Part shown: positions 1 through 64,000 of the stretch, piece after piece | Layout: each line of letters starts with the position of its first letter | Position numbering within the stretch: position 1 is the first letter of the stretch | Source: a virus | Length of the DNA: 64,000 nucleotides | Virus record (IMG/VR): IMGVR_UViG_3300023094_000009 | Location: 64,001 to 128,000 of that record | Direction: 5' to 3' (one strand) | Notes under the pieces: generated by a model | Database searches by the model: none | Seen by the model: the letters and a program-made list of their open reading frames with translations, nothing else | Told to the model about the DNA's origin: nothing | Made by a program: the position numbers and the translations under genes

Positions 1-1
1 G

Positions 2-1072
2 CCTGTCGGAAGTTATGTAACAGATGCTTCAAATACAGAAGTTGGAGTTACTTTAAGTGGAGCACCTGTAGGAGCAACTATCACAAGTGTTACTTTTACT
101 CCTCAATCATATGTTACTCCTTGTACTTTTCCTTGCGGATTTACTTTGTGTTACCAGTATAACTCTTGGGTGAGAATGGAATATTGGAACGGATCTTCGT
201 GGATAGTCATAACTACATGCAATTCCCCTGTAACTATTAGTAATTTTAATGGTAATGCTGTAAACGGTCAAAACATTAAAATAAGGACTATTAATATTGA
301 TGCTTTTTCAGACTATGTCTACACTGATTTATCTAATGTTACTGCAACCTATCAATACAACCCCACTATTACTTATTCTTGGTCACCCAATACTGTAAAC
401 GGATACACCACTCTTTCTAGTGTTACAATACTTAACCCAACTGTCACTCCTGCTAATACAACACTCTACACTTTAACTGCAACATCAAATGGATGTTCTG
501 CGTCTGATGCTGTCCTCATCACTATGCCTTGTGCATTACCTGTTGAACTTACTAATTTTTCAGCTCATTGTCAAAGTGGGATTTCTTTTATTAAGTGGGA
601 AACAGCTTCTGAGAGTAATTCTGATTATTTTTTAGTGGAAAATTCAAGGGATGGGGAAAGTTGGACAGTGGTTAATTCTGTGGGGGGGGCTGGTAATTCA
701 AATAGTCCTAATTCTTATGAAACTGTTGATTATTCTTTTCGCGGAGAAACAAGTTACTACAGACTTAGGCAAGTTGACTTTGATGGAAATTTTGAAGTGT
801 TTGAGCCTGTAAGTGTTTCTTGTGAGGAAGAGGAAGACAGAATCTCAATTCATCCAAATCCTAACACTGGAAAATTCTTTTTGGAAATATACTCAGAGAA
901 AGATAAGGGAATGCAAGATGTAAACTTAATAGACAATACTGGACGACTAGTTAAGACTAGGAAGATTGACATTAATAATGGAACGACAGTGGTTAATTTT
1001 ACCATTGATTTACCAAGCGGAGTTTACTTACTTTCTGTTTCAGGAATGAATCAAAAATTTATAATTGAATGA
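2..1072 (+). CDS. T9SS type A sorting domain (CTD)-containing protein, 5' truncated by window
   Basis: Frame open from base 2. Contains LPVELTNFSA, WETASESNSDYF.VE.S.DG, YYRLRQVDFDG and a C-terminal IHPNP...LPSGVYLL...QKFIIE, typical of Bacteroidota T9SS cargo. Confidence 0.85.
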   Translation, partial: PVGSYVTDASNTEVGVTLSGAPVGATITSVTFTPQSYVTPCTFPCGFTLCYQYNSWVRMEYWNGSSWIVITTCNSPVTISNFNGNAVNGQNIKIRTINIDAFSDYVYTDLSNVTATYQYNPTITYSWSPNTVNGYTTLSSVTILNPTVTPANTTLYTLTATSNGCSASDAVLITMPCALPVELTNFSAHCQSGISFIKWETASESNSDYFLVENSRDGESWTVVNSVGGAGNSNSPNSYETVDYSFRGETSYYRLRQVDFDGNFEVFEPVSVSCEEEEDRISIHPNPNTGKFFLEIYSEKDKGMQDVNLIDNTGRLVKTRKIDINNGTTVVNFTIDLPSGVYLLSVSGMNQKFIIE

Positions 1073-1372
1073 AATTAAAAAACTTATTCAGAAAAAAAGG
1101 TTCTGGAACCACTTCCTGTAATTCTAAAAGAAACTAAATACAATATTCTTCTAGAGATTTTTGAAAAGACAGAACTTGAATTAGAAATTGACAGATATTT
1201 TGGGCGTGAAGGCAAAAATACAATTCTTTACAACAATGTAAGAAAGACCTATGAAAAATATATGTGGGAGTATGCAAGCGAGAGCATAACAATTTTAACA
1301 AACCAACTTCCCACGCAAATTTGGAAAGTAATGAATCACACAATACAAATTAAAAACACAAATAATGAATAA
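1069..1372 (+). pseudogene. ~100-aa hypothetical protein frameshifted in an A7 run (1092-1098)
   Basis: ATG 1069 overlaps the upstream stop. Removing one A joins MKLKNLFRK to KVLEPLPVILKE...NTNNE*, whose stop overlaps the next ATG. Confidence 0.65.
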
Positions 1373-1664
1373 AGAAAATTACATCGCACAAAAAGAGCTA
1401 ATTCTAGAGAAACAAAGAGCCTTGACAAAAGAACTGTCTGATCTAAAGGAGAAGTACATTAAAGAGTGTGCTCCATGCAAAATTGATGAAAGAGTAAAAG
1501 TGGTACACAATTCTGGAAGAACTGAAAATATGGTTGTGAAAGGATTTGGAATTTTTAAAGATGAAGTTTACATAGAGAAATTCAACAAAATTAAATCAGA
1601 CGGAGATGCGGAATCAACTTTCCGTTACATTTCAACAGGACATGGGAAGATTGAAAAGCTATAA
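1365..1664 (+). CDS. hypothetical phage protein
   Basis: 99-aa ORF in a tightly packed operon. Confidence 0.7.
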   Translation: MNKENYIAQKELILEKQRALTKELSDLKEKYIKECAPCKIDERVKVVHNSGRTENMVVKGFGIFKDEVYIEKFNKIKSDGDAESTFRYISTGHGKIEKL

Positions 1665-1683
1665 TGACGGAGTAATTGCTGTG

Positions 1684-1980
1684 ATGCACGTACAGATTGA
1701 TGTTAAAGGAAAGAATTATATTGAAGCCAATTACGATGTGGAAAATGATTCTTACTATGGAGTGTATCTGAGGGTAGGTAAGAGGTGGAATGCTGATAGT
1801 GAATATTGGATTTTTAACTCTTTTTTGCCGATTTTGAAAAGGTTTAAGAAGAGGCGTTTAACAGAAGATGATAAATATCAGATGAAAAGATTTGACATAG
1901 ATTTTATCACAGAAGACAATGTTAGAGATTTCCTTCAAGCGTTTAAGTTATTTTTGAAAATGACAAATTACGAATTTTAA
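1684..1980 (+). CDS. hypothetical phage protein (start uncertain)
   Basis: 3' part of ORF 1606-1980; ATG 1684 avoids overlap with the upstream gene. Confidence 0.6.
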   Translation: MHVQIDVKGKNYIEANYDVENDSYYGVYLRVGKRWNADSEYWIFNSFLPILKRFKKRRLTEDDKYQMKRFDIDFITEDNVRDFLQAFKLFLKMTNYEF

Positions 1981-1992
1981 CTGATTATTAAC

Positions 1993-2022
1993 AAGCCTTG
2001 CAGATTTTTGTGAGGCTTTTTT
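1993..2022 (+). terminator. intrinsic terminator
   Basis: AAGCCTTGCA...TGTGAGGCTT stem followed by a T-run. Confidence 0.65.
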
Positions 2023-2025
2023 GTT

Positions 2026-2033
2026 TAACTTTG
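2026..2033 (+). promoter_or_regulatory. Bacteroidota -7 promoter element TAACTTTG
   Basis: Matches TAnnTTTG; 4 nt before ATG 2038. Confidence 0.75.
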
Positions 2034-2037
2034 TGGT

Positions 2038-2307
2038 ATGAAGAATTTAACACCAATCTTAGAAGCGATTGAACATACGAGAAAAAGAATACATTTTTTG
2101 ATTGATACTAATACATTAACCATTGATTCAATTGTGATAAATGAATTGAAATGTCAAATTGAAATGCTGGAATCCCTCTTGCCAAAGGAGCGGGAAGTTA
2201 TTGAATCAGCCTTTGAATCAGCAATTCATTGTATTGAGGGTCATGACTGGGAGTATACAAAAGATCGAACAGAATATTTCAACGAAACATTCAACACAGA
2301 GTTATGA
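2038..2307 (+). CDS. hypothetical phage protein
   Basis: 89-aa ORF directly after the promoter. Confidence 0.7.
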   Translation: MKNLTPILEAIEHTRKRIHFLIDTNTLTIDSIVINELKCQIEMLESLLPKEREVIESAFESAIHCIEGHDWEYTKDRTEYFNETFNTEL

Positions 2308-3218
2308 GCTTAGAGTCTATCAAGTTCCAATATTTTTCTGCGAATGTGTATGATACTTCTGTTTTGGGAAAAGTTTCTTTGTCTGACTTCATTAGAGCCA
2401 ATAAAAATCCTAAGCCTCGAGTAAAGGAAATCTTCAAGCAAATTGAGGAAGCGACTCTGGCGGGGGATTTAAAACTGAAAGGTAAACTAAAAACAGAAAA
2501 TCTTGTTTACTTTTGTCCTGCTTGTATGTTCCAATCGAGAAGGAGAAATGATGACATTATTTCAATAAATCCTATACTAGTTTTGGATTTTGACGGCTTA
2601 GACAATGCAGAGGAATTTAAGCAGTTCTTATTTGACTCTTGTTCTTTTATTATTTGTTGCTATTTATCACCCTCAAAATCAGGAGTTAAGGCATTGGTCT
2701 TGTTAGAAGATGGTATTGAAACTATAGAGGAGTGGAAAAGTTATTACTATGGATTAGCTTACTATATGTGTAAATACAAAGGCTTTGATTCCTCCTCCTC
2801 CTCAATATCGTTGCCTCTTTTCCTCTCCTATGATGAAAATCTCCTATATAGAGAAAATCCTACAACATGGACTCAAAAAGGAAAGAAAATAAATGAATTT
2901 GATTATAAGAGTGATGTTGAATTAACTTTTGAGGGAGAGAGAACTGAATATGAAAAGAACATTGTAAAAAAGAAAATTCGTACAATGATCGAGACTATTG
3001 AGGACAACGCGCACCCAACCGTCAGAAGCGTTTCCATACTCTGCGGAGGATACTGTGCATTTGGATACTTGACAGAGCAAGAAGCTAAAGAATTAATTTA
3101 TCAATTGATTGATGAAAATTCTTATACTTGTCAGAAGGCTAACAACTATAAAAAAACTGTTGATAAATTTCTAGTAGATGGTATGAAGCGACCTCTAGAA
3201 TTAGAACTAAACAATTGA
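2304..3218 (+). CDS. VirE N-terminal/BT4734-like (primase-polymerase-related) protein
   Basis: LVLDFDGL and YLSPSKSGVKALV motifs; helical C-terminal domain. Confidence 0.75.
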   Translation: MSLESIKFQYFSANVYDTSVLGKVSLSDFIRANKNPKPRVKEIFKQIEEATLAGDLKLKGKLKTENLVYFCPACMFQSRRRNDDIISINPILVLDFDGLDNAEEFKQFLFDSCSFIICCYLSPSKSGVKALVLLEDGIETIEEWKSYYYGLAYYMCKYKGFDSSSSSISLPLFLSYDENLLYRENPTTWTQKGKKINEFDYKSDVELTFEGERTEYEKNIVKKKIRTMIETIEDNAHPTVRSVSILCGGYCAFGYLTEQEAKELIYQLIDENSYTCQKANNYKKTVDKFLVDGMKRPLELELNN

Positions 3219-3222
3219 AAAT

Positions 3223-3468
3223 ATGACGTCACCACTAAGATTGTATCTCGTAGATTCTGTAACAGGAAAATGTACAGGTAAGAAAAGAGATTATCCTTCA
3301 GAAGCTCACTTCATTAAATATGGACGTGAAACTTATGAAAGGTATAACCGAGAGTACTACTACACTGACAAGCCCACTCACACCAAGGCTAAACTTTGTT
3401 TCCTCAATGAAGAGGGTAAATGGGAAGAAGCTAGTGAGGAGCAATTAAAAATTTTAACAACCCATTAA
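3223..3468 (+). CDS. hypothetical phage protein
   Basis: 81-aa ORF. Confidence 0.65.
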   Translation: MTSPLRLYLVDSVTGKCTGKKRDYPSEAHFIKYGRETYERYNREYYYTDKPTHTKAKLCFLNEEGKWEEASEEQLKILTTH

Positions 3469-3491
3469 CATTTTATCCAGTAAATAAACGT

Positions 3492-3499
3492 TAACTTTG
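3492..3499 (+). promoter_or_regulatory. -7 promoter element TAACTTTG
   Basis: TAnnTTTG in the intergenic gap before 3529. Confidence 0.7.
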
Positions 3500-3528
3500 T
3501 ACAAGGAAAATTTAAAATTTTACCAAAC

Positions 3529-4137
3529 ATGAAAAAAGAAGAAATATATGTCATAATTGACAGTGAGGAAAAGAAAAATAGGGCTGTTGAAATCCTCGAA
3601 AATGCAGGGGAGAAAATTTGGGATTCAGCAGATGCTTTAAGGTTTGATGATAATGATTGGTTTATAACGCATAGAGTAGAAGGTGAAGAAATTACCCTCG
3701 ATCAATTGGAAGAGTTGTTGATGCCTAAACTAGAATCAGAATACCCTCAAGAAATGCTTGTCTGGGACGAAATCGAAGAGCTTAAAATTCAAAAGACTGT
3801 TTTAGGCTTATTCAATGATCAATATGTAGTGTTTGATCCTTCTACAGATGGAGCTACTTATCTCACTTACTTGAATGCTTCTCCTATTGTTGAAGAACAG
3901 ATTCCCTTGATGACTTATACTTGTGGTAGGGGCGATATTAGTATTGGAGTTGGTGAGGATTATATTTCTTTTTCAGTTCTTTCTTCGCCCCGAAAAGTTG
4001 GTGAAGATATTACAGGAATGTATTTACCAGAGAGCGATTTAACAAAAGTGTATTTTGAAAATGTAGAATCTCTAGAAGTTTTGCAAGAGAAAGTTGATAC
4101 ATTGAGAAGATGGTTGCTCAGAAACAAAAAACAATAA
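3529..4137 (+). CDS. hypothetical phage protein
   Basis: 202-aa acidic ORF. Confidence 0.7.
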   Translation: MKKEEIYVIIDSEEKKNRAVEILENAGEKIWDSADALRFDDNDWFITHRVEGEEITLDQLEELLMPKLESEYPQEMLVWDEIEELKIQKTVLGLFNDQYVVFDPSTDGATYLTYLNASPIVEEQIPLMTYTCGRGDISIGVGEDYISFSVLSSPRKVGEDITGMYLPESDLTKVYFENVESLEVLQEKVDTLRRWLLRNKKQ

Positions 4138-4139
4138 TT

Positions 4140-4364
4140 ATGGAAAAATTAATTACATTTTTAACAGTAATTTCTTGGATTTCGGGGATTATTTCGACTA
4201 TCTGGTTCTTTAGTATTTTGATTAAAGTATCAAAGTATGAGGATTCTTTTCGAGGAATGGTTGATAGACGTTTAGGCGTTGACAGGACTTCTGAAGCTTA
4301 CACGTATGCGAGAAAGTGTTTTGTAGTTGCAATAGTATGTTGGACTTTTATCATTGTGTTTTAG
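4140..4364 (+). CDS. small two-TM membrane protein
   Basis: Two hydrophobic stretches; start reassigned to ATG 4140. Confidence 0.65.
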   Translation: MEKLITFLTVISWISGIISTIWFFSILIKVSKYEDSFRGMVDRRLGVDRTSEAYTYARKCFVVAIVCWTFIIVF

Positions 4365-4366
4365 TT

Positions 4367-4555
4367 ATGAAAAGTTTAGAGGAAATAAAAAGAATTGTGA
4401 TGAAGTGGTCAGGGTTTGAACTTGAAGGAGAAACAGAGGCAGACTTAATCCGTAGTGTTGGTGACATATCCTACCAGTTACAATGTGAAATTTCTGATCA
4501 AGAAAAAGGTATTAGAAAATTAATTCAAGAATTAGATATAGAAGAAGGCGTATGA
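4367..4555 (+). CDS. hypothetical protein
   Basis: MKSLEEIK...; start reassigned to ATG 4367. Confidence 0.6.
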   Translation: MKSLEEIKRIVMKWSGFELEGETEADLIRSVGDISYQLQCEISDQEKGIRKLIQELDIEEGV

Positions 4556-4674
4556 GAAAAGAGGATTTTTACGCACCAGACTGGCAGGAAAAACAAAAGA
4601 AATACAAACTGATTATTCCCTGCAAGCTTTGTCAGATTGAAGAGTTTAAACCTATTAAAGTTAAAAGAAAATGA
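4552..4674 (+). CDS. 40-aa CxxC peptide (not in ORF track)
   Basis: MRKEDFYAPDWQ...PCKLCQ...; ATGA overlaps at both ends. Confidence 0.55.
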   Translation: MRKEDFYAPDWQEKQKKYKLIIPCKLCQIEEFKPIKVKRK

Positions 4675-4946
4675 GAATCAAAATTACAAAATTAAAAGAA
4701 TTGCCAGATGCACTTAATCCTAACAACATTGAAGAAGGATGGAGCAAAGAGTTTGAAATTCCTACAGAATATTGGAGAGAGCCTTGTGTGGGAGAAAGAT
4801 TCTATGCCTCTCTTTCATGGTCTACTAGCGGAATTCAGGAGATTATTGATGATAAGACATTTAGAACTTATAGCTCTATTTACAGATGGGAGATCTTAGA
4901 AAATGTTTACTCCTTTTATGCACATTCAAAAGATGGAATTTTATGA
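4671..4946 (+). CDS. hypothetical protein
   Basis: 91-aa ORF, ATGA coupling. Confidence 0.65.
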   Translation: MRIKITKLKELPDALNPNNIEEGWSKEFEIPTEYWREPCVGERFYASLSWSTSGIQEIIDDKTFRTYSSIYRWEILENVYSFYAHSKDGIL

Positions 4947-5125
4947 GAAAAGGGTTTATTGCATTCATTTTTATTTGGATTTTTGTTTGGCTACTATCCT
5001 ATCCTACAAGTTATGTTGGGAGTTTAGGTGTTTATATATTTGGTAACTATTGTTTGTATTTATTCGTTCTTTTTTCAGTTTTGTTTGCCGGAATTTTGAT
5101 TGATCACCTAACGCCAAAGAAATGA
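4943..5125 (+). CDS. small two-TM membrane protein
   Basis: Very hydrophobic 60-aa ORF, ATGA overlaps at both ends. Confidence 0.6.
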   Translation: MRKGFIAFIFIWIFVWLLSYPTSYVGSLGVYIFGNYCLYLFVLFSVLFAGILIDHLTPKK

Positions 5126-5352
5126 AGAAATGTTTCAGGTGTAAGCTACAAAAATCTCTTTCAGCATTCGATGTAGACAGAAGGAAATACCAACTACCAT
5201 CGGATCTTGGCACTTGTAAGGTTTGTATCAAATGTAACTTAGAAAGAGCATTAAAGGACTTGTCTACCATTAAATTTAACTTTGAAGATAATAAATTTGA
5301 AGTGAAAAAGTTTGAAAATAAAGAAGAAGCAATCAAATATTTTGACAAATGA
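5122..5352 (+). CDS. zinc-finger protein
   Basis: CFRC...CKVC. Confidence 0.6.
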   Translation: MKKCFRCKLQKSLSAFDVDRRKYQLPSDLGTCKVCIKCNLERALKDLSTIKFNFEDNKFEVKKFENKEEAIKYFDK

Positions 5353-5675
5353 AAATACTCTTTATATGCACAGCCAACAAAGATAGAAGTAGAACTGCGG
5401 AAATACACTTTCAAAATAAATACCCTCAATACATTTTCAGAAGTGCAGGGATAAACAAATATCTCAGTGAAAAACATGGAGGTATTTATGTACAAGAATA
5501 TATGCTTGAAGCAACAGACAGAATTATTTGCATGGAAGATATTCATGCCAAATGGTTAGATGTAACTTATGAAGGTAAATATTCTAATAAGATAGAAACT
5601 CTTTACCTTGGAGATACAGAAACTTTCATGTCGGAATCTTTAATTGAGCTTCTAGAAAATAAATTAACTATATAA
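5349..5675 (+). CDS. low-molecular-weight protein-tyrosine phosphatase-like protein
   Basis: N-terminal ILFICTANKDRS (CX5RS P-loop), FRSAG, DRIICME. Confidence 0.85.
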   Translation: MKILFICTANKDRSRTAEIHFQNKYPQYIFRSAGINKYLSEKHGGIYVQEYMLEATDRIICMEDIHAKWLDVTYEGKYSNKIETLYLGDTETFMSESLIELLENKLTI

Positions 5676-5679
5676 TAAC

Positions 5680-5709
5680 ATCCTCACTGAATTTTGGTGG
5701 GGATTTTTT
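5680..5709 (+). terminator. intrinsic terminator
   Basis: ATCCTCACTGA...TTGGTGGGGAT stem plus T-run. Confidence 0.65.
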
Positions 5710-5712
5710 GTT

Positions 5713-5720
5713 TAACTTTG
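5713..5720 (+). promoter_or_regulatory. -7 promoter element TAACTTTG
   Basis: Within a 24-nt sequence identical to 2017-2040. Confidence 0.75.
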
Positions 5721-5724
5721 TGGT

Positions 5725-6258
5725 ATGGAAAAAGAGAAAGTACACATTAAAGACATCAAGGAAGACACTATCAATGAACCTCGTAAGATATTTGTCGTTG
5801 GAGATAAAAAGTATTATGCTGATAGGATTAGCAAGGCTCAGTTATCAACACATGTCGATTGCGAGTTATGCTCAAAAGAATTTGAGAAACCTTACACCCA
5901 TTCTAAATTTTGTCCTGAATGTAAAATTAAGGTGGACAATGAGAAATTCTTGGCACTTCCACTAGTTGAGTGGGATGAAGAGTGTCCTTTAGTTATTTGG
6001 GGGGATGATAAGTGGTTTTATAGCAGAGAAGATATAGAAGAGTTTTGTGATGAACATGAGATTGAACTATCAGATTTACAACTGGTAACATCCTATAAAA
6101 CCTCTTTTTCTGAAATTGATTTTGAATATTGGGCTGATAATCTTCATGAAGATTGGGATGATAAAGTTTTTGACGAGAAATTGAAAGAATTTAATAAATT
6201 CCTAAGGGAACACGATACAAACACGTGGATGCCAACAAATAAACGAGTAGAATTATGA
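5725..6258 (+). CDS. hypothetical protein with CxxC...CxxC zinc ribbon
   Basis: CELC...CPEC. Confidence 0.7.
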   Translation: MEKEKVHIKDIKEDTINEPRKIFVVGDKKYYADRISKAQLSTHVDCELCSKEFEKPYTHSKFCPECKIKVDNEKFLALPLVEWDEECPLVIWGDDKWFYSREDIEEFCDEHEIELSDLQLVTSYKTSFSEIDFEYWADNLHEDWDDKVFDEKLKEFNKFLREHDTNTWMPTNKRVEL

Positions 6259-6548
6259 AGAGATTAACATCAGAAGATCTATTCTCACTCCAATATGGAG
6301 ACAGAGTTTACCACAGAAAAAGTTCCTCCTACTGTGATGCTTTTAGATATGTAGGACGTATGCCTTCCTCAGAGAGATATTTAATATTCTCAGAAGGTGA
6401 AAAGCTAAAACACCTATATATTAATCAGGATGGTACTTTTAGAGGAGAGTGGTATTCGGGTGATTACGATGATAAATTTATTATTCAAGTAAGAATAGTA
6501 GAACTGGAAAAAGAGTTAGAGACTTTAAGAAAAGAACTCCATGTTTGA
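6255..6548 (+). CDS. hypothetical protein
   Basis: 97-aa ORF. Confidence 0.65.
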   Translation: MKRLTSEDLFSLQYGDRVYHRKSSSYCDAFRYVGRMPSSERYLIFSEGEKLKHLYINQDGTFRGEWYSGDYDDKFIIQVRIVELEKELETLRKELHV

Positions 6549-7173
6549 AGACGAAGAAATAATTGAAGGTGATGATAGCTTGTCTCTAAGAGAATACATC
6601 AACAGTTTTAGGTTTGCCTTTGAAGGAGAGAAGAAGTTTATTCAAGAGAATGATTGGTCTACTTTGTCTTCTGTGAGTGATAGAAAGAGTTTGTATGATT
6701 TGCAGGAACAGTTTGTTTCTACTATTCTTTCACGCGCCGAAGAGATAATCAAGAAATCCAAAGGTGCTCTGTCTCCTACAACAGAAGAGTTGGTTAAAAC
6801 TTTAGCTGGATTGGGTGATATTCATAAAGACAGGATTCAAGGCTTTATCAAGGACAAGGATTGGGCATCAAAGTTTGACATAAACAACATCAAGGACTTT
6901 GCTTCAGAAGGAGAGTTTATTGCCAAGTTGAATACCTCTTTGGAGCAGATAAAAAAGAAACTGTCTAAGATTAAAATAAAGGAATATGAGTTTGATATTC
7001 CTCTAAGAAAAGGACAATATGTTGCGCTTCCAATGATGGAACGATTTGTCGCACAATTTCCTGAGATAGAGGAAAAACTTAAATTGAAACCCGTTGAGGA
7101 AGTTAAGGCTGAGAAGAAAGTACCCATAAAACGTAAAACTACTAAAAAGAAAACAGATGTTAAAAATACTTAG
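6541..7173 (+). CDS. hypothetical helical protein
   Basis: 210-aa ORF with basic C-tail. Confidence 0.7.
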   Translation: MFEDEEIIEGDDSLSLREYINSFRFAFEGEKKFIQENDWSTLSSVSDRKSLYDLQEQFVSTILSRAEEIIKKSKGALSPTTEELVKTLAGLGDIHKDRIQGFIKDKDWASKFDINNIKDFASEGEFIAKLNTSLEQIKKKLSKIKIKEYEFDIPLRKGQYVALPMMERFVAQFPEIEEKLKLKPVEEVKAEKKVPIKRKTTKKKTDVKNT

Positions 7174-7498
7174 GATAGGAAAAGGTAAAAATATGAGTGT
7201 TCCAAAAGCAGCTCTTGTATTCTACTTCTCAGAGTATGAAGGATCTGTACTTACATATGGACATATGGATGAGATGCACCGAATTATTGATATTGCAGGT
7301 GCTAAACATCAAAGCATGCTTTCCCCTACTCAAGTTATTAGTTCTCTTAGAAATTCTCCCTATTGGGATTGTAATCTGATTAGGGGCTTTTACCCTGGAC
7401 TTGCAGGACATGGAGGGGCGTGTGTCTGTAAACCTTCCAAGAAAGGAGAACAATTATATAAGTTAAAACTGATTAAAGATGAAGAAATACAGAATTAA
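7157..7498 (+). CDS. hypothetical protein
   Basis: 113-aa ORF. Confidence 0.6.
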   Translation: MLKILRIGKGKNMSVPKAALVFYFSEYEGSVLTYGHMDEMHRIIDIAGAKHQSMLSPTQVISSLRNSPYWDCNLIRGFYPGLAGHGGACVCKPSKKGEQLYKLKLIKDEEIQN

Positions 7499-7665
7499 GC
7501 AAGTAGGTAATAAATTTTATCCCCCAAGAAAATTTCTTTTTCTTTTGGGAAAATCTAACAGATAAAGATGGGATAGATGTTATCAGATTTGACTTAGAAG
7601 ATGCAAAGTATTTCATAGAAAAATATATAGAAGACTCAAAAACAATATTCCACAAATATCCATGA
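7479..7665 (+). pseudogene. ~61-aa phage protein frameshifted at a C5 or T5 run (7521-7541)
   Basis: MKKYRIKQVGNKFYP joins ...FFWENLTDKD...KTIFHKYP* if one base is removed; the stop overlaps the next ATG. Confidence 0.6.
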
Positions 7666-7907
7666 AATACATAACAGACACAATCCGTGAGAATGCTACT
7701 AAATTTTTTCCAAAAGGAACTGTTTTCAACAATGATGAGCTGTGCCATATGGATTTAGACCCTTGTAAAGGGATAGATAAAACAATAGTTGATCCCTATA
7801 TTATGGTTAAAGGGGAAACACTTGTTGCGCTAGGTAGGATAGAAAATGATCTTACTTATTACTGTACTATTTATGACCTTAAAAGGGGTTGGGCTAAAAT
7901 CGTTTAG
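7662..7907 (+). CDS. hypothetical protein
   Basis: 81-aa ORF. Confidence 0.65.
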   Translation: MKYITDTIRENATKFFPKGTVFNNDELCHMDLDPCKGIDKTIVDPYIMVKGETLVALGRIENDLTYYCTIYDLKRGWAKIV

Positions 7908-9374
7908 ATGAAATACGAATTATTTAATTTTCAAAAGAAAGCCCTTGCATTGTGTGAGGGCTTTTTGTTTGATTCACCTCTGAAAAGTGGATTGTGTATA
8001 ATACCTACCGCTGGGGGTAAATCCGTCATCAATGCTAAACTTTGCGCTTCGCTTAGAGGTGTTCCTACTTTGGTGGTTGTTCCTTCTGAGGAATTACTTA
8101 GACAGAATTATGATGCTATGGTTAAGGAAGGGTTGGAAGTTTCTATCTATTCTGCTTCCATGAACTCAAAGGTTATTTCTTCTCTTACTATTGCTACAAT
8201 AGGATCTTTGAAGGATAAAGGGAAAGAGTTTAAAGACTTTGGTGTTAAGTTTGTTTTTATAGATGAGGCTCATTTTAAGTTTTCTTCTTTCAGTTTTTTG
8301 AGGAGCTCCCCTCTTTCCGGCGATTCTGGTGAAGTGCGAGATGCAATATTCAAAGGATTCATGAAGGATTTGAAACCCAAGAAACTTTTAGGCTTTACAG
8401 CTACGCCTTTCATATTGTCAACTGTTGGTGGAATGGCTTCGCTTAAATCTCTCATAAATGTCAGAGGAGGATTCTTTAAGGATATCATACACCTTACACA
8501 AATTCAGGAAGTGATCAAGGAAGGACGTTGGGGTGAGATTAAATACGATCTCCACCCCGTCAAAGATTACCAACTGAAAGTAAATACTTCGGGAGCTGAA
8601 TACTCCAAAGAATCGATAGATCTGTTCTTGAAAGAGAATGAGGTGAATAACCGTGTCTGTCTTCTATTAAAGCAACACCAAGCGACAAAGACACTCACAT
8701 TTGTAGAATCTGTTGATGTTGCTAACAAGATTAAAGAATGGTACAATTCTAAGCTGTTTAAGGGACGATGCGAAGTTGTTTCAGGTGATACTCCCAAAAA
8801 AGAGAGAAAAGCCATTATTGAGGCTTACAAGGACATAAATAGCGATTTATTACACTTAATCAATTACGGTACTTTGACAACAGGTTTTGACTTTCCTCAG
8901 CTTAGTGTTGTAATTGGTGCAAGACCTACAATGTCTTTGGCTTTATATTATCAGATGCTTGGTAGGCTTACCAGAGTACATAAGGATAAAGAGTTTGGAT
9001 TATATATTGATTTGGTGGGTAATTGTTCTAAGTTTGGTTTTATTGAAGACTTGAATTTTGATAGTGTAGGAAAGTTTGTTTTCAGTTGTTTTTCCGGCGA
9101 AAAGTTGCTCACAGATATTCCTCTTACCTTTCCTTATCCTGTGACAAAATCAACAATCAGAAATCCTCCTAAAAGAAAGGCTGTTGCAAATAGGGATATG
9201 AAAATATGGTTTGGCAAGTTTGATGGACAATTAGTAACAAGACTTCCAAAGTGGTACAGAGAATATCTTTTACAGGGAGATTCTTCGGATTTTCCTCTAA
9301 ACGAAAAAAGAGAAGCCCTTATGGAACTCCTCTCTTCACTGAAATATAATGAGTATACTTCTATTCTTACTTAG
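7908..9374 (+). CDS. SF2 DEAD/DEAH-box helicase
   Basis: PTAGGKS (I), DEAH (II), TAT (III), LTTGFDFP (V), QMLGRLTR (VI). Confidence 0.92.
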   Translation: MKYELFNFQKKALALCEGFLFDSPLKSGLCIIPTAGGKSVINAKLCASLRGVPTLVVVPSEELLRQNYDAMVKEGLEVSIYSASMNSKVISSLTIATIGSLKDKGKEFKDFGVKFVFIDEAHFKFSSFSFLRSSPLSGDSGEVRDAIFKGFMKDLKPKKLLGFTATPFILSTVGGMASLKSLINVRGGFFKDIIHLTQIQEVIKEGRWGEIKYDLHPVKDYQLKVNTSGAEYSKESIDLFLKENEVNNRVCLLLKQHQATKTLTFVESVDVANKIKEWYNSKLFKGRCEVVSGDTPKKERKAIIEAYKDINSDLLHLINYGTLTTGFDFPQLSVVIGARPTMSLALYYQMLGRLTRVHKDKEFGLYIDLVGNCSKFGFIEDLNFDSVGKFVFSCFSGEKLLTDIPLTFPYPVTKSTIRNPPKRKAVANRDMKIWFGKFDGQLVTRLPKWYREYLLQGDSSDFPLNEKREALMELLSSLKYNEYTSILT

Positions 9375-9802
9375 ATCATTACTCTTTCAAATAAATCTTG
9401 TAGCCACTTTTGTCTAGGTTTTAATCCTGACCACTTCCACCACTTTTTACATTCTTTACACTCGTAAATGAAGCAAATTCCGTCACCATATTCATTATTG
9501 AAAGGATGGTCTTTTGCTAATTCACCATTCTCAACTGTTCGTTGATGAACCGCTTCTATAACCTCCATTAACAGACCATTTTGATGATTACACTTTGGTA
9601 CTTCAATTCGTTTTATTGCATCAATATGTGTGTGCATATGATGTGCGGGATTAAAGTAGAATTTTTGAAAGGATGGTTTCTTAGTAGTCCCAAAATTTAC
9701 GTGTACAGCTTCATCGGTGACTTTGTAAACTTTGCCCTCTTTATTAAGCGAATATCCACTTGAAGAAATAACCGTCATTCCCCTTTTAAAATGTTGCTTC
9801 AT
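9371..9802 (-). CDS. hypothetical protein with C-terminal Cys/His cluster
   Basis: Start at ATG 9802 (MKQHF), downstream of TACCTTTG. Confidence 0.65.
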   Translation of the reverse strand: MKQHFKRGMTVISSSGYSLNKEGKVYKVTDEAVHVNFGTTKKPSFQKFYFNPAHHMHTHIDAIKRIEVPKCNHQNGLLMEVIEAVHQRTVENGELAKDHPFNNEYGDGICFIYECKECKKWWKWSGLKPRQKWLQDLFERVMI

Positions 9803-9814
9803 GCTATTTTTTGA

Positions 9815-9822
9815 CAAAGGTA
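9815..9822 (-). promoter_or_regulatory. -7 promoter element TACCTTTG
   Basis: TAnnTTTG; upstream inverted repeat TGTAACAAA/TTTGTTACA at 9833-9861. Confidence 0.65.
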
Positions 9823-9861
9823 ATACCAATCTTGTAACAAAAGTGTTAAAAATTTGTTACA

Positions 9862-12800
9862 TTAATCCTTTGGTTCTTTGTAAATCCTACCCATCGTTTC
9901 CTGATTGAAGTATAGCCAATCCTGTGTTGTTGCATCTACACCTTTTTCAAAGATTTGATCATAGCTTTTTGCCCCCACCAATTTTCTAAGATTCGGAGCA
10001 ACATCATCCTCTTTATCATTGTAAGTGGATTCGATGGTTTTTCCTATGTTAGTCCATAGAGATGTCATCACAACAGGTTGCTTAACTGCTTCCTGAATGC
10101 TTCGGAACATACCTGATGGTGTGATGGCTGAAGTTTCTCCATAAGTTCTGTAGGTGATGTACCTTCCAAAATCTTCTGCAAATGTGTCATCATCGTCATC
10201 TCCACCTTTCATAAGCAAAGCCAGATAGAAAACAATATTGAGCATCACCATCTGTAATCCAACACGCTTCAAGTTCTGCTTGCTCAATTCATCCAGATTA
10301 CCAAAAGCATTTACAAAGTTACCTTTAGCTAGAAGTACATCCTTGGCAAAACTGATTGCTGAATAATACGTTCCCTCTTCTTCAATTGCGGTTTGATAGT
10401 TGTAGTGCCTTCCTTTAAACATTCGTGCGACATTGATGAAAAGCCAACCCCTGTGTTGCATCATAAGGTTTAGGATGATGTTCCTGTTAGCTGCCAACTT
10501 ATCCGCTTCAGAAAGCTGACCATCCACCGCTTGTGCAAGATTCTTTGCCTTGGAGGAAATTTCATTCATAGTAGCTTCAAGCCTGTCTTCTGTAAGTTTT
10601 TCTCTTACACTCTCCTTAACACTCACTGTTCCTCCATCTATTTCCAGAGCATCGAAGAATGTGTCATTTTGTAAGGCACTCCATTTATTTTTTATTTCAG
10701 TTTGGTTTATCTGCGGGTTTAGTGTTTTCTGATAAGTTACGAAGGATGGATGAGACATATATTGTCCATCTACAAATCTGTAGTCATACAGAATAGTGTA
10801 CAAGATTTGAGGAACAACAGGTAAGTTGGCAAATCTATCCATAGCGAACGGAGATCGTAAAGCAACTCTTCCTGCCCTCCCAGCGACACTGTTACGTAAC
10901 CTGTCTGTCGTATCCGTTAGTCCAAACTTTTCCATGAGTGCAGAGATGCGGGAGGTATTGTTTATTTTACCACCTTGTGCTGTGAATGACCCCATGTCAG
11001 CAATTACTTTTCCTGTGGCTTTTCTCACCGAATCCCTATCATAGTGCTGACCAATTATGGTGTTTTCCAAGTTATTGTAAACCCCTGTTGCAAGAGAGGT
11101 TGCAGCAATAAAAGGACTGAAAGCAAGGTTTGAAATATTAGACAATCTTTGCATCTTGATAATGAAGGGTGTCAAATCCACCTCCATTCCTCCCATGTTG
11201 ACTTGCAATTTCAATGTCTGCCTGACCCCATACAAGTGATAATCCGCAGCTTCATTGTAGGCTTTCAAGGTATCACTAACCTGCCCTTTCACTGTGATCT
11301 TGCCTTTTGTCAAACCTGTCTGAAAGGTTGATCCAATAAGTTTGTTTCTTAGAGCATCTACCTTATGTTTCGTCTTCATGCGATTTTCATAGAGGTAGGC
11401 TTCTTTGAGCAATAGCATGGAAGCAGAGAAAGTGTCTTCTGATAAAAGAGATGCTTGTTCAAGTTTCCTTCTGAACATTTTAGGCGGAAGTTTTGCTCCA
11501 ATTTCTGCCAGCTCTTGACTACCATATTCCAATACATCTATCCTATCAGTGAAAAACTCCTTAACTGTTTCTACAACATTATCCTTGACACCTTTCAGCT
11601 TTAATGCTGCTTTCACCTTTTCCAGATTAGTCTTGGAAATCTGTGGTCTTAGGAAAATATTATCTGCGCTATTTGTTTTCTCGTTGTTAATTTGATTTAT
11701 GTTAGTTACCGCTTGTAAAAGGTTGAACTCTTCAATATTGTTTCTTGCCGTAAGTTCAGAAGGACTTGCTGATTCAAGCCATTCCTGTTCTGTAATTCCA
11801 TACTTAGAAAAATAGTCTGCATTTCTGTATTTACTTAAACGTGGTGTTCTTCCTTTTTTTGGGTTATATTCAGGATCAAGTAAGGCATTATTTCCGTCAT
11901 TTTCCGTCCACTGGAAATTAGGATTCAATTGGAAATTTTCCGTGCTTGTTGGAGCCTCCGAAAGCTTACCTTGCCAGTTGGTTAAATCAGAAATCAATCT
12001 TTCCCTTTCAGCAGGTATTTTATAAGAGTACATATAGGAAGCAAGATTCCTCTCAGCAAATAAATCTGCTAAAACCTGCAACCCTTCATCCTCTGTAATA
12101 TTATCAGGACTGAATAAACCTTCCTCAAACACTTCTGCCAGAAAGTCTTCAAATTCGGGAACGGAAAACACATCAGACACACGCGACCTTTCAAGGTAGT
12201 TCTTAAAACCTTCTGTCCTCACCCTGTTTTCAGCAGTCATGTGTTCCAAAGCAAAATCAAATGAAGTTTTACCACTTTCTCTTCTCATACTTTCATAGGA
12301 AGCGCCTAATGTTTTTTCCGTATTGGACGAAAATTCAAGTTCCGCTTTTAGATTGATGATTCTTCTTAGACGCGTAGTTTCCTGATCAATTTCAATCACT
12401 CTATTTCTCAGAATAGCTGTCAAGTCTTCAACCTTTATTTCGGTGGAATCCTTTGTATCCTTGTAAGCTTTCAGAATCTCTCTTCTTTGTGAAGTAATGT
12501 CTTTATATCTGTCAAGTGCTTCTTGGCGTTTCTGCCTTTTAAGTTCATCTTGCTCTTGATTAATCTCTTCCTGCGCCAGAGAAATATAATCAGGACTTCC
12601 TGAATCTATTGAATCATAGTAGTTGTCAGAATAAGTGATACGGGAATTGTCCAGATAAAACTTAATAGCTTCCTGCCTCCCTTGAGTTGCATCAATCTCA
12701 TCAATCCTATTTCTGAATTCTTGTGAAGCCTCTCTTTCAAATGAAATTCCTTTGCTCTTGTTCTCCATTCTTCGAGCCATACCGATATTGAATGAATCCA

Positions 12801-15549
12801 ATACAAACCGTGCATCAATTGATAAGTCCTCTAAACTGGAACCTTCTGATAAAACTGTAAAAACCCCCGTATAATCTTCAGGATTAAAGTTTTCACCATT
12901 AGTAGCCAATTGCATCCTGTTAATAGATTCCTGCTCTTGAGAAGAAAGTTCATTCCACTTAGCAACTCTCAATCCTGGATAGAATCCTCCAGAATTGTCA
13001 ACAGGTGATTTTTTAACTTTTTCCGCCCTATTGATTTCATCAAGCATAGCTTTTTCTCTTTCACTAAGCCTTGACATATCCAACTTGCCATCTACAATTC
13101 CTGAACTGGTGGCTTCTGATCGCATTCTTCTGAAACGAGACATGTCAGACAAAGAATCAGGTGAGACATTTGCTATCTGTTCAAGTCTTCTTAAATCATC
13201 ATAATATTCCTTTTTCCATCGGGAAGTGTTGTTTTCCAGCTCCCATTCCTGCATTTGATCTTGGAAGGACTTAACTTCTGACTTTATTTGTTCAGTTGTT
13301 TTTTCTGGGTCTATGTTTCTTAATACTTCCTGTACATTGTGTTGATTAAATTCTTTTTCTAGGTCTTCTCTCTTTGCTTGGGGTCTTAGCCTTTGAAGGA
13401 TGTCGAGTTGATTTGTTAGCCTGTTATCCTCCATCAATTGCCTGTCCACACCATCTTCAAAATAGTAGGTAGCATTTCCCTTTTCATCACGCGCAATGAT
13501 ACTTTTCTCAAACCTTCTCCAATTCTGTGCTTCATAGGATGTAGTGTAACCTTGAACCACATTCTTAAACATGGAAGAAGTTTGGGTGTACATATCCTGA
13601 ATAAACTTACCCAAAATCCCTAAGAAAGGACTTGCGCTCTGACTTAAAGGAGAAAACAATTTATGGAAAAATCCTACATCCTTGCTCACAGCATCCAGAT
13701 TATTTATGGTATTCTGTTTTTCCTGTTCAGACATGGTGGAATTATCAAGAAGATCATTCACCACTTCATCAGATACACCTGCCTTACTTTCGTCCATTTC
13801 GATCTGCATAGTACCCATACGGCTCAAGATGTCATTGATATCCCTAACTACTGAATCAGCAGATTTCTTCTCGTTTGTCGTATTAAATTCAGTTTGTTCT
13901 GCCCACCTTCTTAGTTCATTCAAGACTTGTGGGATATTGGTGTTATAAGCTTCAAAAATAGTGTAGTCCATTAGAGACATACCATTTGTTGGGATTCCGT
14001 TTGAAGTGGTAGTTTGGTTATCCTTATTTAAAATGTTGAGATTAGCTTTGATTGTGGAGTTTAGGCTATTTATGTTTTCGAGCTTTGTCAGATTAGAAGA
14101 ATCCTCTTCAACTCTTTCCAAAGTACCTATTAGATCTCCTGCGTTATGTTTCTTGAAGGTTTGCTGAATTTTATTCAACTCATTAAATCCTTTATTTATG
14201 TCGCTGGCAATTTTATCATTAACAGTCAAGGAAAAATAAACATCATCCCCCAAATTAGATTCAGAGAAATTTGTATAATTTTCATTGAGAATGTCTTTCC
14301 TTATGTTATTTACAAGATTGTTCAGAACGCTCTTATGTCTTTGAGTAAATCTGCTTGAAATGAAATCCAAAAATCTCTGCCACAATGTTGCAACTTCGGA
14401 CGTGAAAACATCTTCCTGAATGCTACGAGCCAAAACTTTCCCAAGAATCTCTTTTCTTACCTTGTTTTCAAGTTCAATCCCTGAATACTCATCTGAATAC
14501 TTGTTTCTGTAAACTTCTGCCCAATCCCTGTATTCTTGAGTGTCTTCCACCTCCATCATGGCAGATATGATAGAAGCCTGATCATTGTAAGCTTCAACTG
14601 CTAGGTGGGCAACTTCCTCTGTAATGACATCTTGGATATTGACACCTTCTGCCAAAGCAACCACACGATTGCTTAAATCAATAAGTCCTGCTACATCTGT
14701 ATCTTGTCCATGTCTCACAGTAAATGAGGCTCTATAATTATCCATAGTTGTTATGGAGATACCTAGAGAAGATAGGAAATTTATCAGCTTAACTGTGTTC
14801 AGTTTGTTTTTAGGCGCGTTTGTGTTGTCTCTTATCTGATCAAATGTACGTGTCAGTAAGTCATTGGCTCGAAGATACAAGTCCTCTTTGTAGAGTACAT
14901 CATCACGCTCCAATACTTTTTTAAGTTCAGTCTTGGAAACAACTTCAATCCCGCCATCTCTAGTGTAAACTGAAACGTAATCAGAAACAGGGTTTTCAAT
15001 TGTAATGCTTCCGTCCTGTTCTACCATCACGTAGTTACCCAAAACTGAAGAAGCTTCATCTTGAAAAACTCGTGCCATCAAAACTTTATCACGTACATAG
15101 TTTCCCTTACCCATCATTTTACCTTGGGTAAGTTTGTCTTCAATAACACCTTTTGCTATTTGGGAAGTGATGAATTTGTTGGTGGGGGTAAGCGATGTAT
15201 TGAAAGTAGCTACACGTAAGAAACTGTTGTCTTGTGGATTAACAAAACCCAAGTCAAGTCGCCCTTCATTACCTGCAATAATAATGTCTTCCAGATCTTC
15301 CAGAGTATTACCTTTCAAGTCTCTGAAATAAATCTTAGGCTCTCCTGTTGGGTAAGTGTTTGCACTTCCTGAATTATACAGAGCTTTCACTTCATCCGAA
15401 TACGCATTGGAATATATTTGAAGAGCTATTTCAGGCGAATTGAAATAGATGTTGGAATTGATTGCTTCAAACAATTGGGATTCTTGTCCATCTTCTGTTT
15501 GTACAGAAATTATTTGACCTTGATTATTTCTTTCTACTCGACACGCCAT
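9862..15549 (-). CDS. giant virion cargo/ejection protein (1895 aa) with metallopeptidase-like segment and C-terminal TM helix
   Basis: Size and position in crAss-like ejection block; TEEVAH motif; hydrophobic helix followed by GGDDDDD. Confidence 0.75.
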   Translation of the reverse strand: MACRVERNNQGQIISVQTEDGQESQLFEAINSNIYFNSPEIALQIYSNAYSDEVKALYNSGSANTYPTGEPKIYFRDLKGNTLEDLEDIIIAGNEGRLDLGFVNPQDNSFLRVATFNTSLTPTNKFITSQIAKGVIEDKLTQGKMMGKGNYVRDKVLMARVFQDEASSVLGNYVMVEQDGSITIENPVSDYVSVYTRDGGIEVVSKTELKKVLERDDVLYKEDLYLRANDLLTRTFDQIRDNTNAPKNKLNTVKLINFLSSLGISITTMDNYRASFTVRHGQDTDVAGLIDLSNRVVALAEGVNIQDVITEEVAHLAVEAYNDQASIISAMMEVEDTQEYRDWAEVYRNKYSDEYSGIELENKVRKEILGKVLARSIQEDVFTSEVATLWQRFLDFISSRFTQRHKSVLNNLVNNIRKDILNENYTNFSESNLGDDVYFSLTVNDKIASDINKGFNELNKIQQTFKKHNAGDLIGTLERVEEDSSNLTKLENINSLNSTIKANLNILNKDNQTTTSNGIPTNGMSLMDYTIFEAYNTNIPQVLNELRRWAEQTEFNTTNEKKSADSVVRDINDILSRMGTMQIEMDESKAGVSDEVVNDLLDNSTMSEQEKQNTINNLDAVSKDVGFFHKLFSPLSQSASPFLGILGKFIQDMYTQTSSMFKNVVQGYTTSYEAQNWRRFEKSIIARDEKGNATYYFEDGVDRQLMEDNRLTNQLDILQRLRPQAKREDLEKEFNQHNVQEVLRNIDPEKTTEQIKSEVKSFQDQMQEWELENNTSRWKKEYYDDLRRLEQIANVSPDSLSDMSRFRRMRSEATSSGIVDGKLDMSRLSEREKAMLDEINRAEKVKKSPVDNSGGFYPGLRVAKWNELSSQEQESINRMQLATNGENFNPEDYTGVFTVLSEGSSLEDLSIDARFVLDSFNIGMARRMENKSKGISFEREASQEFRNRIDEIDATQGRQEAIKFYLDNSRITYSDNYYDSIDSGSPDYISLAQEEINQEQDELKRQKRQEALDRYKDITSQRREILKAYKDTKDSTEIKVEDLTAILRNRVIEIDQETTRLRRIINLKAELEFSSNTEKTLGASYESMRRESGKTSFDFALEHMTAENRVRTEGFKNYLERSRVSDVFSVPEFEDFLAEVFEEGLFSPDNITEDEGLQVLADLFAERNLASYMYSYKIPAERERLISDLTNWQGKLSEAPTSTENFQLNPNFQWTENDGNNALLDPEYNPKKGRTPRLSKYRNADYFSKYGITEQEWLESASPSELTARNNIEEFNLLQAVTNINQINNEKTNSADNIFLRPQISKTNLEKVKAALKLKGVKDNVVETVKEFFTDRIDVLEYGSQELAEIGAKLPPKMFRRKLEQASLLSEDTFSASMLLLKEAYLYENRMKTKHKVDALRNKLIGSTFQTGLTKGKITVKGQVSDTLKAYNEAADYHLYGVRQTLKLQVNMGGMEVDLTPFIIKMQRLSNISNLAFSPFIAATSLATGVYNNLENTIIGQHYDRDSVRKATGKVIADMGSFTAQGGKINNTSRISALMEKFGLTDTTDRLRNSVAGRAGRVALRSPFAMDRFANLPVVPQILYTILYDYRFVDGQYMSHPSFVTYQKTLNPQINQTEIKNKWSALQNDTFFDALEIDGGTVSVKESVREKLTEDRLEATMNEISSKAKNLAQAVDGQLSEADKLAANRNIILNLMMQHRGWLFINVARMFKGRHYNYQTAIEEEGTYYSAISFAKDVLLAKGNFVNAFGNLDELSKQNLKRVGLQMVMLNIVFYLALLMKGGDDDDDTFAEDFGRYITYRTYGETSAITPSGMFRSIQEAVKQPVVMTSLWTNIGKTIESTYNDKEDDVAPNLRKLVGAKSYDQIFEKGVDATTQDWLYFNQETMGRIYKEPKD

Positions 15550-15552
15550 CTG

Positions 15553-15939
15553 TTATAAATTATTTGCGATTGCCAGAACTTCTGCTTCTGTTTTTCTTGT
15601 GATTATTTTTACTTTTGCGCCGATTTTGGCGTTGTCCTCGTCTACTGTACTGAACAAGTTTCCACAAACTTTCCTTATTTCGTATTTTGGCATGTTTGTT
15701 GTTTTAGAGAATCCCTTTTCGCGGATTATCCGGTATTTTAGATTCAATTTACCTATGGAAATAACTTCGCCTTTATTGAGGAAAGTCTTTAAGGTAATCA
15801 CCCACTTTCCCTTTTCTAAATCCATTTCCTCTGCAACGTAAGTAATGTTCAAGCCAACTCTGCTGTCAACTAAAACGGTACGAGATGGGTAATAGTTCCC
15901 AGTGTAAACAATTACAGGATCTTTTTTACATTCTTCCAT
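15553..15939 (-). CDS. hypothetical protein
   Basis: 128-aa ORF with its own promoter. Confidence 0.65.
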   Translation of the reverse strand: MEECKKDPVIVYTGNYYPSRTVLVDSRVGLNITYVAEEMDLEKGKWVITLKTFLNKGEVISIGKLNLKYRIIREKGFSKTTNMPKYEIRKVCGNLFSTVDEDNAKIGAKVKIITRKTEAEVLAIANNL

Positions 15940-15946
15940 TTGTTTG

Positions 15947-15954
15947 CAAATTTA
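15947..15954 (-). promoter_or_regulatory. -7 promoter element TAAATTTG
   Basis: TAnnTTTG 7 nt before ATG 15939. Confidence 0.7.
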
Positions 15955-15969
15955 ATGAAATTAATTGAA

Positions 15970-18135
15970 TTACAATGCACATTCGTTGAATTCTTTTTGG
16001 ATATTTTCTAATTCCGATTGAGGGTACAAATTGGTCATCTCTAAATTCGTGTCATTAACTGATTGCTTTGTGGTGACTTCTAATGTCTCCATATTCACTT
16101 CTTGTGGAAGGATAGGCTCAATACTCCTGACAGCTGAATTCAGTTTTTGTTCTGCTCGGTTTCTGTTGAAAGAGAAATTTGTATTTGTGTCGAAATAAAC
16201 ATTATTTTCCTCGACTCTGATTTGACCATAGATAGAGCCATCCACTGAATCCAAAAGTTTTCGGTAAATATTCTCTCCTGTTCTCAGGTACAAGTCTGTA
16301 TTTGGAGCTGTTATAATGAACTCTTCATCTGAAATAAAATTACCCATCTGCAACTCCTTTACAGAATCTGGGTTATTTAAAGCTTCTAAATCTTCATTAA
16401 TGTAGTCGTCTGTCTCTGTCAAAGTCTTGATTATTCCCTCTTTCTTTAGCTTTGCGTAATCTCTCAACTCTTTTTCAAAGCGGATTCCTGTTACATCGAC
16501 ATTTGGATTACTTAAAGTTATGTCTGCATCTGTTATTGAAAAATATTTCAATATTTTATTGTAGACAGGTGTGTTGTTTGACTTCTGCTCCAATTGGTAA
16601 GCATAAAAATCAGATACGAATTCTGTTTTAAGATATTCAGGATTCTCCGCAAAGCTGGCTTGATTTGTACCTAAAGGAGAGTGGTCAAAAATAACTTGAT
16701 AAAGAGAGATTTCTTCACCAAAACTGGAATCAAAGCCTATTTCTCTTGACTGTATAAACCTTCTTATTCCCTCTCTTGTGAATATTTCGTTTTCTGCAAG
16801 TTTTAGGTTTTCTGTGTCAAAATACTTTGGATCAATATTAATGGTGTTTTCAAGGTATGCCCTATAAACTGCATCATAAAGATTTTCCAGTGAAGTTCTT
16901 TGAACTCTTTGATATAGTCCTGAGTTGTCAATTCTTATTAGTCCTGAATTTTCGAATAGCGCATCCTCACTAAAGTTTGTATCTACCCTTACAATGTTCA
17001 GGGGTTTGTATTTTTCTGGAAGTGTTTCAAGTACGCTGTTCATAGGAGGTACTATCAGGGAATCTTTAATTAAGGAAAAGCTGTTAATATTTTCGTCCAC
17101 CGGATTATTCAGCATACCAACTGTTGATCTTACCAAGTCAATTACTCCTTGCCTGTTTGAAAAGTTTTGTTCTATTCCTACTACATCAACATTGTATTGG
17201 AGGAGTTCACTTGTAGTTTCTTTTAACAGTTTTTTAATTGCCGACTTTTTATCATCCCAAACTTCCTCTTCAATGCTCTCTAGGAAATCTAGAGTTTCCT
17301 CTAATTCAACCGTATCTACATTTGCCAGAATAGTATTTCTTGTTGTGGTGAAGGTAGAAAGATTCCTTGAAGTGAATGTATTCCCATCAAAAAATAAGAC
17401 AGGTACGTTAGTCTTGTCTTGAAGATAGTTAGTGATGCGATTGATAAAACTGCTTGAATCCAGTAACGCTGAAAACGCTGAATCAGCAATTGCTTTAACT
17501 AAAGAAGGCTTGGAAAAATCTCCATTAGCTGTATCAGAAATTGTTTTTATAATGTCTTGTTCATTGACAAAAGGAAATGTTCCAAATATTGTTTTTTCGG
17601 CTTCTGTGTCCTTGAACTTTGTGGTAGAAGTGAAGATTCGTGTATTGTCTGAAAATACATCAAAGTCCAGATTATAAACATTCATTCTGGCAAGCAGATC
17701 CCTCATCTTATTAGGGTTGAGTGCTTCAATTTCTTCTTGTGAATAAATCCCACTTTTCAGGAGTCTTTTCTCATCAATTTCAAAGTACCCGTTAGGTTGG
17801 AACAGGGAGTTCATTCTTGTTGTCAAAGTGAATAAACTATCCATGCCCAAATCATTCATCATCATTCTTGATTGCTGAAGCTCAGATTCGGATAGAGTTT
17901 GAGTATTGTCAAAGTTGTCAATGTAACGTAGAACTTCTTCTACGCTTGGTATCATATCATCACCAAACATTTCACTCCACCCATCCGTCTGAGTAACTGC
18001 CCATATTCTGAGAGCTTGGTCTGTGTCGCCAGTGAAGTCTAATGCTTGTTGGTATAAAGGAGAAATGGAGCCTTCCATATCAAATACAGAAACAGCTCCA
18101 TTAGTATTTACAACTCGACAACTTTTTATCATCAT
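15970..18135 (-). CDS. virion cargo/ejection protein (721 aa)
   Basis: Middle gene of the large-protein trio; N-terminus resembles that of the 1895-aa protein. Confidence 0.65.
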   Translation of the reverse strand: MMIKSCRVVNTNGAVSVFDMEGSISPLYQQALDFTGDTDQALRIWAVTQTDGWSEMFGDDMIPSVEEVLRYIDNFDNTQTLSESELQQSRMMMNDLGMDSLFTLTTRMNSLFQPNGYFEIDEKRLLKSGIYSQEEIEALNPNKMRDLLARMNVYNLDFDVFSDNTRIFTSTTKFKDTEAEKTIFGTFPFVNEQDIIKTISDTANGDFSKPSLVKAIADSAFSALLDSSSFINRITNYLQDKTNVPVLFFDGNTFTSRNLSTFTTTRNTILANVDTVELEETLDFLESIEEEVWDDKKSAIKKLLKETTSELLQYNVDVVGIEQNFSNRQGVIDLVRSTVGMLNNPVDENINSFSLIKDSLIVPPMNSVLETLPEKYKPLNIVRVDTNFSEDALFENSGLIRIDNSGLYQRVQRTSLENLYDAVYRAYLENTINIDPKYFDTENLKLAENEIFTREGIRRFIQSREIGFDSSFGEEISLYQVIFDHSPLGTNQASFAENPEYLKTEFVSDFYAYQLEQKSNNTPVYNKILKYFSITDADITLSNPNVDVTGIRFEKELRDYAKLKKEGIIKTLTETDDYINEDLEALNNPDSVKELQMGNFISDEEFIITAPNTDLYLRTGENIYRKLLDSVDGSIYGQIRVEENNVYFDTNTNFSFNRNRAEQKLNSAVRSIEPILPQEVNMETLEVTTKQSVNDTNLEMTNLYPQSELENIQKEFNECAL

Positions 18136-21100
18136 TTACAAAAATTGAAATTTTTAAGTCCTGCTTTTTCATTTACAGTGTTGACTGCTGATTGTGTTGC
18201 TGACTTTTTCTTTTTATCCTGTGTTTCGGGCGTTTCCTCGATAACAGTTTCAATTGAAGCCAAGTCAAACTTGATTTTAGGACTTACAAAAGGGGCAGAC
18301 ATGTCCAGACTTATTGTTACATTTCCTATCAACGCCTCTGCAATGGAAGTTCTAGAATCATTCCACCCATCTACACTGCTAAGATACTGCTTTTCGCTCA
18401 ATTGGGAAAATAAGTTGTCAAAAGCTTCACTGCTCAATCCGTTGCCTAAATCAATGAAGGCATTCCCTGTCTGTGTTACATCTATTCCAGCTCTGGCTAA
18501 AATTGAATTAAGTCGTATGGCTTTCTCTGATCCTTCCAAAGTCTCATTGTTGAACAACCCTTGGAATTCATTCAAATCAATTGGAGAAGCATTCCTAGAC
18601 ACTCTCACAGGGAAAGCAATATGTTTCACTCCTTGACGGATAATGACAACAGGTGTTTTTGAACTTCTGTTTGCAATAACTGCTGTGTTGATGAAAGTCT
18701 TGTCTATACTGTCAATGCTTGTTCTAGTGTAAAGCTTTCCATTCTGTACATAACCAATATCAGCAATCTTGTCTAGGTCTTGCTCCCTGATTGGTCTTGA
18801 TTGTCTTAGAACCACATCTTCATCAATGATTGTATTGAAGTTAGGAAGTCCTGCATAGACGTTTTTAACCTTGATTGTGTATTCAGAAGGGGTTTCGTTA
18901 TTGTTCAATATTAAGCTCATAAGAAAAGCATCATCGTTTGCAATTTCCCTTCTTAGAGATGCAAACTTTGAATCATCGCCCTTGAATCTTCCTGTATCGT
19001 CTCCTTTTGTTCCTTTCAATACTTGAACGTTGGCTGTATCTGCATTCATTGCTGTTATTCTCAGCTCTGTTGCAATTCTTGTCCTTAGTTCAGGAGAGAT
19101 TCTTAAAGTTGTCGATTGGCTTTCCTTTGCCTCAATCGTGTTTTCTGCTTTCTCCCTGATTGTCGCCGTCAAATCCCTTACTTGTTGCGTCTTCTTGTTT
19201 ATCTTGGATTGGTTTGCTGTTGTCTTTGGAAGATTGTTCAGACTAAGAAGTTCAGCTTGTAATTTTATTACAGTTTTGTTTTTATTAAGGTTTTTCTGGA
19301 ATTCCAGTTCTATTGCGTTCTCTCTCTGCTCATCCGTTATGATACTATTTGCATTCTCTCTGATTATGGCATCAAAGATAGACCTATTCCAATCATTGTT
19401 TGGATCAACAGCTAGTGTGAGGATCTCTCCGTCCCTTACATTGAAAACATCTTCCCTGCTTATATCATTATCGTAATCTGAATTGAGCGGAACCCAAGAT
19501 TGAACTCCATCCATGGAAGTTACACTTTTCCTGATCATGGAATAGTAGGTGGAAGTTTCATCCACTGAGCTGGACGTTATCCGAATTTTACCTGCCTGAT
19601 TTATCCTGTCCACAATTTCTCTTGTAATCTTGAAAGCTTTGGTTACAGGATCTTCTTCAACTTCCGTTTCCAGAATTTCCACTCCGGTTAATGCTATGAA
19701 GGCATCTAAAGTGTAGTTGTGAATACTTGTCAATACCACTCCATTCTCTAAAACTTCTTGTGAAACTGCTACTTCATAGTTCTGCCCAACAGCTAGATTC
19801 CTGTTTTGGGATTTATTGACTATTCGTGCATCTTCAATCACTTCTTCGTCTGTTGCTTCTACTACATCAGGAGCGAAATCCACAGGACTGTTTTCAAGAG
19901 CGACCAATTGTTTTATCAAGTCTGAAAGTTCAAGCTGATCCCTTGTTGTACCTAAAATAGATATCCACTGATTAACTTGATTCTCTAGAGTTTCAAATTC
20001 ATCCTGTTCGTCCAGAGTTAATGTTCCTTGATTTACTCTTTTCTTTAGTAGCTTTAGATAGCTTTTATACCCTTCACTTTCCAAGAATTTAAAAGGAGTT
20101 CTGAGGTCATTGTTTTCAGTTTCTTTTGCTTCGATTTCTTGTCTTCTGCTCTCAATTTCACTTTCGGTGTTAATTGGAACTACGCTGTCAACTACCTCTA
20201 CAACTTCTGAATTTGTGAATAACTCAACCATTTTAGGGTTGGCTCTAAATTCACTTCCATTTCTATCCATTACAATAGTATCACCATCAATAGCTGTCAC
20301 TGTTGAGATCCTACCAGTGACATCTCTTAGAGTCTGTCCAACTTGAACTTCACTTGCATTTTCAATAGCTTGAGGTTGTCCTATTTGTGTTATCTCAAAT
20401 GTGGCACTCCTTCCATCACGGCTAACCTCTGTCAATAAACCTTTATCAACTGCTCTTTGGTGCATTGCTTGTGCTCCATCTCCTGCCGAAACTGTAGAAA
20501 TGGTTGTCACGCCTTGATTACTCATAAGCTCAATCAGAGCTTCAAACATAATGCTTCCAGAGCCTTGACCCACTTCATTGGCTGAAATACCGTCAATCCT
20601 GAATTCTGTTGGAGAAATTAGTACTCCCGAAAGAAGTCCCAATTCATTCCTGAACTCATACAATGTGCCATCTTCTACTTCTGTGGTTATTGGTTCTCCT
20701 AGAATATTAGATTGCTCCTCGTCTACTTGAGGAGTTACTATTCCATTTTCAATGTCAGAAATCTCTTTCTGCAATTCCTCTATTCGAGATTGGTTTTCTC
20801 GTATTTTTCTTAAATTTTCGAGCGTAGGCTTGTTTGTAATTATATCAATTTCGTTGGTGATATCTTCAATAAGACTGCTTAATTCCTCAATGTTGTTAAT
20901 TGCGATTCGTGCATTTGTTGGTGCAGATTCTATGCTGTCACCTGTATCCTCTATAGTAACTTCTTCTAATGGTAAAATTGCTTGTTGGCTTTCTTCTACC
21001 CGTCTTTGTATTGCATCATAAGCAAACTGTGCACGAAGCATTGACTCAATCTTGAATTTTTCCCTTTCAGACAAGTCCGTGTTTTCACTCAATATTTGCT

Positions 21101-23789
21101 CAAACTGAGTGATAAGGTCATCTCCCCTGTATCCAATTTTTTCAAGGATTGGATTGATTGTTGCCTCATTTGCTCTCAGTTCTTTTTTCGCCTCTTCCGA
21201 CATTGAATACGGAGAGCCAAGAATTGAACTTATTAGTCCTTTGCCTTCCCTTGAAGAATAGAAATTGGTTGCTGCCATTCTTCGTATGGTATCTGAAGCA
21301 TTTGCTTCTAAAGCCAAATACCCGTCAAACTGATCTAAAAGAAATTCCAACTCCCTTGCTTCTTTTGTCTTTCCTGTAGCTCTTAGGGTTTCTACATATT
21401 GATTTAGACTTGCATATCTTTCTGATAGTTGATTGATAGTGGGAACTTGTGAAGTTTCACCATAAGATATTGTTTCCAGCCTCTTGTTCAGAGCAGTTTC
21501 TAAAACTTCCTGCCTTGCGGTGCTCTTTATTAGCTGGTTTGATAGAGCAACTTGTTTTTTAGATAACTCCTTTGCCAGCACTTCATTGCCCTCAACTGAT
21601 TGCATCTGTGCTCCAACTTCTGCAATTGCCGTAGTAAGCTCAGCTATTTCATTCTTAGTCTGTTCATATTCTGCATAGGCATTGTCTTGTTCATTCTGTA
21701 ATTCATTGAAGAACTTTAAAGTACTGTAAGCACCTTCCTCTCCTGTCAAGGCAGAAATGTTGTCTCCGATTGTATTTACAATGTCCCCTGCCTTGAAACC
21801 TTGCATAAGAGCCAAAGTGGTAGCATCTTTCAATTCAATTACTTGCCCATTAGGTAGTCTGGAATTTTCAATACCTAAAGATTCAACTGTCTTGTTTGCT
21901 TTCTGGTACAATGTGTAGTCCCTCTGGAATCCAGCCTTTAGGGAATCTTTGTACTCCCGAACCTGTGCTTCACTTTCAAATCCCAAATTTCTTTGCTGTT
22001 CCTGCGTGAATTCCAATCCATCAACAGAAGCTTCGAAATCTGCAATTGTATCTGCATATCCCTTCAATCCTTCGTTTGCTTTTATGAAGGAATAGTTAAT
22101 TGCAGAATCTTCAAGTATAGTAAACTCTGCCTGATTGGTCTCCTTTGTTATCTGAAAATTACCAATTGAGTTTGCCCTGTTCAAGTCACGGAATTTTCCA
22201 ATGTACTTGTTATATTCTTCAACAGACTTGTCAATGGAGTTCAATTGGGATGCGTAGCTGTTTTTACCTAGCCCCTGAACTCCAAAAGATGCGCCTTCCA
22301 TTCCTCTTACACCTAAAGCGGTGAGAGGTTTTGAAATTGCTGCGCCTACATTTCCTCCTGCAAGTCCTATAATACCTCCAATAACCACTTCCTTAAGTCC
22401 TTCCTTGGTTGTATATTGCTCCACAAAAGATTCTTGAAGTGCATTGGCAAAGGAGTGGATATCGGCTGTTTTAGGATCATATTTTGCTTCCAAATACTTG
22501 GACATTGTTTTACCAAAAACTCCTTGCAAGCCTTCTTCAACCACACCCTCCCTTAAAACAGGCTTGGAAACATTTACCGCTCTGCCCAGCATTCTCTGCG
22601 CCTTCGTACCTTTGCTGAACACCTTGGTTCCGTCTGCCATTGTTGTCACTGACCTTCCAAGAATACCATCTTCAATTCCCAGCTTTGGAAACTTGATCAT
22701 TTTCAGATCAAACATTTTTGAATACATTGCAAAGTTTGTAACAGAAAGTAGTGCAGCATTTGCTCCAAATACCTTGTTGGCGGTACTCTCTGCATCTTTC
22801 ATGAAGGTTGTCAGGTCTTCTGCTGTAGGTAATTCTCCATAGGTGGTTTGATAATCACTGACATATTTATCTACAGCATCAGTGTAGCTGTGACGTGCTT
22901 CCATTCCGGCTTCAAATCCAACAGACTGACCCAAGAACCTTGCTGTCTTGAATACTTCCCCTGTACTTGCTCCTACATTTGTAGCTGTTGCAAATTTATC
23001 AATTGAACTTCTATTCAGTCTTCTTAGTGCGCGGGTTCCTATTTCCCTTTCTGCAACTCTTGTTGTTGCGGATATAAGGTCATCTGCATTATTTCTTGCT
23101 ACATTTACAGCTATGTTATCGGCTGATTTTGCAAGTCCTTTAATTCCAAGTCTTGCTCCTGCTTTGGCAAATGAACTTGGTAAAGATGCACCACCAGATA
23201 AAATTGCAAGAGGAACTTCACTCAATACTGTTCCTGCCACAAAAGCAAGCCCATTTCCTACATCATTGAACCAGAAGTTAGCTGTACCCATTTGTCCCAA
23301 AAGACTTTTGGCTTTTTCTTCATTTGAATAATAGTGTGCAAAGTTTCTGTCCAATCTTTTTGATTGCTCGTCAAGAAAATTGGATGCGTCATTATCCCAC
23401 AAAGCAGAAAGCTCTCCCTGTGAGATTGCACTTCCTAGTCCATAGGTTACTGTCGCTAAAGCATCAGCTGCTATGAGTCCTGTTTTTCCTAGGAATTTCG
23501 TTACACCATTTCCTGCTTTTTCTCCCCAGCTTTGTTGTTGGGCTAGACGATCTTCATTATCAAAAGCTCCAAGATAGTTGTCATATTTCAAAGCGGAAAC
23601 CCCGTACCTATCTGTTTCAGCAACAGCAGAGGTGGGAACATCATACTTCACATTCTCAATCCTACCCTTATCCCAAGGCATGTCAAGGACTCCTGAATAT
23701 TGGAAACCTTGGGGTTTTACAGCACCTCTTGTACCTCTTGATTGCAGATCTGCTTGTAGCTTATTTAAAACTTCTTCGTTTGTTGGCAT
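18132..23789 (-). CDS. giant virion cargo/ejection protein (1885 aa) with GNAT-like insert
   Basis: Gly/Ala-rich hydrophobic N-region, EG..EEG.Q motif, coiled coils, VGQGSGS motif. Confidence 0.75.
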   Translation of the reverse strand: MPTNEEVLNKLQADLQSRGTRGAVKPQGFQYSGVLDMPWDKGRIENVKYDVPTSAVAETDRYGVSALKYDNYLGAFDNEDRLAQQQSWGEKAGNGVTKFLGKTGLIAADALATVTYGLGSAISQGELSALWDNDASNFLDEQSKRLDRNFAHYYSNEEKAKSLLGQMGTANFWFNDVGNGLAFVAGTVLSEVPLAILSGGASLPSSFAKAGARLGIKGLAKSADNIAVNVARNNADDLISATTRVAEREIGTRALRRLNRSSIDKFATATNVGASTGEVFKTARFLGQSVGFEAGMEARHSYTDAVDKYVSDYQTTYGELPTAEDLTTFMKDAESTANKVFGANAALLSVTNFAMYSKMFDLKMIKFPKLGIEDGILGRSVTTMADGTKVFSKGTKAQRMLGRAVNVSKPVLREGVVEEGLQGVFGKTMSKYLEAKYDPKTADIHSFANALQESFVEQYTTKEGLKEVVIGGIIGLAGGNVGAAISKPLTALGVRGMEGASFGVQGLGKNSYASQLNSIDKSVEEYNKYIGKFRDLNRANSIGNFQITKETNQAEFTILEDSAINYSFIKANEGLKGYADTIADFEASVDGLEFTQEQQRNLGFESEAQVREYKDSLKAGFQRDYTLYQKANKTVESLGIENSRLPNGQVIELKDATTLALMQGFKAGDIVNTIGDNISALTGEEGAYSTLKFFNELQNEQDNAYAEYEQTKNEIAELTTAIAEVGAQMQSVEGNEVLAKELSKKQVALSNQLIKSTARQEVLETALNKRLETISYGETSQVPTINQLSERYASLNQYVETLRATGKTKEARELEFLLDQFDGYLALEANASDTIRRMAATNFYSSREGKGLISSILGSPYSMSEEAKKELRANEATINPILEKIGYRGDDLITQFEQILSENTDLSEREKFKIESMLRAQFAYDAIQRRVEESQQAILPLEEVTIEDTGDSIESAPTNARIAINNIEELSSLIEDITNEIDIITNKPTLENLRKIRENQSRIEELQKEISDIENGIVTPQVDEEQSNILGEPITTEVEDGTLYEFRNELGLLSGVLISPTEFRIDGISANEVGQGSGSIMFEALIELMSNQGVTTISTVSAGDGAQAMHQRAVDKGLLTEVSRDGRSATFEITQIGQPQAIENASEVQVGQTLRDVTGRISTVTAIDGDTIVMDRNGSEFRANPKMVELFTNSEVVEVVDSVVPINTESEIESRRQEIEAKETENNDLRTPFKFLESEGYKSYLKLLKKRVNQGTLTLDEQDEFETLENQVNQWISILGTTRDQLELSDLIKQLVALENSPVDFAPDVVEATDEEVIEDARIVNKSQNRNLAVGQNYEVAVSQEVLENGVVLTSIHNYTLDAFIALTGVEILETEVEEDPVTKAFKITREIVDRINQAGKIRITSSSVDETSTYYSMIRKSVTSMDGVQSWVPLNSDYDNDISREDVFNVRDGEILTLAVDPNNDWNRSIFDAIIRENANSIITDEQRENAIELEFQKNLNKNKTVIKLQAELLSLNNLPKTTANQSKINKKTQQVRDLTATIREKAENTIEAKESQSTTLRISPELRTRIATELRITAMNADTANVQVLKGTKGDDTGRFKGDDSKFASLRREIANDDAFLMSLILNNNETPSEYTIKVKNVYAGLPNFNTIIDEDVVLRQSRPIREQDLDKIADIGYVQNGKLYTRTSIDSIDKTFINTAVIANRSSKTPVVIIRQGVKHIAFPVRVSRNASPIDLNEFQGLFNNETLEGSEKAIRLNSILARAGIDVTQTGNAFIDLGNGLSSEAFDNLFSQLSEKQYLSSVDGWNDSRTSIAEALIGNVTISLDMSAPFVSPKIKFDLASIETVIEETPETQDKKKKSATQSAVNTVNEKAGLKNFNFCK

Positions 23790-23886
23790 AGTTATTTTCC
23801 CTTTGGCATTAAATCACTAAAATGTACCAGACAAAATGCTGATTTTTAGTCTTTTATGCGTATTTTTTTGAATAAAGTTATTAATT

Positions 23887-24297
23887 TTATCTGATAAATC
23901 TGCCAAAAAAGACATTTCTTTCAGAGTTTATCGGATGTTTTTTTATCCATTCATCATATGTTTCTAACGAATCAAGTCTTTTTTCGAACTTGTCCATCCC
24001 TGAAGTGACAAATTCTTCTGAGTAATCCTGAAGGCATACATTATCTTCTCCCTGAATAAGCATGTCCATGCTGTCAACCTTGAATTTGTAAGATTCTCCC
24101 AAGTAATGAAATTCGTATTCTGTCAGTTCTTTATATTTAACCTTGTTTTCTATTTCCCGCGCCAGAGAAGAAAGTTTGTCAGCATCGTAACTTTCCTGTT
24201 TGCTTCTATGTAGTATTGTTCTTAAAATGCTACTTTTAAGTCCAGATTCCCGATCTTTGAACTGTCGGCGTACACTAACTGTAAATTTATTTTCCAT
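23887..24297 (-). CDS. hypothetical passenger protein
   Basis: 136-aa ORF. Confidence 0.55.
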   Translation of the reverse strand: MENKFTVSVRRQFKDRESGLKSSILRTILHRSKQESYDADKLSSLAREIENKVKYKELTEYEFHYLGESYKFKVDSMDMLIQGEDNVCLQDYSEEFVTSGMDKFEKRLDSLETYDEWIKKHPINSERNVFFGRFIR

Positions 24298-24595
24298 GAA
24301 TGATTATGTTAAAGAAAGAGATGTTGAAAAAGCCACTGGCCTGAGAGCTATACACTATTCCTATCCTTCTGGACAAGGGCTCTTATACCTAACTGGTTAT
24401 TTCATTGTAGAGAGATTTAAGATCTCCTCTAAGCTAAGTCTGGATTATAAGCTGACTCAAATTCTCGATGTTGTTGATTATATCGAAACAGGTGTAGTTA
24501 AAAGTACAAAGGTATATTCTTTAGAAGGCGATGAACTGCTATTGTCATCTCAGAATCCCCTTCCACTATTACCTGAATATGTTGTAAAAGAATAG
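24296..24595 (+). CDS. hypothetical passenger protein (doubtful)
   Basis: 99 aa from ATG 24296; shares CATG with the divergent ORF. Confidence 0.35.
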   Translation: MNDYVKERDVEKATGLRAIHYSYPSGQGLLYLTGYFIVERFKISSKLSLDYKLTQILDVVDYIETGVVKSTKVYSLEGDELLLSSQNPLPLLPEYVVKE

Positions 24596-24630
24596 CAACT
24601 ACATTCTGTTGTCTTAAGGCGGGGTGTGAG

Positions 24631-24668
24631 ATCACTTAAATGTACCAGCTAAGATACTGGTTTTTAGT
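24631..24668 (+). repeat. internal direct copy of the left-end sequence
   Basis: 32/38 identical to 23813-23850. Confidence 0.8.
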
Positions 24669-24670
24669 TT

Positions 24671-25615
24671 TTAAGATTTATTCTGAATAGTGCTATTTTT
24701 TAACCAAATTTTGAAATGATTACTGCCAATGAATTTAAGGACTGTACTTTTGTCAAACAGTATAGTCAATAAGTGGTATGCTGTTAGTACATATTCTTGA
24801 AGATCTTGAGAGTCCTCTAAATCTTCAACACAAAGGCCTTGGCTTTTAGCCTCGATCCGATCAATCCTTCTTCCATGACTTTTCTTTTTGTGACCATCTA
24901 CTGAACCACGGCTAAAGTGTGCAGAGACAGCTTCGCTTTTCTTTTTAGCTCCTGCTATCCCCTTAAATACATAACTCTCCAACCAATCTGCTACAATTTG
25001 TTCAGAATATTCAACAGCGTTTTGGGACTCTTGAAGCAATGCTGGCCCCATTGTTGAGAGTGTGGGTGCCCATAAGTGAGCTTGAACGCTATTTTCTAAA
25101 ATATCCTGCTTTGCTCTTTCAAACTGATCAATTATGGCTAAAGCAGAAACAAAGCGTCCGTTAAGGTTCATTTGTGGATCAATTGGCCCTAATTGGCTTT
25201 GCCTTCCCATAATGATTCTATCACAAGAAAGACTTATCATAGTACCTGCGGACATCGCATAAGTAGGTATAATTACTTCAATATCCTTAAATTTGGATCT
25301 AAGATACGAAACAATAGTTTCTGTCGCATTTGTAACTCCTCCAGGTGTATGGAGTAGTATGGTTAGACCTTTTGTGAAATCCATTCCATGTATGACGGAC
25401 ATAAAGCCATTTATGTCCTCTGATGTAATTGATAAAGTCCCTTGATTTGCTGTGGGTTTTTGGAGAAAAGCTGAAGCATAAAAAATCACATTCCTACCTT
25501 CCCTAAGTGTAGAGATTTTGTTAAGCTCTTTTACAAGGTTATCAACTAACCAGTTGACCACGACGTCTTTATCTAAAGTTTCTACCTTGGAAACTAAATC
25601 TGTCCATGAAGGCAT
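24671..25615 (-). CDS. SDH-family ClpP-fold serine protease
   Basis: LHTPGG, AMSAGTMISL, LGPIDPQ, SHGRRI motifs. Confidence 0.88.
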   Translation of the reverse strand: MPSWTDLVSKVETLDKDVVVNWLVDNLVKELNKISTLREGRNVIFYASAFLQKPTANQGTLSITSEDINGFMSVIHGMDFTKGLTILLHTPGGVTNATETIVSYLRSKFKDIEVIIPTYAMSAGTMISLSCDRIIMGRQSQLGPIDPQMNLNGRFVSALAIIDQFERAKQDILENSVQAHLWAPTLSTMGPALLQESQNAVEYSEQIVADWLESYVFKGIAGAKKKSEAVSAHFSRGSVDGHKKKSHGRRIDRIEAKSQGLCVEDLEDSQDLQEYVLTAYHLLTILFDKSTVLKFIGSNHFKIWLKNSTIQNKS

Positions 25616-25809
25616 TAGCGTAGTGTGATATTAAGTGGATAACTAGCGTCTCTGTACAACGATTCATCTTGTATACATTCCTTTGTAATTTGTAACAGAT
25701 CATAGGAATTTAATTCAAGATATACATTGTATTGAGCTGATACCTCATTTAGTATCACTGTGATATCTTTATTTTTGGGATATTCTTTATTTGATTCGAG
25801 TGAATTCAT
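25615..25809 (-). CDS. small protein translationally coupled to the protease
   Basis: 64 aa; stop overlaps the protease ATG. Confidence 0.55.
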   Translation of the reverse strand: MNSLESNKEYPKNKDITVILNEVSAQYNVYLELNSYDLLQITKECIQDESLYRDASYPLNITLR

Positions 25810-25894
25810 GTTATTCAGTGTGTTGGTTTCTGCAAAGAAACAATTTTTAAGTTATTGTTGGACTACCACTCATCACTAATTAATGATATTTCTA

Positions 25895-26029
25895 TTACTT
25901 CTCTTTCTTAGGCTTCACCACAACCTTCTTCAGAACCTCGCTAAAGCCTTCCTTCAGTTCTTTGTCACCATACTTCTTGGTGAGCTGTTCGTCCGATAAA
26001 GCTTCTTTCTTTTTCTTCTTTTCTGCCAT
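25895..26029 (-). CDS. 44-aa Lys-rich peptide (not in ORF track)
   Basis: MAEKKKKKEALSDEQLTKKYGDKELKEGFSEVLKKVVVKPKKEK*. Confidence 0.55.
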   Translation of the reverse strand: MAEKKKKKEALSDEQLTKKYGDKELKEGFSEVLKKVVVKPKKEK

Positions 26030-26135
26030 AGGGCTTAAATTTACTGAATCTGTTGCTTGACAGACATGTATTTAACTTCCATTTAACCTTTTAAAGGTAC
26101 GGATAGTCCTTGTTTATTCCAAATAAATGGCTTTG

Positions 26136-27077
26136 TTATACATTTTTTGAAATGAGGTCTTTGTATTTCAGTCTTTTTTGTGCCATTTTCACGAGAGAGT
26201 TATTAAACTTTTGCCCTGCGTTGTCTTCGCGCCCGTTGAACCGGAAAGACATCTCATCACAATACATCTGAAGATGCTTGCGGGAAACATGGAAATAGGT
26301 TCCCTTGATGCTCCTCTTTAAATGACTCCAGAAATTTTCTACATTGTTGCTTGAGAAACCGCTTTCCGTGGCATACTGTTTCAGGTTGTGGTTTACATAC
26401 TGGTGGTCATAGTCTGCATTAAGTCCTGTGTATCCCATCCATTCATCTGTTACGATTGTAGCTCCGGCTTGCACCAGTTCTTTCACCAGTGGCTTCAAAG
26501 TTTCTCCCTGCGTATTTGGAATAACTCTTGTATATATCTTGTTGTCCTGTATCATTCCAAACACTGGAGTTTTATCCTTGTAGGATCTTCCTTGCGAATT
26601 TTTGACTTTCTTGTTTTTGTGGCGATTTTTGTTGCTGCCTCCTACAAAGCTCTCATCCATTGTAGCAACAGAAAGAGACTTTTCAGGAATAGCCTGAACA
26701 TAGGATGCACGAAGCCTGCTTAACATGAACCAAGCAGTCTTTTGTGTAACTCCAAGGTCTTCTGCAAGCTGATAAGAACTGATTCCACGCTTGTGAGAAG
26801 CGAAAATAAATATGGCGATAAACCATGTCCTTAGAGGAATCGGGGAACTTTCAAATATGGTTCCCACTCTTATGGTGTATCTCTTTTTACATCCTCCGCA
26901 TTTGTATAATCCGTTGAACTCTCCTTTTACATTCAGTTTGTATTGCTTTGTTTCCTTGCAATGAGGACACACTGGATTACCTTGCCAGATTGTGTTCTCA
27001 AGATATTCCCTGCAAGATGTTTCATCTGGCAATTGCTTCAGCATTTGAACTAATGATTTGAACTCTAGATTATACAT
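26136..27077 (-). CDS. IS1595-family DDE transposase
   Basis: CPHC...CGGC zinc ribbon, HTH (QKTAWFM), DESFVGG, IVTDEW..Y, NNVENFWSHLKR, DEMSFRFN; likely ATG start at 27077. Confidence 0.95.
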   Translation of the reverse strand: MYNLEFKSLVQMLKQLPDETSCREYLENTIWQGNPVCPHCKETKQYKLNVKGEFNGLYKCGGCKKRYTIRVGTIFESSPIPLRTWFIAIFIFASHKRGISSYQLAEDLGVTQKTAWFMLSRLRASYVQAIPEKSLSVATMDESFVGGSNKNRHKNKKVKNSQGRSYKDKTPVFGMIQDNKIYTRVIPNTQGETLKPLVKELVQAGATIVTDEWMGYTGLNADYDHQYVNHNLKQYATESGFSSNNVENFWSHLKRSIKGTYFHVSRKHLQMYCDEMSFRFNGREDNAGQKFNNSLVKMAQKRLKYKDLISKNV

Positions 27078-27208
27078 AACTTCAAGTTTTAAATACACTG
27101 AGAAGTTACGATATTTTACTGGAGTTCCCTAGCTTTTTAACATTAGTTACGTGTAATTATAATAAATTGTTATTTATCCACATTTCGTTTTTGATTAATA
27201 TTCTGTCA

Positions 27209-27216
27209 TATCTTTG
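27209..27216 (+). promoter_or_regulatory. -7 promoter element TATCTTTG
   Basis: Upstream of the SRAP gene. Confidence 0.55.
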
Positions 27217-27233
27217 ATGAATAAATCATCCGA

Positions 27234-27830
27234 ATGTGTTATCAAGTAAGACAAACTTCAAGTAAAAAGGATATTGAAAGAAGGTTTAGTGCCGATTTCC
27301 TTACTGTTATTCCTGATTATCAGCGTGAAGAAGTGAGTGGTTTCACGCATCCAAAAATGCCTGTTATTGCTAACAGCATGGTTGACAAAATACAGCTTTT
27401 TCAATGGGGACTGATTCCGCAGAACCAGAAAAATACACTGAATGCAAGAATTGAAACAATAAGGGAAAAACCGTCCTTCAGGAATTTTGTAAACCAGAAA
27501 TGTCTGATACTTGTTAATGGCTTCTATGAGTGGAAGCATGTACCGGGAGAGAGGCATGACAGACATAAATACCTTCTTTCGTTGCCTGACAACGGATCAT
27601 TTGCTCTTGCGGGATTGTGGAGCGAATGGGAATTCCTGAATGGAGAGAAATATAGAACCTTTACCGTCATTACTACAGAAGCCCAAGGTATAATGAGAGA
27701 AATACACAATACTAAGCTCAGGATGCCTGTTATACTCAAAAGGGAAATTGAAATGGATTGGCTTATGGGTAAGCGTACAGCTAAGCTTCATACGGATTTG
27801 GTTGCTACCAAGATTTTCCCTTTATTCTAG
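27234..27830 (+). CDS. SOS response-associated peptidase (SRAP/YedK/HMCES family)
   Basis: N-terminal MC, WGLIP, NARIET, GFYEW, IH...RMPVIL. Confidence 0.93.
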   Translation: MCYQVRQTSSKKDIERRFSADFLTVIPDYQREEVSGFTHPKMPVIANSMVDKIQLFQWGLIPQNQKNTLNARIETIREKPSFRNFVNQKCLILVNGFYEWKHVPGERHDRHKYLLSLPDNGSFALAGLWSEWEFLNGEKYRTFTVITTEAQGIMREIHNTKLRMPVILKREIEMDWLMGKRTAKLHTDLVATKIFPLF

Positions 27831-28057
27831 TTAAACAAATCTTTAAGCTCTACGTCCAGCGCTTTTGATATTTTGATAAGAGTCTTTACTGTTGGATTCT
27901 GTTTTCCGCGTTCAATCTCACCTAACTTGGATAATGGTACACCAGAATCAATGGATAAGTCAAGTTGCCTCATATCTTTTTCCATACGAAGAAACTTAAT
28001 CTTGTTCCCAAGATCTAACAAGTAGTGGTCATCATTCATTTGGGTACAATAAAGCAT
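27827..28057 (-). CDS. XRE-family HTH transcriptional regulator
   Basis: LGNKIKFLR...IERGKQNPTVKTLIKISKAL. Confidence 0.9.
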   Translation of the reverse strand: MLYCTQMNDDHYLLDLGNKIKFLRMEKDMRQLDLSIDSGVPLSKLGEIERGKQNPTVKTLIKISKALDVELKDLFN

Positions 28058-28077
28058 ATTTAGTTGAAAGACAACAA

Positions 28078-28172
28078 CCCTTATAAGGAATATAGGCTAA
28101 TTTATATCCATTATTTTTAACACATAAAATAGTAATTTGTTTTATTTTTAACTATTAACACCCTTATAAGGG
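28078..28172. promoter_or_regulatory. paired palindromic operators CCCTTATAAGG(A/G)
   Basis: 28078-28089 and 28161-28172, between divergent XRE and lipoprotein genes; TAACTTTG at 28182-28189. Confidence 0.7.
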
Positions 28173-28235
28173 ATATTTGTCTAACTTTGTATAGGTTTGA
28201 CATACTTCAGTGTTAGGCTTTTATTGCCACTTATT

Positions 28236-28475
28236 ATGAAAAAGCTACTTATTATCACTTCAGTTTCTTTATTAATCCTCTCTTCCTGCAACAAGGACTA
28301 CAATTGTGTCTGCTCGCTTTATAACGAACAAGGGCAAACCGTAGCAACTGAAGAATACAATTCAACTCAGTACAAGAAAAAGGATAAAGACGAGGCAGAG
28401 AAGAGTTGCAAGGATCGCGATGTTGCGCCTAATGGGGCGTTCGGTGAAATGGGTCGTAAATGTGAGCTGAGATGA
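28236..28475 (+). CDS. small Bacteroidota lipoprotein
   Basis: MKKLLIITSVSLLILSS-C lipobox, then CNKDYNCVC. Confidence 0.8.
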   Translation: MKKLLIITSVSLLILSSCNKDYNCVCSLYNEQGQTVATEEYNSTQYKKKDKDEAEKSCKDRDVAPNGAFGEMGRKCELR

Positions 28476-29044
28476 CATCTACAAAAACTATCAGAAATGA
28501 TTTTACAAACGAGGAAAAACTTGCTTGTCTTACAGTACTTCACCTACTGATTGAATCAAGTGAGCCTCGATTTAAAAATACAAGAAAAGGTGTGCTTATT
28601 CATAATGCCAAACTATTTGGTGTGTATGACTTTATGTTAGAAGAATACATAGAAAATGTGACTTCAGAATCCTTGAAGAAAGACTTATCATTAAGCAACA
28701 CAAAAGTGGAGTATCTTATAGCTATGACTTATGAGATGCTAAACTCAGCAGGGTTTACCAAAAACGATATAGTGAACGCAGAAAATCTATTCCTTAGAGC
28801 TGTAGGTGTAACTCCTGATGAACTTCATGCATCTTTAGAAAGAGTTAGAATTTTTACTAAAAAGTTTAACGAAAGGACTCATGCAAGTCAAGTACATCCT
28901 TCAAACAATGCTGTAAGTCGTACTTATCAAAGAATGGCAATTCAAGCTCAAGATCCTAATCAAAATAGCTTTTCTTTGAACAACATTGTATTCATTATTT
29001 TCACCGCTTTAGCTATTTTGGGTCTTGTAAGTCTGTGTAGCTAA
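28472..29044 (+). CDS. helical (possibly TerB-like) protein with C-terminal TM
   Basis: FTNEEKLA.L..L..LI pattern; hydrophobic C-tail. Confidence 0.5.
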   Translation: MTSTKTIRNDFTNEEKLACLTVLHLLIESSEPRFKNTRKGVLIHNAKLFGVYDFMLEEYIENVTSESLKKDLSLSNTKVEYLIAMTYEMLNSAGFTKNDIVNAENLFLRAVGVTPDELHASLERVRIFTKKFNERTHASQVHPSNNAVSRTYQRMAIQAQDPNQNSFSLNNIVFIIFTALAILGLVSLCS

Positions 29045-29081
29045 AAGCTTATTTTTGTGATAACTCTAAATAATAATCGCT

Positions 29082-29396
29082 ATGAAAGAAGAAAATTTGA
29101 AAACACTCAATGAAAAATACAACACTATTTTAAACGATTTTAAAACCTTCGCTGAAAATTATGAAGGTAAAAATCTTAGTGAAGATTTCCAATCTGAGTT
29201 TAAGGAGCGGTACGACGATATTAGTTCTAGTTTTTCAGATATTATACGCAGACAAGTTAAAGTATCAAAAGAGGAGGGTGTTCATGTTATAGAAAACCTT
29301 CCAATCTTAAAAAACATACACAGATTAAATAACATTCTTATGATGACATACGAAGCTTATTTAAAGGTCGCCTTCCATGAGAAGGCTGTAAACTAA
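29082..29396 (+). CDS. hypothetical passenger protein
   Basis: 104-aa ORF. Confidence 0.55.
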   Translation: MKEENLKTLNEKYNTILNDFKTFAENYEGKNLSEDFQSEFKERYDDISSSFSDIIRRQVKVSKEEGVHVIENLPILKNIHRLNNILMMTYEAYLKVAFHEKAVN

Positions 29397-29588
29397 CTTA
29401 GGTGTCATAAAAACTCTCATAGGACTGTCTGATTCAATAAGCATCCTGTTCAAGCTAAATACCATATCTTGAATGCGTGTGTGCATCAAGGTTTCTGGTG
29501 AATGTTTTGATTGTTGTTTTTTGATAAACTCTAAATGTTCTTCTGATTCGATTCCAACTGTGAATCTTTCAATATATTTTTCTTCCAT
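29361..29588 (-). CDS. hypothetical passenger protein
   Basis: 75 aa from ATG 29588. Confidence 0.45.
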   Translation of the reverse strand: MEEKYIERFTVGIESEEHLEFIKKQQSKHSPETLMHTRIQDMVFSLNRMLIESDSPMRVFMTPKLVYSLLMEGDL

Positions 29589-29683
29589 TTTTCGGCGAAA
29601 TTCCGGCAAAAAACTGAAAAAACAACTTACGCGGTGCTTTTTAGTATATTAGTGCCAAAGGGTTAATATAAATTTTGTTGATG

Positions 29684-29705
29684 CAAAGATATGTATTTAT
29701 CTTTG
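29684..29705. promoter_or_regulatory. back-to-back TATCTTTG -7 elements
   Basis: CAAAGATA-N6-TATCTTTG perfect inverted repeat. Confidence 0.55.
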
Positions 29706-29733
29706 ATGTGGTTGTTAATGAAATGTTATTTGT

Positions 29734-32601
29734 TTACTCTACTATAAATAAATTTTCCAAATACTTAGAAAATAATTCTTCTTTAATTTGCTTCGACTTT
29801 CCGTATATTTCAGGAACGTCCCCACTGACGGATAGAATCTCTTTACCTGTATCACCAATAGAAATTTCTTGTCCTTGGCTGTTTTTCATTACATAATGGT
29901 AAGTTTCACTACCTTCGATAGGCTTTACGTAAAACTTAGTATTACCGTCATAGAAGTTGTAAACGAGTGTATTGAGTTGTTGTAAGGCTTGTGGATTATT
30001 TGATGCTTGTCTCTGTGCCTCTTGAATATTATTAGTCAACAATGCGCTTGGCTTAGAATTCCTGCTGTCGCCTTTTGGGTAATTGGTGTACCCACTGGCA
30101 CCCAACTCAATACTACCTGCCCTCTCTTTAAGAGTTGTGTTATATGGAGAGTTGTAATAGTCTGCTGCATTTATACCTAATTCCTTTGAAGTAAACATCA
30201 ATGGAGTTGTACCATCTTTCATTGTAACTTTTTGCTTAACAGTCTTTTTTTCTTGACCTGTTCCAGTGGTTACATCTGTCCACAAAGTCCAATTATCCGT
30301 AACTCTCCCATCTTTTATTTCTGGATATAATTGAGGGATTCCTTTCGTATCAATTGCGTATTTGGTGGATATTAGTTTTTCTGTCTTAGATCCTGGTTGT
30401 ATGTTTAGCGGTGTGTAACTTAATTCTACCGATTTATTAGCCATAGCCACAGAGGTCAGTCTGTTTACTGCTGACAATCTGGTATTTAGTGTACCTCCTA
30501 CATCACCCCATCCATCAGTCCACCCCAGACCTGATAGTTCTGTGTCTTGCGTGAATAGTGTTCCATACTCAGGATTATCACCATTATCTCCTATCATATC
30601 TCCTCCGTACCCGTTCAAGCCAGATTCTTCTTTGGGAGGTAAGTATCTGCTTACAGCTGGCATTGTATTTACAGCTTTAACTCCTAATTTTTTTACAACC
30701 TCCTCCTGTAAAGAAGCATACATCTGTTGCTTTTGCCATGTCCCCGCTTTTACACCTTTATCTGATATAATACCTTTGGTTGTATAAGTTTTCAAGGTCA
30801 TTTCCTCTTCAGGAGTTAATTTCAATCCTTTGGTGGATTTGTACATGAGAAGTTTGTAATTGGATGTTTTTGCGCCTGGCATTATTCCATCCTTATATAT
30901 GTAATTTCCATTAGAGGATTTTTCAAAATAGAAATTCTCTTTGGTAAAGTTCAATCTTCTTTGCTGATCCCCACTTTCACTATAATGCTTAACTAAATCA
31001 GCTGTTGTTGCATCTATCAGTTTAGTATATTCCTCCCTTGCCTTTCTTGTAGGGGCAGAACCATCTATCATTGTTTTTTTGAAGTTATCCAATGCAGTAT
31101 AGACCTGTGCCCTATTCTGGTCATTTATGGTTATTTTTTTACCTGCAATTTCTATTTCTTGCAGAGTTCCAATATCTACATTTGTAAGATCCTGTACTAA
31201 TTTCGCGGTGTTACCTTTACCCATAATGCCTCCAACCAAGTCATTCACGCCTTTGACAGCTTCTCTTTGAAATTCTGCCTCTCGTTGAGTTTGACTGTAT
31301 TCCCCCCTTTCTTCACTTCCTATCACTTCAGAGGCTCCATATTGTATGTCACCTAAGTTTACTCCTGTGGCATTAGGATCAGCAAGAGTTCCGTCTTGCA
31401 TTGCTTTTATCATATTAAGCTCTAGTTGTTGAGATCGTATCAACAATCCTTCTCTGCCCTGTTGCTCCATTTCTTGGGCATGTCTGACACTCTCTTCATA
31501 CTTTCGTATATTGAGTTTTACATCTTCAACCTTAGTTTCCGTTATTCGGGGAGGTTGATAATTCAATGAAGTGAGATTTTCAAATTCTACTTCCCTGTTA
31601 AATGTTTTGTATACATTTTGATATTTGACTGGATCTACAAATCCATTTTGGTCTATTACTTCACTGTCAAAGTTCCTTGTCTTGTTATTTTCAAGGGTCT
31701 GTGTCAATTCAGCTATTCTGCTCTGTACTTCTTGCTTGTCCCTTCCTTCAGGTAGTTTTCTCAACTCGCCTTCTAAAATATCTTTTTCCTGAGAAAGGCT
31801 TTTATTCAGATTATCATAGAGGCTGTTATAGTTATTTCGTAGGTTATCTACCACCATAGGATTGCTTTCATCGCCATACTTAGCCCAAGCATTTATATCC
31901 ATTTGTCTTACCCCATCTTCTCCTATCTGAGCTAAAACAGCTTGTTTTAATCGGTTTTTATCTGTTGTTCCTTCATAGGTGTTTACATAGTCGAAATAAT
32001 AACCTCCATCTGCTCTTTGTACATATTTTGCATTGATACCTAAATTCTTCAAAGATTCTTGGAAGCTTTTATCCATCAATTTCTTAGGGTTATCAGAATA
32101 GGCAATAAAACCACCTCCGCCATTATATACAGCATTGGGATCTGTTGAATTCATGTAATCGTTCCATCCCTGTGAGGCATAAGCAAAGTTGACATCACTG
32201 TAACTTCCATCATTCTTTTTTCTTGCTTCCTGCCATTGAGGGACTTCCCCTTTATTTCTTAAAGCGGTTGATGCTACACCATTATAAACCCTTTCATCAA
32301 TACTTTCTTTCAGTTTTGACGTGAGTTGGTTCATGAGGGCTGGGTTTGATATGTCTCCTCCAGCAAATTGGTTTACGATATTGACAGTTTGTTGTAGCCT
32401 TTCTTGGAAGTATTGTTTATCTATTGGTCTGGCAACTTCAATATCCAAGGCTAATTCTTCTTGCAAAGAAAGGAGTTTTTCTCTATTTTCATTAACCTGT
32501 CCCTGCATTGAAGCCATCCCAAGCCTTAAAAGCTCCTTGTTACCAAAATGGAATAGCGGAATGCCACTGTAATTATTTAATGTTGAAACACTACTTGCCA
32601 T
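29734..32601 (-). CDS. virion cargo/ejection protein (955 aa)
   Basis: Synteny; Cys-free, helical N-terminal half. Confidence 0.7.
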   Translation of the reverse strand: MASSVSTLNNYSGIPLFHFGNKELLRLGMASMQGQVNENREKLLSLQEELALDIEVARPIDKQYFQERLQQTVNIVNQFAGGDISNPALMNQLTSKLKESIDERVYNGVASTALRNKGEVPQWQEARKKNDGSYSDVNFAYASQGWNDYMNSTDPNAVYNGGGGFIAYSDNPKKLMDKSFQESLKNLGINAKYVQRADGGYYFDYVNTYEGTTDKNRLKQAVLAQIGEDGVRQMDINAWAKYGDESNPMVVDNLRNNYNSLYDNLNKSLSQEKDILEGELRKLPEGRDKQEVQSRIAELTQTLENNKTRNFDSEVIDQNGFVDPVKYQNVYKTFNREVEFENLTSLNYQPPRITETKVEDVKLNIRKYEESVRHAQEMEQQGREGLLIRSQQLELNMIKAMQDGTLADPNATGVNLGDIQYGASEVIGSEERGEYSQTQREAEFQREAVKGVNDLVGGIMGKGNTAKLVQDLTNVDIGTLQEIEIAGKKITINDQNRAQVYTALDNFKKTMIDGSAPTRKAREEYTKLIDATTADLVKHYSESGDQQRRLNFTKENFYFEKSSNGNYIYKDGIMPGAKTSNYKLLMYKSTKGLKLTPEEEMTLKTYTTKGIISDKGVKAGTWQKQQMYASLQEEVVKKLGVKAVNTMPAVSRYLPPKEESGLNGYGGDMIGDNGDNPEYGTLFTQDTELSGLGWTDGWGDVGGTLNTRLSAVNRLTSVAMANKSVELSYTPLNIQPGSKTEKLISTKYAIDTKGIPQLYPEIKDGRVTDNWTLWTDVTTGTGQEKKTVKQKVTMKDGTTPLMFTSKELGINAADYYNSPYNTTLKERAGSIELGASGYTNYPKGDSRNSKPSALLTNNIQEAQRQASNNPQALQQLNTLVYNFYDGNTKFYVKPIEGSETYHYVMKNSQGQEISIGDTGKEILSVSGDVPEIYGKSKQIKEELFSKYLENLFIVE

Positions 32602-32677
32602 AGTTTGTTTTTGTAAGAGGTAAAATTAAGGTTTTCTAACTTTCTGTGCAAGAATATGTGTCAGTGGGTAATAAAAC

Positions 32678-32705
32678 AAAAAAGCCCCCGTTTTATTGGA
32701 GGCTT
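32678..32705 (-). terminator. intrinsic terminator
   Basis: AAGCCTCC...GGGGGCTT followed by T-run on the minus strand. Confidence 0.7.
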
Positions 32706-32710
32706 GTGGG

Positions 32711-34849
32711 TTATTGTTGACGTAAAACTCTTTCTGCGTAAGGGTTCACATTCCCTAGTTGAAACTGGTATTGAGGATCATAGTAGCTTCCTACCCCAAA
32801 CATATCCAAAGAAACATCTGGATAGAGTGCATCAAGCCTGTTCATATCCATCACTTCCTGATAGTTATTAAGATTGATTGCCCTATTAGCCATGAAGTAG
32901 TTATTTATGTCTTGTTGTGTATTACTTAGTCCCCTCAAAGCTCTTGCTTCATAGTTTAACCTGCTTTGAGTGTTGAATTGTTTTTCACTTGTATCCTGCC
33001 CGATATTGAATAATTCTGCGCTTGCAAAGTTTTGAGCATTCAATTGTGTAGCTTGTGTTATTGCATTTGATTCTGCTTGCTGAGAAGAAGCTACAACGTT
33101 GGCTAGAGTGGATGCTCTTTGAGAGGAAGGGAGAGAAGCTAGTTGTTGGGCTGCGAAATTTCTTTCCCTAGCTATATTCTGCAACTGAGGCTCAATTCCC
33201 ACCCTTACAGGATCAATTCTTTGCAGATCAATTGTAGCCAGACTTTCAGGTGACAATGCACTTGGAGGCGGTATCGAATCATCCGGCATGAAAAATCCTC
33301 GGGGTATTCTTGGTGCTGGTGTCCTTGCACCTGTAATATCATTTATAATTGGGTTTCCTTGTACATCTACCTGTGTTGACACAACTGGTTCCTCTAGTTT
33401 TACCTGTGCTTGTAGCTGGTACTGCGCTATTGAGAAATCTGCCTCTGGCGGGAGGTTGGTGGAAAAGTCCTGAATCCTTGTCTGCGTCTCAGGAGAAAGT
33501 GTTTGAAGCACTTCTGGTCTTAATTGCTTGAGTGTTGTGATTCCTAGTTCTTTCAGTTTTTTAAGTTCCTCCGGTTTTACAAGGTTTACTCCAATAGAAT
33601 AACGTCCTGAAGTAAAATCTCCAAGTTTCTGGTCGTAAGTACGGATACCTTTGTCAACTGTTGCATCCTGCGTAAAGGTTTCCTTTTGCAGATATCCTTG
33701 TGCCCTTTGCTTGTCCTGTGCTGAAAATCTTCCTGTCTGGTCTTCTGCAATCACTTTGGCACTTGTCTGCATCTGGTTGTTCATGTCCTTCTGCAAGTCT
33801 CCAATCAACTGGTTCTGCTTATTGAGATTAATTCCCTTTTTCAAGCTTGGTTGTCCATTTTCTGAAAACTCTACCAAACCTTTATATTCTGGTTTTTGAA
33901 GAATTGTAGGAAAGTTTGAATAAAGATACTGGATAGCCTGATTTGCTTCTACAATCCCATAGGCAGATGTATTTGCGCTCTGCTTATTTCGTGTGTTGTC
34001 AGCATAAGCGTTATCATTGTAGAAGGTTGTATAAGGAACTGTACCTCCACCCTGATACTTCTTGATCAATCCTTTTCCTACCAAATGATCATAAGTCTTT
34101 CTTGGAGTCCATCCATATTTTGACGACAAATCATTTATTGTCTTCACTGTTCCTCCCAATTCAAATATTTCAGGTTGTGTAAGCTCATCTGGGTTTTGTT
34201 CAATGCTTACAGCTTCCTGTATAGTAGCATCTTCCGGTTGGTCTAAAAGTTCTTCTGGTACTTGATTTGGTTCAGCTACGTATTCTGTATCGATTGGTTT
34301 TCCTTTTTTAGCTTTTTCCTGCGAAGCAAACATTTCTGAAAACATTCCCTGCATAGCCTGATCCTTAACCTGCTTTTGCTTGGATAATTCGTCTATCTGC
34401 TTTGTTATGTAAGAAGTATTTAGCTTGTAAGTTGCTTCGTCAATCTTAGGATTATCTATTTGTTTCTTCAATGAACTGAATGAATCTTCAAGTTCTGTGA
34501 GGATTTTTGAGAGTCCGATCTTACGGGCATACTTGTCCATTACATCAGCGTAAGTATCTGTTGTTTTTACATTGGAGAGGTTGTAGTCTTCTTTCAGTTT
34601 TTTTACGTCCGATTTTTTTATTGTCGCGTTTTTAGTGTCTGAAAGGATGGAAGTCATTCCCGGCAAGATAAGATTCACTCCACCTCTTTTATGCTTCTCA
34701 CCTAAAACTTGCAATACGCTCCCATCAGGTGTCATGACATATTCCCCACCTTCTGCATTTACATTTGGCTGGATTCCAACTCTAGGATCTAACTCTGAAA
34801 TAAATCCTTCTGTCAGTAATTTTTCTAATTGAGGTTTCTTTCTTTCCAT
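32711..34849 (-). CDS. crAss-like cargo protein (712 aa)
   Basis: NAEGGEY...G..H..GGV motif; FELGG/YQGGG motifs; Gln/Asn-rich C-terminus. Confidence 0.7.
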   Translation of the reverse strand: MERKKPQLEKLLTEGFISELDPRVGIQPNVNAEGGEYVMTPDGSVLQVLGEKHKRGGVNLILPGMTSILSDTKNATIKKSDVKKLKEDYNLSNVKTTDTYADVMDKYARKIGLSKILTELEDSFSSLKKQIDNPKIDEATYKLNTSYITKQIDELSKQKQVKDQAMQGMFSEMFASQEKAKKGKPIDTEYVAEPNQVPEELLDQPEDATIQEAVSIEQNPDELTQPEIFELGGTVKTINDLSSKYGWTPRKTYDHLVGKGLIKKYQGGGTVPYTTFYNDNAYADNTRNKQSANTSAYGIVEANQAIQYLYSNFPTILQKPEYKGLVEFSENGQPSLKKGINLNKQNQLIGDLQKDMNNQMQTSAKVIAEDQTGRFSAQDKQRAQGYLQKETFTQDATVDKGIRTYDQKLGDFTSGRYSIGVNLVKPEELKKLKELGITTLKQLRPEVLQTLSPETQTRIQDFSTNLPPEADFSIAQYQLQAQVKLEEPVVSTQVDVQGNPIINDITGARTPAPRIPRGFFMPDDSIPPPSALSPESLATIDLQRIDPVRVGIEPQLQNIARERNFAAQQLASLPSSQRASTLANVVASSQQAESNAITQATQLNAQNFASAELFNIGQDTSEKQFNTQSRLNYEARALRGLSNTQQDINNYFMANRAINLNNYQEVMDMNRLDALYPDVSLDMFGVGSYYDPQYQFQLGNVNPYAERVLRQQ

Positions 34850-35556
34850 TACATTGTTCCCCCTAAGTAGTTCGTATTCATGTATTGCATTTGAGGGGTA
34901 TAAAGTCTCAAAGCCATTTGTCTTCTTGCTTCTTCTGTTGCCCTTCCTGTTTGTTTTGCGTTTGCAAGTCCTGACAAGAAAGTCCTTCCTGCTCCAAGTC
35001 CAAGAGCTGTTGCTGAGGAAGCAACTCCAAGCCCTCTCCCTGTTGTTCCTCTTGGTGTCCCTATGAAGTTACCCAAACTGTACAAATCTGTTTGCAGGTT
35101 GCTTCCATAAGGGTTAAAGAAAGGCATCATTTGCCCGAAGAGGTTATTTTGTTCTGTGGATTGTTGTTCCCACGAATTCGGTGCAAGTGTAGTGTTTTCA
35201 GCTGTTGTTGGAGTATAAGTTTGATTCCATACATCCTGTACAGATCTGGGTTGAAGCCTCATTTCTTCTTCCATGGCAACAGGGGGAGTGTAAGTTGTCG
35301 CATAAGCGGGGTCTTGACTCATTCCTGTATTATTTGGGAGTGCCATTTCACTTGTGATGCCTGTTACACTCTGCGGAGCATTCATGTTTATCTGAGGCTG
35401 ATTTGTAGCCATTGTAGGATTGTACATCACAGGGGGAGTGTACATGGGATTGTAGGGGACTTGTTGTGTCATTGCTTGTCTACGTTGATTGTAGACTGCT
35501 TCCGAGATAAATCCCTGATCGTATTGTTCCTGTAAAAGTCTTAGTTGTTCTTCCAT
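34849..35556 (-). CDS. low-complexity putative cargo protein (235 aa)
   Basis: Q/P/M/T-rich with a Gly/Ala-rich helix; coupled to neighbours. Confidence 0.6.
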   Translation of the reverse strand: MEEQLRLLQEQYDQGFISEAVYNQRRQAMTQQVPYNPMYTPPVMYNPTMATNQPQINMNAPQSVTGITSEMALPNNTGMSQDPAYATTYTPPVAMEEEMRLQPRSVQDVWNQTYTPTTAENTTLAPNSWEQQSTEQNNLFGQMMPFFNPYGSNLQTDLYSLGNFIGTPRGTTGRGLGVASSATALGLGAGRTFLSGLANAKQTGRATEEARRQMALRLYTPQMQYMNTNYLGGTM

Positions 35557-35557
35557 T

Positions 35558-36415
35558 TTATTCTTGTTTTAATTCTTGAAAAATACTTGGCATTTGAGGA
35601 AGGGAGGTTTGTACATTTATTTCCCCGATCTGTGGAATATTTTCTCCATTGTTTTGTTGTCCTTTTGCGTATTGTGCTAAATATTGATTCTCTTCTTCTG
35701 AAGCCTGAAATACTTTTGCAAACTCCTGCTCTATTTGTTTTTCCCTTGTTTTCTCTGCTTGCGCTTCTTTCAGTTCGTTTCTTGCCTCGCTTTTCTCTTC
35801 TTTCTCCGCCCCGATAATTGATTTCTCTAATTCCTTAGTTGAAAATTCTTGTAGTGGCAGAATATTTGCCATGTCATAAGATTGTTCAACCTCTAAACCA
35901 TGAGTATGTCCATCTCCTTCAAAATGCCCCATATCTTTCATATCCTGCGTTATGGGTTGACCTGTTTCAATCAATTGTTTGTAGGAATAAACAGGAGCGA
36001 TGTTATCAATGTTAGCATACCTTTCCTTTACTTTCTTTGAATACCTTGAATCGGTTCCTACATGGAAATGAGCACCTGTTGCACCTGTTTTCTCCATGAT
36101 TGCAGGATCTGTTTCATCTATTATACCCAAATTATACTTTACTAGAAGTCCTAACCCTTCTGGTGTATTCATGAGGTAGGCATAGTCTTCTGTATGTGTG
36201 GCTGAAATGTCAAATGCCTCACCTTTTACATGCTTCGATTTGCTTCCTGCATTCCCCGCTCTTCCTGCTGGTCTTCTGCCACTTGTAAGGGTCAGGGTTT
36301 TTCCTGTTATATCCGTATATTCCTGCAAAAAACCTTGAACATTGGGAGCCAGTGCATTGTAATATTGCTTGTAAATTATTGAAGCATCCTTGACTCGTGT
36401 TTTTTCATTAGGCAT
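35558..36415 (-). CDS. peptidase M15-like (DD-peptidase/Hedgehog fold) putative virion-associated lysin
   Basis: LTSGRR, SKHVKGEAFD (SxHxxGxAxD), HFHV. Confidence 0.8.
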   Translation of the reverse strand: MPNEKTRVKDASIIYKQYYNALAPNVQGFLQEYTDITGKTLTLTSGRRPAGRAGNAGSKSKHVKGEAFDISATHTEDYAYLMNTPEGLGLLVKYNLGIIDETDPAIMEKTGATGAHFHVGTDSRYSKKVKERYANIDNIAPVYSYKQLIETGQPITQDMKDMGHFEGDGHTHGLEVEQSYDMANILPLQEFSTKELEKSIIGAEKEEKSEARNELKEAQAEKTREKQIEQEFAKVFQASEEENQYLAQYAKGQQNNGENIPQIGEINVQTSLPQMPSIFQELKQE

Positions 36416-39400
36416 AGAAATCTCTATTAGTTATTCCAATTCGATAAAACATCTTGTATTGTGAAAACTCATCTTGTACAAGTCTGCTCAGGAAGTAATC
36501 CCCTCTCAACCTGTCTTTCCAATAAGTGTCATATTCCATGGCATCAGGATTCAATGTCTTGTTGATTTGAACATTATCATTAATCCAGATCGGGAATCCT
36601 GACCTCTCATTTTTCACATGATTGTAGATGTAGTTAAAACTCCATCTTCCCTCAATTTCACTTTGCAGGATATCAGTTGCATCAGTATTTTGTTTAGGAA
36701 ATTCGTCCCACTGGCTCATGTCATTTTCTTTCTCAATTGTAAGGTTTAACTGCCCTGTGTTTTGAAAGGAATTGTAAATATAAGCTTTATTGAAACCTTT
36801 ATCAACTATATCAGCAAAATCATAATAATTGTAATACCTTCTCACCTGCAAATAAAATTCCATACTTTCAAATAGGGAATTTGTTGCATTAGTCTGTGAA
36901 GAGGTTTCTACAATAAAAGGATACAGACTGCCATAAAAAACTTGATATGAGTTGAACAAGGGGTGGTGTGTCCATAGTCCATTATCTAATCCTGTGCTGT
37001 TAACTCCTGTCTGGAAATAATCCGTATATGAATTGTAGTAATTCGGGGTAAAAGAATAATAAGAAATCCATGTTTTAGTTATAGGTGAGTATGCCACTGT
37101 CCAGTGAGCTTTTTCAAAATAATCTTCATTCTCAAAGGATATTTGAGTGTAGTTTACTGGTGCAAAAACCTCCCTTGTGCATATGTCGCAAACTTCATCT
37201 CCAACAGGTGTGAACCCTTCTGGGCATTCATAAACCACTTCTTCAAAAAATTCATCTTCAAACTCCGTGGAGTATATGTAGTTCAAGTCAGAGTAGCTTG
37301 TTGCATCTCTTAGTTCTTGTGCTGTGTTGTTTAAAATGGCTCCTCCAAACATTGCATCGGATCCTTGGTTAAGTCCTTCCAAAGTTACAATGTGACAACC
37401 TTCTGTCAGTCTATATGGATATATATGCACCTGACGAAATGTTTGTGCCAGATAGGCTCCGGGAGAACCAGTATGTTGAGGGCCAATTGCGGTTGCATCT
37501 GAGGTGAGGATAACAACTCCATCTACACTGAATCTGAATAGGTTGTCTGCTGCTAGAATTACGTAGTAGGTTTTAGTTTCTGGTACATCAATCAAGGTAG
37601 ATCCTCCATACCATACATTTAAGTCATAGGCTCCATCCACCCATTTTCCAAACTTAGTGGTGAGCCTGTTGGCTACAACTCCACTTCCTGTCCAAAATAA
37701 TTCAGGTAAAACTTCAAATGTGAATCCTGTTGGAGACATTACATTTACATTTGCTGTTCCATTTGAATTGTAAACTGAATATAGGGCAGGTTGTTGCATC
37801 CCATGCGCTGAATTACCAGCGTTTATGAGTGGAAATCCTTCACCTATTTGTATCTTTTCTGATTCTTCAACCATAACACATTGTCCATCAATCAAGGTAT
37901 ATCCTTCTGGACAAGATATCTCTCCTTCATAGAATCCCAATTCCTCCGAATAGTTTAAATCCTTTACTTTTGGAATGTAATCAAGCTTTGTAAGGAAAAC
38001 CCTTTTTAGCCTGTCATCCCATCCCAAGGAAAGTCCAAGTCCTGCATAAGCCCTGTCCACATTTACTTGTGGGTAAGTTTGAAGGATTTTGAAGGGTAGA
38101 TGTTCCTTGAACCATTTGTCCAAGCTAATGGAAATTTCAGGCATTTCTTTGGCATTAGGTGAAAGTTCAAAAACTTTTCCTCTTTTAGCGTCTGCCCAAT
38201 AGTGTCCGAAGGGTGTACTCGTTATTGCCTTGTGCTGTGTTCCTCCATAACCTAAATCAGTCTTGTTAAAGTTTAATGCTCTTTCTACAAATATCCCTCC
38301 TATTCCAAGCTGTGAATTTGTTGATGTAAGCCTGTCTCGCAATTGGTCAACTGCTCCAAGGATGGATATTCCATCTGTAAATCTGAATAATATTTGCTCA
38401 GATTCAATTCCCCTCACATCAATTAAAGTTCCGTATTCATTGCTGAATCTGTAAAAGTCTAGAGCCTTGTAATTTAACCAAGGACTTCTTGTAAGGGAGT
38501 TGTCATTGTCCTGTTGAGAGTATATAACAGCATTACTCAAGTCATCTTTTTTATCCCACAACTCCTTGCTATAATTTACAGGTAGCAGATCAGATAATTT
38601 TCTATGCACTCTGGATGAGAATATTCTGTTGTATCTGAATGTTTCTTTTTCGCGAATTGAAAACCTGTCTTCCTGAAGCCAATCAAGTGTATCATCAGCA
38701 TTCGGATAGAAGTTTTCATGTTCTTCCACGCCTGCATACCTGTTCCAGCAATTCACTTCACTTTCCACCAAAAAGTATGGACATCCAAAATAGTTGACAA
38801 GAAACTTGTTGTCATCCTTTATGTAGAATTCATTGTTATTGTTTTCCGTTACCCATTGACTGCCGTCCCATAAGCTATAAGCACTCTTGATGTCAGGAAA
38901 GAGTAAGCCGGAAGCCGAGAAGGTGTCTTCTGCTGTCTTGAAATCTATGAATCCCCTCCCTATGTTGAATCCTGTATTAATGTTGAAATAACTTGAATAC
39001 TTGAAGGGGGTGTCAAATTGTTGCTTGTAAGCTGTTTCTGTAAAGAATGGGAATTTCCTTACAACAGAGTGTCTTGTAATGTAGGTGTCTCCTCCATAAA
39101 TGATTTCGCATTCATTGTCCTGATCTAAAACTCCACAATATCCTGTGTTGAGCCATGAAATGCTGTTTACTTCTCCATATTGGTTTGGAGTGTATTGCTT
39201 CATTGTCCCATAAGGAGAGTATGTATTTAATGTGTAAACACCTAGTTTTCCTGTTTCCTGTGTTGGAATATTTAATCTAGAGGTATCATTGAATGAATAG
39301 TTGAAAGGATAGATGTCCTGTGTTTTGAAGAACACTGCTTTCTCTCTTTGAAAGTTGTTTACAAAGTATCTTGTTCCTGTTGTTTCTTGTGTCAGTCTTT

Positions 39401-42400
39401 TATTCCCCGTGTTTAGGTATGAGCTGATCTCAAGTCCTCTAAGGATAGAGTTTTGTGTAGTGTTTGGAGTAAAATTATAATATTGTCCTTCCGCAAGTCC
39501 TATATAAGCGTGATTGTATCCTGCCCCAAGTTGCTGGAAAGTATTTAGCCACTCATACCTATAGTTTCCAAATCTGAAAAGAGTTGAAATTGTGAATGAT
39601 ATACCAGCAGCAATTGCAGCAGCAACAGCTAAAGGTGCAGAAATTCCCCCTGCGGAACCTTGTACTAAAAGTGTAGATGCGAATTCTAAAACTTCTGCCG
39701 TTACTTCCAAACCTGCCAAAGTTGTTGCCAATGTTCTGGAACGTCTTCCTAAGATGGAATATTTTGGATGATTTTTGTAAGGTGCAAATGAATTATAAGA
39801 AACTCCTGTCTGGTATCCGTCAATTCCTAGCTCAAATGTTAGTGTCGGATTTTCGTAGGATGTATCAGGCGACTGAAAGGAAAACATAAAGTTTCCAACT
39901 TTTGATGCAGAATTTGCATTTAAATTGTCAAGTTGACGAGAATCATTTAACGGATAATTTTGATAATAGGTAGTCCCACCACTCCTTGCTACATCTACAT
40001 AGCTCATCATATTGAATAGGATGCCTTTTGCTATGACACTTCTTTCAGTTGTTCTATCTCCCCGAAAAATTTCATAGCCCACAATGTCATTTCTTTCTTC
40101 TATTGAGAGATATCCATTTGTCACTGCAATATCTAAAAATGAATTGATTGTTTCATTGTCAACAACAAATCCAATTGGATAAATTATACTTTCATTAGAA
40201 ATATTATCCACAGATGCAAAAGCGGACATGAATGGAGAAACAACATTACTTGGAAACTTGTAGTGCCTTATCTGCTTGTCCATGAAGTTGGCTTCAGAGG
40301 TGAAAACATAATTTCCATCTCCGTCAACTTGTGGTGCTGCACTTCCTCCTGTCACATAATAATCTTCAAAATCATCCCTTATGGATGACAAAATGTCAGA
40401 AGGTTTTATTTTAATACCGCTACTGTCATATAATTCCTCATTACAAGGGTATTTAATTCCAGACTCCCAATAAGAAAATTTTCCATATTGATACGGTATT
40501 GGATCGCAATCAGATAGTTCCTGAACCTCGTAAGTACATTCTGCTTCATAAGTGTACTCTTTTGCAAAGGTGATGCTGTCATAAGCTACCACAGAAGTGT
40601 AGATAACCTCTCTTTTATAAATAGCAAAGCACCCACAAGGCGGTTGCAATGTGTGATATTCTTCTTCGTTTGATTCCACCAAGAGCAAATCCCCTGTTAC
40701 ATTGGCAACAACAATTGTATCATACAAGTCTTCACTCATTCGGAGTGTTATTGTTGTTCCGGCTAGGTTGTGAAGAATCCCTTGAGCATTCCATCCTACA
40801 ACACTGGCTGAATAAAAGTTTGCCGTAGTTGTAGCTAAATCTGTATTGAATGTTGCTGTATAAACATCGCCATCAATAGTTAATGTTGATGTTCCTGAAG
40901 TTCCTGTTATATTTAGATCAAACTCATGATCACTTCGCATTGGTGAATCCACAACAATGTAAGCATTGCCTGTAAAGTCTGCACTTTCAAGTTCTATAAA
41001 CCTATCGGTGTCAACTAAATCTGTCAGATCTGTAATTATTCTACCATAAGCAGGTTTTTCAGTAAGGGTTGGGCATCCGTCAAAAACTGTAATCCTGACA
41101 CTGTTAGAGGTGTTGTCATCCGTGGCATTGCAGATCACTTGACTTAACTCTACAATTATTCTATCAGACGTCAGAAACTGAGCCTGAAAGTATACAGCAT
41201 TGCTGTGAAGGAATGGTTCAAATACATCTGATGTAAGTGTAACAGCTTGAGAAGTGATAAGTGGTGCTTTAGTTCCTATTGAAGCTTCATCTTTCAAGTG
41301 GTATCCTGTCCCTGCAACACCTGCAAAAAAGGTTTCAATTATTGGCGCAACATTACAGGAAGTGTTTGATGGAGTCGTCTTTTCATTTACAGAAGATCCT
41401 GCCGGAAGTGCATTTTCAATTTCTGTGTCTGTAACAGGAGGTTCAACCAAAGAATCACAAGACTCTGGGGGAAGTATCTGCGGATATTCACTTTGAGGAA
41501 CACTTACATCCTCCACTCTTTGATTTTCCACACCTGTCACCACAATCACCTCACTCACCAAAGTCGGTTCTTCACAGGTATCTCCAAATTCAGGAATACA
41601 TTCTTCATAGTAGGAGTCTTCTGTCAAGGCATCCTTAATGTCTGCCAAAGCAGGATCAGAGGAAGCTAGAATTTCTGCTCTGTTCTCCTCTATCCATTGT
41701 GCTATGCCTATACTGAATGATTCTGGAATTATTCCTTCCTCGATTACATGACCTTCTGCAAGACAGCTTTCTGTTTGAGTTATGACTTGTTCTTCTGTTG
41801 TTGCGGTTCCTTGAGGGCATACTCCTTCTACTTCTGAGGTGTCATAGAATTGCCAAATCTTATTTCTTATCTCCTCTGAACAATTAGATGCTGATGCAGT
41901 GATAGATAGATAGTTGGTGTCATCTTCTTCTACTTCGGCGATTTCTCCCGCAAGAGGGGGTCTTGGTATGAACAGGAAGTTTGGGGTCTTGTATCCTCCC
42001 CTTTTCTTGAATACAATTGACAGAGGGAATACTTCTTCTCGTGGATAAGTTTTGTAGTTGGCAGAAGCTATTCCATTTTTATAGAGTTTTTCCAGAGATC
42101 TGCTTGATCCCCACTTCACAAAAGAGCCTAAAAAGTTTACAATTGGTTGCAGGTTAATTTCTCTGTGAGGAGTAAGACCATGCTGAAAAAGGTATCCTCC
42201 AACATCTGAAAGCCCGTCTGCTGAAAGATAAACTGTCCTTCTTCTCAAAAGTTCCTCCACTGTCACCGTATCTCCGTTCTGGATTGATGTCTGACTTGAA
42301 ACCGTAAACTCTGTCTGGCTTGTGGAATAGATTCCATAAGGGATGTATATTGGCGCAGGATTGTTTCCTGACCTGTATATAATTACAATTTTATAGAAAT

Positions 42401-43298
42401 CATAATTTAGGTCAAGGTTACTAACTTCTACAGAGAAAGCCTGATTGGTTCTGTAATCAAGTGATGTCTGATCCAGTACATTATTATTGTAATCAATTAT
42501 TGAGACATAGTTTGTGAAGGCTATGTAGTCTGAAATCTCTTCTCCTGAAATTGTGGAGTAAGCCAAGGCAACCTCGTAAATACCAGACTGGAGATTTCCT
42601 CCTCCCTGAATTATTTTAGGATCGAGGCAAGGAAAGTTGTAAAGATTAAAAATTCTTATGTCATCGCATTTAAGGCATACAGCTGTACTTTCACCTGTAC
42701 ATTCATCTTTGTTGAAGAAGTAGTCAGCAATGTAATCCAGTTTAATGTATCTCTGAGGCTTTCCTATCTGCGTAAAATATAATTCGTCACCACTTATGGA
42801 ATGACGGATAGAAACGTCTGTAACAGGTTCATTCAAGCTGAATCCCAAACAGCCTGTGCATTCTTCTAGTTCTTCACAATAATCAGATATGATGGTGATG
42901 TATTCGCATATACCTTCCTGAATTATGTTTTCAAGCCCATCCTCCACAACAACTGACAAGGTGCAATTGCATTCCTTGGTTACAATCTGTGTTGGATCAA
43001 GCGTAAAGTTCATGTTGATGTATCCGATTTCTGAACATCCGGTTATTGGATTTGTCAGAAAGAAATATGTCCTGTTTCTTACTCGGTCATATTTATGTTT
43101 CACCACAAAATATCCATCCTTGAATCCTGTACATTTAAGATTCGAGGGTTCATTGACAAGAATTAAGTCCCCGTCTCCATGACCTTCCTGAATGTTTGCA
43201 TTGAGGGCAAATGTGTATTCTTGTGCTGTAACTTCCGAGGGGTGAAAGTTTCTGTTCATTCCCTTCTTAGGAGTAATATTTTGTGATTTCTTAATCAT
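36408..43298 (-). CDS. tail stabilisation/muzzle protein (crAss-like)
   Basis: 2296 aa. KGMN start, GG.L.SG.Y, YPREEV, IRHYKFP, GGDTYI, GYGGTQH, WISYYSF.P and RLRGDY patterns. Follows the tubular protein. Confidence 0.82.
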   Translation of the reverse strand: MIKKSQNITPKKGMNRNFHPSEVTAQEYTFALNANIQEGHGDGDLILVNEPSNLKCTGFKDGYFVVKHKYDRVRNRTYFFLTNPITGCSEIGYINMNFTLDPTQIVTKECNCTLSVVVEDGLENIIQEGICEYITIISDYCEELEECTGCLGFSLNEPVTDVSIRHSISGDELYFTQIGKPQRYIKLDYIADYFFNKDECTGESTAVCLKCDDIRIFNLYNFPCLDPKIIQGGGNLQSGIYEVALAYSTISGEEISDYIAFTNYVSIIDYNNNVLDQTSLDYRTNQAFSVEVSNLDLNYDFYKIVIIYRSGNNPAPIYIPYGIYSTSQTEFTVSSQTSIQNGDTVTVEELLRRRTVYLSADGLSDVGGYLFQHGLTPHREINLQPIVNFLGSFVKWGSSRSLEKLYKNGIASANYKTYPREEVFPLSIVFKKRGGYKTPNFLFIPRPPLAGEIAEVEEDDTNYLSITASASNCSEEIRNKIWQFYDTSEVEGVCPQGTATTEEQVITQTESCLAEGHVIEEGIIPESFSIGIAQWIEENRAEILASSDPALADIKDALTEDSYYEECIPEFGDTCEEPTLVSEVIVVTGVENQRVEDVSVPQSEYPQILPPESCDSLVEPPVTDTEIENALPAGSSVNEKTTPSNTSCNVAPIIETFFAGVAGTGYHLKDEASIGTKAPLITSQAVTLTSDVFEPFLHSNAVYFQAQFLTSDRIIVELSQVICNATDDNTSNSVRITVFDGCPTLTEKPAYGRIITDLTDLVDTDRFIELESADFTGNAYIVVDSPMRSDHEFDLNITGTSGTSTLTIDGDVYTATFNTDLATTTANFYSASVVGWNAQGILHNLAGTTITLRMSEDLYDTIVVANVTGDLLLVESNEEEYHTLQPPCGCFAIYKREVIYTSVVAYDSITFAKEYTYEAECTYEVQELSDCDPIPYQYGKFSYWESGIKYPCNEELYDSSGIKIKPSDILSSIRDDFEDYYVTGGSAAPQVDGDGNYVFTSEANFMDKQIRHYKFPSNVVSPFMSAFASVDNISNESIIYPIGFVVDNETINSFLDIAVTNGYLSIEERNDIVGYEIFRGDRTTERSVIAKGILFNMMSYVDVARSGGTTYYQNYPLNDSRQLDNLNANSASKVGNFMFSFQSPDTSYENPTLTFELGIDGYQTGVSYNSFAPYKNHPKYSILGRRSRTLATTLAGLEVTAEVLEFASTLLVQGSAGGISAPLAVAAAIAAGISFTISTLFRFGNYRYEWLNTFQQLGAGYNHAYIGLAEGQYYNFTPNTTQNSILRGLEISSYLNTGNKRLTQETTGTRYFVNNFQREKAVFFKTQDIYPFNYSFNDTSRLNIPTQETGKLGVYTLNTYSPYGTMKQYTPNQYGEVNSISWLNTGYCGVLDQDNECEIIYGGDTYITRHSVVRKFPFFTETAYKQQFDTPFKYSSYFNINTGFNIGRGFIDFKTAEDTFSASGLLFPDIKSAYSLWDGSQWVTENNNNEFYIKDDNKFLVNYFGCPYFLVESEVNCWNRYAGVEEHENFYPNADDTLDWLQEDRFSIREKETFRYNRIFSSRVHRKLSDLLPVNYSKELWDKKDDLSNAVIYSQQDNDNSLTRSPWLNYKALDFYRFSNEYGTLIDVRGIESEQILFRFTDGISILGAVDQLRDRLTSTNSQLGIGGIFVERALNFNKTDLGYGGTQHKAITSTPFGHYWADAKRGKVFELSPNAKEMPEISISLDKWFKEHLPFKILQTYPQVNVDRAYAGLGLSLGWDDRLKRVFLTKLDYIPKVKDLNYSEELGFYEGEISCPEGYTLIDGQCVMVEESEKIQIGEGFPLINAGNSAHGMQQPALYSVYNSNGTANVNVMSPTGFTFEVLPELFWTGSGVVANRLTTKFGKWVDGAYDLNVWYGGSTLIDVPETKTYYVILAADNLFRFSVDGVVILTSDATAIGPQHTGSPGAYLAQTFRQVHIYPYRLTEGCHIVTLEGLNQGSDAMFGGAILNNTAQELRDATSYSDLNYIYSTEFEDEFFEEVVYECPEGFTPVGDEVCDICTREVFAPVNYTQISFENEDYFEKAHWTVAYSPITKTWISYYSFTPNYYNSYTDYFQTGVNSTGLDNGLWTHHPLFNSYQVFYGSLYPFIVETSSQTNATNSLFESMEFYLQVRRYYNYYDFADIVDKGFNKAYIYNSFQNTGQLNLTIEKENDMSQWDEFPKQNTDATDILQSEIEGRWSFNYIYNHVKNERSGFPIWINDNVQINKTLNPDAMEYDTYWKDRLRGDYFLSRLVQDEFSQYKMFYRIGITNRDFYA

Positions 43299-44173
43299 CT
43301 TCTTCTGCCAATAACTGTGTAAGCATTTACAATCTGATTATCTTGGTATGATATCTTGTTTCCAAGTCTCTTCCAGTTCAGGTTGTTTGATTTTACTTCT
43401 GTTTGCGCGTTATGTCTTGCAGATCTTTCTTCCTGCTTCCATGGAGCATACAGACTCATAAGTCCTGCCACATTTTCTCCATTTGCTATAATCATTTCCG
43501 CTGTGGAAATCTTTAGGCGTAATTCTAGATATCTTTCCAAGTATCCATTTGGTGATTCTGGGATTTCAAGATTACCTTCCTTGTCCACAGGGAATCCATT
43601 GTATCGGATATAAATGTCACCTTCCTGAAAGTTTGCCCTTAATTCTCCGTTTATGATTGTAATTTCATCCTTGTCGCAATCATCATACATTTTTCTGTAT
43701 CCATCGAGACAATGCTTCTTGTCAAATGATTTGCTTAGCTTTAGGTATTTACCTTTCCGGTAATCAAACTTTGCAACTGAATTCTTGAAGTAAACTTCTT
43801 TCCTTACATATTCATCTGTCACTTCATGGCAACAGTCTTGGCACTCATTCCATCTGTCCTTTATCTGCTTCTCGTTCTGAATAAATCCTAGTCCAATCAA
43901 TGTCCTGTATTCTATTCCTCCCATGTCACATTTCTCAGGAGTACACATCATGGCAAGAGATAGCTTAAAGAAATTGTGTGGCAGATCAACTCTTCCATCC
44001 TTCAAGGTCAATACGTCTTCCTGCTGATAGCAGATATCGTTTCCAAAGGCTTTCAGTGACTGAATAATTTCTTTGTAAAGGTCATCTTCATCCACTAGCC
44101 CTGCGGTATCGTATTTTGCAAATGTTTTTTTAGTCTGAGCTACAAGGGCATCTACATTTCCTTTTAAATCCAT
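43295..44173 (-). CDS. tail tubular/ring protein (P22 gp4-like)
   Basis: Synteny with muzzle; NFQEGDIYIRY.G.PVD..G...IP motif. Confidence 0.75.
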   Translation of the reverse strand: MDLKGNVDALVAQTKKTFAKYDTAGLVDEDDLYKEIIQSLKAFGNDICYQQEDVLTLKDGRVDLPHNFFKLSLAMMCTPEKCDMGGIEYRTLIGLGFIQNEKQIKDRWNECQDCCHEVTDEYVRKEVYFKNSVAKFDYRKGKYLKLSKSFDKKHCLDGYRKMYDDCDKDEITIINGELRANFQEGDIYIRYNGFPVDKEGNLEIPESPNGYLERYLELRLKISTAEMIIANGENVAGLMSLYAPWKQEERSARHNAQTEVKSNNLNWKRLGNKISYQDNQIVNAYTVIGRRR

Positions 44174-44607
44174 TTTGTTTTCTTTAGAGAATAGTGGAAT
44201 GATTTATATCTTTTTCCGGCTTGGATGTTTTCTTTCAGTTTTTGTTTGTAGGCGCTTGAGAATGTCTTGTCCATCGTCCATTCTGATCTTGTCCTTACAG
44301 GGACATAGGTGGGGAAATATTGCCTGTTGTCAGTTTCAGTGCTGTAAATGTCTTTACTTACTCCAAAGGGATTCCACACCATCTTGCGCGGGCAGAGCCA
44401 GTTAAAGAAATATCCAAGACCTTTTATGTAAACACCTCCCTTTCTTTCCAGAGTCTCTTCAGCTATAATGTCAAAAAATTCCTTTACAACTTTAAAGTAT
44501 TTATCTCTTCCCTGAATCTTGAATTCCTTATTTATAGTGTTCCTGTATAAGGTGTATTCTGGTTTTTCTTTTAGAGATCGGGGAATGTATCGTTCTTCAC
44601 CTGTCAT
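44164..44607 (-). CDS. IHF/HU-like basic protein of the crAss-like tail module
   Basis: VYIKGLGYF motif; conserved position. Confidence 0.6.
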   Translation of the reverse strand: MTGEERYIPRSLKEKPEYTLYRNTINKEFKIQGRDKYFKVVKEFFDIIAEETLERKGGVYIKGLGYFFNWLCPRKMVWNPFGVSKDIYSTETDNRQYFPTYVPVRTRSEWTMDKTFSSAYKQKLKENIQAGKRYKSFHYSLKKTKWI

Positions 44608-45344
44608 CTAACTGTTGCTGATTTTTGATTCTCATCCATATTCGGATTTTCATCTTTTGGGATTGAAACCACTGTTGACATTAATTCTTGTAAAGTCATT
44701 GCCCTTACATTTTCAAGTAGGAGATCTGTTATAGGAAATTTCATATCCCACAAAGACTTACAATCATCTTTTTTCTTCTTGTCTCCGCATCCACAGTCTT
44801 CCACTTCCTCTTCATTTATGGCAATCATTCGGATTTTAACTGCTTCAATGTATTCAGTGATGAAAAGGTGTCCGTCTTCTATAAAATAGAAATAATCGTT
44901 TCCCGGTTTCTTGTATTTTAATTTTTTGCGGTTTTTAATCAATTCTGGGGTGGATGAGATAAACTCAATACTGTCATCAATGGAGTTAATAGAGAAAATA
45001 GCAATACCTGTCCTTCCATAAATTGTTTCAGGTATTTTACTAGTGGACTTCATTAATGTATTGCAATTGCTCAAATCAACAGAACAACATTCAATCCTGT
45101 CAACTTCTTCCATCTCAAAACAAGGGATGACAGAAATAAGATCAAAAGCATTTCTGAGCTTGAATTCATCTACTCTCTGTGCTAGAAGCATCTTTGCTTT
45201 TGACTTCCCTATGTGTAGAACGCTTCGTCTGCTAACCCACGTATCTTTGGACAACATTTTCAGCTCATTTATAATCCCTGATACAAAATCACCATTTGTG
45301 GCACCTCCCATACTTGATGAGCTTCCTTTTAAATTATTTTTCAT
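44604..45344 (-). CDS. tail ring/adaptor protein (start 45344 or 45311)
   Basis: Synteny; PCFEMEEVD...CC, KIPE and YFYFIEDGHLF patterns. Confidence 0.7.
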   Translation of the reverse strand: MKNNLKGSSSSMGGATNGDFVSGIINELKMLSKDTWVSRRSVLHIGKSKAKMLLAQRVDEFKLRNAFDLISVIPCFEMEEVDRIECCSVDLSNCNTLMKSTSKIPETIYGRTGIAIFSINSIDDSIEFISSTPELIKNRKKLKYKKPGNDYFYFIEDGHLFITEYIEAVKIRMIAINEEEVEDCGCGDKKKKDDCKSLWDMKFPITDLLLENVRAMTLQELMSTVVSIPKDENPNMDENQKSATVR

Positions 45345-45400
45345 AATTCTCTATTAGCGATTGCCCTCGCTGTTTAATTGTTAAACTTGCTTCAAAGTCT
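45280..45400 (-). ncRNA. putative TnpB omegaRNA plus guide (boundaries approximate)
   Basis: GAGGGCAATCGCT at the tnpB 3' end, then GAAGCTCAT-caagt-ATGGGAGGTGCCAC resembling IS200/IS605 right ends. Confidence 0.5.
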
Positions 45401-46437
45401 GCATTACCTTCATGATTGCATTTTATACATTTGAAGCTCTCTTGTGTTTTTCTGTTCTCCTTTGAGATGTGTCCACACTTTGAGCATTCCTGTGAAGTGT
45501 ATTTAGCATCTACCTTAATTACATTTGTTTTGTAAGATAAATATTTTCCAAATTTGTACCAACTGACATCCGAGATAGATTTTGAGTAATTCTTATCTTG
45601 AATCATTTCTGAAATTTTCAAGTCCTCTACAAAAACTGTTTGATAATTGTTAGCTAAACTTCTTGAGACTTTATGCAAGTAATCCTCTCTAACTCTCTGG
45701 ATTTTTAAGTAAACTTTTTTTACTTTCTCCACCTCCTTGTAAAAATTATTAGATCCTTTTTTCTTTAGAGATAATTTTCTTTGAACTTCAGCTAATTTAT
45801 CTGCATATTTTTTGGTTGTTTTTATATTTTCAAAAAACTTACCCTCAGAGGTAGCTACAAAATGTTTAATTCCTAAATCAATTCCTACTTCTGCTTGATT
45901 CTTGCATTTTTGGACTTCATGGTCGGTAATTATTTGTAGGTAGTACCCATCTGCTTTTTTGACTACTCTTGCTAATTTTATGTTTCCACTTATTTCTCTG
46001 CTTTTAAATATTTTTATTTTTCCTATTTTAGGTAAGATAAATCTACCATCTTTTTCAAACCTTAAACTGTGATGATTAGTTTTAGTATTTCCTTGCTTGA
46101 ATTCTATGGATTTCCAATCTTTCTTTTTAGCCCATTTTGGTGGATTTGTTTTAACACCTTTTTTTAAATCTGCATAAAATTTATCGTATCCTCTATATAA
46201 TCTTTCGATAATTCCTTGTAGTGTATGAGATTGGACACCCTTAATCCAAGTAAATTCCTTTTTTAGTGCAGGTAGTTGTTTCATTAAATCAAACTTACCT
46301 AAGCTTAAACCTTGTGAATAAGCATATTCCTTTGTTTCTTTCGCTAAATTATACACACAACGAGTTGTATTTAAATGGTCTTCAAACTTTTGTGTTAAAG
46401 TATGGGTTGTTTTTATTTTAAAGGTGTATGTGAGCAT
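45334..46437 (-). CDS. tnpB: RNA-guided endonuclease TnpB (IS200/IS605 family), solo
   Basis: HTH N-terminus (RCVYNLA); RuvC GIDLG / VEDL / NADFEAS intact; CSKC...CIKC zinc finger; no tnpA nearby. Confidence 0.95.
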   Translation of the reverse strand: MLTYTFKIKTTHTLTQKFEDHLNTTRCVYNLAKETKEYAYSQGLSLGKFDLMKQLPALKKEFTWIKGVQSHTLQGIIERLYRGYDKFYADLKKGVKTNPPKWAKKKDWKSIEFKQGNTKTNHHSLRFEKDGRFILPKIGKIKIFKSREISGNIKLARVVKKADGYYLQIITDHEVQKCKNQAEVGIDLGIKHFVATSEGKFFENIKTTKKYADKLAEVQRKLSLKKKGSNNFYKEVEKVKKVYLKIQRVREDYLHKVSRSLANNYQTVFVEDLKISEMIQDKNYSKSISDVSWYKFGKYLSYKTNVIKVDAKYTSQECSKCGHISKENRKTQESFKCIKCNHEGNADFEASLTIKQRGQSLIENYEK

Positions 46438-46459
46438 TAGTTGGTTTAAAATCTTCTAT

Positions 46460-46468
46460 GTAAAATTA
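46460..46468 (-). promoter_or_regulatory. putative promoter TAATTTTAC
   Basis: Same 9-mer at 32620-32628; TAATTTTAT at 55984-55992; each precedes an operon start. Confidence 0.5.
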
Positions 46469-46516
46469 GGAAGAAATTTACTCATTTTAAAATTAATTAC
46501 GTTTTACTACATAATC

Positions 46517-46544
46517 AAAAAGACCACTTTTGAGGGTGGTCTTT
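46517..46544 (-). terminator. intrinsic terminator
   Basis: AAAGACCAC...GTGGTCTTT plus T-run. Confidence 0.75.
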
Positions 46545-46572
46545 ATCTTATATTTTATAAATGAAAAAGTTT

Positions 46573-48378
46573 TTAGTATATCTTGATGGCTACAATTCCA
46601 GCCTCATTTACCCTGACATTTCCTAAACTAACTCCTCCTGCCAAACTTCCCCAGATTTCAATCACATCTCCTGTGGTAGCTGTTGTGTAGGTTATAGTTT
46701 GGATATCTGCATCTCCCGCTGTTTGAGTTAATAATGTGAGAATTGGAATGTTAAACACAGCTGTGGTGTTACTTAAGTCTCCTGCTGTATTATTAGTCCG
46801 TCTCAGCTTAAACGTTGCTGAATTTGCCACTAAAGTTGTAAGTCCTACATAATCTACTTTAACATTTGAGAGAATCAAGTATGTACCTGCTGAAGGTAAT
46901 GTAACTGTAGAGCTTGTTGTTCCACCTGAAATTTTAGCTGAACTGGTTGTTAGATTATAGCCAGTTCCTGTTAAATATCCTGATGGGGAATTGCCAGAAG
47001 CTGGCGAAGAAGAAGGTGCTTGCCATGACACTGATGATCCGTTTGTGGAGAGCATTTTACCCGACTGTCCAGTTTGAGAAGGTAATTCTATTTCATTTGT
47101 CACTGAGCCGTCTACTTCTGCTGTTAAATATACACTGTTATCATAACTAATTGTTGTCCCTGTTGCTTTAACAAATCCGGCTCCATTTAACTGACTTTGT
47201 TTGCCGTTTACATTTGTAGTGAGTGTGTTTATGGAACTCATTGCTGCATTACTAGTCATAATTTTACCAGAAGGAAATGTATCTGATATAAGAGCATACT
47301 TAGCATCTGTTGCCGTTTTGGTGTAATAGTTTGTGTTGGCGGTTGCTGTTTTTAGATATGGTGACAGCATTGAAGATGTATCCGAAATATTCACTTTGAG
47401 ATTCAAAGCTGTTTGAGTGGCAGTAGATACTGGCTTGGAAGCATCACTAGTATTATCTGCATTTCCAAGTCCTACTTGACCCTTATTCATATTTGTCAAT
47501 AATGATCCATTTCCTGTCTTCTTTAGGTATGGAGAGAGCATTGTTAAGCTATCTGAAATATGAACTGAAAGGGGATCGGTTTCTGCTGTTAAGAATCCTG
47601 ACCCGTTTGTAAGTTGATTTGTGTTTGTCGGAATTGTAGGTTTATTTGTAAGATTATTGTAGTCTCCATTAAAAAGTGTCGGAAGACCGATCAAGTCAGA
47701 GTATAAACCACTTGTAGCTACAGTAGAGAAAGTAGGTTTGCCTGTAATAGCTGACCAACTCACTGAACTCAAATATCCATTCGGATTTGTAGCCCCATTG
47801 TAGGGTGTATAACCAATAATCGGCTGATAAGTGGAGGATGCAATAACTGATGTCAGATATCCAGCAGAAGCATGATTACCCCATCCAAAAGCTGTATTCC
47901 AATTGGTAACATTCGTTCCTGTAATTCCATGGGAAGGTGATGTTATCCATAAAGGATCTGTTTCAGTGTAGGAAGTCAGGTATGTTCCCTTCTTCTGCCA
48001 TTTACTAGTTGTGTCCGTAATAAGCAGATACTTGCTTCCTAGAGCAGTTCTTAACACTGTCAGGGAGTCCTTTACCTGAATTGGGGTTGTAAAAGTGGTA
48101 TAAGATATATTTTTTAATCTTCCTGATGGAGTAGAAATTACTAATCTGTTACCTGTTCCAGAAAGGTACTTGAATGCTACAGAGTCTTGGTGAAAATATA
48201 CATAAATTGAATCTCTTAATTTAAACCAAACTTTTCTGTTTCCCGAAGTGCTTCCAGGAGACATGGTTCGATACATTTCATAGCTTCCATCAATAGTGTT
48301 TCCATTTGCTCCTGTAGCATTTTGAGAAAATGTATTTAATCCAAAAAGTAAAAATAATGCTAAAATTGTGTTCTTCAT
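46573..48378 (-). CDS. fibre-like protein with N-terminal signal peptide
   Basis: MKNTILALFLLFGLNTFSQ; ETDP, WNTAFGWGNHA, L.NKP and GLGNADNTSDASKPVSTA fibre motifs. Confidence 0.7.
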   Translation of the reverse strand: MKNTILALFLLFGLNTFSQNATGANGNTIDGSYEMYRTMSPGSTSGNRKVWFKLRDSIYVYFHQDSVAFKYLSGTGNRLVISTPSGRLKNISYTTFTTPIQVKDSLTVLRTALGSKYLLITDTTSKWQKKGTYLTSYTETDPLWITSPSHGITGTNVTNWNTAFGWGNHASAGYLTSVIASSTYQPIIGYTPYNGATNPNGYLSSVSWSAITGKPTFSTVATSGLYSDLIGLPTLFNGDYNNLTNKPTIPTNTNQLTNGSGFLTAETDPLSVHISDSLTMLSPYLKKTGNGSLLTNMNKGQVGLGNADNTSDASKPVSTATQTALNLKVNISDTSSMLSPYLKTATANTNYYTKTATDAKYALISDTFPSGKIMTSNAAMSSINTLTTNVNGKQSQLNGAGFVKATGTTISYDNSVYLTAEVDGSVTNEIELPSQTGQSGKMLSTNGSSVSWQAPSSSPASGNSPSGYLTGTGYNLTTSSAKISGGTTSSTVTLPSAGTYLILSNVKVDYVGLTTLVANSATFKLRRTNNTAGDLSNTTAVFNIPILTLLTQTAGDADIQTITYTTATTGDVIEIWGSLAGGVSLGNVRVNEAGIVAIKIY

Positions 48379-48395
48379 CTATGTGTGTTGGTTGG

Positions 48396-48824
48396 TTACT
48401 CTTCAATTATTCCAGCGAGTCTTAAACTAGCTAATATTTTATTTAATGTTCCTTGTATATCAGAACCATCGTCATCAGGAATTGGAGGTTGTACTTCAAA
48501 AATGGAATTTATCACAGGATTTTGGGGATCTGTATTATCTACTAAATCGCCACTTATGCCCTGAACTCCCATTGACTGTTCAATGTCTGCCATTGTAGCA
48601 ACAGGATTGTCAGCAGAAAGGTTATTGCCATTTTGCATACCCAGAATCTGTGAAACTGTAAAATTCTCCAACCTGATAATTTCATTGTCAGAATTTTTAT
48701 AAGACAATCTTTCTGCGTCTGAACTGAAATATATTTCAAATCTTGAAGCTCTGTCATCAGATTTTCTACTGAACAACACATCTGTAAAATTACCTCTGTA
48801 CTTCTTGTTCTTACTATTACCCAT
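48396..48824 (-). CDS. head-fibre/decoration-like protein
   Basis: C-terminal LNKILASLRLAGII. Confidence 0.5.
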   Translation of the reverse strand: MGNSKNKKYRGNFTDVLFSRKSDDRASRFEIYFSSDAERLSYKNSDNEIIRLENFTVSQILGMQNGNNLSADNPVATMADIEQSMGVQGISGDLVDNTDPQNPVINSIFEVQPPIPDDDGSDIQGTLNKILASLRLAGIIEE

Positions 48825-48826
48825 TT

Positions 48827-50539
48827 CTATTTATTTACTATAGTGTCAGAGATATTGCCTGTAGTTGTACTCATAATGTATCCGTTGTTCACATTATTTT
48901 GAATGTTGGAGTTTGCTGCGCCTATGTTGGATATATCTCCATTATTTCTGTTGTATTGAATATCTCCAGTATTTAAATTATTACTTATACTTCCATTGTT
49001 AAGGTTGTTGGCAATATCTCCGCCGTTTGTATTCACAGCAAGTCTTCCAAGATTTGAATTATTTACAATAAAGCCGTCATTATCATTTTCAGCTATGTCA
49101 GCTATGCAGGAGTTGTTTTTAATTGCCCCGTTATTTGTATTTGAGGCGATTTCACTTTCATTTGAATTACTGCTTATTTCTCCATCATTAGAGTTACTAT
49201 AGATAGCTCCTTTATTTGAATTACTGGCTATTTGACCATCATTAGAATTGTCATTTATATCTCCTAGATTTGTGTTTAGTGTGATAAGCGAAGTATTTAA
49301 ATTTTCTGATATACTTCCTAAATTACTGTTATACGTAATACTTCCAACATTACTGTTTGCATTAATGGTAGAAGTATTGGAGTTTCTCTCTATTGATCCC
49401 TCATTGGTATTATCATATATGCCAATACAAGTGTTATCAGCTATATTGCCGACATTGGAGTTATTCTGGAGTTCTCCTTGATTAGAATTGTTATGTATGT
49501 ATCCTGTATTCGTATTGTCTCTGATATTTCTGCATGAGTTATAATATATGTCTCCAGCATTTGAATTTTTAGCAATTTCCCCCTGTAATTTATTACTATA
49601 TATTAATGTTTCATTTGAATTATTGTAAATCCCAAAGCAATTATTATTGAAAATACTTGGATTGCCCCAATCTGTGATATCTATAAAATTAAATGAAGAA
49701 CCTAGACTATTGTTATTTAGATACCAATCAAAAGACATAATATTTCCCCTCTCATCCCATTGTTCACTAACCCAATCATGTGTAAAGTCATAAACACAAC
49801 CAAAAGTTTTACTGGTATAATAGGTATCATTTGTTATAGGGATCAACACCCAATTTGTACTGTCTAAAGTTATATCATCATCCGCAGAACCTATATTCCC
49901 TGTAAGACTTCTCCATACTTTCCCTCCCCAAACAGCTACATCATTTATAGCAGGATTCAGGGAACTGTACCAAACTCCCATTATTCCTGTTGCTGGAGTG
50001 TAATATGCACTCTTTACGATCCTCATTGTTCTTTCTCCTACACTGGAAAGGATATTATTTGCAAGAGCCTGAACAAAGATTCCTTTGTCGGTAATGCTGT
50101 ATGTTACTCCTTCTATCAACTCTTCATCAGAAATAAGTGTTTCAGCTTCTGCGTATGTCACTTCTATGAAAAATGGTTCAGATTCACCTCCGTTACAGAT
50201 ATTATTGGTTGAAATAACTGTATTGGTAAGGTCTTCAACTACATCAATTCTGACCCCACCAAATTCACACACAACTCCTGCTGATATAGCTGTAACTACA
50301 ATATGTGCATCTGTTGACAGTGTTTGTTGTATCTGGCAGATTGTTTCTCCAAAAGTCTCCATGACCCTCGTAAGTTCATTCCCTTTTTCTACACCCAGAC
50401 ATTCAATATCTTTCCCACAATACAAAAGTCTCTCCTGACTGTTGCAGGGGTCACACTTTGGGGCGCATGTATTTGGTTTGTAGCAATTATTATGGTGTCC
50501 GTTATTGTGACAACTATGATTTCCGCATTTATTACACAT
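48827..50539 (-). CDS. tail fibre/spike with Asn-rich beta-helix repeats
   Basis: Cys/His-rich N-terminus; many ~11-aa N.N.G.I..repeats. Confidence 0.65.
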   Translation of the reverse strand: MCNKCGNHSCHNNGHHNNCYKPNTCAPKCDPCNSQERLLYCGKDIECLGVEKGNELTRVMETFGETICQIQQTLSTDAHIVVTAISAGVVCEFGGVRIDVVEDLTNTVISTNNICNGGESEPFFIEVTYAEAETLISDEELIEGVTYSITDKGIFVQALANNILSSVGERTMRIVKSAYYTPATGIMGVWYSSLNPAINDVAVWGGKVWRSLTGNIGSADDDITLDSTNWVLIPITNDTYYTSKTFGCVYDFTHDWVSEQWDERGNIMSFDWYLNNNSLGSSFNFIDITDWGNPSIFNNNCFGIYNNSNETLIYSNKLQGEIAKNSNAGDIYYNSCRNIRDNTNTGYIHNNSNQGELQNNSNVGNIADNTCIGIYDNTNEGSIERNSNTSTINANSNVGSITYNSNLGSISENLNTSLITLNTNLGDINDNSNDGQIASNSNKGAIYSNSNDGEISSNSNESEIASNTNNGAIKNNSCIADIAENDNDGFIVNNSNLGRLAVNTNGGDIANNLNNGSISNNLNTGDIQYNRNNGDISNIGAANSNIQNNVNNGYIMSTTTGNISDTIVNK

Positions 50540-50540
50540 A

Positions 50541-51143
50541 TTACATTTTCTTTATTATCATTTTTATATAGTCTAGCTGAGGAGTTCCTCCGCTTATGTA
50601 TGTTACTTTTAAATCGGGTATCAAGGTATCTCCCTGGGCCAGATTTACGTATAGCTTAGATGTAGTGGGATAATTTCCTGAGGATGTCCTTAACTCTGAA
50701 GAGGCAAAGTTGCTTAGACTTGTACCAGGTGTATAGGCAGGAGTAGATGGTGTAGCACCATTAACACGCAACCCTAAAACCCAGTTTACTGCAAAACCAC
50801 TGTCAACGGATATTGCTGTTTCCAAGTCAATCTCATACGTTCCTGCTCCTGTGCTTATAGTTTGTAGAAGAGCTGAGGAGTATGTGTTATCAGGATATGC
50901 TGTGTTTGTCCTCATCCATGTATTTGTAGTGAATGCACTAAAATCACCAGCCCACATTCTTGTTGCAACAAGAGGGGAACAATCACACTCTGTGCAAACT
51001 GCTGTATTAATTTTACCTAATACAGTATTGAAGTCATCTCCCTTTTCTACATTAATGCATTCGAGCCTGTCCCCACAGTACTTAAGTGTAGGCTTTACTC
51101 CTCCTTTTGTCCCGCAACCACAATCTTTTTTCTTAGATGCCAT
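50541..51143 (-). CDS. Cys-rich structural (fibre/hub) protein
   Basis: YCG..LEC..VEKG module shared with the 570-aa protein. Confidence 0.6.
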   Translation of the reverse strand: MASKKKDCGCGTKGGVKPTLKYCGDRLECINVEKGDDFNTVLGKINTAVCTECDCSPLVATRMWAGDFSAFTTNTWMRTNTAYPDNTYSSALLQTISTGAGTYEIDLETAISVDSGFAVNWVLGLRVNGATPSTPAYTPGTSLSNFASSELRTSSGNYPTTSKLYVNLAQGDTLIPDLKVTYISGGTPQLDYIKMIIKKM

Positions 51144-51145
51144 GT

Positions 51146-51964
51146 TTACTTCAGTTTTATTATGTCTTGTACTTTACTTTCTGGCGTAATATGAATTCCA
51201 TTATTCTTGTAATATGATAAGAATCGGTTGATGTAGTTATTACCTGTCCTTGGGCTTGTCGCATATATTTTTACAAATTGATCAAGTTGCCCTGTATATA
51301 TAAAATCATATCCCGGCAGATATGGAGACTTCCCTCCATAAGTTTTTGGATTATCATTTATTTCCTTTGAGTAATAAGGTTTTATTAACTTTCTTTTCCC
51401 AAGTGGAAATGCAGAATGTTTTCCAGATGCAACCTTAAGAACATAATCCCGAAGAGCTAAAATTCCATCCTCAAGCGTGGGGAATCTTCTTGTTGCTCCT
51501 GAATCTGTATTGCCTACATTTCCAGGGTTATTGGTATTGAAATTCTTTTCCCCGTAATCGTACCCCTCTTGCATTGCAATTGTATTCATAAATAACTTAA
51601 GCCCTTTCGGATCATTAATTAGAACTTTTTCTGATGCGGGTAAGTACTTTTCCAACATTCCTTTGCTGAAGGTAATTGTTACTTCATCGTTGTAAGGAGC
51701 ATCAGGATAAGTGCTTCCTTTGATTGTTACATTTTTGTATTTATCTGTTTTTGCCGTTTCCTCTTTTAAGAGAGCTACGTCTGAACGGACATAGCCTTTT
51801 ATCCCTTCTATTTTCACATTATACCACACCTTTCCATTATGTGGAGGTGTTGTAAGAATATATTCTGCCCCTTTCTTGTCAGTGATTACGCTTACAATCT
51901 TAGAATCTGTGTCAGGTAACTGTCTTACATTTGTAGCTGAGCCTTTTGCAAATATTTTTTTCAT
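51146..51964 (-). CDS. putative endolysin: SH3-like domain plus lysozyme-like domain
   Basis: NVRQLPDTDS...WYNVKIEGIKGYV (SH3b-like); NNPGNV...F.TLEDG; start reassigned to ATG 51964 (ATGA overlap). Confidence 0.7.
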   Translation of the reverse strand: MKKIFAKGSATNVRQLPDTDSKIVSVITDKKGAEYILTTPPHNGKVWYNVKIEGIKGYVRSDVALLKEETAKTDKYKNVTIKGSTYPDAPYNDEVTITFSKGMLEKYLPASEKVLINDPKGLKLFMNTIAMQEGYDYGEKNFNTNNPGNVGNTDSGATRRFPTLEDGILALRDYVLKVASGKHSAFPLGKRKLIKPYYSKEINDNPKTYGGKSPYLPGYDFIYTGQLDQFVKIYATSPRTGNNYINRFLSYYKNNGIHITPESKVQDIIKLK

Positions 51965-52776
51965 ACGCCTCTGTTTAAATTTGTGTTCATTGTCTGAATC
52001 CCAAGGTATGATATTGTTCTTTCCTTCATTAATAAGGAATCTCCTATTGTACATCCTGAACATTCATTATCCATATAAACTGCTGATCCAAAAGTAGGAT
52101 TCATTGCCCCTATCCATAAGTTAGCACTTGGAATTATACCTGTAGTAGGAGAGATAGTCTGTGCTATTATTTTCTCATTTTTCTGTATAACTCTGCCTTC
52201 CACAACAGAAACATTCCCCTGATAGAAATACTGGGAACCAATACTTGGTTCTATAACTGAAAATCTTGTAGAAAGATTACCATCATCATAGATAACCTCG
52301 CTTCCGCCAGCTCGTTGTATAGCGAGTCCATATAAAGGATTTCCTGTTGATGTATCACCTACTCCAATGTTCCATCCATTTCCTACAACTGCATTGGTTC
52401 TTGAAGAGAAACTTATGTTGTGGTCTGCCTGAAAATTTGTAAATTCTGTGGATATATTCAGACCTGTGTCTGCGTAAGCATTTACACCATTTGGTTTTGC
52501 TCCTGTTGCAGAGTGAATCCATACTCCCGAAAAGCTTAACTGATATTGTGCAGGGTTTTTTAAATTAAATGAATGCGTAAAAGCAGAGCCTCCCACCATA
52601 GGATAAATAGCTTTGTACTTATTCCATATTCCATTTATTTTGTAAAACTTTACTAACCAATCAATCTGATCAATTATATCTGCATCAGAGATACCTGTAG
52701 AATTTATAAAATTTTGTGTATCAGGATCTATTGGAGTAACTGAACTTCTTACCTTTATATATAAGTCGTTATTCAT
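51961..52776 (-). CDS. LamG/ConA-like putative tail protein
   Basis: GIWNK..AIYPMVGG...FNLKNP, AYADTG. Confidence 0.55.
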   Translation of the reverse strand: MNNDLYIKVRSSVTPIDPDTQNFINSTGISDADIIDQIDWLVKFYKINGIWNKYKAIYPMVGGSAFTHSFNLKNPAQYQLSFSGVWIHSATGAKPNGVNAYADTGLNISTEFTNFQADHNISFSSRTNAVVGNGWNIGVGDTSTGNPLYGLAIQRAGGSEVIYDDGNLSTRFSVIEPSIGSQYFYQGNVSVVEGRVIQKNEKIIAQTISPTTGIIPSANLWIGAMNPTFGSAVYMDNECSGCTIGDSLLMKERTISYLGIQTMNTNLNRGV

Positions 52777-53639
52777 ATTTTTTCAATGTCTAAAGTTATC
52801 ACTGAAACACCATCAACAGAAACATCAATTTCATCACCAAAAATTATTGATGTGCCTAATGTGTAAGGAGTTCCGTTAACTTCTATAACTGCCACTGGCG
52901 CGTTATTTACATCTGTCACACTATTTATCTTAAAATCATAAGGTGCATAGAGTGTGACATCTAGGGTCCCTTCCATGAAATCCAGAGTCCAACCATATTT
53001 TAAAACATAATCACTTTGAGCTAATGTGGAAGGCGTAACAAACTTATCGCTGTTTGTTCCAGTGTTAACTTCTGTCTGTGTAGCTTGATACGCACTTTTT
53101 TGGTAAATCCACTCTATACCATCAGAATAATAGAATCCTTCTGGGTAGTATGTTCCTCCAAGACTTCCGGGTAACCAAGCTGTTCCTTGACTGTTCTGTG
53201 TAATGTAGATTTGACCTTCCACTGTTGCCGGATCAGGAAGTGCTGAATAATTAGCTACAATTGTTGGATCTTCTTCATAATCTTCCAAATCTGAAAACCT
53301 TACAAATGGATCTGCTCCTCCGTTCTGAAATTCTTCAAGGTCATAGGCAGAGGGATCGAAGGGTACTCCTCCACCTGAATTAAAATTTCCTGTGTTGTTC
53401 TGATAGAATTCTTCCCACTCTTCCAAGGAATACTGTGTCCCGTCTTCTTTTAGTATTTGGGTAAGTCGTAAAGTAACATTACATCCCCAACCTCTTACAT
53501 TTAAAATTTTATATGATCTTCTATTTTCTGTGTTCTGGATTACTCTTACGTCTTTAACCAATCCTGTCCAGATATGCTGTCCATCTTCTGAGGTTATATA
53601 GATGTAGTTTCCAACTCTGAATATCCTGTATCGTTTCAT
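52773..53639 (-). CDS. tail fibre-related protein
   Basis: ATQTEVNTGT..DKFVTP.TL fibre motif. Confidence 0.55.
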   Translation of the reverse strand: MKRYRIFRVGNYIYITSEDGQHIWTGLVKDVRVIQNTENRRSYKILNVRGWGCNVTLRLTQILKEDGTQYSLEEWEEFYQNNTGNFNSGGGVPFDPSAYDLEEFQNGGADPFVRFSDLEDYEEDPTIVANYSALPDPATVEGQIYITQNSQGTAWLPGSLGGTYYPEGFYYSDGIEWIYQKSAYQATQTEVNTGTNSDKFVTPSTLAQSDYVLKYGWTLDFMEGTLDVTLYAPYDFKINSVTDVNNAPVAVIEVNGTPYTLGTSIIFGDEIDVSVDGVSVITLDIEKI

Positions 53640-53927
53640 CTAAATTCTTTTTTCAAGCTCTGCAACTTTTTTGGTTAGATTTACTATCAGTTCTTTATGC
53701 TCTCCCAGGGAAGTTTCACACGCTATCCTGTGTTCCCTCTCTTCATCAAGCATCTGATCGAGCTTAGCTAAAAGTTTAGAAGAAGTTTCAACTATTTGGT
53801 CAGTTCCTTTTGTAATTGCGTCTGTGTTTTCGTTTTTAGCTCTCTGTCGCCCTCCAAAACGCCACGCTGCCATAGTCGCCACCAATCCTGTAATTCCTAT
53901 TGCAATTTCTGTGTTATCCATGCTCAT
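53640..53927 (-). CDS. single-TM coiled-coil protein (holin-like)
   Basis: N-terminal TM followed by coiled coil. Confidence 0.5.
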   Translation of the reverse strand: MSMDNTEIAIGITGLVATMAAWRFGGRQRAKNENTDAITKGTDQIVETSSKLLAKLDQMLDEEREHRIACETSLGEHKELIVNLTKKVAELEKRI

Positions 53928-54244
53928 CAGCTCATTCTTATTTTTACAAATCCATCTGGCGTTTTATAAGGCTTGCCTACTTCTACACCTCCTGCTGTTG
54001 CGGCTGCATCATTTGCATATATCTGCAAGGTGGCATAATCTATTTTTCTTCCTAAAGCAATCCATATACTCTTTATCCTTTGCTCTAAAGTCAGAATCAG
54101 CTTAGAGAGAAAGTCTCCCTGTACGATGCCAAAATATGTATTCTGATTCAAAACTACACACTCCTCAGATACAAATTCTCCATCGCAATCAATAGGTGAA
54201 TTATCAACTTCTGGATCGCAATCCTTTCTACAATGTCGCGGCAT
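53927..54244 (-). CDS. Cys-rich small structural protein
   Basis: YANDAAATAGGV.VG..Y motif. Confidence 0.55.
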   Translation of the reverse strand: MPRHCRKDCDPEVDNSPIDCDGEFVSEECVVLNQNTYFGIVQGDFLSKLILTLEQRIKSIWIALGRKIDYATLQIYANDAAATAGGVEVGKPYKTPDGFVKIRMS

Positions 54245-54246
54245 AT

Positions 54247-54984
54247 TTATTTAATTTTTTCAACAATCATCTTGACATAGTTCAATACATATGTCGCTTC
54301 TGTTTGCTTTTTGGTGGAAAATCTTGCAATATCATTCGTCTGCATTTTAACTACAAACGTCACTGTATTGCTATTATAAGTCGTTACAAGAACCTGACTG
54401 AACAAACTGGTCAAAGGAGCAAATCCGTTCAAGCTTAATCCTACATTGAATGTAGCAGTGGTTTGATTTGAAGCATTTATTCCTAACTCAAATGTAAACT
54501 TGTAGGTTCCAGTTTTTGTAGCCTTGTATTGAAGTTCTGTTGCCGTTGAGTTTAACCAATCGGTTGTGGTTACATTAAGCGTAGTTGAATAGGCATCAAA
54601 CTTCTTTAGGATTTCACAGCAAGTGTCGTCCTCACAATTTTCCTCTCCGCAATTGTTACAATTCTCTGGAACTTCTTCCCCATCAAGACGTTTAACTATA
54701 TCACAAAGAAGGCTTTCATGAGCACCTACAACATCTTTCAATGTCAAGCCCCTATCTGAATCTGATACCTCATATTCTAGGCAACAGCCAAATTCAGAAA
54801 AATTTAAATCCTCTGTAGTCTGATCAATGGCTACTGTGAGGTCTTCAATTACTTCTTCTACATTCAGGCAATCATCTTCGTCCAGAGTAGAATTTTCACG
54901 TAGGATTCCTTCATAGTCTACACATCGTGCATTTATTGTTGGAAAACATCTGTCAGATAATTCTGGCTTACATTTTTTTGCCAT
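54247..54984 (-). CDS. Cys-rich structural (fibre/hub) protein
   Basis: CVDYEG, GCCL, CNNC..C..CC; beta-rich C-terminus. Confidence 0.6.
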   Translation of the reverse strand: MAKKCKPELSDRCFPTINARCVDYEGILRENSTLDEDDCLNVEEVIEDLTVAIDQTTEDLNFSEFGCCLEYEVSDSDRGLTLKDVVGAHESLLCDIVKRLDGEEVPENCNNCGEENCEDDTCCEILKKFDAYSTTLNVTTTDWLNSTATELQYKATKTGTYKFTFELGINASNQTTATFNVGLSLNGFAPLTSLFSQVLVTTYNSNTVTFVVKMQTNDIARFSTKKQTEATYVLNYVKMIVEKIK

Positions 54985-55213
54985 ACCTCTTTATTTTTTG
55001 TTCTATTGTTTTTATATGGTCTTCTGTAAGATAGCACGGCTCTTGGCAGTAAATATTGTCTAGAAATATGAGTTCACTTATTTCACATTCTGTTGGAGGA
55101 CATCCAACTTTAAATCTTCTGAATTTTTCCAGTTGGTTGTGAGAGTAAATCAGAGCTTCTGTTATAACTCTCCTCAAGTCATGCCTCAATATGTCCTGTG
55201 TGCTATTCTCCAT
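54968..55213 (-). CDS. hypothetical structural protein
   Basis: 81 aa, coupled operon. Confidence 0.55.
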   Translation of the reverse strand: MENSTQDILRHDLRRVITEALIYSHNQLEKFRRFKVGCPPTECEISELIFLDNIYCQEPCYLTEDHIKTIEQKIKRYGKKM

Positions 55214-55463
55214 TGATGCTGTCCTTTAGTGTTTGGATAAACTCATTTGAGGGGCAGAACTTGGAATTTGTCAAGAGGTTTGCTATCTCTGTTGCAGTTG
55301 TTAGCAGGTATTCCTTTCTTGTGAGGTCTATTGTACTGTTAGCTTTTATTAGAGCTGTTTTTTTCAGTTCTTTTAGCTTATTCCTTTTGTTGGGGCAGTC
55401 TATGCTATTCGCTCCATAAAGCAAGGAATTTTTTTTCTTTTTGGCGCATGCTGAACATCCCAT
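55203..55463 (-). CDS. hypothetical structural protein
   Basis: 86 aa, MGCSAC start. Confidence 0.55.
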   Translation of the reverse strand: MGCSACAKKKKNSLLYGANSIDCPNKRNKLKELKKTALIKANSTIDLTRKEYLLTTATEIANLLTNSKFCPSNEFIQTLKDSINGE

Positions 55464-55464
55464 A

Positions 55465-55980
55465 TCACTGACAATTTTTGCAATTAATAATCTTATCTAA
55501 TGCTTTTCTTGCCACTCGGTAGGCATAGTTAGCATCTTTAATCAATCCTTTTCTATTATAGGCTTCTGCCACTTTTTTCTGAAATTCTATTTCCAGCAAA
55601 TCCTTTCTCTGACAATCCGTACACTCTCTGCTCAAAGCTTCAATGTAAGCGATGTCTAAATCCCTTTGCAGAATATCTAGCTTCAAGTAATCATACTCAA
55701 CAAAGAACTTGTCTGGTGAAGCCTTGATGAGAACGTGATAGAGTCCATCTGGCAATTCCACTGAAGGACAAGTATCATCACAGATCATATCCAAAGAGGA
55801 AGCGTCATAAGAAGTATCCTGCTTGTAGAAATATCTCTTCACTGGCGAAGAATAGCCCGGCATCGTGATTTCTATTACAGCAGGTTTATCCTGAGCAATA
55901 CCCCAACAAGACAAGTCTTGAATATGCAGAAAATATAAGTCACTGCTTATACGAAAGTCTATTTCTATGTTAGGATTCAT
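55465..55980 (-). CDS. putative tail hub protein
   Basis: LPDGLY.V motif and C-terminal helical CxxC pairs. Confidence 0.55.
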   Translation of the reverse strand: MNPNIEIDFRISSDLYFLHIQDLSCWGIAQDKPAVIEITMPGYSSPVKRYFYKQDTSYDASSLDMICDDTCPSVELPDGLYHVLIKASPDKFFVEYDYLKLDILQRDLDIAYIEALSRECTDCQRKDLLEIEFQKKVAEAYNRKGLIKDANYAYRVARKALDKIINCKNCQ

Positions 55981-56055
55981 GTTATAAAATTAAGGGATTT
56001 TTATGGTAATCTAAAATAAATGGATAATGTGTCTATTTAGAATTTATTTGCTTTT

Positions 56056-56586
56056 TTAAAACTTATTCCCGAGAACATATCCTACAACAAGTCCTGCAAC
56101 ACCTCCTTCAAGTCTTCCTTTCCACCTGTTTTTCTTGGATGTTTTCTTTTCCTTTTCAACATCTTGCTTCAAGCCTGAAATTTCATCCTTGTAAACTATT
56201 TTAACCAAAGAATCATTCTTAATAACTCCCTGTTGTGTACTAATGACGAATTCTTGCTTATCAATTATTGTGTCTTGTTTCAGAACTGTCTCTAAACAAG
56301 TTTTTCTTAGCAGGTAGGTGGATGTATCTGCTTTCTGGTACAGAAGTGAATCAAGAGTTCTTCTTAGTTGTATGTAGTCTTGTCCTTCCTGTATATATTT
56401 AATTTCAGATAGAGTTTTATATATTTCAGTCTTTTTTCCTGCGCTCTCTTCTTCAATTGCTTGGACTATTGGTGACTCTTTTATCTTGACTTCTTTTTTA
56501 TTTCCCGCCAGAAATAAAATGAGCATCAACGTCCCAAAAATAAGTCCAATAATTCCTATCGCGGGTAATATTTTATCCTTCCACAT
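56056..56586 (-). CDS. putative spanin-like protein
   Basis: N-terminal TM, coiled coil, C-terminal GGVAGLVVG; follows holin. Confidence 0.5.
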   Translation of the reverse strand: MWKDKILPAIGIIGLIFGTLMLILFLAGNKKEVKIKESPIVQAIEEESAGKKTEIYKTLSEIKYIQEGQDYIQLRRTLDSLLYQKADTSTYLLRKTCLETVLKQDTIIDKQEFVISTQQGVIKNDSLVKIVYKDEISGLKQDVEKEKKTSKKNRWKGRLEGGVAGLVVGYVLGNKF

Positions 56587-56800
56587 CTTGTTTTGATTTT
56601 TTGTCCCAAACTGTAAGTCCCAGAGTTACAGCAGTTAGCATTAAAAGACCCTCGAAAACATATTCTTTGGTTTCTAGTTTAAATACTACAGGAAGGACAA
56701 TCTCGTATACTAGTGCTCCTGTGAAAGCAAAGAATGCTGTCAATGATTTTCTTGACCATACTCCTGCTTTATTCTTTAGTGTATCTCTGATTATTTTCAT
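56573..56800 (-). CDS. putative two-TM holin
   Basis: WSRKSL then two TM helices and a charged C-tail. Confidence 0.65.
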   Translation of the reverse strand: MKIIRDTLKNKAGVWSRKSLTAFFAFTGALVYEIVLPVVFKLETKEYVFEGLLMLTAVTLGLTVWDKKSKQDVEG

Positions 56801-56818
56801 TAGATTTTATTTTAAAAG

Positions 56819-56846
56819 AAAAAGGGCAGGTTATTAGCCCACCCTT
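56819..56846 (-). terminator. intrinsic terminator
   Basis: AAGGGTGGGCT...CCTGCCCTT plus T-run. Confidence 0.65.
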
Positions 56847-56866
56847 CTCTTTGTTTATTTTACTTT

Positions 56867-59401
56867 CTAGTTTGCTTGCACAATTGGGGCATTTGCTGCT
56901 GCTGCTAATCGGAACAATTCAGTCTCTAGTGGTGCTTCGTCTCCCAATGGAATCAGATAGCTGTAAGAGAGGTCGTTTCCGTTATCTGTGTGTCCAAACC
57001 CTTGAGTGTACTTGCTTGGATTCATTACAATCTGGTATTCCACCATTTGTGTAAAGTTATCAAACATTACAGATTCTCTTCCAAGCATTCTGCGTCTCAA
57101 TACAGATTCTTCTTTAGGAAAACCTTGGAAGTAAATTGAACTTTCGTTTTCACGATCTCTTAGGTTTCCTGCAAGCATATCTCTTCCTTTTTTCAAAGAA
57201 GTACGCTCTACGTTAACTGTTTTGAAGTCGTTTCCAGCAATAGCCATGTCAACATATCCTTCATAGCCTTCAACTGCGAATCCGGCTGCAACTTTGATGC
57301 TTACAGAATCCTCAATAAAAGGGACTTTGTACATCAAACACATGTCTGGATCAAGTGTGAAGAGCTTAGCGCGGATTCGAATACCACAAGCACAATCCAC
57401 TGATGGAGTTGACTCTGCAATATCTTTCCACTCTACATCCAAGAAAGGTTGTGGACGGTCAGCACTGTAAAGATCCCTGAATACAGGAGAACATTCTTCA
57501 CAAGTGATGTTTGTTGGCACTGTAATCAAGTACTGGTTGCGGCATCCAATTCCTGCTGCTACAATTGCTGCGATTGAAACCAAAGCCCCTGAAACTGTAC
57601 CTGCCAAGTTAGTTACTACGTTGGCGATTGTTGGTGCTCCAAGTGTGTTTGGAATTGAGAATGTCAACACTCCTGCATTTGCCACCACTGCAATTCCTAG
57701 TCCTGCCAAAGTAGCACTGTGAGTGGTTACAAAGTTATTTGCAGATGTTGTGAGGTTTGTAGTAAATGTAGCCAAGTAGTTAACTGAATTGATTGCTACG
57801 TTTGCTGTCCCAGAAGTACCTGTTAGAGTGACAGAATATGCTGTTTTTGGAACTGCTCCTGCTGTGGAAACTATACCTGTAAGATTTGTAGCTGTGTTTG
57901 CAATAGTTGGATTACCCAAGGCTGTTGGTACTACGAACTTCAAGATTCCTCCTGCTGATGTAACTGTAATTCCCAAGTCCGCTAAAGCTGTTCCATGCAA
58001 AGTGACAAAGTTTGTGGCTGTTGTTGTAAGGTCTGTTGCAAAAGTTGCAAGATAAGGATCTCCATCAATTGTCACCGTTGCAGTACCTGAAGTACCTGTC
58101 AGGAGAATTAGAGATGAAGTCAACTCACTGGCTGGAGCCAATTCAACTGTGTACTCTGGATAAGCTGCTTGCAACTCTTCCAAATAATCACCTCCACAAT
58201 CAGGATCTTTCAAGTCAATTGTAAACTGCTTGGTAGATGCCTGACAAGTGTCACCTTCAATCCAAGAAATCTCAACTGGATCTGCATCTGGTGCACAAAT
58301 CGCCATTGCTTCGCCTACCAAGTCAATCCTCATTGTAGGATAGGTAGTTTGCAAAGTTGTAAGTTGAGTAGCATTCAACAAAGCGGTTGTCTTAACTGTG
58401 TAAGTCCCGATGTTGTCACTACCGCCTTGTCTCACCATTGTTCCACCCACTGCTCCTGGAATTGTTGGGGCTAGAGTTGCGCCATCATCATTGATAGTGA
58501 AAGAATAGATATAACCTCCTGCAACCAAAGTGTATTCTGCTGGACACTCATCACATTCTGCCATAATTGAACGGAAGGTGATTTCTACATCTGCTGGTGG
58601 TTCAGCTGTTGGAACCATTGTTTGATAGATGGAAATAGATCCTCTTCGTCCAATACGAAACACTGGTGTATCTGTTTGACTCTGGATGATTGCCAATGAT
58701 TGTGCATCACCGAGATCGCAATTTTCAAGAGTGTAGAATGTGAATTCATCTTCTCCGATTGGATTATCACAAGAATAGATTGGAGTGATTTCCAAGATTT
58801 CTTTTAGTTTGTATCCTCCACCTGCTTGACGTTCCTTCATTCGCTCAATCAAATTGTCAATGATTGGTTTACATGGGAGCGGTGTACAAGGATCTTCATC
58901 CAAACAAGAGTTGAAAGGAAGTAAGTTACCAACTGGTTCGGAGATGATAATTTTCTCCATGTTTGTGTTACCGCCTCTCCACGGCATTGAACCTCCATCA
59001 AGTTCCATCACAATCGTGAAGTTTTTGTCTGAAGTTGTGAAATCAATTCCTGTGGTCAAATCTGCACCACCGTTATAACCAATAACCCACTCATCCACTT
59101 TCACTTCATTGCTTACAGGACGGGCTACACGTACTTCCTTAATATCTTCCAGGGCAAAGAACTGTGTAGAACCTGCTCCATAAACATAGGAACGTGAGTT
59201 TACCCTTTTGTCTGAACCAACTTCAATCTTGAAGTACTTCTGGTTTTTTGGTACATTTAGGTTAGTGGCGTGTCGCAATCCTGTTGATAGAGGATTTTGA
59301 GTTGTTACTACCATTAATTCTCCATCTACCAAGTTAGCATTGTCGCCTGTTTGCTTCACTGCTGTTACAAAGGATGAAAAATTTGATTCTTTGTTAATCA
59401 T
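56867..59401 (-). CDS. large structural (auxiliary capsid-like) protein with two internal repeats
   Basis: 844 aa, downstream of MCP; two LTGTSGTA...YLATF.T.LTT.A.NFVT repeats; CACGIRIRAK. Confidence 0.7.
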   Translation of the reverse strand: MINKESNFSSFVTAVKQTGDNANLVDGELMVVTTQNPLSTGLRHATNLNVPKNQKYFKIEVGSDKRVNSRSYVYGAGSTQFFALEDIKEVRVARPVSNEVKVDEWVIGYNGGADLTTGIDFTTSDKNFTIVMELDGGSMPWRGGNTNMEKIIISEPVGNLLPFNSCLDEDPCTPLPCKPIIDNLIERMKERQAGGGYKLKEILEITPIYSCDNPIGEDEFTFYTLENCDLGDAQSLAIIQSQTDTPVFRIGRRGSISIYQTMVPTAEPPADVEITFRSIMAECDECPAEYTLVAGGYIYSFTINDDGATLAPTIPGAVGGTMVRQGGSDNIGTYTVKTTALLNATQLTTLQTTYPTMRIDLVGEAMAICAPDADPVEISWIEGDTCQASTKQFTIDLKDPDCGGDYLEELQAAYPEYTVELAPASELTSSLILLTGTSGTATVTIDGDPYLATFATDLTTTATNFVTLHGTALADLGITVTSAGGILKFVVPTALGNPTIANTATNLTGIVSTAGAVPKTAYSVTLTGTSGTANVAINSVNYLATFTTNLTTSANNFVTTHSATLAGLGIAVVANAGVLTFSIPNTLGAPTIANVVTNLAGTVSGALVSIAAIVAAGIGCRNQYLITVPTNITCEECSPVFRDLYSADRPQPFLDVEWKDIAESTPSVDCACGIRIRAKLFTLDPDMCLMYKVPFIEDSVSIKVAAGFAVEGYEGYVDMAIAGNDFKTVNVERTSLKKGRDMLAGNLRDRENESSIYFQGFPKEESVLRRRMLGRESVMFDNFTQMVEYQIVMNPSKYTQGFGHTDNGNDLSYSYLIPLGDEAPLETELFRLAAAANAPIVQAN

Positions 59402-59452
59402 ATTTTACTTTTGTTAAATTTATTAATTTGTGTGTTTTTGGGGGAAATATTT

Positions 59453-60121
59453 TTATAGTCCGAAGAGTTCGCTGTTTGCTATCTGGTAGCTTGTTGTATC
59501 ACCACTTGACATTGAGAACAACTTGACCATAGCCATCACTACTATTGGGACTGCACTTTCTGGAAGTTCTGTGTCTATATCTTGTGATTCAGTTTTGTCA
59601 AGGTGTTTGTACCCAGCAATATCTGCGTCTGGAATCTCCCGATAGTAACTTAATTGTACTTCTGAAAGATTAAAATCTATGTCTTTGTAGACTGTTAAAC
59701 CATCTTGTGACATCAAGTACAAAGTTTCTCGGGCGAGAAAGGATGGTTTTGTGAAATTATCGAAAAGGTATTGGTGTACGTTCTCTGATTTAATCTCATG
59801 CGCTAAAAGTATTTTATTCTTACAATTAGCCTTTGTTGCTTTTATTGTGACATTTGAAAATTCAAAATAATCTTCTGGTTTTTCGTATGTCGTGTATGTT
59901 TCACTTTCTTCTGAAACGGATAAAGGCTTGTTTAGAGTAAGGAAAGGAGCCAACATTCTGATGGCATCCTCATTCCTTTTTTCTAATATGTAATTCTGAA
60001 ATCGCTTGGTTACAAAATTGAATAGTAATATAAACCTTGCTGTGTCTACATTCAGTTTGTTATTTGTAGCATTCTTTTCAATTAGTAACCTAAATTGGTC
60101 ACGGATTTCTTTAACTTTCAT
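59453..60121 (-). CDS. structural protein (ring/adaptor-like)
   Basis: 222 aa; synteny in the capsid module. Confidence 0.55.
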   Translation of the reverse strand: MKVKEIRDQFRLLIEKNATNNKLNVDTARFILLFNFVTKRFQNYILEKRNEDAIRMLAPFLTLNKPLSVSEESETYTTYEKPEDYFEFSNVTIKATKANCKNKILLAHEIKSENVHQYLFDNFTKPSFLARETLYLMSQDGLTVYKDIDFNLSEVQLSYYREIPDADIAGYKHLDKTESQDIDTELPESAVPIVVMAMVKLFSMSSGDTTSYQIANSELFGL

Positions 60122-61061
60122 CCAACATTAGGGTTTTTTTAAGATCTTGGAGTTCCTTGTTTTCAGAACTGTTTACTTTCTCTGCTGCGTTTGCAATTGA
60201 AGTTCCCAATTCATTGTCACCAAAGTAAATCACTTCGCCAAGCTTTTCAAACCCACTTCCTGACTTTCTCAGTTTTTGTTTGATGATGGTGTAAAGTTTT
60301 AACTCTTCTGCTGGTTTTTCTGTTGCTGACAAGAACTTTGATCTTGCATTGGTTTGTGGAAGAATGACTTCCCAGAAGTATTCATAGATGATGTCATCGT
60401 CTACCTCTTTACTGATGTTTGTGGCATCAATGTAATCAAATACGTCAATAAGGAATGATCGTTTTGATTCAAGCAGTGTAGTAAACACTTTAGTGGCTTT
60501 TGCCTTCTCTCTTACAACAGTGTCTTTTGCTTTTCTCTCGCCGATCAAGTCTTGAGCGATGTATTTAGCGTTGCTGTATTCAGAGGAATTGTAATTAGCT
60601 GAGTGTGCAACTTTTCCCCGCAAAAGCATGAGGTAAAACTTGAACCTTGATTCTGGAAGTGACATATCGAAAATATCATCTTCCTCAAAATTGAATTTGT
60701 ATTTGTCGTAGAAATCCAGATCTCCCTTAAGGATAGATTCAGAAATATTAACTTGCTTTGCAAAAGGCTTCAGGACATTTTTAACTACATCTGCAACTGT
60801 TGCTTTTGCTTCATCCTGCTTAAATTTGTAGTAGATTGAAGTTTCTTCAAAACCTACATCATACTGTCCTCCGTTAGGGTGTCCTGCTGATTCAACAAAT
60901 TGTGCTGAAACTGAGTCTCCAATTCCTGGAAGTTTGCTCCAGCCTTTTTCTACGAATTCCTTTGGGGCATCATCATCCCTTTTGTGTGCTATCTTAAATC
61001 GTGAATCTTCAAATACTTCAAATTCACCCCACTTGTACAGTAATTTTCTTTCTTTGCTCAT
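60111..61061 (-). CDS. conserved capsid-module protein
   Basis: 316 aa directly after MCP; TACTTTTG at 61079-61086. Confidence 0.55.
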   Translation of the reverse strand: MSKERKLLYKWGEFEVFEDSRFKIAHKRDDDAPKEFVEKGWSKLPGIGDSVSAQFVESAGHPNGGQYDVGFEETSIYYKFKQDEAKATVADVVKNVLKPFAKQVNISESILKGDLDFYDKYKFNFEEDDIFDMSLPESRFKFYLMLLRGKVAHSANYNSSEYSNAKYIAQDLIGERKAKDTVVREKAKATKVFTTLLESKRSFLIDVFDYIDATNISKEVDDDIIYEYFWEVILPQTNARSKFLSATEKPAEELKLYTIIKQKLRKSGSGFEKLGEVIYFGDNELGTSIANAAEKVNSSENKELQDLKKTLMLDES

Positions 61062-61129
61062 AAAGTTTTCTTATGTTGCAAAAGTACCATAACATACACA
61101 CCTGTACAAAAAAATGTATTATTTGGTAA

Positions 61130-61170
61130 GATTATCAGGAGGAAATCCAATCGACTCCCTCCGAATAATC
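61130..61170 (-). terminator. hairpin after major capsid gene
   Basis: GATTAT..GGAGG...CCTCC..ATAATC; weak T-tract. Confidence 0.45.
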
Positions 61171-61177
61171 GGTTTAT

Positions 61178-62941
61178 TTATCGAGCGTAAGTGTTGTCCA
61201 CTTCGATGATGACATTAGCTGTTGTGTCGAGCATCAACATACCGGAGTGAATAGATACCCAGAACTCCTGACCCATGTATTTCAAAGCACTTTTGATGTT
61301 TGAAACCTGCACCCCGTCATTCATACGTCCTTGCTCATGTCCCCAGATGATGTGTCCAAACTTTGGTTTAACATAGTAAAGATTGGCTTTTTTATTTCCT
61401 CCTTCTACCAGTTTAGCGTTACGTGTTCGCGCTGTTACATTTACTGTGCTTGGATTGTCCATTCCTTCAATCATCAAAGAGTAGGAAGTTTTCTGGAATC
61501 CGCCAAGACCAACAAATCCGTCAATCACTGTGTTGTTTGAAGTGAAGCCTTTAAAGTCAAATGAAGGATCATGTTTAAATGTAACCCAACCAACTCCCGG
61601 AAGCTGTGCAGTTCTGATCTTAGGCATCCCAACTGTAAGGTTGTTCAAGTCACCTGTGATAAGCTGTCTTCCGCCGTTGTTTAAATAACCCATTGTACCT
61701 GTAAGGATACCCGGCAATTCACCCAAGCGATTGATTGAATATGTATCAAGCAATCTTTCTCCGTTCATAACTGCCATCTCACCACCAATAAAAGTGATTC
61801 GTCTTTCATCAAGAGGTGTGTCAGAATTTTTGTAGTAGTAGGAAGCAGCCTCCTGCAAGTGGCTTACGTTCAATGCTCCCGGACGTGGATAAGTGATAAT
61901 CTTACCTCTACGTGCTTGGAACCAAGCTCCTTCTGTAATACGGATAACTCCGTTTGCTGTATGGATGGTTTCTGCTGTTGCAAACATGTTCATGAAAGAT
62001 TCCATGCGGTATGCTTCTGCCAATGCCAATACTTCCAAAGTATTTGATACACGTGACAACTGAAGGTTCCTGTCTGAATCAAGTCTACCTGTGATAAACA
62101 ATCCTCGACGGTCGTAACCACCAATTTTGTCCATTTGCTGTTCCCATCTGTCCAAAGTCTCACGGGCAATTTTACCTGCACCATAAGTCATCTTGTTACC
62201 TCCTGATTTTGTCCAAGCTGCGGTAACACCTTGCTGAGAACCCAAATGCCATTCCATTGAAATATAACCCGGTTCAGCATTGAATCCATTAACTGTTGAC
62301 CACTGCTGATCGTATTCTGCCTGTGGACGACCCAATTTAACCCATTGCGTACCTGCACGAAGCGGTTGACGAGGGAAATCTTTCTGTGCACTCTGGGAGT
62401 TGTAGATCAAGTAAACTTTCCATTTATCTCCTTCTGGCACTACACCACCTTTTTCGCGGGATACATGTACTTGGAAACTTGAGTTTACATCATATTTCAT
62501 GATATCACCTGCTGTTGGAGGTTTATCAAAATATACAAAGAATGGTGCTCCACCCACTCCAATGAATTCTGACTGGAAATCTGAATCCTGCACCACTGTA
62601 AAGTACTCAGAAGATTTTGAAGGAATTGCCAAATCGTAAGTCACTGCCTGATCTTCATCATCCAGTTCCAACACTGCATTTGTCTTCAACATATCTGCCA
62701 TTGTGTTCTTTGTTACAAGTCCACTCGTAGCCATAAGTTCAATAACTCCCAGATACTTCTCATGATCTCCACCCCTGTAATCTTCCTTTGTCAGGAAGTG
62801 GGTCAGTGTTTTTGCTTTGTCCGCGAAACCTTCTTTCAACCAACCCGCTTTAGGAGCCATGAAACCAGTTACGTTGTCGCCATTGATAGACTGACCTAAT
62901 CCGTAAAGATGTAGGAATTCGTCACTTTTAATTACTGCCAT
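61178..62941 (-). CDS. major capsid protein (crAss-like)
   Basis: 587 aa after the scaffold-like gene and followed by a hairpin; EGAWFQAR, V.FKHDPSFD, GMLMLD patterns. Confidence 0.75.
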   Translation of the reverse strand: MAVIKSDEFLHLYGLGQSINGDNVTGFMAPKAGWLKEGFADKAKTLTHFLTKEDYRGGDHEKYLGVIELMATSGLVTKNTMADMLKTNAVLELDDEDQAVTYDLAIPSKSSEYFTVVQDSDFQSEFIGVGGAPFFVYFDKPPTAGDIMKYDVNSSFQVHVSREKGGVVPEGDKWKVYLIYNSQSAQKDFPRQPLRAGTQWVKLGRPQAEYDQQWSTVNGFNAEPGYISMEWHLGSQQGVTAAWTKSGGNKMTYGAGKIARETLDRWEQQMDKIGGYDRRGLFITGRLDSDRNLQLSRVSNTLEVLALAEAYRMESFMNMFATAETIHTANGVIRITEGAWFQARRGKIITYPRPGALNVSHLQEAASYYYKNSDTPLDERRITFIGGEMAVMNGERLLDTYSINRLGELPGILTGTMGYLNNGGRQLITGDLNNLTVGMPKIRTAQLPGVGWVTFKHDPSFDFKGFTSNNTVIDGFVGLGGFQKTSYSLMIEGMDNPSTVNVTARTRNAKLVEGGNKKANLYYVKPKFGHIIWGHEQGRMNDGVQVSNIKSALKYMGQEFWVSIHSGMLMLDTTANVIIEVDNTYAR

Positions 62942-62968
62942 AGTTTGTTTTTATTCTTTTTTGTGTTT

Positions 62969-64000
62969 TTAGTTTCCAATATTGAATGTCAATTCGTTGT
63001 CAACAACCTTTTCAAAGTTTGTCCTATTTGAAGTTGGCTGTTTTGTAAGCCTTGTCATAGTAATTTTCTTAGCTACATCAAGTTTATCTTTATTGGTTTC
63101 TTCTTTTGTTTTTACTTTTAGATATTCTGCCCTGTCATAAAAGAAGAGAGCTAAATCAGCTGCATCTTCAGGGTTGTTGCGTTGTAGTTGATATTCGGCA
63201 TCCATTGCTGTCAATCTGGTTTTATTCCCCCCAGCATCTTCAACATATTCTGTTGCGAATTTTTTCAATTTGGAAATCTGCACATCTTTAGTAATTCCTT
63301 GCCTTGTTTTAAAAGCCTCCACCAAATTTTTACTGAATTCCTTGTGAGCTTTCTCTTGATTCTTTATTCCTTGCTCTGCTCGTTCCTTGGCTAATTCAAC
63401 CTCCTTTTTAAAGGCTACCTCTAAAGCTTCTTTTGCCTTAATGGCTCTGTCTTCCAGAAAACCTTTATTTTTGAGTGCTTCAATTGTCAGGTCAATATCA
63501 GAAGGCTCCGTACCTTTTTGAGTGTAATACTCAACTAAGATCTGCTCCTGTCCCTCCTCTGTTGAAACATCCATTTGGGATAGAGGTTCGAGATATTCCT
63601 TATGAAGCTTGATGAGTTCATTGGGATTCCCGTTTCGGGCAATGACATCAATAATTTCTTTTTGAGCTTGCTCCAGATTCTTGGTGGAAATAGAATTACT
63701 CTTGATCTCCTCCAACTCTCCTTCATGCTTGTTCTTTATAAGCTGAACCACTGTTTTAAGGTCAAGCTCATCTTTTTCCAAGTCAAGGGTTTTTATTTCC
63801 CCGTTCTCATCTTCGATTTCGATCTGATACCCATCCAGAAATTCTTTGGCAATATCCTTAATGTAAGAGGGTGTTTCTACAACTACTTTAGGGACTGCTG
63901 GTGGTAATTCTTGTTGCTCCTCTTTTTCCACTAACACCTCTACTTCTTTTTCCTCTTCTTCAATTTCACCTAATTGAATTGATGTTGTAGGCTGTTCTGT
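62969..64000 (-). CDS. acidic helical scaffold-like protein, 5' truncated by window
   Basis: Frame open to 64000; Glu/Lys-rich; immediately upstream of MCP. Confidence 0.65.
   Translation of the reverse strand, partial: TEQPTTSIQLGEIEEEEKEVEVLVEKEEQQELPPAVPKVVVETPSYIKDIAKEFLDGYQIEIEDENGEIKTLDLEKDELDLKTVVQLIKNKHEGELEEIKSNSISTKNLEQAQKEIIDVIARNGNPNELIKLHKEYLEPLSQMDVSTEEGQEQILVEYYTQKGTEPSDIDLTIEALKNKGFLEDRAIKAKEALEVAFKKEVELAKERAEQGIKNQEKAHKEFSKNLVEAFKTRQGITKDVQISKLKKFATEYVEDAGGNKTRLTAMDAEYQLQRNNPEDAADLALFFYDRAEYLKVKTKEETNKDKLDVAKKITMTRLTKQPTSNRTNFEKVVDNELTFNIGN

Follow-up and report, generated by a model that had tools for sequence, protein, structure and literature searches.

In the human gut, crassviruses are the most abundant phages. 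How they pack and eject several giant proteins, among them an RNA polymerase, was stated to be an open question in 2023 (PMC10172136) and again in 2026 (PMC13434306). Their cargo blocks include gp47-gp50-gp49 of crAss001 (Bayfield et al. 2023, PMC10172136) and g067-g066-g065 of phi14:2, in which g066 is the virion RNA polymerase (vRNAP; PDB 6VR4). Podophages N4 and T7 likewise send large internal proteins through a narrow tail (N4 gp50, gp51 and gp52; T7 gp14, gp15 and gp16), and these proteins, which share no sequence homology with those studied here, are essentially devoid of cysteine: N4 gp50 vRNAP (3500 aa), gp51 and gp52 and T7 gp15 and gp16 contain none at all. Since Cys-free cargo is general among N4/T7-type podophages, terminal cysteines that have been retained in cargo proteins stand out.

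Here we analyze a crAss-like cargo block in which the few cysteines present lie at the facing ends of consecutive proteins. The comparison with related phages suggests an end-to-end tether joining the cargo proteins, undescribed so far and probably a disulfide. We found no description of the terminal-cysteine rule in the literature searched, nor any mention there of the terminal cysteines of the crAss001 and phi14:2 blocks; the preprint of the phi14:2 polymerase structure does not mention Cys 3 and Cys 2179 of that protein.

The cargo block of a relative of phage phi4:1

The window, i.e. the whole 64,000-nucleotide stretch analyzed (positions 64,001 to 128,000 of IMG/VR record IMGVR_UViG_3300023094_000009), belongs to a 141-kb phage genome that is kin to Cellulophaga phage phi4:1 and to epsilon crAss-like phages. 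On one strand, a tail (muzzle-like) gene (2296 aa) is followed by small cargo-like genes (285, 235, 712 and 955 aa) and then by the genes of the putative chain, A, B and C (Table 1). The block therefore occupies the position typical of Crassvirales cargo blocks, immediately following the genes for tail/muzzle and small cargo on the same strand, and the gene order is identical to that of phi4:1 gp042 to gp035. The stop codon of A and the start codon of B overlap (ATGA). In relatives the 955-aa gene adjoins A on its 5' side; in the window only, a 5.9-kb insertion splits the two. The 128-aa ORF between B and C matched no family, and none of the fetched sequences was related to it.

A possesses a conserved N-terminal domain (phrog_32390) and two Gly-rich hydrophobic segments (residues 179-201 and 467-486). 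Over residues 63-466, A shares 36% identity with phi4:1 gp038, and A, phi4:1 gp038, phi14:2 g067 and crAss001 gp47 all match the same region of the A protein of cyanophage Lbo-JY46, so that the homology of A to gp47 and g067 is an indirect one, via Lbo-JY46. The C-terminal third of C is homologous to crAss001 gp49 and phi14:2 g065 (phrog_37651, virion structural protein): residues 1174-1855 match crAss genomes, and residues 1116-1325 of crAss001 gp49 match phi4:1 gp035. In this region C displays a hydrophobic segment (1760-1783) followed by DDDDD. According to the record annotations, phi4:1 gp035, gp037 and gp038 and phi14:2 g065-g067 are present in the virion, as detected by MS/MS. A, B and C are probably internal virion (cargo/ejection) proteins too, and injected.

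The block thus resembles those of crAss001 and phi14:2 in where it lies relative to the tail and cargo genes, in the homologous N-terminal domain of A and C-terminal region of C, and in the terminal-cysteine rule described below. It differs from them in its middle protein, which is only 721 aa long and lacks a detectable two-barrel RNA polymerase. Indeed, a DxDxD scan revealed no DFDxD motif of the two-barrel virion RNA polymerase, and a DYDND motif present in A is not conserved among A relatives. When the A, B and C families were compared to gp66 with hhalign, the probability was ~1% or less, and a search of the full 141-kb record turned up no gp66 match or homologue. Structurally, the B model came closest to 6vr4_A (Z 6.2, rmsd 9.0, 312 aligned residues only), and Foldseek and VIA searches with this model returned nothing convincing for an RNA polymerase. 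Hence, unlike its counterparts in crAss001 and phi14:2, the middle protein is not detectably an RNA polymerase.

Cysteines of A, B and C lie at facing ends

The original prediction, based on cysteines counted by eye, was that A, B and C have cysteines only at the termini that face each other in gene order. Translation of the ORFs bore this out: A has a single, penultimate Cys (..NFCK, residue 1884 of 1885), B has two (MMIKSCRV, residue 6, and ..NECAL, residue 719 of 721), and C has one (MACRV, residue 3 of 1895), the four codons being all TGT and at the expected coordinates. In other words, the first protein of the block has a C-terminal Cys only, the middle one has both and the last one an N-terminal Cys only, with hardly any cysteines elsewhere. 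The neighboring cargo proteins (955, 712, 235 and 285 aa) were likewise correctly said to lack cysteine, and the external tail proteins to be rich in it, with 36 in the 2296-aa protein. Cysteine makes up 1.45% (177/12,181) of the residues encoded by the other ORFs of the window, whereas the seven cargo-like proteins have 4 in 6,688 residues, against ~97 expected (Poisson P ~2e-36). All four are located at most six residues from the named termini, for which the chance is ~1e-9. Neither the depletion nor the terminal placement in A, B and C is due to chance.

The N-terminal module that B and C had been suggested to have in common is real, as recognized by profile-profile comparison (probability 90%, E 1.6e-6, ~57 residues). 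In B it consists of the Cys, a beta-hairpin and helices, with the consensus C-x-I-x4-G-x3-V-x4-G-x2-S-x-L-Y. The AlphaFold model of B (pLDDT 89) comprises this N-terminal beta-hairpin, a helical core and a disordered linker (678-701), with Cys719 on a C-terminal helix (706-720).

Table 1. Coordinates in the window of the cargo block, its neighbors and the terminal cysteine codons
Feature	Position	Strand	Basis or remark
Protein C, 1895 aa, 'terminator'; single Cys 3	9862..15549	-	Translation
TGT codon of C Cys3	15541..15543	-	Invariant column, 42 aligned C relatives
Cys module at the N-terminus of C (residues 1-59), homologue of the B module	15373..15549	-	Profile-profile comparison
ORF of 128 aa separating B from C; Cys 4 and 92	15553..15939	-	Overlooked in the original prediction
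Protein B, 721 aa, 'extender'; Cys 6 and 719 only	15970..18135	-	Translation
TGT codon of B Cys719	15979..15981	-	Alignment column nearly invariant
Cys module at the N-terminus of B (residues 1-58)	17962..18135	-	Alignment, model, profile-profile comparison
TGT codon of B Cys6	18118..18120	-	Column invariant in 76 aligned B relatives
Protein A, 1885 aa, 'starter'; single Cys 1884	18132..23789	-	Translation
TGT codon of A Cys1884	18138..18140	-	Alignment column invariant in 13 A relatives
Four cargo-like proteins, 955/712/235/285 aa, Cys-free	29734..36415	-	ORF translations
Tail (muzzle-like) protein, 2296 aa, 36 Cys; external comparison	36408..43298	-	ORF translation

The terminal cysteines are conserved in related phages

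Conservation of the terminal cysteines in homologues had been named beforehand as the test that could refute the prediction. They proved to be conserved across whole families, down to ~22% identity. For B, we examined 150 representatives, non-redundant at 50% identity and 192-3072 aa long: 127/150 have both terminal cysteines and 117/150 exactly two cysteines, with a Cys at position 3-7 in 141/150, a Cys among the last four residues in 134/150, and a mere 21 internal cysteines in 188,923 residues. The ~690-aa core of these proteins may be prolonged at its C-terminus by up to ~2,400 aa, and the Cys is found at the end of whatever extension is present; in these sequences, it tracks the end of the chain and not a position in the fold. 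Two relatives seemingly without C-terminal Cys (P0141 and P0122) come from contigs that are frameshifted or very short, and do not count as genuine exceptions; a further apparent counter-example, P0146, was not located. In the closest relatives of B (P0002, P0003, P0086, P0087, P0088 and P0120), 60-300 residues follow the second Cys, which is thus internal, so that a link at this position would be branched; this feature, too, escaped the original prediction. Note that direct searches of INPHARED and IMG/VR with B gave no match, and that two IMG/VR loci were matched when the B alignment was the query.

Likewise, 67 of the 70 C relatives have a Cys at position 3-5, the remaining three having mis-called starts, and this N-terminal Cys is the sole one in 50. 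One C relative, the 1247-aa entry P0042 (probably a fragment), bears a Cys close to its end. All nine A relatives (9/9) have a single Cys, located 0-2 residues from the C-terminus.

Whole blocks obeying the rule were found in ~20 genomes, including phi4:1, csAssE-Sib, a cyanophage and the loci L002, L003, L007, L008 and L016. In phi14:2, g067 has Cys 1797 of 1797, the g066 vRNAP Cys 3 and Cys 2179 of 2180, and g065 Cys 3, the crystallized polymerase having exactly these two. In crAss001, gp47 has Cys 2339 of 2341, gp50 Cys 5, 1334 and 2404 of 2412 (the last one being eight residues before the end), and gp49 Cys 5. The outer ends of the block (the N-terminus of A and the C-terminus of C), described as Cys-free in the original prediction, are so in every block examined.

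Some genomes carry fused versions of these proteins: A+B in five Suoliviridae, and B+C in crAss002, cr3_1 and cyanophage Lbo-JY46, the fusion of this cyanophage having its sole Cys at position 4. The fused genomes retain just the Cys pair of the remaining boundary, and the inferred fusion junction, mapped by BLAST in cr118_1, cr114_1 and crAss002, is devoid of cysteine. The fused giants of gut phages have 3-8 internal cysteines. A fully fused A+B+C protein, which would be expected to lack terminal cysteines, was not found among the fetched genomes. Conversely, locus L017 encodes four proteins, A-B1-B2-C, and both middle ones (607 aa, and 425 aa with an ART-PolyVal domain) have Cys 3 and a terminal Cys. 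Lbo-JY46 (XAI97385) and L016 (a 130-aa ORF) each encode an additional protein that bears one terminal Cys; the cysteine counts are thus not always balanced.

A putative head-to-tail tether

The original prediction further held that head-to-tail coupling links the proteins in the order of their genes. The part of this claim that concerns the coupling of facing ends is strongly supported by conservation, by chain-end tracking, by the fusions and by insertion. Actual pairing, a disulfide as the bond, the exit order and release by reduction are our inferences. The reading that we favor, with modest confidence, is that each facing pair of cysteines is joined, most likely by a disulfide formed inside the finished particle, and that A, B and C would thereby become one ordered linear ejection thread of ~4,500 residues, A-S-S-B-S-S-C. 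Because the links would be at the extreme termini, such a thread would be unbranched and could pass a narrow tail channel in a fixed order; the membrane-active N-terminal domain proposed for A would lead the exit, and reduction in the cytoplasm would release the three proteins. Loss of nearly all other cysteines would protect both correct pairing and the unbranched shape.

The residues that flank the cysteines are of complementary charge (K-C-[RK]-I at B N-termini versus I-D-[EDNS]-C at B C-termini), and disulfides are present in crAss001 particles, in the tail and portal vertex (PMC10172136). A complex prediction with full-length B and the last 150 residues of A gave an ipSAE of 0.01-0.02, the fold of the partner being uncertain, and bears on binding in neither direction. 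Synthesis of the proteins in a reducing cytoplasm speaks against a disulfide, as does the strict anaerobiosis of many hosts, which makes the timing and means of oxidation a difficulty. A sulfhydryl oxidase of the Erv1/ALR family was looked for and not found, and the genome offers only a small glutaredoxin-like ORF. The internal second Cys of the closest B relatives, the crAss001 gp50 Cys eight residues from the end, the internal cysteines of the fused gut-phage giants and the extra single-Cys proteins also weigh against the favored reading.

The facing termini could instead be coupled by a bridging metal ion, in the manner of a zinc clasp, or by another thiol cross-link. The comparative data that favor pairing of facing ends hold equally well for such couplings, a metal clasp can form in the reducing cytoplasm before packaging, which would remove the difficulty of timing, and the Asp found at position -2 of the C-terminal Cys in 75/134 B C-termini is perhaps a ligand. 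We nevertheless regard these couplings as unlikely, because a junction has just two cysteines, with no conserved His or second Cys nearby, because the C-termini of A share no common ligand pattern, and because the removal of the other cysteines is more easily explained by avoidance of disulfide scrambling. One may also imagine that the cysteines bind other parts of the particle (Cys-rich portal, tail or capsid-interior proteins) or pair differently, with B closed on itself and A joined to C, or as A-A and C-C homodimers. The disulfide-bonded tail and portal-vertex proteins of crAss001, the Cys-rich tail proteins of the present phage and the extra single-Cys proteins fit this proposal, as does cysteine loss at fused junctions, which is equally predicted by any role restricted to free termini. 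It leaves unexplained, however, the Cys-free outer ends in every block examined, the matched numbers of C-terminal and N-terminal cysteines in the two-, three- and four-protein versions, and the complementary flanking charges, which makes it rather improbable in our eyes.

The hydrophobic segments of A and C suggest contact with a membrane, the only Cys of T7 gp14 is residue 2, and a zincin-like protease domain has been reported in C relatives (bioRxiv 10.1101/2020.03.07.982082), all of which would suit cysteines that act after ejection, whether in acylation and membrane anchoring, in redox sensing or in a catalytic or processing step at the termini. Such a role has little probability, since no lipobox, signal peptide or conserved catalytic partner residue accompanies the cysteines, and since the rule spans unrelated folds (RNA polymerase, ART-PolyVal and the B core), for which a generic connector is a better fit than an enzyme. 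Other schemes were rejected. Lipoprotein or CaaX-type lipidation lacks its signal peptide, lipobox and CaaX spacing. Split inteins or trans-splicing are contradicted by the absence of intein or Hint matches in Pfam and by cysteines 0-8 residues from the ends, which leave no room for intein halves. A joining reaction akin to native chemical ligation is incompatible with a Cys at position 3-7 instead of 1. Finally, with a single Zn(Cys)4 site made of all four cysteines, the four-protein chains would have six and the two-protein chains two.

Comparison of the proposed thread with other systems

Terminal cysteines are known to build long linear head-to-tail disulfide multimers in von Willebrand factor and the gel-forming mucins, where the terminal domains are Cys-rich, folding is oxidative and takes place in the secretory pathway, and one protein is polymerized. 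The resemblance is one of analogy only: the disulfide-linked thread proposed here would connect distinct proteins in a set order, through one Cys at each end. With its 3,500 residues, the N4 vRNAP is described as a loosely folded 'beads on a string' (PMC13434306); that string is one polypeptide, whereas here a comparable length is distributed over several genes, with a Cys at each facing end. If true, a conserved chain-end tether would explain the stoichiometry and exit order of the cargo, why the cargo proteins are nearly Cys-free, and why modules that are fused in one phage are separate in another. The idea is directly testable in the existing model phages phi14:2, phi4:1 and crAss001.

It is possible, and we propose it tentatively, that the terminal cysteines constitute a general modular coupling code, in which any separately encoded cargo or effector module could enter the thread if given a Cys module at its N-terminus and a Cys at its C-terminus. 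A thread made of a starter, one or more extenders and a terminator and built after translation would amount to a polyvalent protein stitched by disulfides, which would leave the particle in a set order and come apart in the reducing cytoplasm of the host. If true, this code would be a previously unknown viral way to order and deliver proteins. Polyvalent proteins are likewise giant, multi-module and delivered with DNA (Iyer et al. 2017, PMC5512222, in which cysteines are not mentioned), but their modules are peptide-bonded and thought to be cut apart (PMC5512222), whereas those considered here are encoded by separate genes and apparently joined afterwards. No polyvalent Pfam domain (LPD, MPTase, ART-PolyVal or similar) was detected in A, B or C of the window. 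Domains that define the polyvalent class do occur in chain relatives, namely LPD23 in P0058 (E 1.8e-10) and ART-PolyVal in the 425-aa protein of L017 (E 5.6e-16).

Cysteine content of the cargo block

A minus-strand run of structural genes in the window (bases 64001-128000 of the 141-kb IMG/VR virus record) closes with three ORFs encoding the putative ejection proteins A, B and C. Translation and inspection of the codons gave the cysteine counts and positions of the original prediction, with 4/4 cysteines encoded by TGT at the expected coordinates. As also predicted, the 955-, 712-, 235- and 285-aa proteins preceding A contain no cysteine, whereas the 2296-aa tail protein upstream of the cargo genes contains 36. 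The cysteine content of the window's other ORFs is 1.45%; the seven cargo-like proteins contain 4 cysteines versus ~97 expected (P ~2e-36), and the coincidence in cysteine position by itself has a chance of ~1e-9. The original prediction did not include the 128-aa ORF located between B and C, for which no relatives and no family match were found.

Features of the window and of related genomes
Feature	Location	Strand	Remarks
A	18132-23789	minus	1885 aa; single Cys 1884 (..NFCK)
B	15970-18135	minus	721 aa; two Cys, 6 and 719 (..NECAL)
C	9862-15549	minus	1895 aa; single Cys 3 (MACRV)
128-aa ORF	between B and C		Cys 4 and 92
EEVAHxAIE patch	14590-14620		C residues 311-319
Stretch between A and 955-aa gene	23790-29733		~5.9 kb
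ClpP-like SDH-type serine protease	24671-25615
IS1595-family transposase	26136-27098		E 1e-42
SRAP/YedK-like protein	27234-27830
367-aa ORF	45334-46437		among tail genes
Glutaredoxin-like ORF	G000:C1:35906-36106		outside window; 83 aa; PF00462, 27.5 bits
ART-PolyVal ADP-ribosyltransferase	L017:8724-10001		425 aa; Cys 3 and Cys 425
Region with B-relative repeats	L003:8491-12225
C homologue of csAssE-Sib	L005:33086-39488		two overlapping ORFs in different frames, 281 aa (Cys 5) and 1885 aa

Identity of the block

Pfam returned nothing for A, B or C; A matched phrog_32390 and C matched phrog_37651, which is annotated as a virion structural protein. The nearest annotated genomes (22-36% identity) are those of Cellulophaga phages phi4:1 and phi17:2 and of the epsilon crAss-like phage csAssE-Sib. 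In phi4:1 the gene layout is that of the window (gp042 (2289 aa), Cys-free gp041-gp039, gp038, gp037 and gp035), and according to the genome record annotation all of these proteins were detected in virions by MS/MS. The N-terminal domain of A is common to crAss001 gp47, phi14:2 g067 and a cyanophage protein, while crAss001 gp49 and phi14:2 g065 are homologous to the C-terminal third of C. By these homologies, the A-B-C block is the predicted counterpart of the RNA-polymerase-associated cargo of crassviruses (PMC10172136).

The DFDxD motif was not found in A, B or C, and the DYDND sequence of A is not conserved. Comparison of the three family profiles with gp66, the phi14:2 virion RNA polymerase, gave probabilities of ~1% or less, and no match to gp66 was found in the whole 141-kb record. 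The structure model of B is confident (pLDDT 89); in structural searches with it the phi14:2 polymerase is the top hit, albeit a weak one (Z 6.2, rmsd 9.0, 312 residues). In the lineage of the window, the middle link B is not recognisably a polymerase.

Conservation of the terminal cysteines

The original claim, that the terminal cysteines of the three proteins match head to tail in gene order, was checked in homologues: these cysteines are kept across the A, B and C families and ~20 genomes. All A relatives found (9/9) have one cysteine, 0-2 residues from the C-terminus, and this column does not vary across 13 aligned sequences. A cysteine occupies position 3-5 in 67/70 C relatives, the remaining three having visibly mis-called starts, and in 50 C relatives the N-terminal cysteine is the only one in ~1,900 residues. 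For B, an exhaustive HMMER search yielded 282 relatives; among the best 150 representatives of these 282, a cysteine lies at position 3-7 in 141 and within the last four residues in 134, both terminal cysteines are present in 127, exactly two cysteines in 117, and internal cysteines account for 21 of 188,923 residues (0.011%). The module predicted to be shared by the N-termini of B and C was recovered by profile-profile comparison (probability 90%, E 1.6e-6): it spans ~57 residues and comprises the cysteine, a beta-hairpin and then helices.

In length these B representatives vary between 192 and 3,072 aa; beyond the ~690-aa core common to them comes an extension that differs from protein to protein. 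The second cysteine lies at the end of whichever extension is there and therefore tracks the end of the chain rather than a fixed place in the fold. The nearest B relatives carry 60-300 residues after it, so that the terminal location originally proposed holds in the window and not in these proteins.

The arrangement (A C-terminus, B both termini, C N-terminus) was compared in whole blocks from ~20 genomes. It is found in the three-protein blocks of the window, phi4:1, csAssE-Sib, crAss001, phi14:2 and the relatives L007, L008 and L016. The cysteines are at 2339 of 2341 in gp47, 5, 1334 and 2404 of 2412 in gp50 and 5 in gp49 of crAss001, and at 1797 of 1797 in g067, 3 and 2179 of 2180 in g066 and 3 in g065 of phi14:2. 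Fusion of the three proteins in some phages was pointed out in the phi14:2 polymerase preprint. The fused versions keep the remaining boundary pair and no other boundary cysteine (A+B in five Suoliviridae; B+C in crAss002 and cr3_1); the 2748-aa B+C fusion of Leptolyngbya phage Lbo-JY46 has a single cysteine, at position 4. The junctions inferred by approximate BLAST mapping in cr118_1, cr114_1 and crAss002 contain no cysteine. L017 (JGI contig 3300012020) has a four-protein version in which both middle proteins, one of them an ART-PolyVal ADP-ribosyltransferase, have Cys 3 and a terminal cysteine. The outer ends (A N-terminus, C C-terminus) are Cys-free in every block among the ~20 genomes. 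A few internal cysteines are present in the fused gut-phage giants, and in a few genomes one more protein bears a lone terminal cysteine.

A possible end-to-end linkage

The simplest reading of these sequences is that the facing ends of A, B and C pair, which would turn separate polypeptides into one unbranched thread. Pairing fits the complementary flanks of the B termini (K-C-[RK]-I at the N-terminus, I-D-[EDNS]-C at the C-terminus) and the disulfides present in the tail and portal vertex of crassvirus particles (PMC10172136). It also fits the B model, where Cys6 directly precedes the first strand and Cys719 lies at the far end of a helix that hangs on a disordered linker of 24 residues, so that both are predicted to be exposed. 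The two Gly-rich hydrophobic segments in the conserved N-terminal domain of A and the one near the C-terminus of C would fit membrane contact at both thread ends.

The terminal cysteines could instead serve some role requiring a free terminus, with which the behaviour of the fusions is also compatible; what speaks for pairing is that the numbers match, that the outer ends are Cys-free and that the flanking charges are complementary. End pairing itself meets several difficulties. The internal cysteines of the fused giants and the extra single-cysteine proteins of a few genomes are caveats to it. In the nearest B relatives a link at the second cysteine would be branched, against an unbranched thread. 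Oxidation would need to come after assembly, a step that is hard to place since many hosts are anaerobes; a search of the 141-kb record for an Erv1/ALR-type sulfhydryl oxidase was negative, turning up only a small glutaredoxin-like ORF.

Comparison with other phages

The N4 ejection proteins gp50 (the 3,500-aa vRNAP), gp51 and gp52 and T7 gp15 and gp16 contain no cysteine; Cys-free cargo thus seems general among podophages, and the retained terminal cysteines are a special feature of the crass-type block. T7 gp14 has a single cysteine, residue 2. According to PMC13434306, the polymerase of N4 is a single, loosely folded chain likened to 'beads on a string'; a thread of the crass type would follow that idea with the products of separate genes. 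The word 'cysteine' is absent from the crAss001 structural atlas (PMC10172136), the phi14:2 polymerase preprint, the epsilon crAss-like genome paper, the polyvalent-protein survey and the 2026 N4 paper (PMC13434306), and none of these sources discusses the termini of these proteins.

Neighbouring genes and other observations

An E-E-x-x-H...E patch (EEVAHxAIE), located in an N-terminal domain, is invariant in the C family, the relatives P0058-P0062 included. Directly ahead of it, epsilon-type relatives match LPD23 (PF18838) and, weakly, the metallopeptidase family DUF6782, which links the block to polyvalent proteins. The annotated split of the csAssE-Sib C homologue is probably a frameshift or assembly error, not a true split.

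Homologues of A and the 955-aa gene adjoin in L002, L003, L007, L008 and phi4:1. The stretch separating them in the window is likely to be a mobile insertion; besides the genes listed above it holds small ORFs, encoded on either strand. In L017, TnpB and GIY-YIG genes sit between chain genes. Some B relatives (in L003, and among P0002, P0086-P0088 and P0120) have ~55-aa repeats (consensus KW.IV.E..G..H..GGVDI...KA.DGL.I) past a conserved 'CAE' cysteine. L003 encodes two other proteins of note: one of 280 aa, bearing a CHGC motif, and one of 93 aa, in which residues 3 and 89 are cysteines.

Follow-up and report, generated by a model that had tools for sequence, protein, structure and literature searches.

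Transposons of the IS608 (ISHp608) type carry both TnpA and TnpB, have TTAC as their TAM and end on the right in ...TCAA. Within the wider family, Arc, an RHH protein, is a repressor of IS605 promoters (Moon et al., bioRxiv 10.64898/2026.09.24.754181). TnpB proteins have also been exapted; in most of the clades known for this, the catalytic site is rearranged or dead and there is linkage to partner genes (PMC10691335).

We compared with these systems a tnpB cassette in the 141-kb genome of a crAss-like phage from leaf litter, of which a stretch of 64,000 nucleotides (the window) was analyzed. It is probable, in our judgment, that this cassette is the immobilized remnant of an IS608-like TnpB element (IS200/IS605 family), derived from a lineage that circulates in phages and now carried as a locked-in passenger. 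The anatomy of the cassette and its boundaries, which were observed directly, are collected in Table 1.

Table 1. Positions of the tnpB cassette and of neighboring features in the window.
Feature	Position	Strand	Remarks
Upstream fibre-like gene	46573-48378		
Intrinsic terminator hairpin 3' of the fibre-like gene	46519..46544	-	Terminator scan
Native intergenic region	46459..46515	-	Promoter-like box TTATGTA..TAATTAATTTT..CTAATTTTACA
Junction segment (21 nt), from native box to tnpB ATG	46438..46458	-	Absent from empty alleles
tnpB	45334-46437	-	367 aa; intact RuvC D187/E271/D347 and C4 zinc finger
Presumed omegaRNA scaffold / right end	45298..45470	-	Overlaps tnpB 3' end; 5' limit approximate
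Alternative in-frame ATG	45342..45344	-	8 nt before tnpB stop; ORF list and sequence
In-frame ATG in 3' arm of terminal omegaRNA hairpin	45309..45311	-	Direct reading
Right-end tip GGTGCCAC	45298..45305	-	Versus GTTGTCAA in 8/10 relatives
Predicted 20-nt guide AAATGGTGATTTTGTATCAG	45278..45297	-	Ring-2 codons 2-8; from right-end boundary
Ring protein 2 CDS, native codon 2 (ACA, Thr) to stop	44604..45299	-	PF25702

The tnpB product matches Pfam OrfB_IS605 (1.3e-24), Cas12f1-like_TNB (PF07282; 4.4e-15) and PHROG 506 (1.4e-87). In an alignment of 30 homologous sequences, the catalytic residues D187, E271 and D347 are invariant, as are the zinc-finger residues C318, C321, C337 and C340, and the D-E-D triad aligns with the RuvC motifs of the solved TnpB structures 8exa and 8h1j. 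A TldR-type nuclease-dead repressor was rejected because this triad is intact. Pairwise dN/dS of tnpB against nine relatives is 0.10-0.17. That the frame is intact and under purifying selection in the family, left-truncated copies included, hints at a role for which the passenger reading does not account. Both TnpB and the RNA scaffold appear functional. A preliminary description of the locus, made from its sequence, had called tnpB solo, with its D-E-D intact but lacking TnpA and a left-end hairpin, and this was borne out. Y1 TnpA (PF01797) is absent from the entire 141-kb genome, the same search being positive in 6 of 14 control genomes. There is likewise no left-end hairpin in the cassette, because nucleotide homology to full-length relatives begins only at 46438, 1 nt before the tnpB ATG. 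Upstream of tnpB, the Arc/RHH gene and its promoter are absent, save for a possible 21-nt tail.

What a complete element of this lineage looks like can be seen in relatives with a TnpB 70-79% identical, in which a left-end hairpin is present together with a promoter and a gene for a 44-aa Arc-type RHH protein. The order in complete relatives is TAM (TTAT), left-end hairpin, promoter, RHH gene, tnpB and an omegaRNA scaffold that ends at the right boundary in ...GTTGTCAA. The RHH gene lies directly upstream of tnpB, with its own promoter and with its stop codon overlapping the tnpB ATG; it was found at loci L003, L004, L008-L019, L029, L039 and L042. The left-end hairpin of complete relatives is located 16-18 nt after TTAT/TTAC. 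Two pairs of filled and empty sites fix the TAM of the relatives as TTAT and their right end as ...TCAA, and the family TAM, TTAT/TTAC, was read directly from two empty sites and five left-end flanks, albeit measured on a copy 74-75% identical to this TnpB, whose own preference could differ. By their sequence, the right end and TAM of these relatives are IS608-like. TnpA is absent from every phage copy seen. Four relatives (L003, L008, L038 and L042) are left-truncated like the window copy, yet their tnpB and right end are intact. A scan of IMG/VR with the conserved right-end pattern found two contigs only. Positions 4120-4181 of the window weakly resemble the RHH region of the relatives in their DNA, but this match was rejected, as it does not represent a related protein.

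At the other end of the cassette, the preliminary description had placed the boundary between 45298 and 45297. This position agrees with the family right end, ...GTTGTCAA, directly after which the flank starts in the two filled/empty pairs. The right end here reads ...ATGGGAGGTGCCAC followed immediately by AAATGGTGATTTTG, running into ring-2 codons T-N-G-D-F, and at its tip the cleavage tetranucleotide TCAA has become CCAC, while the hairpin is retained. In 10 copies, the putative omegaRNA sequence is conserved as far as the right end. It includes a hairpin AGCGA..TCGCT at about 45356-45371 and a terminal hairpin formed by CTCAT (45321-45317) and ATGGG (45311-45307). Compensatory changes occur in both, e.g., AGCGA/TCGCT versus AGCGT/ACGCT in the first hairpin and CCCAT/ATGGG, CCCAC/GTGGG, CCCTG/CAGGG and TCTCT/AGAGA in the terminal one. 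Rfam searches at E<=1 over positions 44800-46900 and five related loci detected no omegaRNA or intron family, the sole match being a tRNA in L008; an IStron was rejected on this basis, given that no group I intron ribozyme was found at any of these loci. Elsewhere in the genome, sites resembling the predicted guide do not rise above chance level, and none is a good match.

The DNA upstream of the cassette is native to the phage. A terminator hairpin homologous to the one in Table 1 is found at the equivalent place in the TnpB-free allele L020, and positions 46542-46459 are 79% identical to this allele. As the preliminary description had noted, the cassette lies directly downstream of the conserved promoter-like box of the ring operon. 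This box (46469-46459, with TTAC at 46463-46460) is kept in four TnpB-free relatives, and in L026 it matches TAnnTTTG, the Bacteroidota type, perfectly. Across the window, the promoter-like motifs TAATTAATTTT and CTAATTTTACA recur no more often than by chance; a sigma-70 scan is uninformative for a promoter of the Bacteroidota type. The sequence TTGAT at 46518-46514, which had been raised as a possible alternative TAM with a conventional left end, was rejected, as it is native phage DNA in the tail of the terminator and is common to empty alleles. The cassette also sits at a mosaic boundary: the upstream fibre gene is hardly alignable, while the 3.3 kb downstream are 80% identical to an empty allele. 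A search of INPHARED phages with 4.4 kb spanning the locus gave short, unrelated fibre-repeat matches only, and no close phage.

The open reading frame adjoining the right end is a crAss Ring_2 gene (PF25702, 4.5e-24), and its product is 92% identical in amino acid sequence to P0121. The orthologous site in relatives is polymorphic for the cassette: four alleles without it (L020/21, L022-25, L026 and L027/28) were observed directly, in syntenic context, with a ring protein 81-92% identical and with DNA identity of 72-80%, the closest having 80%. These empty alleles read promoter box CTAATTTTACA (TTTTACA), 3-7 nt, and then ATG A(C/A)N AAT GG, i.e., M-[T/N/K]-N-G. Among relatives in general, 8 of 14 ring-2 N-termini read M-[T/N/K]-[N/Q/K]-G, and the others have 1 to 3 extra residues (MVTQG, MITCG and MGKITKG). 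Compared with the empty alleles, the insert extends over 45300-46458 (1,159 nt), so that its left limit is 21 nt upstream of the tnpB ATG; on the right, DNA homology starts at 45299/45296. The junction segment on the left probably derives from the lost Arc/RHH gene, as what is left of its 3' end, but its likeness to RHH tails of relatives is suggestive only: 85 of 2000 shuffles and 22 of 1730 genomic 25-mers attained its score of 10.

The short leader of ring-2 (3-7 nt) and its native ATG have been replaced by the insert, and therefore the start of ring-2 must be supplied by the element. The only in-frame starts remaining are ATG 45311 and ATG 45344. The former is most likely the new start and would give the N-terminus MGGA-TNGDF. 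The latter would give a 15-aa N-terminal extension starting MKNNLKGSSSSMGG, and would permit translational coupling.

An empty form of this very strain would, hypothetically, join CTAATTTTACA, leader and ATG to ACAAATGG. Among public sequencing runs, one DNA run, a leaf litter metagenome that is probably the source, contains the sequence, and no RNA run is listed. The contigs of this run are identical in sequence and contain no such skipped form, although contigs cannot reveal rare variants, and JGI metagenomes scanned with a degenerate ring-2 5' pattern gave no match. Two insertion histories are candidates. The element may have inserted canonically, 3' of TTAC (46460), with two small deletions afterwards, or by a non-canonical, illegitimate event after ATGAC.

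Under the interpretation of an immobilized remnant, the parts of the element that remain would be tnpB with the omegaRNA scaffold, plus some 21 nt from the tail of the RHH gene. They form a block placed right after the promoter-like box of the ring operon, where it has displaced the ring-2 leader and ATG. Transcription, the start codon in use and any activity of TnpB are inferred: tnpB would be the first gene transcribed off the ring-operon promoter, released from Arc repression, and ring-2 would be translated from an ATG of the element, either in the last omegaRNA hairpin (45311) or overlapping the tnpB stop (45344). The cassette would be unable to move by the TnpA route, because there is no TnpA, no left end and a tip changed from TCAA to CCAC. 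It would also not be easily lost, because any imprecise deletion would take the start of ring-2 with it.

The preliminary description had proposed instead that tnpB and the ring gene share a start codon. In that model, both junctions are CAC/A, the empty allele is ATGCTCAC joined to AAATGG, the TAM is TCAC, and TnpB homes into or cuts empty alleles while the filled allele is immune (CCAC). Its excision arithmetic is right, in that deleting 45298-46429 does give ATG CTC ACA AAT GGT, an open ring-2 start; its right-end boundary is correct; and the distant L001 (39% identity) starts MITNNEF, superficially like MLTNGDF. However, attractive as the shared start codon and TCAC TAM may be, this reading fails against real empty alleles. 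The allele that it predicts, ATGCTCACAAATGG (MLTNGDF), is unlike all four, none of which has a Leu codon or TCAC. ATG-CTC-ACA was not borrowed from the ring gene but is M-[L/I]-T of TnpB, belonging to the N-terminus M-[L/I]-T-Y-T-F, which is nearly invariant across 30 homologues and all DNA copies; the left CAC/A is thus not a junction, but the Thr3 codon of TnpB. The matching of 4-mers at both ends was a post hoc choice and carries no weight. The left insert limit is at 46458 rather than in tnpB, and the family TAM is TTAT. Comparison with empty alleles had been set beforehand as the refuting test, and the junctions differ and TCAC is lacking, so the model is refuted on its own terms and we regard it as very improbable. 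What survives of it for the ring gene is that the native ATG is lost and a cassette ATG must serve. An assembly chimera, in which the TnpB block was mis-joined into a phage contig, might be suspected given that there is one source sample and that no other genome has the insertion. Against this speaks a Logan assembly made independently from the run: its single contig of 141,177 nt (depth 12.7) is identical over 44000-47500, with no variants and no loose ends at the cassette junctions. Ring-2 is, moreover, in frame with the right-end ATG, and a chimera is extremely improbable.

The remaining alternatives give TnpB a present role. As an active RNA-guided nuclease that serves homing or exclusion and whose TAM has changed or relaxed, it would cut very close TnpB-free strains in co-infection at ATGAC followed by AAATGGTG..., and the cassette would be copied in or the competitor destroyed ("non-restorative homing"). 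Such a role is consistent with the intact nuclease and RNA scaffold, with purifying selection in the family even without left ends, and with the presence/absence polymorphism of the cassette at one locus in related phages. Its location at a mosaic boundary resembles that of free-standing homing genes of T-even phages (PMC13565253), and the TnpB clade of >70% identity was seen in phage-like contigs only. However, the TAM position in the four empty alleles is TGAA or TGAC, not the family TTAT/TTAC, and the predicted guide has 2-4 mismatches to each of them, including at the TAM-proximal position 1. Homing into the sampled alleles, as originally claimed, is therefore unsupported, and in these alleles, at 72-80% DNA identity, no cuttable target with the family TAM directly 5' of a guide match was found. 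In addition, the same cassette was found at this locus in no second phage, and the TnpB cluster has one member. We consider this alternative unlikely. A bolder version, decidedly improbable in our view, is that in a virulent phage the cassette works as an RNA-guided nuclease for homing or exclusion. Its TAM would have drifted to, e.g., TGAC (ATG-AC of the ring start), it would cut TnpB-free sister strains in co-infection where the essential tail gene begins, in its first codons, and it would be indispensable through the start codon that its guide-RNA hairpin donates; if true, this would be a selfish element uniting homing with start-codon addiction. Finally, TnpB might have been exapted as a regulator that binds its omegaRNA scaffold within the joint transcript of tnpB and ring-2, masks or cleaves off ATG 45311 and so tunes the amount of ring-2. 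This ATG is indeed inside the covarying terminal hairpin, TnpB is reported to process its own mRNA into omegaRNA (PMC10278001), and conflict at the RNA level is documented in IStrons (PMC10690162). Yet the idea is purely inferential, the catalytic residues are kept, unlike in known nuclease-dead regulators derived from TnpB, there is a single occurrence, and translation could begin at 45344 instead; we think it quite unlikely. A locked-in passenger thus remains the best reading, rather than a demonstrated homing device, because the sampled empty alleles lack the family TAM and have seed mismatches.

The locus offers a natural, well-resolved example of a TnpB element that is stranded in a phage yet hard to lose, in which a late promoter would come to serve the cassette, and an essential virion gene would receive its start codon from the guide-RNA end. 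The comparison also defines a phage-borne Arc-TnpB lineage, whose TAM (TTAT) and right end (...GTTGTCAA) are read off filled and empty sites. It provides concrete substrates for testing a role of TnpB in inter-phage competition, so far a theoretical proposal (PMC13565253).

Among known systems, the cassette is like IS608-type elements in its TnpB fold and motifs and in an omegaRNA scaffold overlapping the tnpB 3' end, and its complete relatives share with them the placement of the left-end hairpin after TTAT/TTAC and the right end TCAA; it differs in that the phage copies seen lack TnpA and that the window copy has no left end and the tip CCAC. With Arc-containing IS605-family transposons (bioRxiv 10.64898/2026.09.24.754181), its relatives have in common the RHH gene directly upstream of tnpB, whereas the window copy has lost Arc and the promoter and is, by its position, driven from a promoter of the phage structural operon. 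Like immobilized or exapted TnpBs (Altae-Tran et al. 2023, PMC10691335), this TnpB is fixed at one locus without transposase or complete ends, but unlike exapted clades it keeps D-E-D and has no partner. The free-standing homing endonuclease genes SegF, SegB and Mob of T-even phages and the proposed "transposon non-restorative homing" (PMC13565253) likewise involve an optional nuclease gene among conserved phage genes at a mosaic boundary, which one phage has and its relatives lack; here, in contrast, no cuttable target was found in sampled relatives, and recognition would depend on a guide RNA and a TAM. IStrons (group I intron plus TnpB; PMC10690162) also place a TnpB element in or at the start of a gene, with a guide RNA that overlaps sequence needed for host-gene expression, but no group I intron was detected here, and the host gene would be rescued by a donated start codon rather than by splicing.

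Relatives of ring-2, the essential crAss-like tail gene directly 3' of the tnpB cassette, allowed us to delimit the insertion. A search with ring-2 retrieved relatives at 92, 84, 82 and 81% identity, whose contigs show the syntenic order fibre gene, ring-2, 147-aa gene, ring-1 and giant protein, and none of these contigs contains tnpB. In blastn against the closest of these empty alleles (contig L020), left homology covers window positions 46542-46459 and right homology begins at 45296; against two others, L022 and L026, it begins at 45299. The insert is thus 45300-46458 (1,159 nt). The genes flanking tnpB are on the minus strand and of crAss-like phage type.

Features of the tnpB locus in the window
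Feature	Position	Strand	Length	Match or context
fibre-like gene	46573-48378	minus	601 aa	upstream of cassette
tnpB	45334-46437	minus	367 aa	OrfB_IS605, Cas12f1-like TNB, weak HTH_OrfB match
ring-2 ORF	44604-45344	minus		Pfam CrAss_Ring_2, 4.5e-24
CrAss_Ring_1 match	after ring-2	minus		weak match
giant protein	after CrAss_Ring_1 match	minus	2,296 aa	

The virus record that includes the window is 141 kb, and an independent Logan assembly of a leaf-litter metagenome yields a single, self-closing contig of 141,177 nt. Both ends of this contig overlap at window positions 46549-46572, so the assembled genome closes into a circle, by circular permutation or terminal redundancy; the same genome is labelled linear in IMG/VR. 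Between the fibre-like gene and its L020 counterpart (82-1890), only a few patches of 36-100 nt can be aligned, while the 3.3 kb downstream of the cassette is 80% identical to L020. The cassette therefore lies at a mosaic boundary, exactly where a variable fibre module meets a conserved ring module.

In all empty alleles, a terminator or gene end is followed by a conserved TTATGTA..TAATTAATTTT, the box (C/T)TAA(T/C)TTT(A/G)(C/T)A, 3-7 nt, and then ATG A(C/A)N AA(T/C) GG. The box in L026, TAATTTTG, is a perfect Bacteroidota -7 element, which supports a putative promoter with a very short leader. The encoded N-terminus is M-[T/N/K]-[N/Q/K]-G-[D/E]-F in 8 of 14 ring-2 proteins, and the other six have one to three additional residues (MVTQGEF in three, MITCGEF, MITNNEF in L001, and MGKITKGEF). 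Relative to these alleles, the window lacks the short leader and the native ring-2 ATG.

The preliminary description had placed the cassette just behind a promoter-like box, and this comparison bears it out; the sequences it quoted at both cassette ends are present in the window. However, it predicted an empty allele in which ATGCTCAC adjoins AAATGG (MLTNGDF), which differs from the real empty alleles. The ATG-CTC-ACA that it took as the ring-gene start is TnpB's own M-L-T, where M1 and T3 hardly vary and the following Y4 is invariant; relatives begin with ATG TTA ACN, ATG ATA ACC or ATG ATT ACA. Nor does the left junction fall inside this sequence, as the insert's left boundary is 21 nt upstream of the ATG. 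The motif TTGAT (46518-46514), considered as a transposon end, lies inside DNA common to the empty alleles and was rejected.

With the native ATG gone, ring-2 needs a replacement, as had been proposed, and the only in-frame ATGs upstream of its Thr codon (ACA, 45299-45297) are at 45311 and 45344. The former, in ATG GGA GGT GCC ACA, would yield MGGA-TNGDF, the latter is 8 nt before the tnpB stop, and the next downstream ATG would remove 14 conserved residues. ATG 45311 falls in the 3' arm of the terminal hairpin of the predicted TnpB guide RNA (omegaRNA), and this hairpin covaries among copies (CCCAT/ATGGG, CCCAC/GTGGG, CCCTG/CAGGG and TCTCT/AGAGA; CTCAT/ATGGG in the window); the A-T pair creating the ATG occurs in some copies only. 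What is most unusual about this locus is that an essential virion gene would take its start codon from the guide-RNA end of a transposon. One report describes TnpB as processing its own mRNA (PMC10278001). Any transcript that TnpB binds or processes as omegaRNA could not double as ring-2 mRNA, and a putative conflict or regulatory link between the two is conceivable.

In L003 (IMGVR_UViG_3300042455_001551, 4169-5767), 5 nt separate the end of a related TnpB cassette from the probable TTG start of a GroEL-like (Cpn60) phage gene, and an ATG that overlaps the stop of tnpB leads in frame through the right end into this gene. A read-through ORF of 98 aa on contig L008 is similar and lacks an ATG of its own close to the junction; this may therefore be a second donated start.

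D187, E271, D347 and four zinc-finger cysteines do not vary across an alignment of 30 sequences, and the three acidic residues align to the RuvC motifs of solved TnpB structures. Comparing the window tnpB pairwise with nine relatives gives dN/dS values of 0.10-0.17. About 1,300 homologues of the protein reach E<=1e-30, and about 75 cluster representatives among them are 66-79% identical. All contexts examined for this clade resemble phage DNA, with small ORFs, D12 methylase, PolB exonuclease, RecA, PhoH, SegE, Thy1 and GroEL as neighbours; the best prokaryotic relatives, in Cytophagales, are only 35-41% identical (one genome per species searched). Earlier work mentions TnpB genes of crAss-like phages but does not analyse their function (PMC11054128). 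One phage contig, L019, carries two different TnpB genes (382-1464 and 2464-3633; 360 and 389 aa) within 2 kb.

In most clade copies, a structured, hairpin-bearing left end is followed by a promoter whose TAnnTTTG box is perfect, a 44-aa ribbon-helix-helix (RHH) gene, tnpB, and a right end ...GGGAGTTGTCAA; the stop codon of the RHH gene and the ATG of tnpB overlap (TAATG). The RHH protein scores as NikA-like/RelB/CopG and is the counterpart of the 'Arc' repressor that a recent study describes in IS605-family transposons (bioRxiv 10.64898/2026.09.24.754181). Compared with these full elements, the window copy has no left end, promoter or Arc gene: nucleotide homology runs from 46438, 1 nt before the tnpB ATG, to the right end. 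The 141-kb genome has no Y1 transposase, so the absence of TnpA and a left end was correctly recognized at the outset. The 21 nt between native DNA and the ATG resemble RHH gene tails of relatives, a likeness that is at most suggestive, since its score is attained in 85 of 2000 shuffles and 22 of 1730 genomic 25-mers. The predicted omegaRNA region is conserved; its hairpin AGCGA..TCGCT reads AGCGT..ACGCT in L003 and L029. The last eight bases of the right-end tip (GGTGCCAC vs GTTGTCAA) are the most divergent among ten copies.

Truncation on the left near the tnpB ATG seems to recur: L003, L008, L038 and L042 are also left-truncated, to varying extents, with tnpB and right end intact. In L038 (2253-3598), which has a T4-like context (RecA, PhoH, SegE GIY-YIG), there is no Arc gene; tnpB and the stop of a thioredoxin-like gene overlap directly, and about 10 nt resemble an RHH gene tail. 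Contigs with the TnpB protein P0038 likewise lack the Arc gene.

To read the TAM and right end, we exploited another TnpB, P0031, whose element encodes an identical protein in at least 24 contigs and has three different right flanks among sister phages; for two of these flanks, uninterrupted sites exist in other contigs. Empty sites in which GGTTTAT adjoins AACATATT and AGATTAT adjoins TAAAAAGT pair with filled sites in which GTTGTCAA adjoins AACATATT and TAAAAAGT, respectively. Therefore, the family TAM is 5'-TTAT and TCAA forms the very last bases of the right end, in agreement with the boundary originally placed in the window. Left flanks in five different contexts terminate in TTAT or TTAC, and the left-end hairpin follows 16-18 nt further on. 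Sister contigs L010-L019 share a constant 110-nt left flank (TAACTCTTCGC...GGGTTTATTTAT), and each right flank starts exactly after a TTAT found in sister contigs, with intervening genes missing. The pattern resembles what local transposition to a TTAT further downstream would leave once the two copies had recombined (right-end-adjacent deletions), or else left-flank co-conversion.

At the position equivalent to the TAM, the window's empty alleles have TGAA or TGAC, neither the TCAC of the preliminary description nor the family TTAT/TTAC. The cassette might have arrived by canonical insertion 3' of TTAC in the promoter box (46463-46460), with later loss of the segment extending from the left end as far as Arc and a deletion of about 8 nt at the right junction, or by non-canonical insertion after ATGAC and a subsequent left-side deletion. 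Whichever route applies, TnpA-type movement is not open to the present copy. Its 20-nt guide (45297-45278) has 2, 3, 3 and 4 mismatches to the four empty alleles, always including the TAM-proximal base, and in this register no family TAM adjoins the guide in known empty alleles. Thus, the proposed homing is unsupported by the very comparison suggested as its test. Homing into strain-level relatives by way of a drifted TAM of this TnpB is conceivable but improbable; between co-infecting phages, TnpB-element homing is so far a theoretical proposal only (PMC13565253).

The feature is genuine and its limits are well defined: a degenerate IS200/IS605 TnpB-omegaRNA member, with the twist that a promoter and start codon have apparently been captured. 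IS608 pairs TTAC with TCAA, and the TAM (TTAT/TTAC) and right end (TCAA) of the clade match this pattern.
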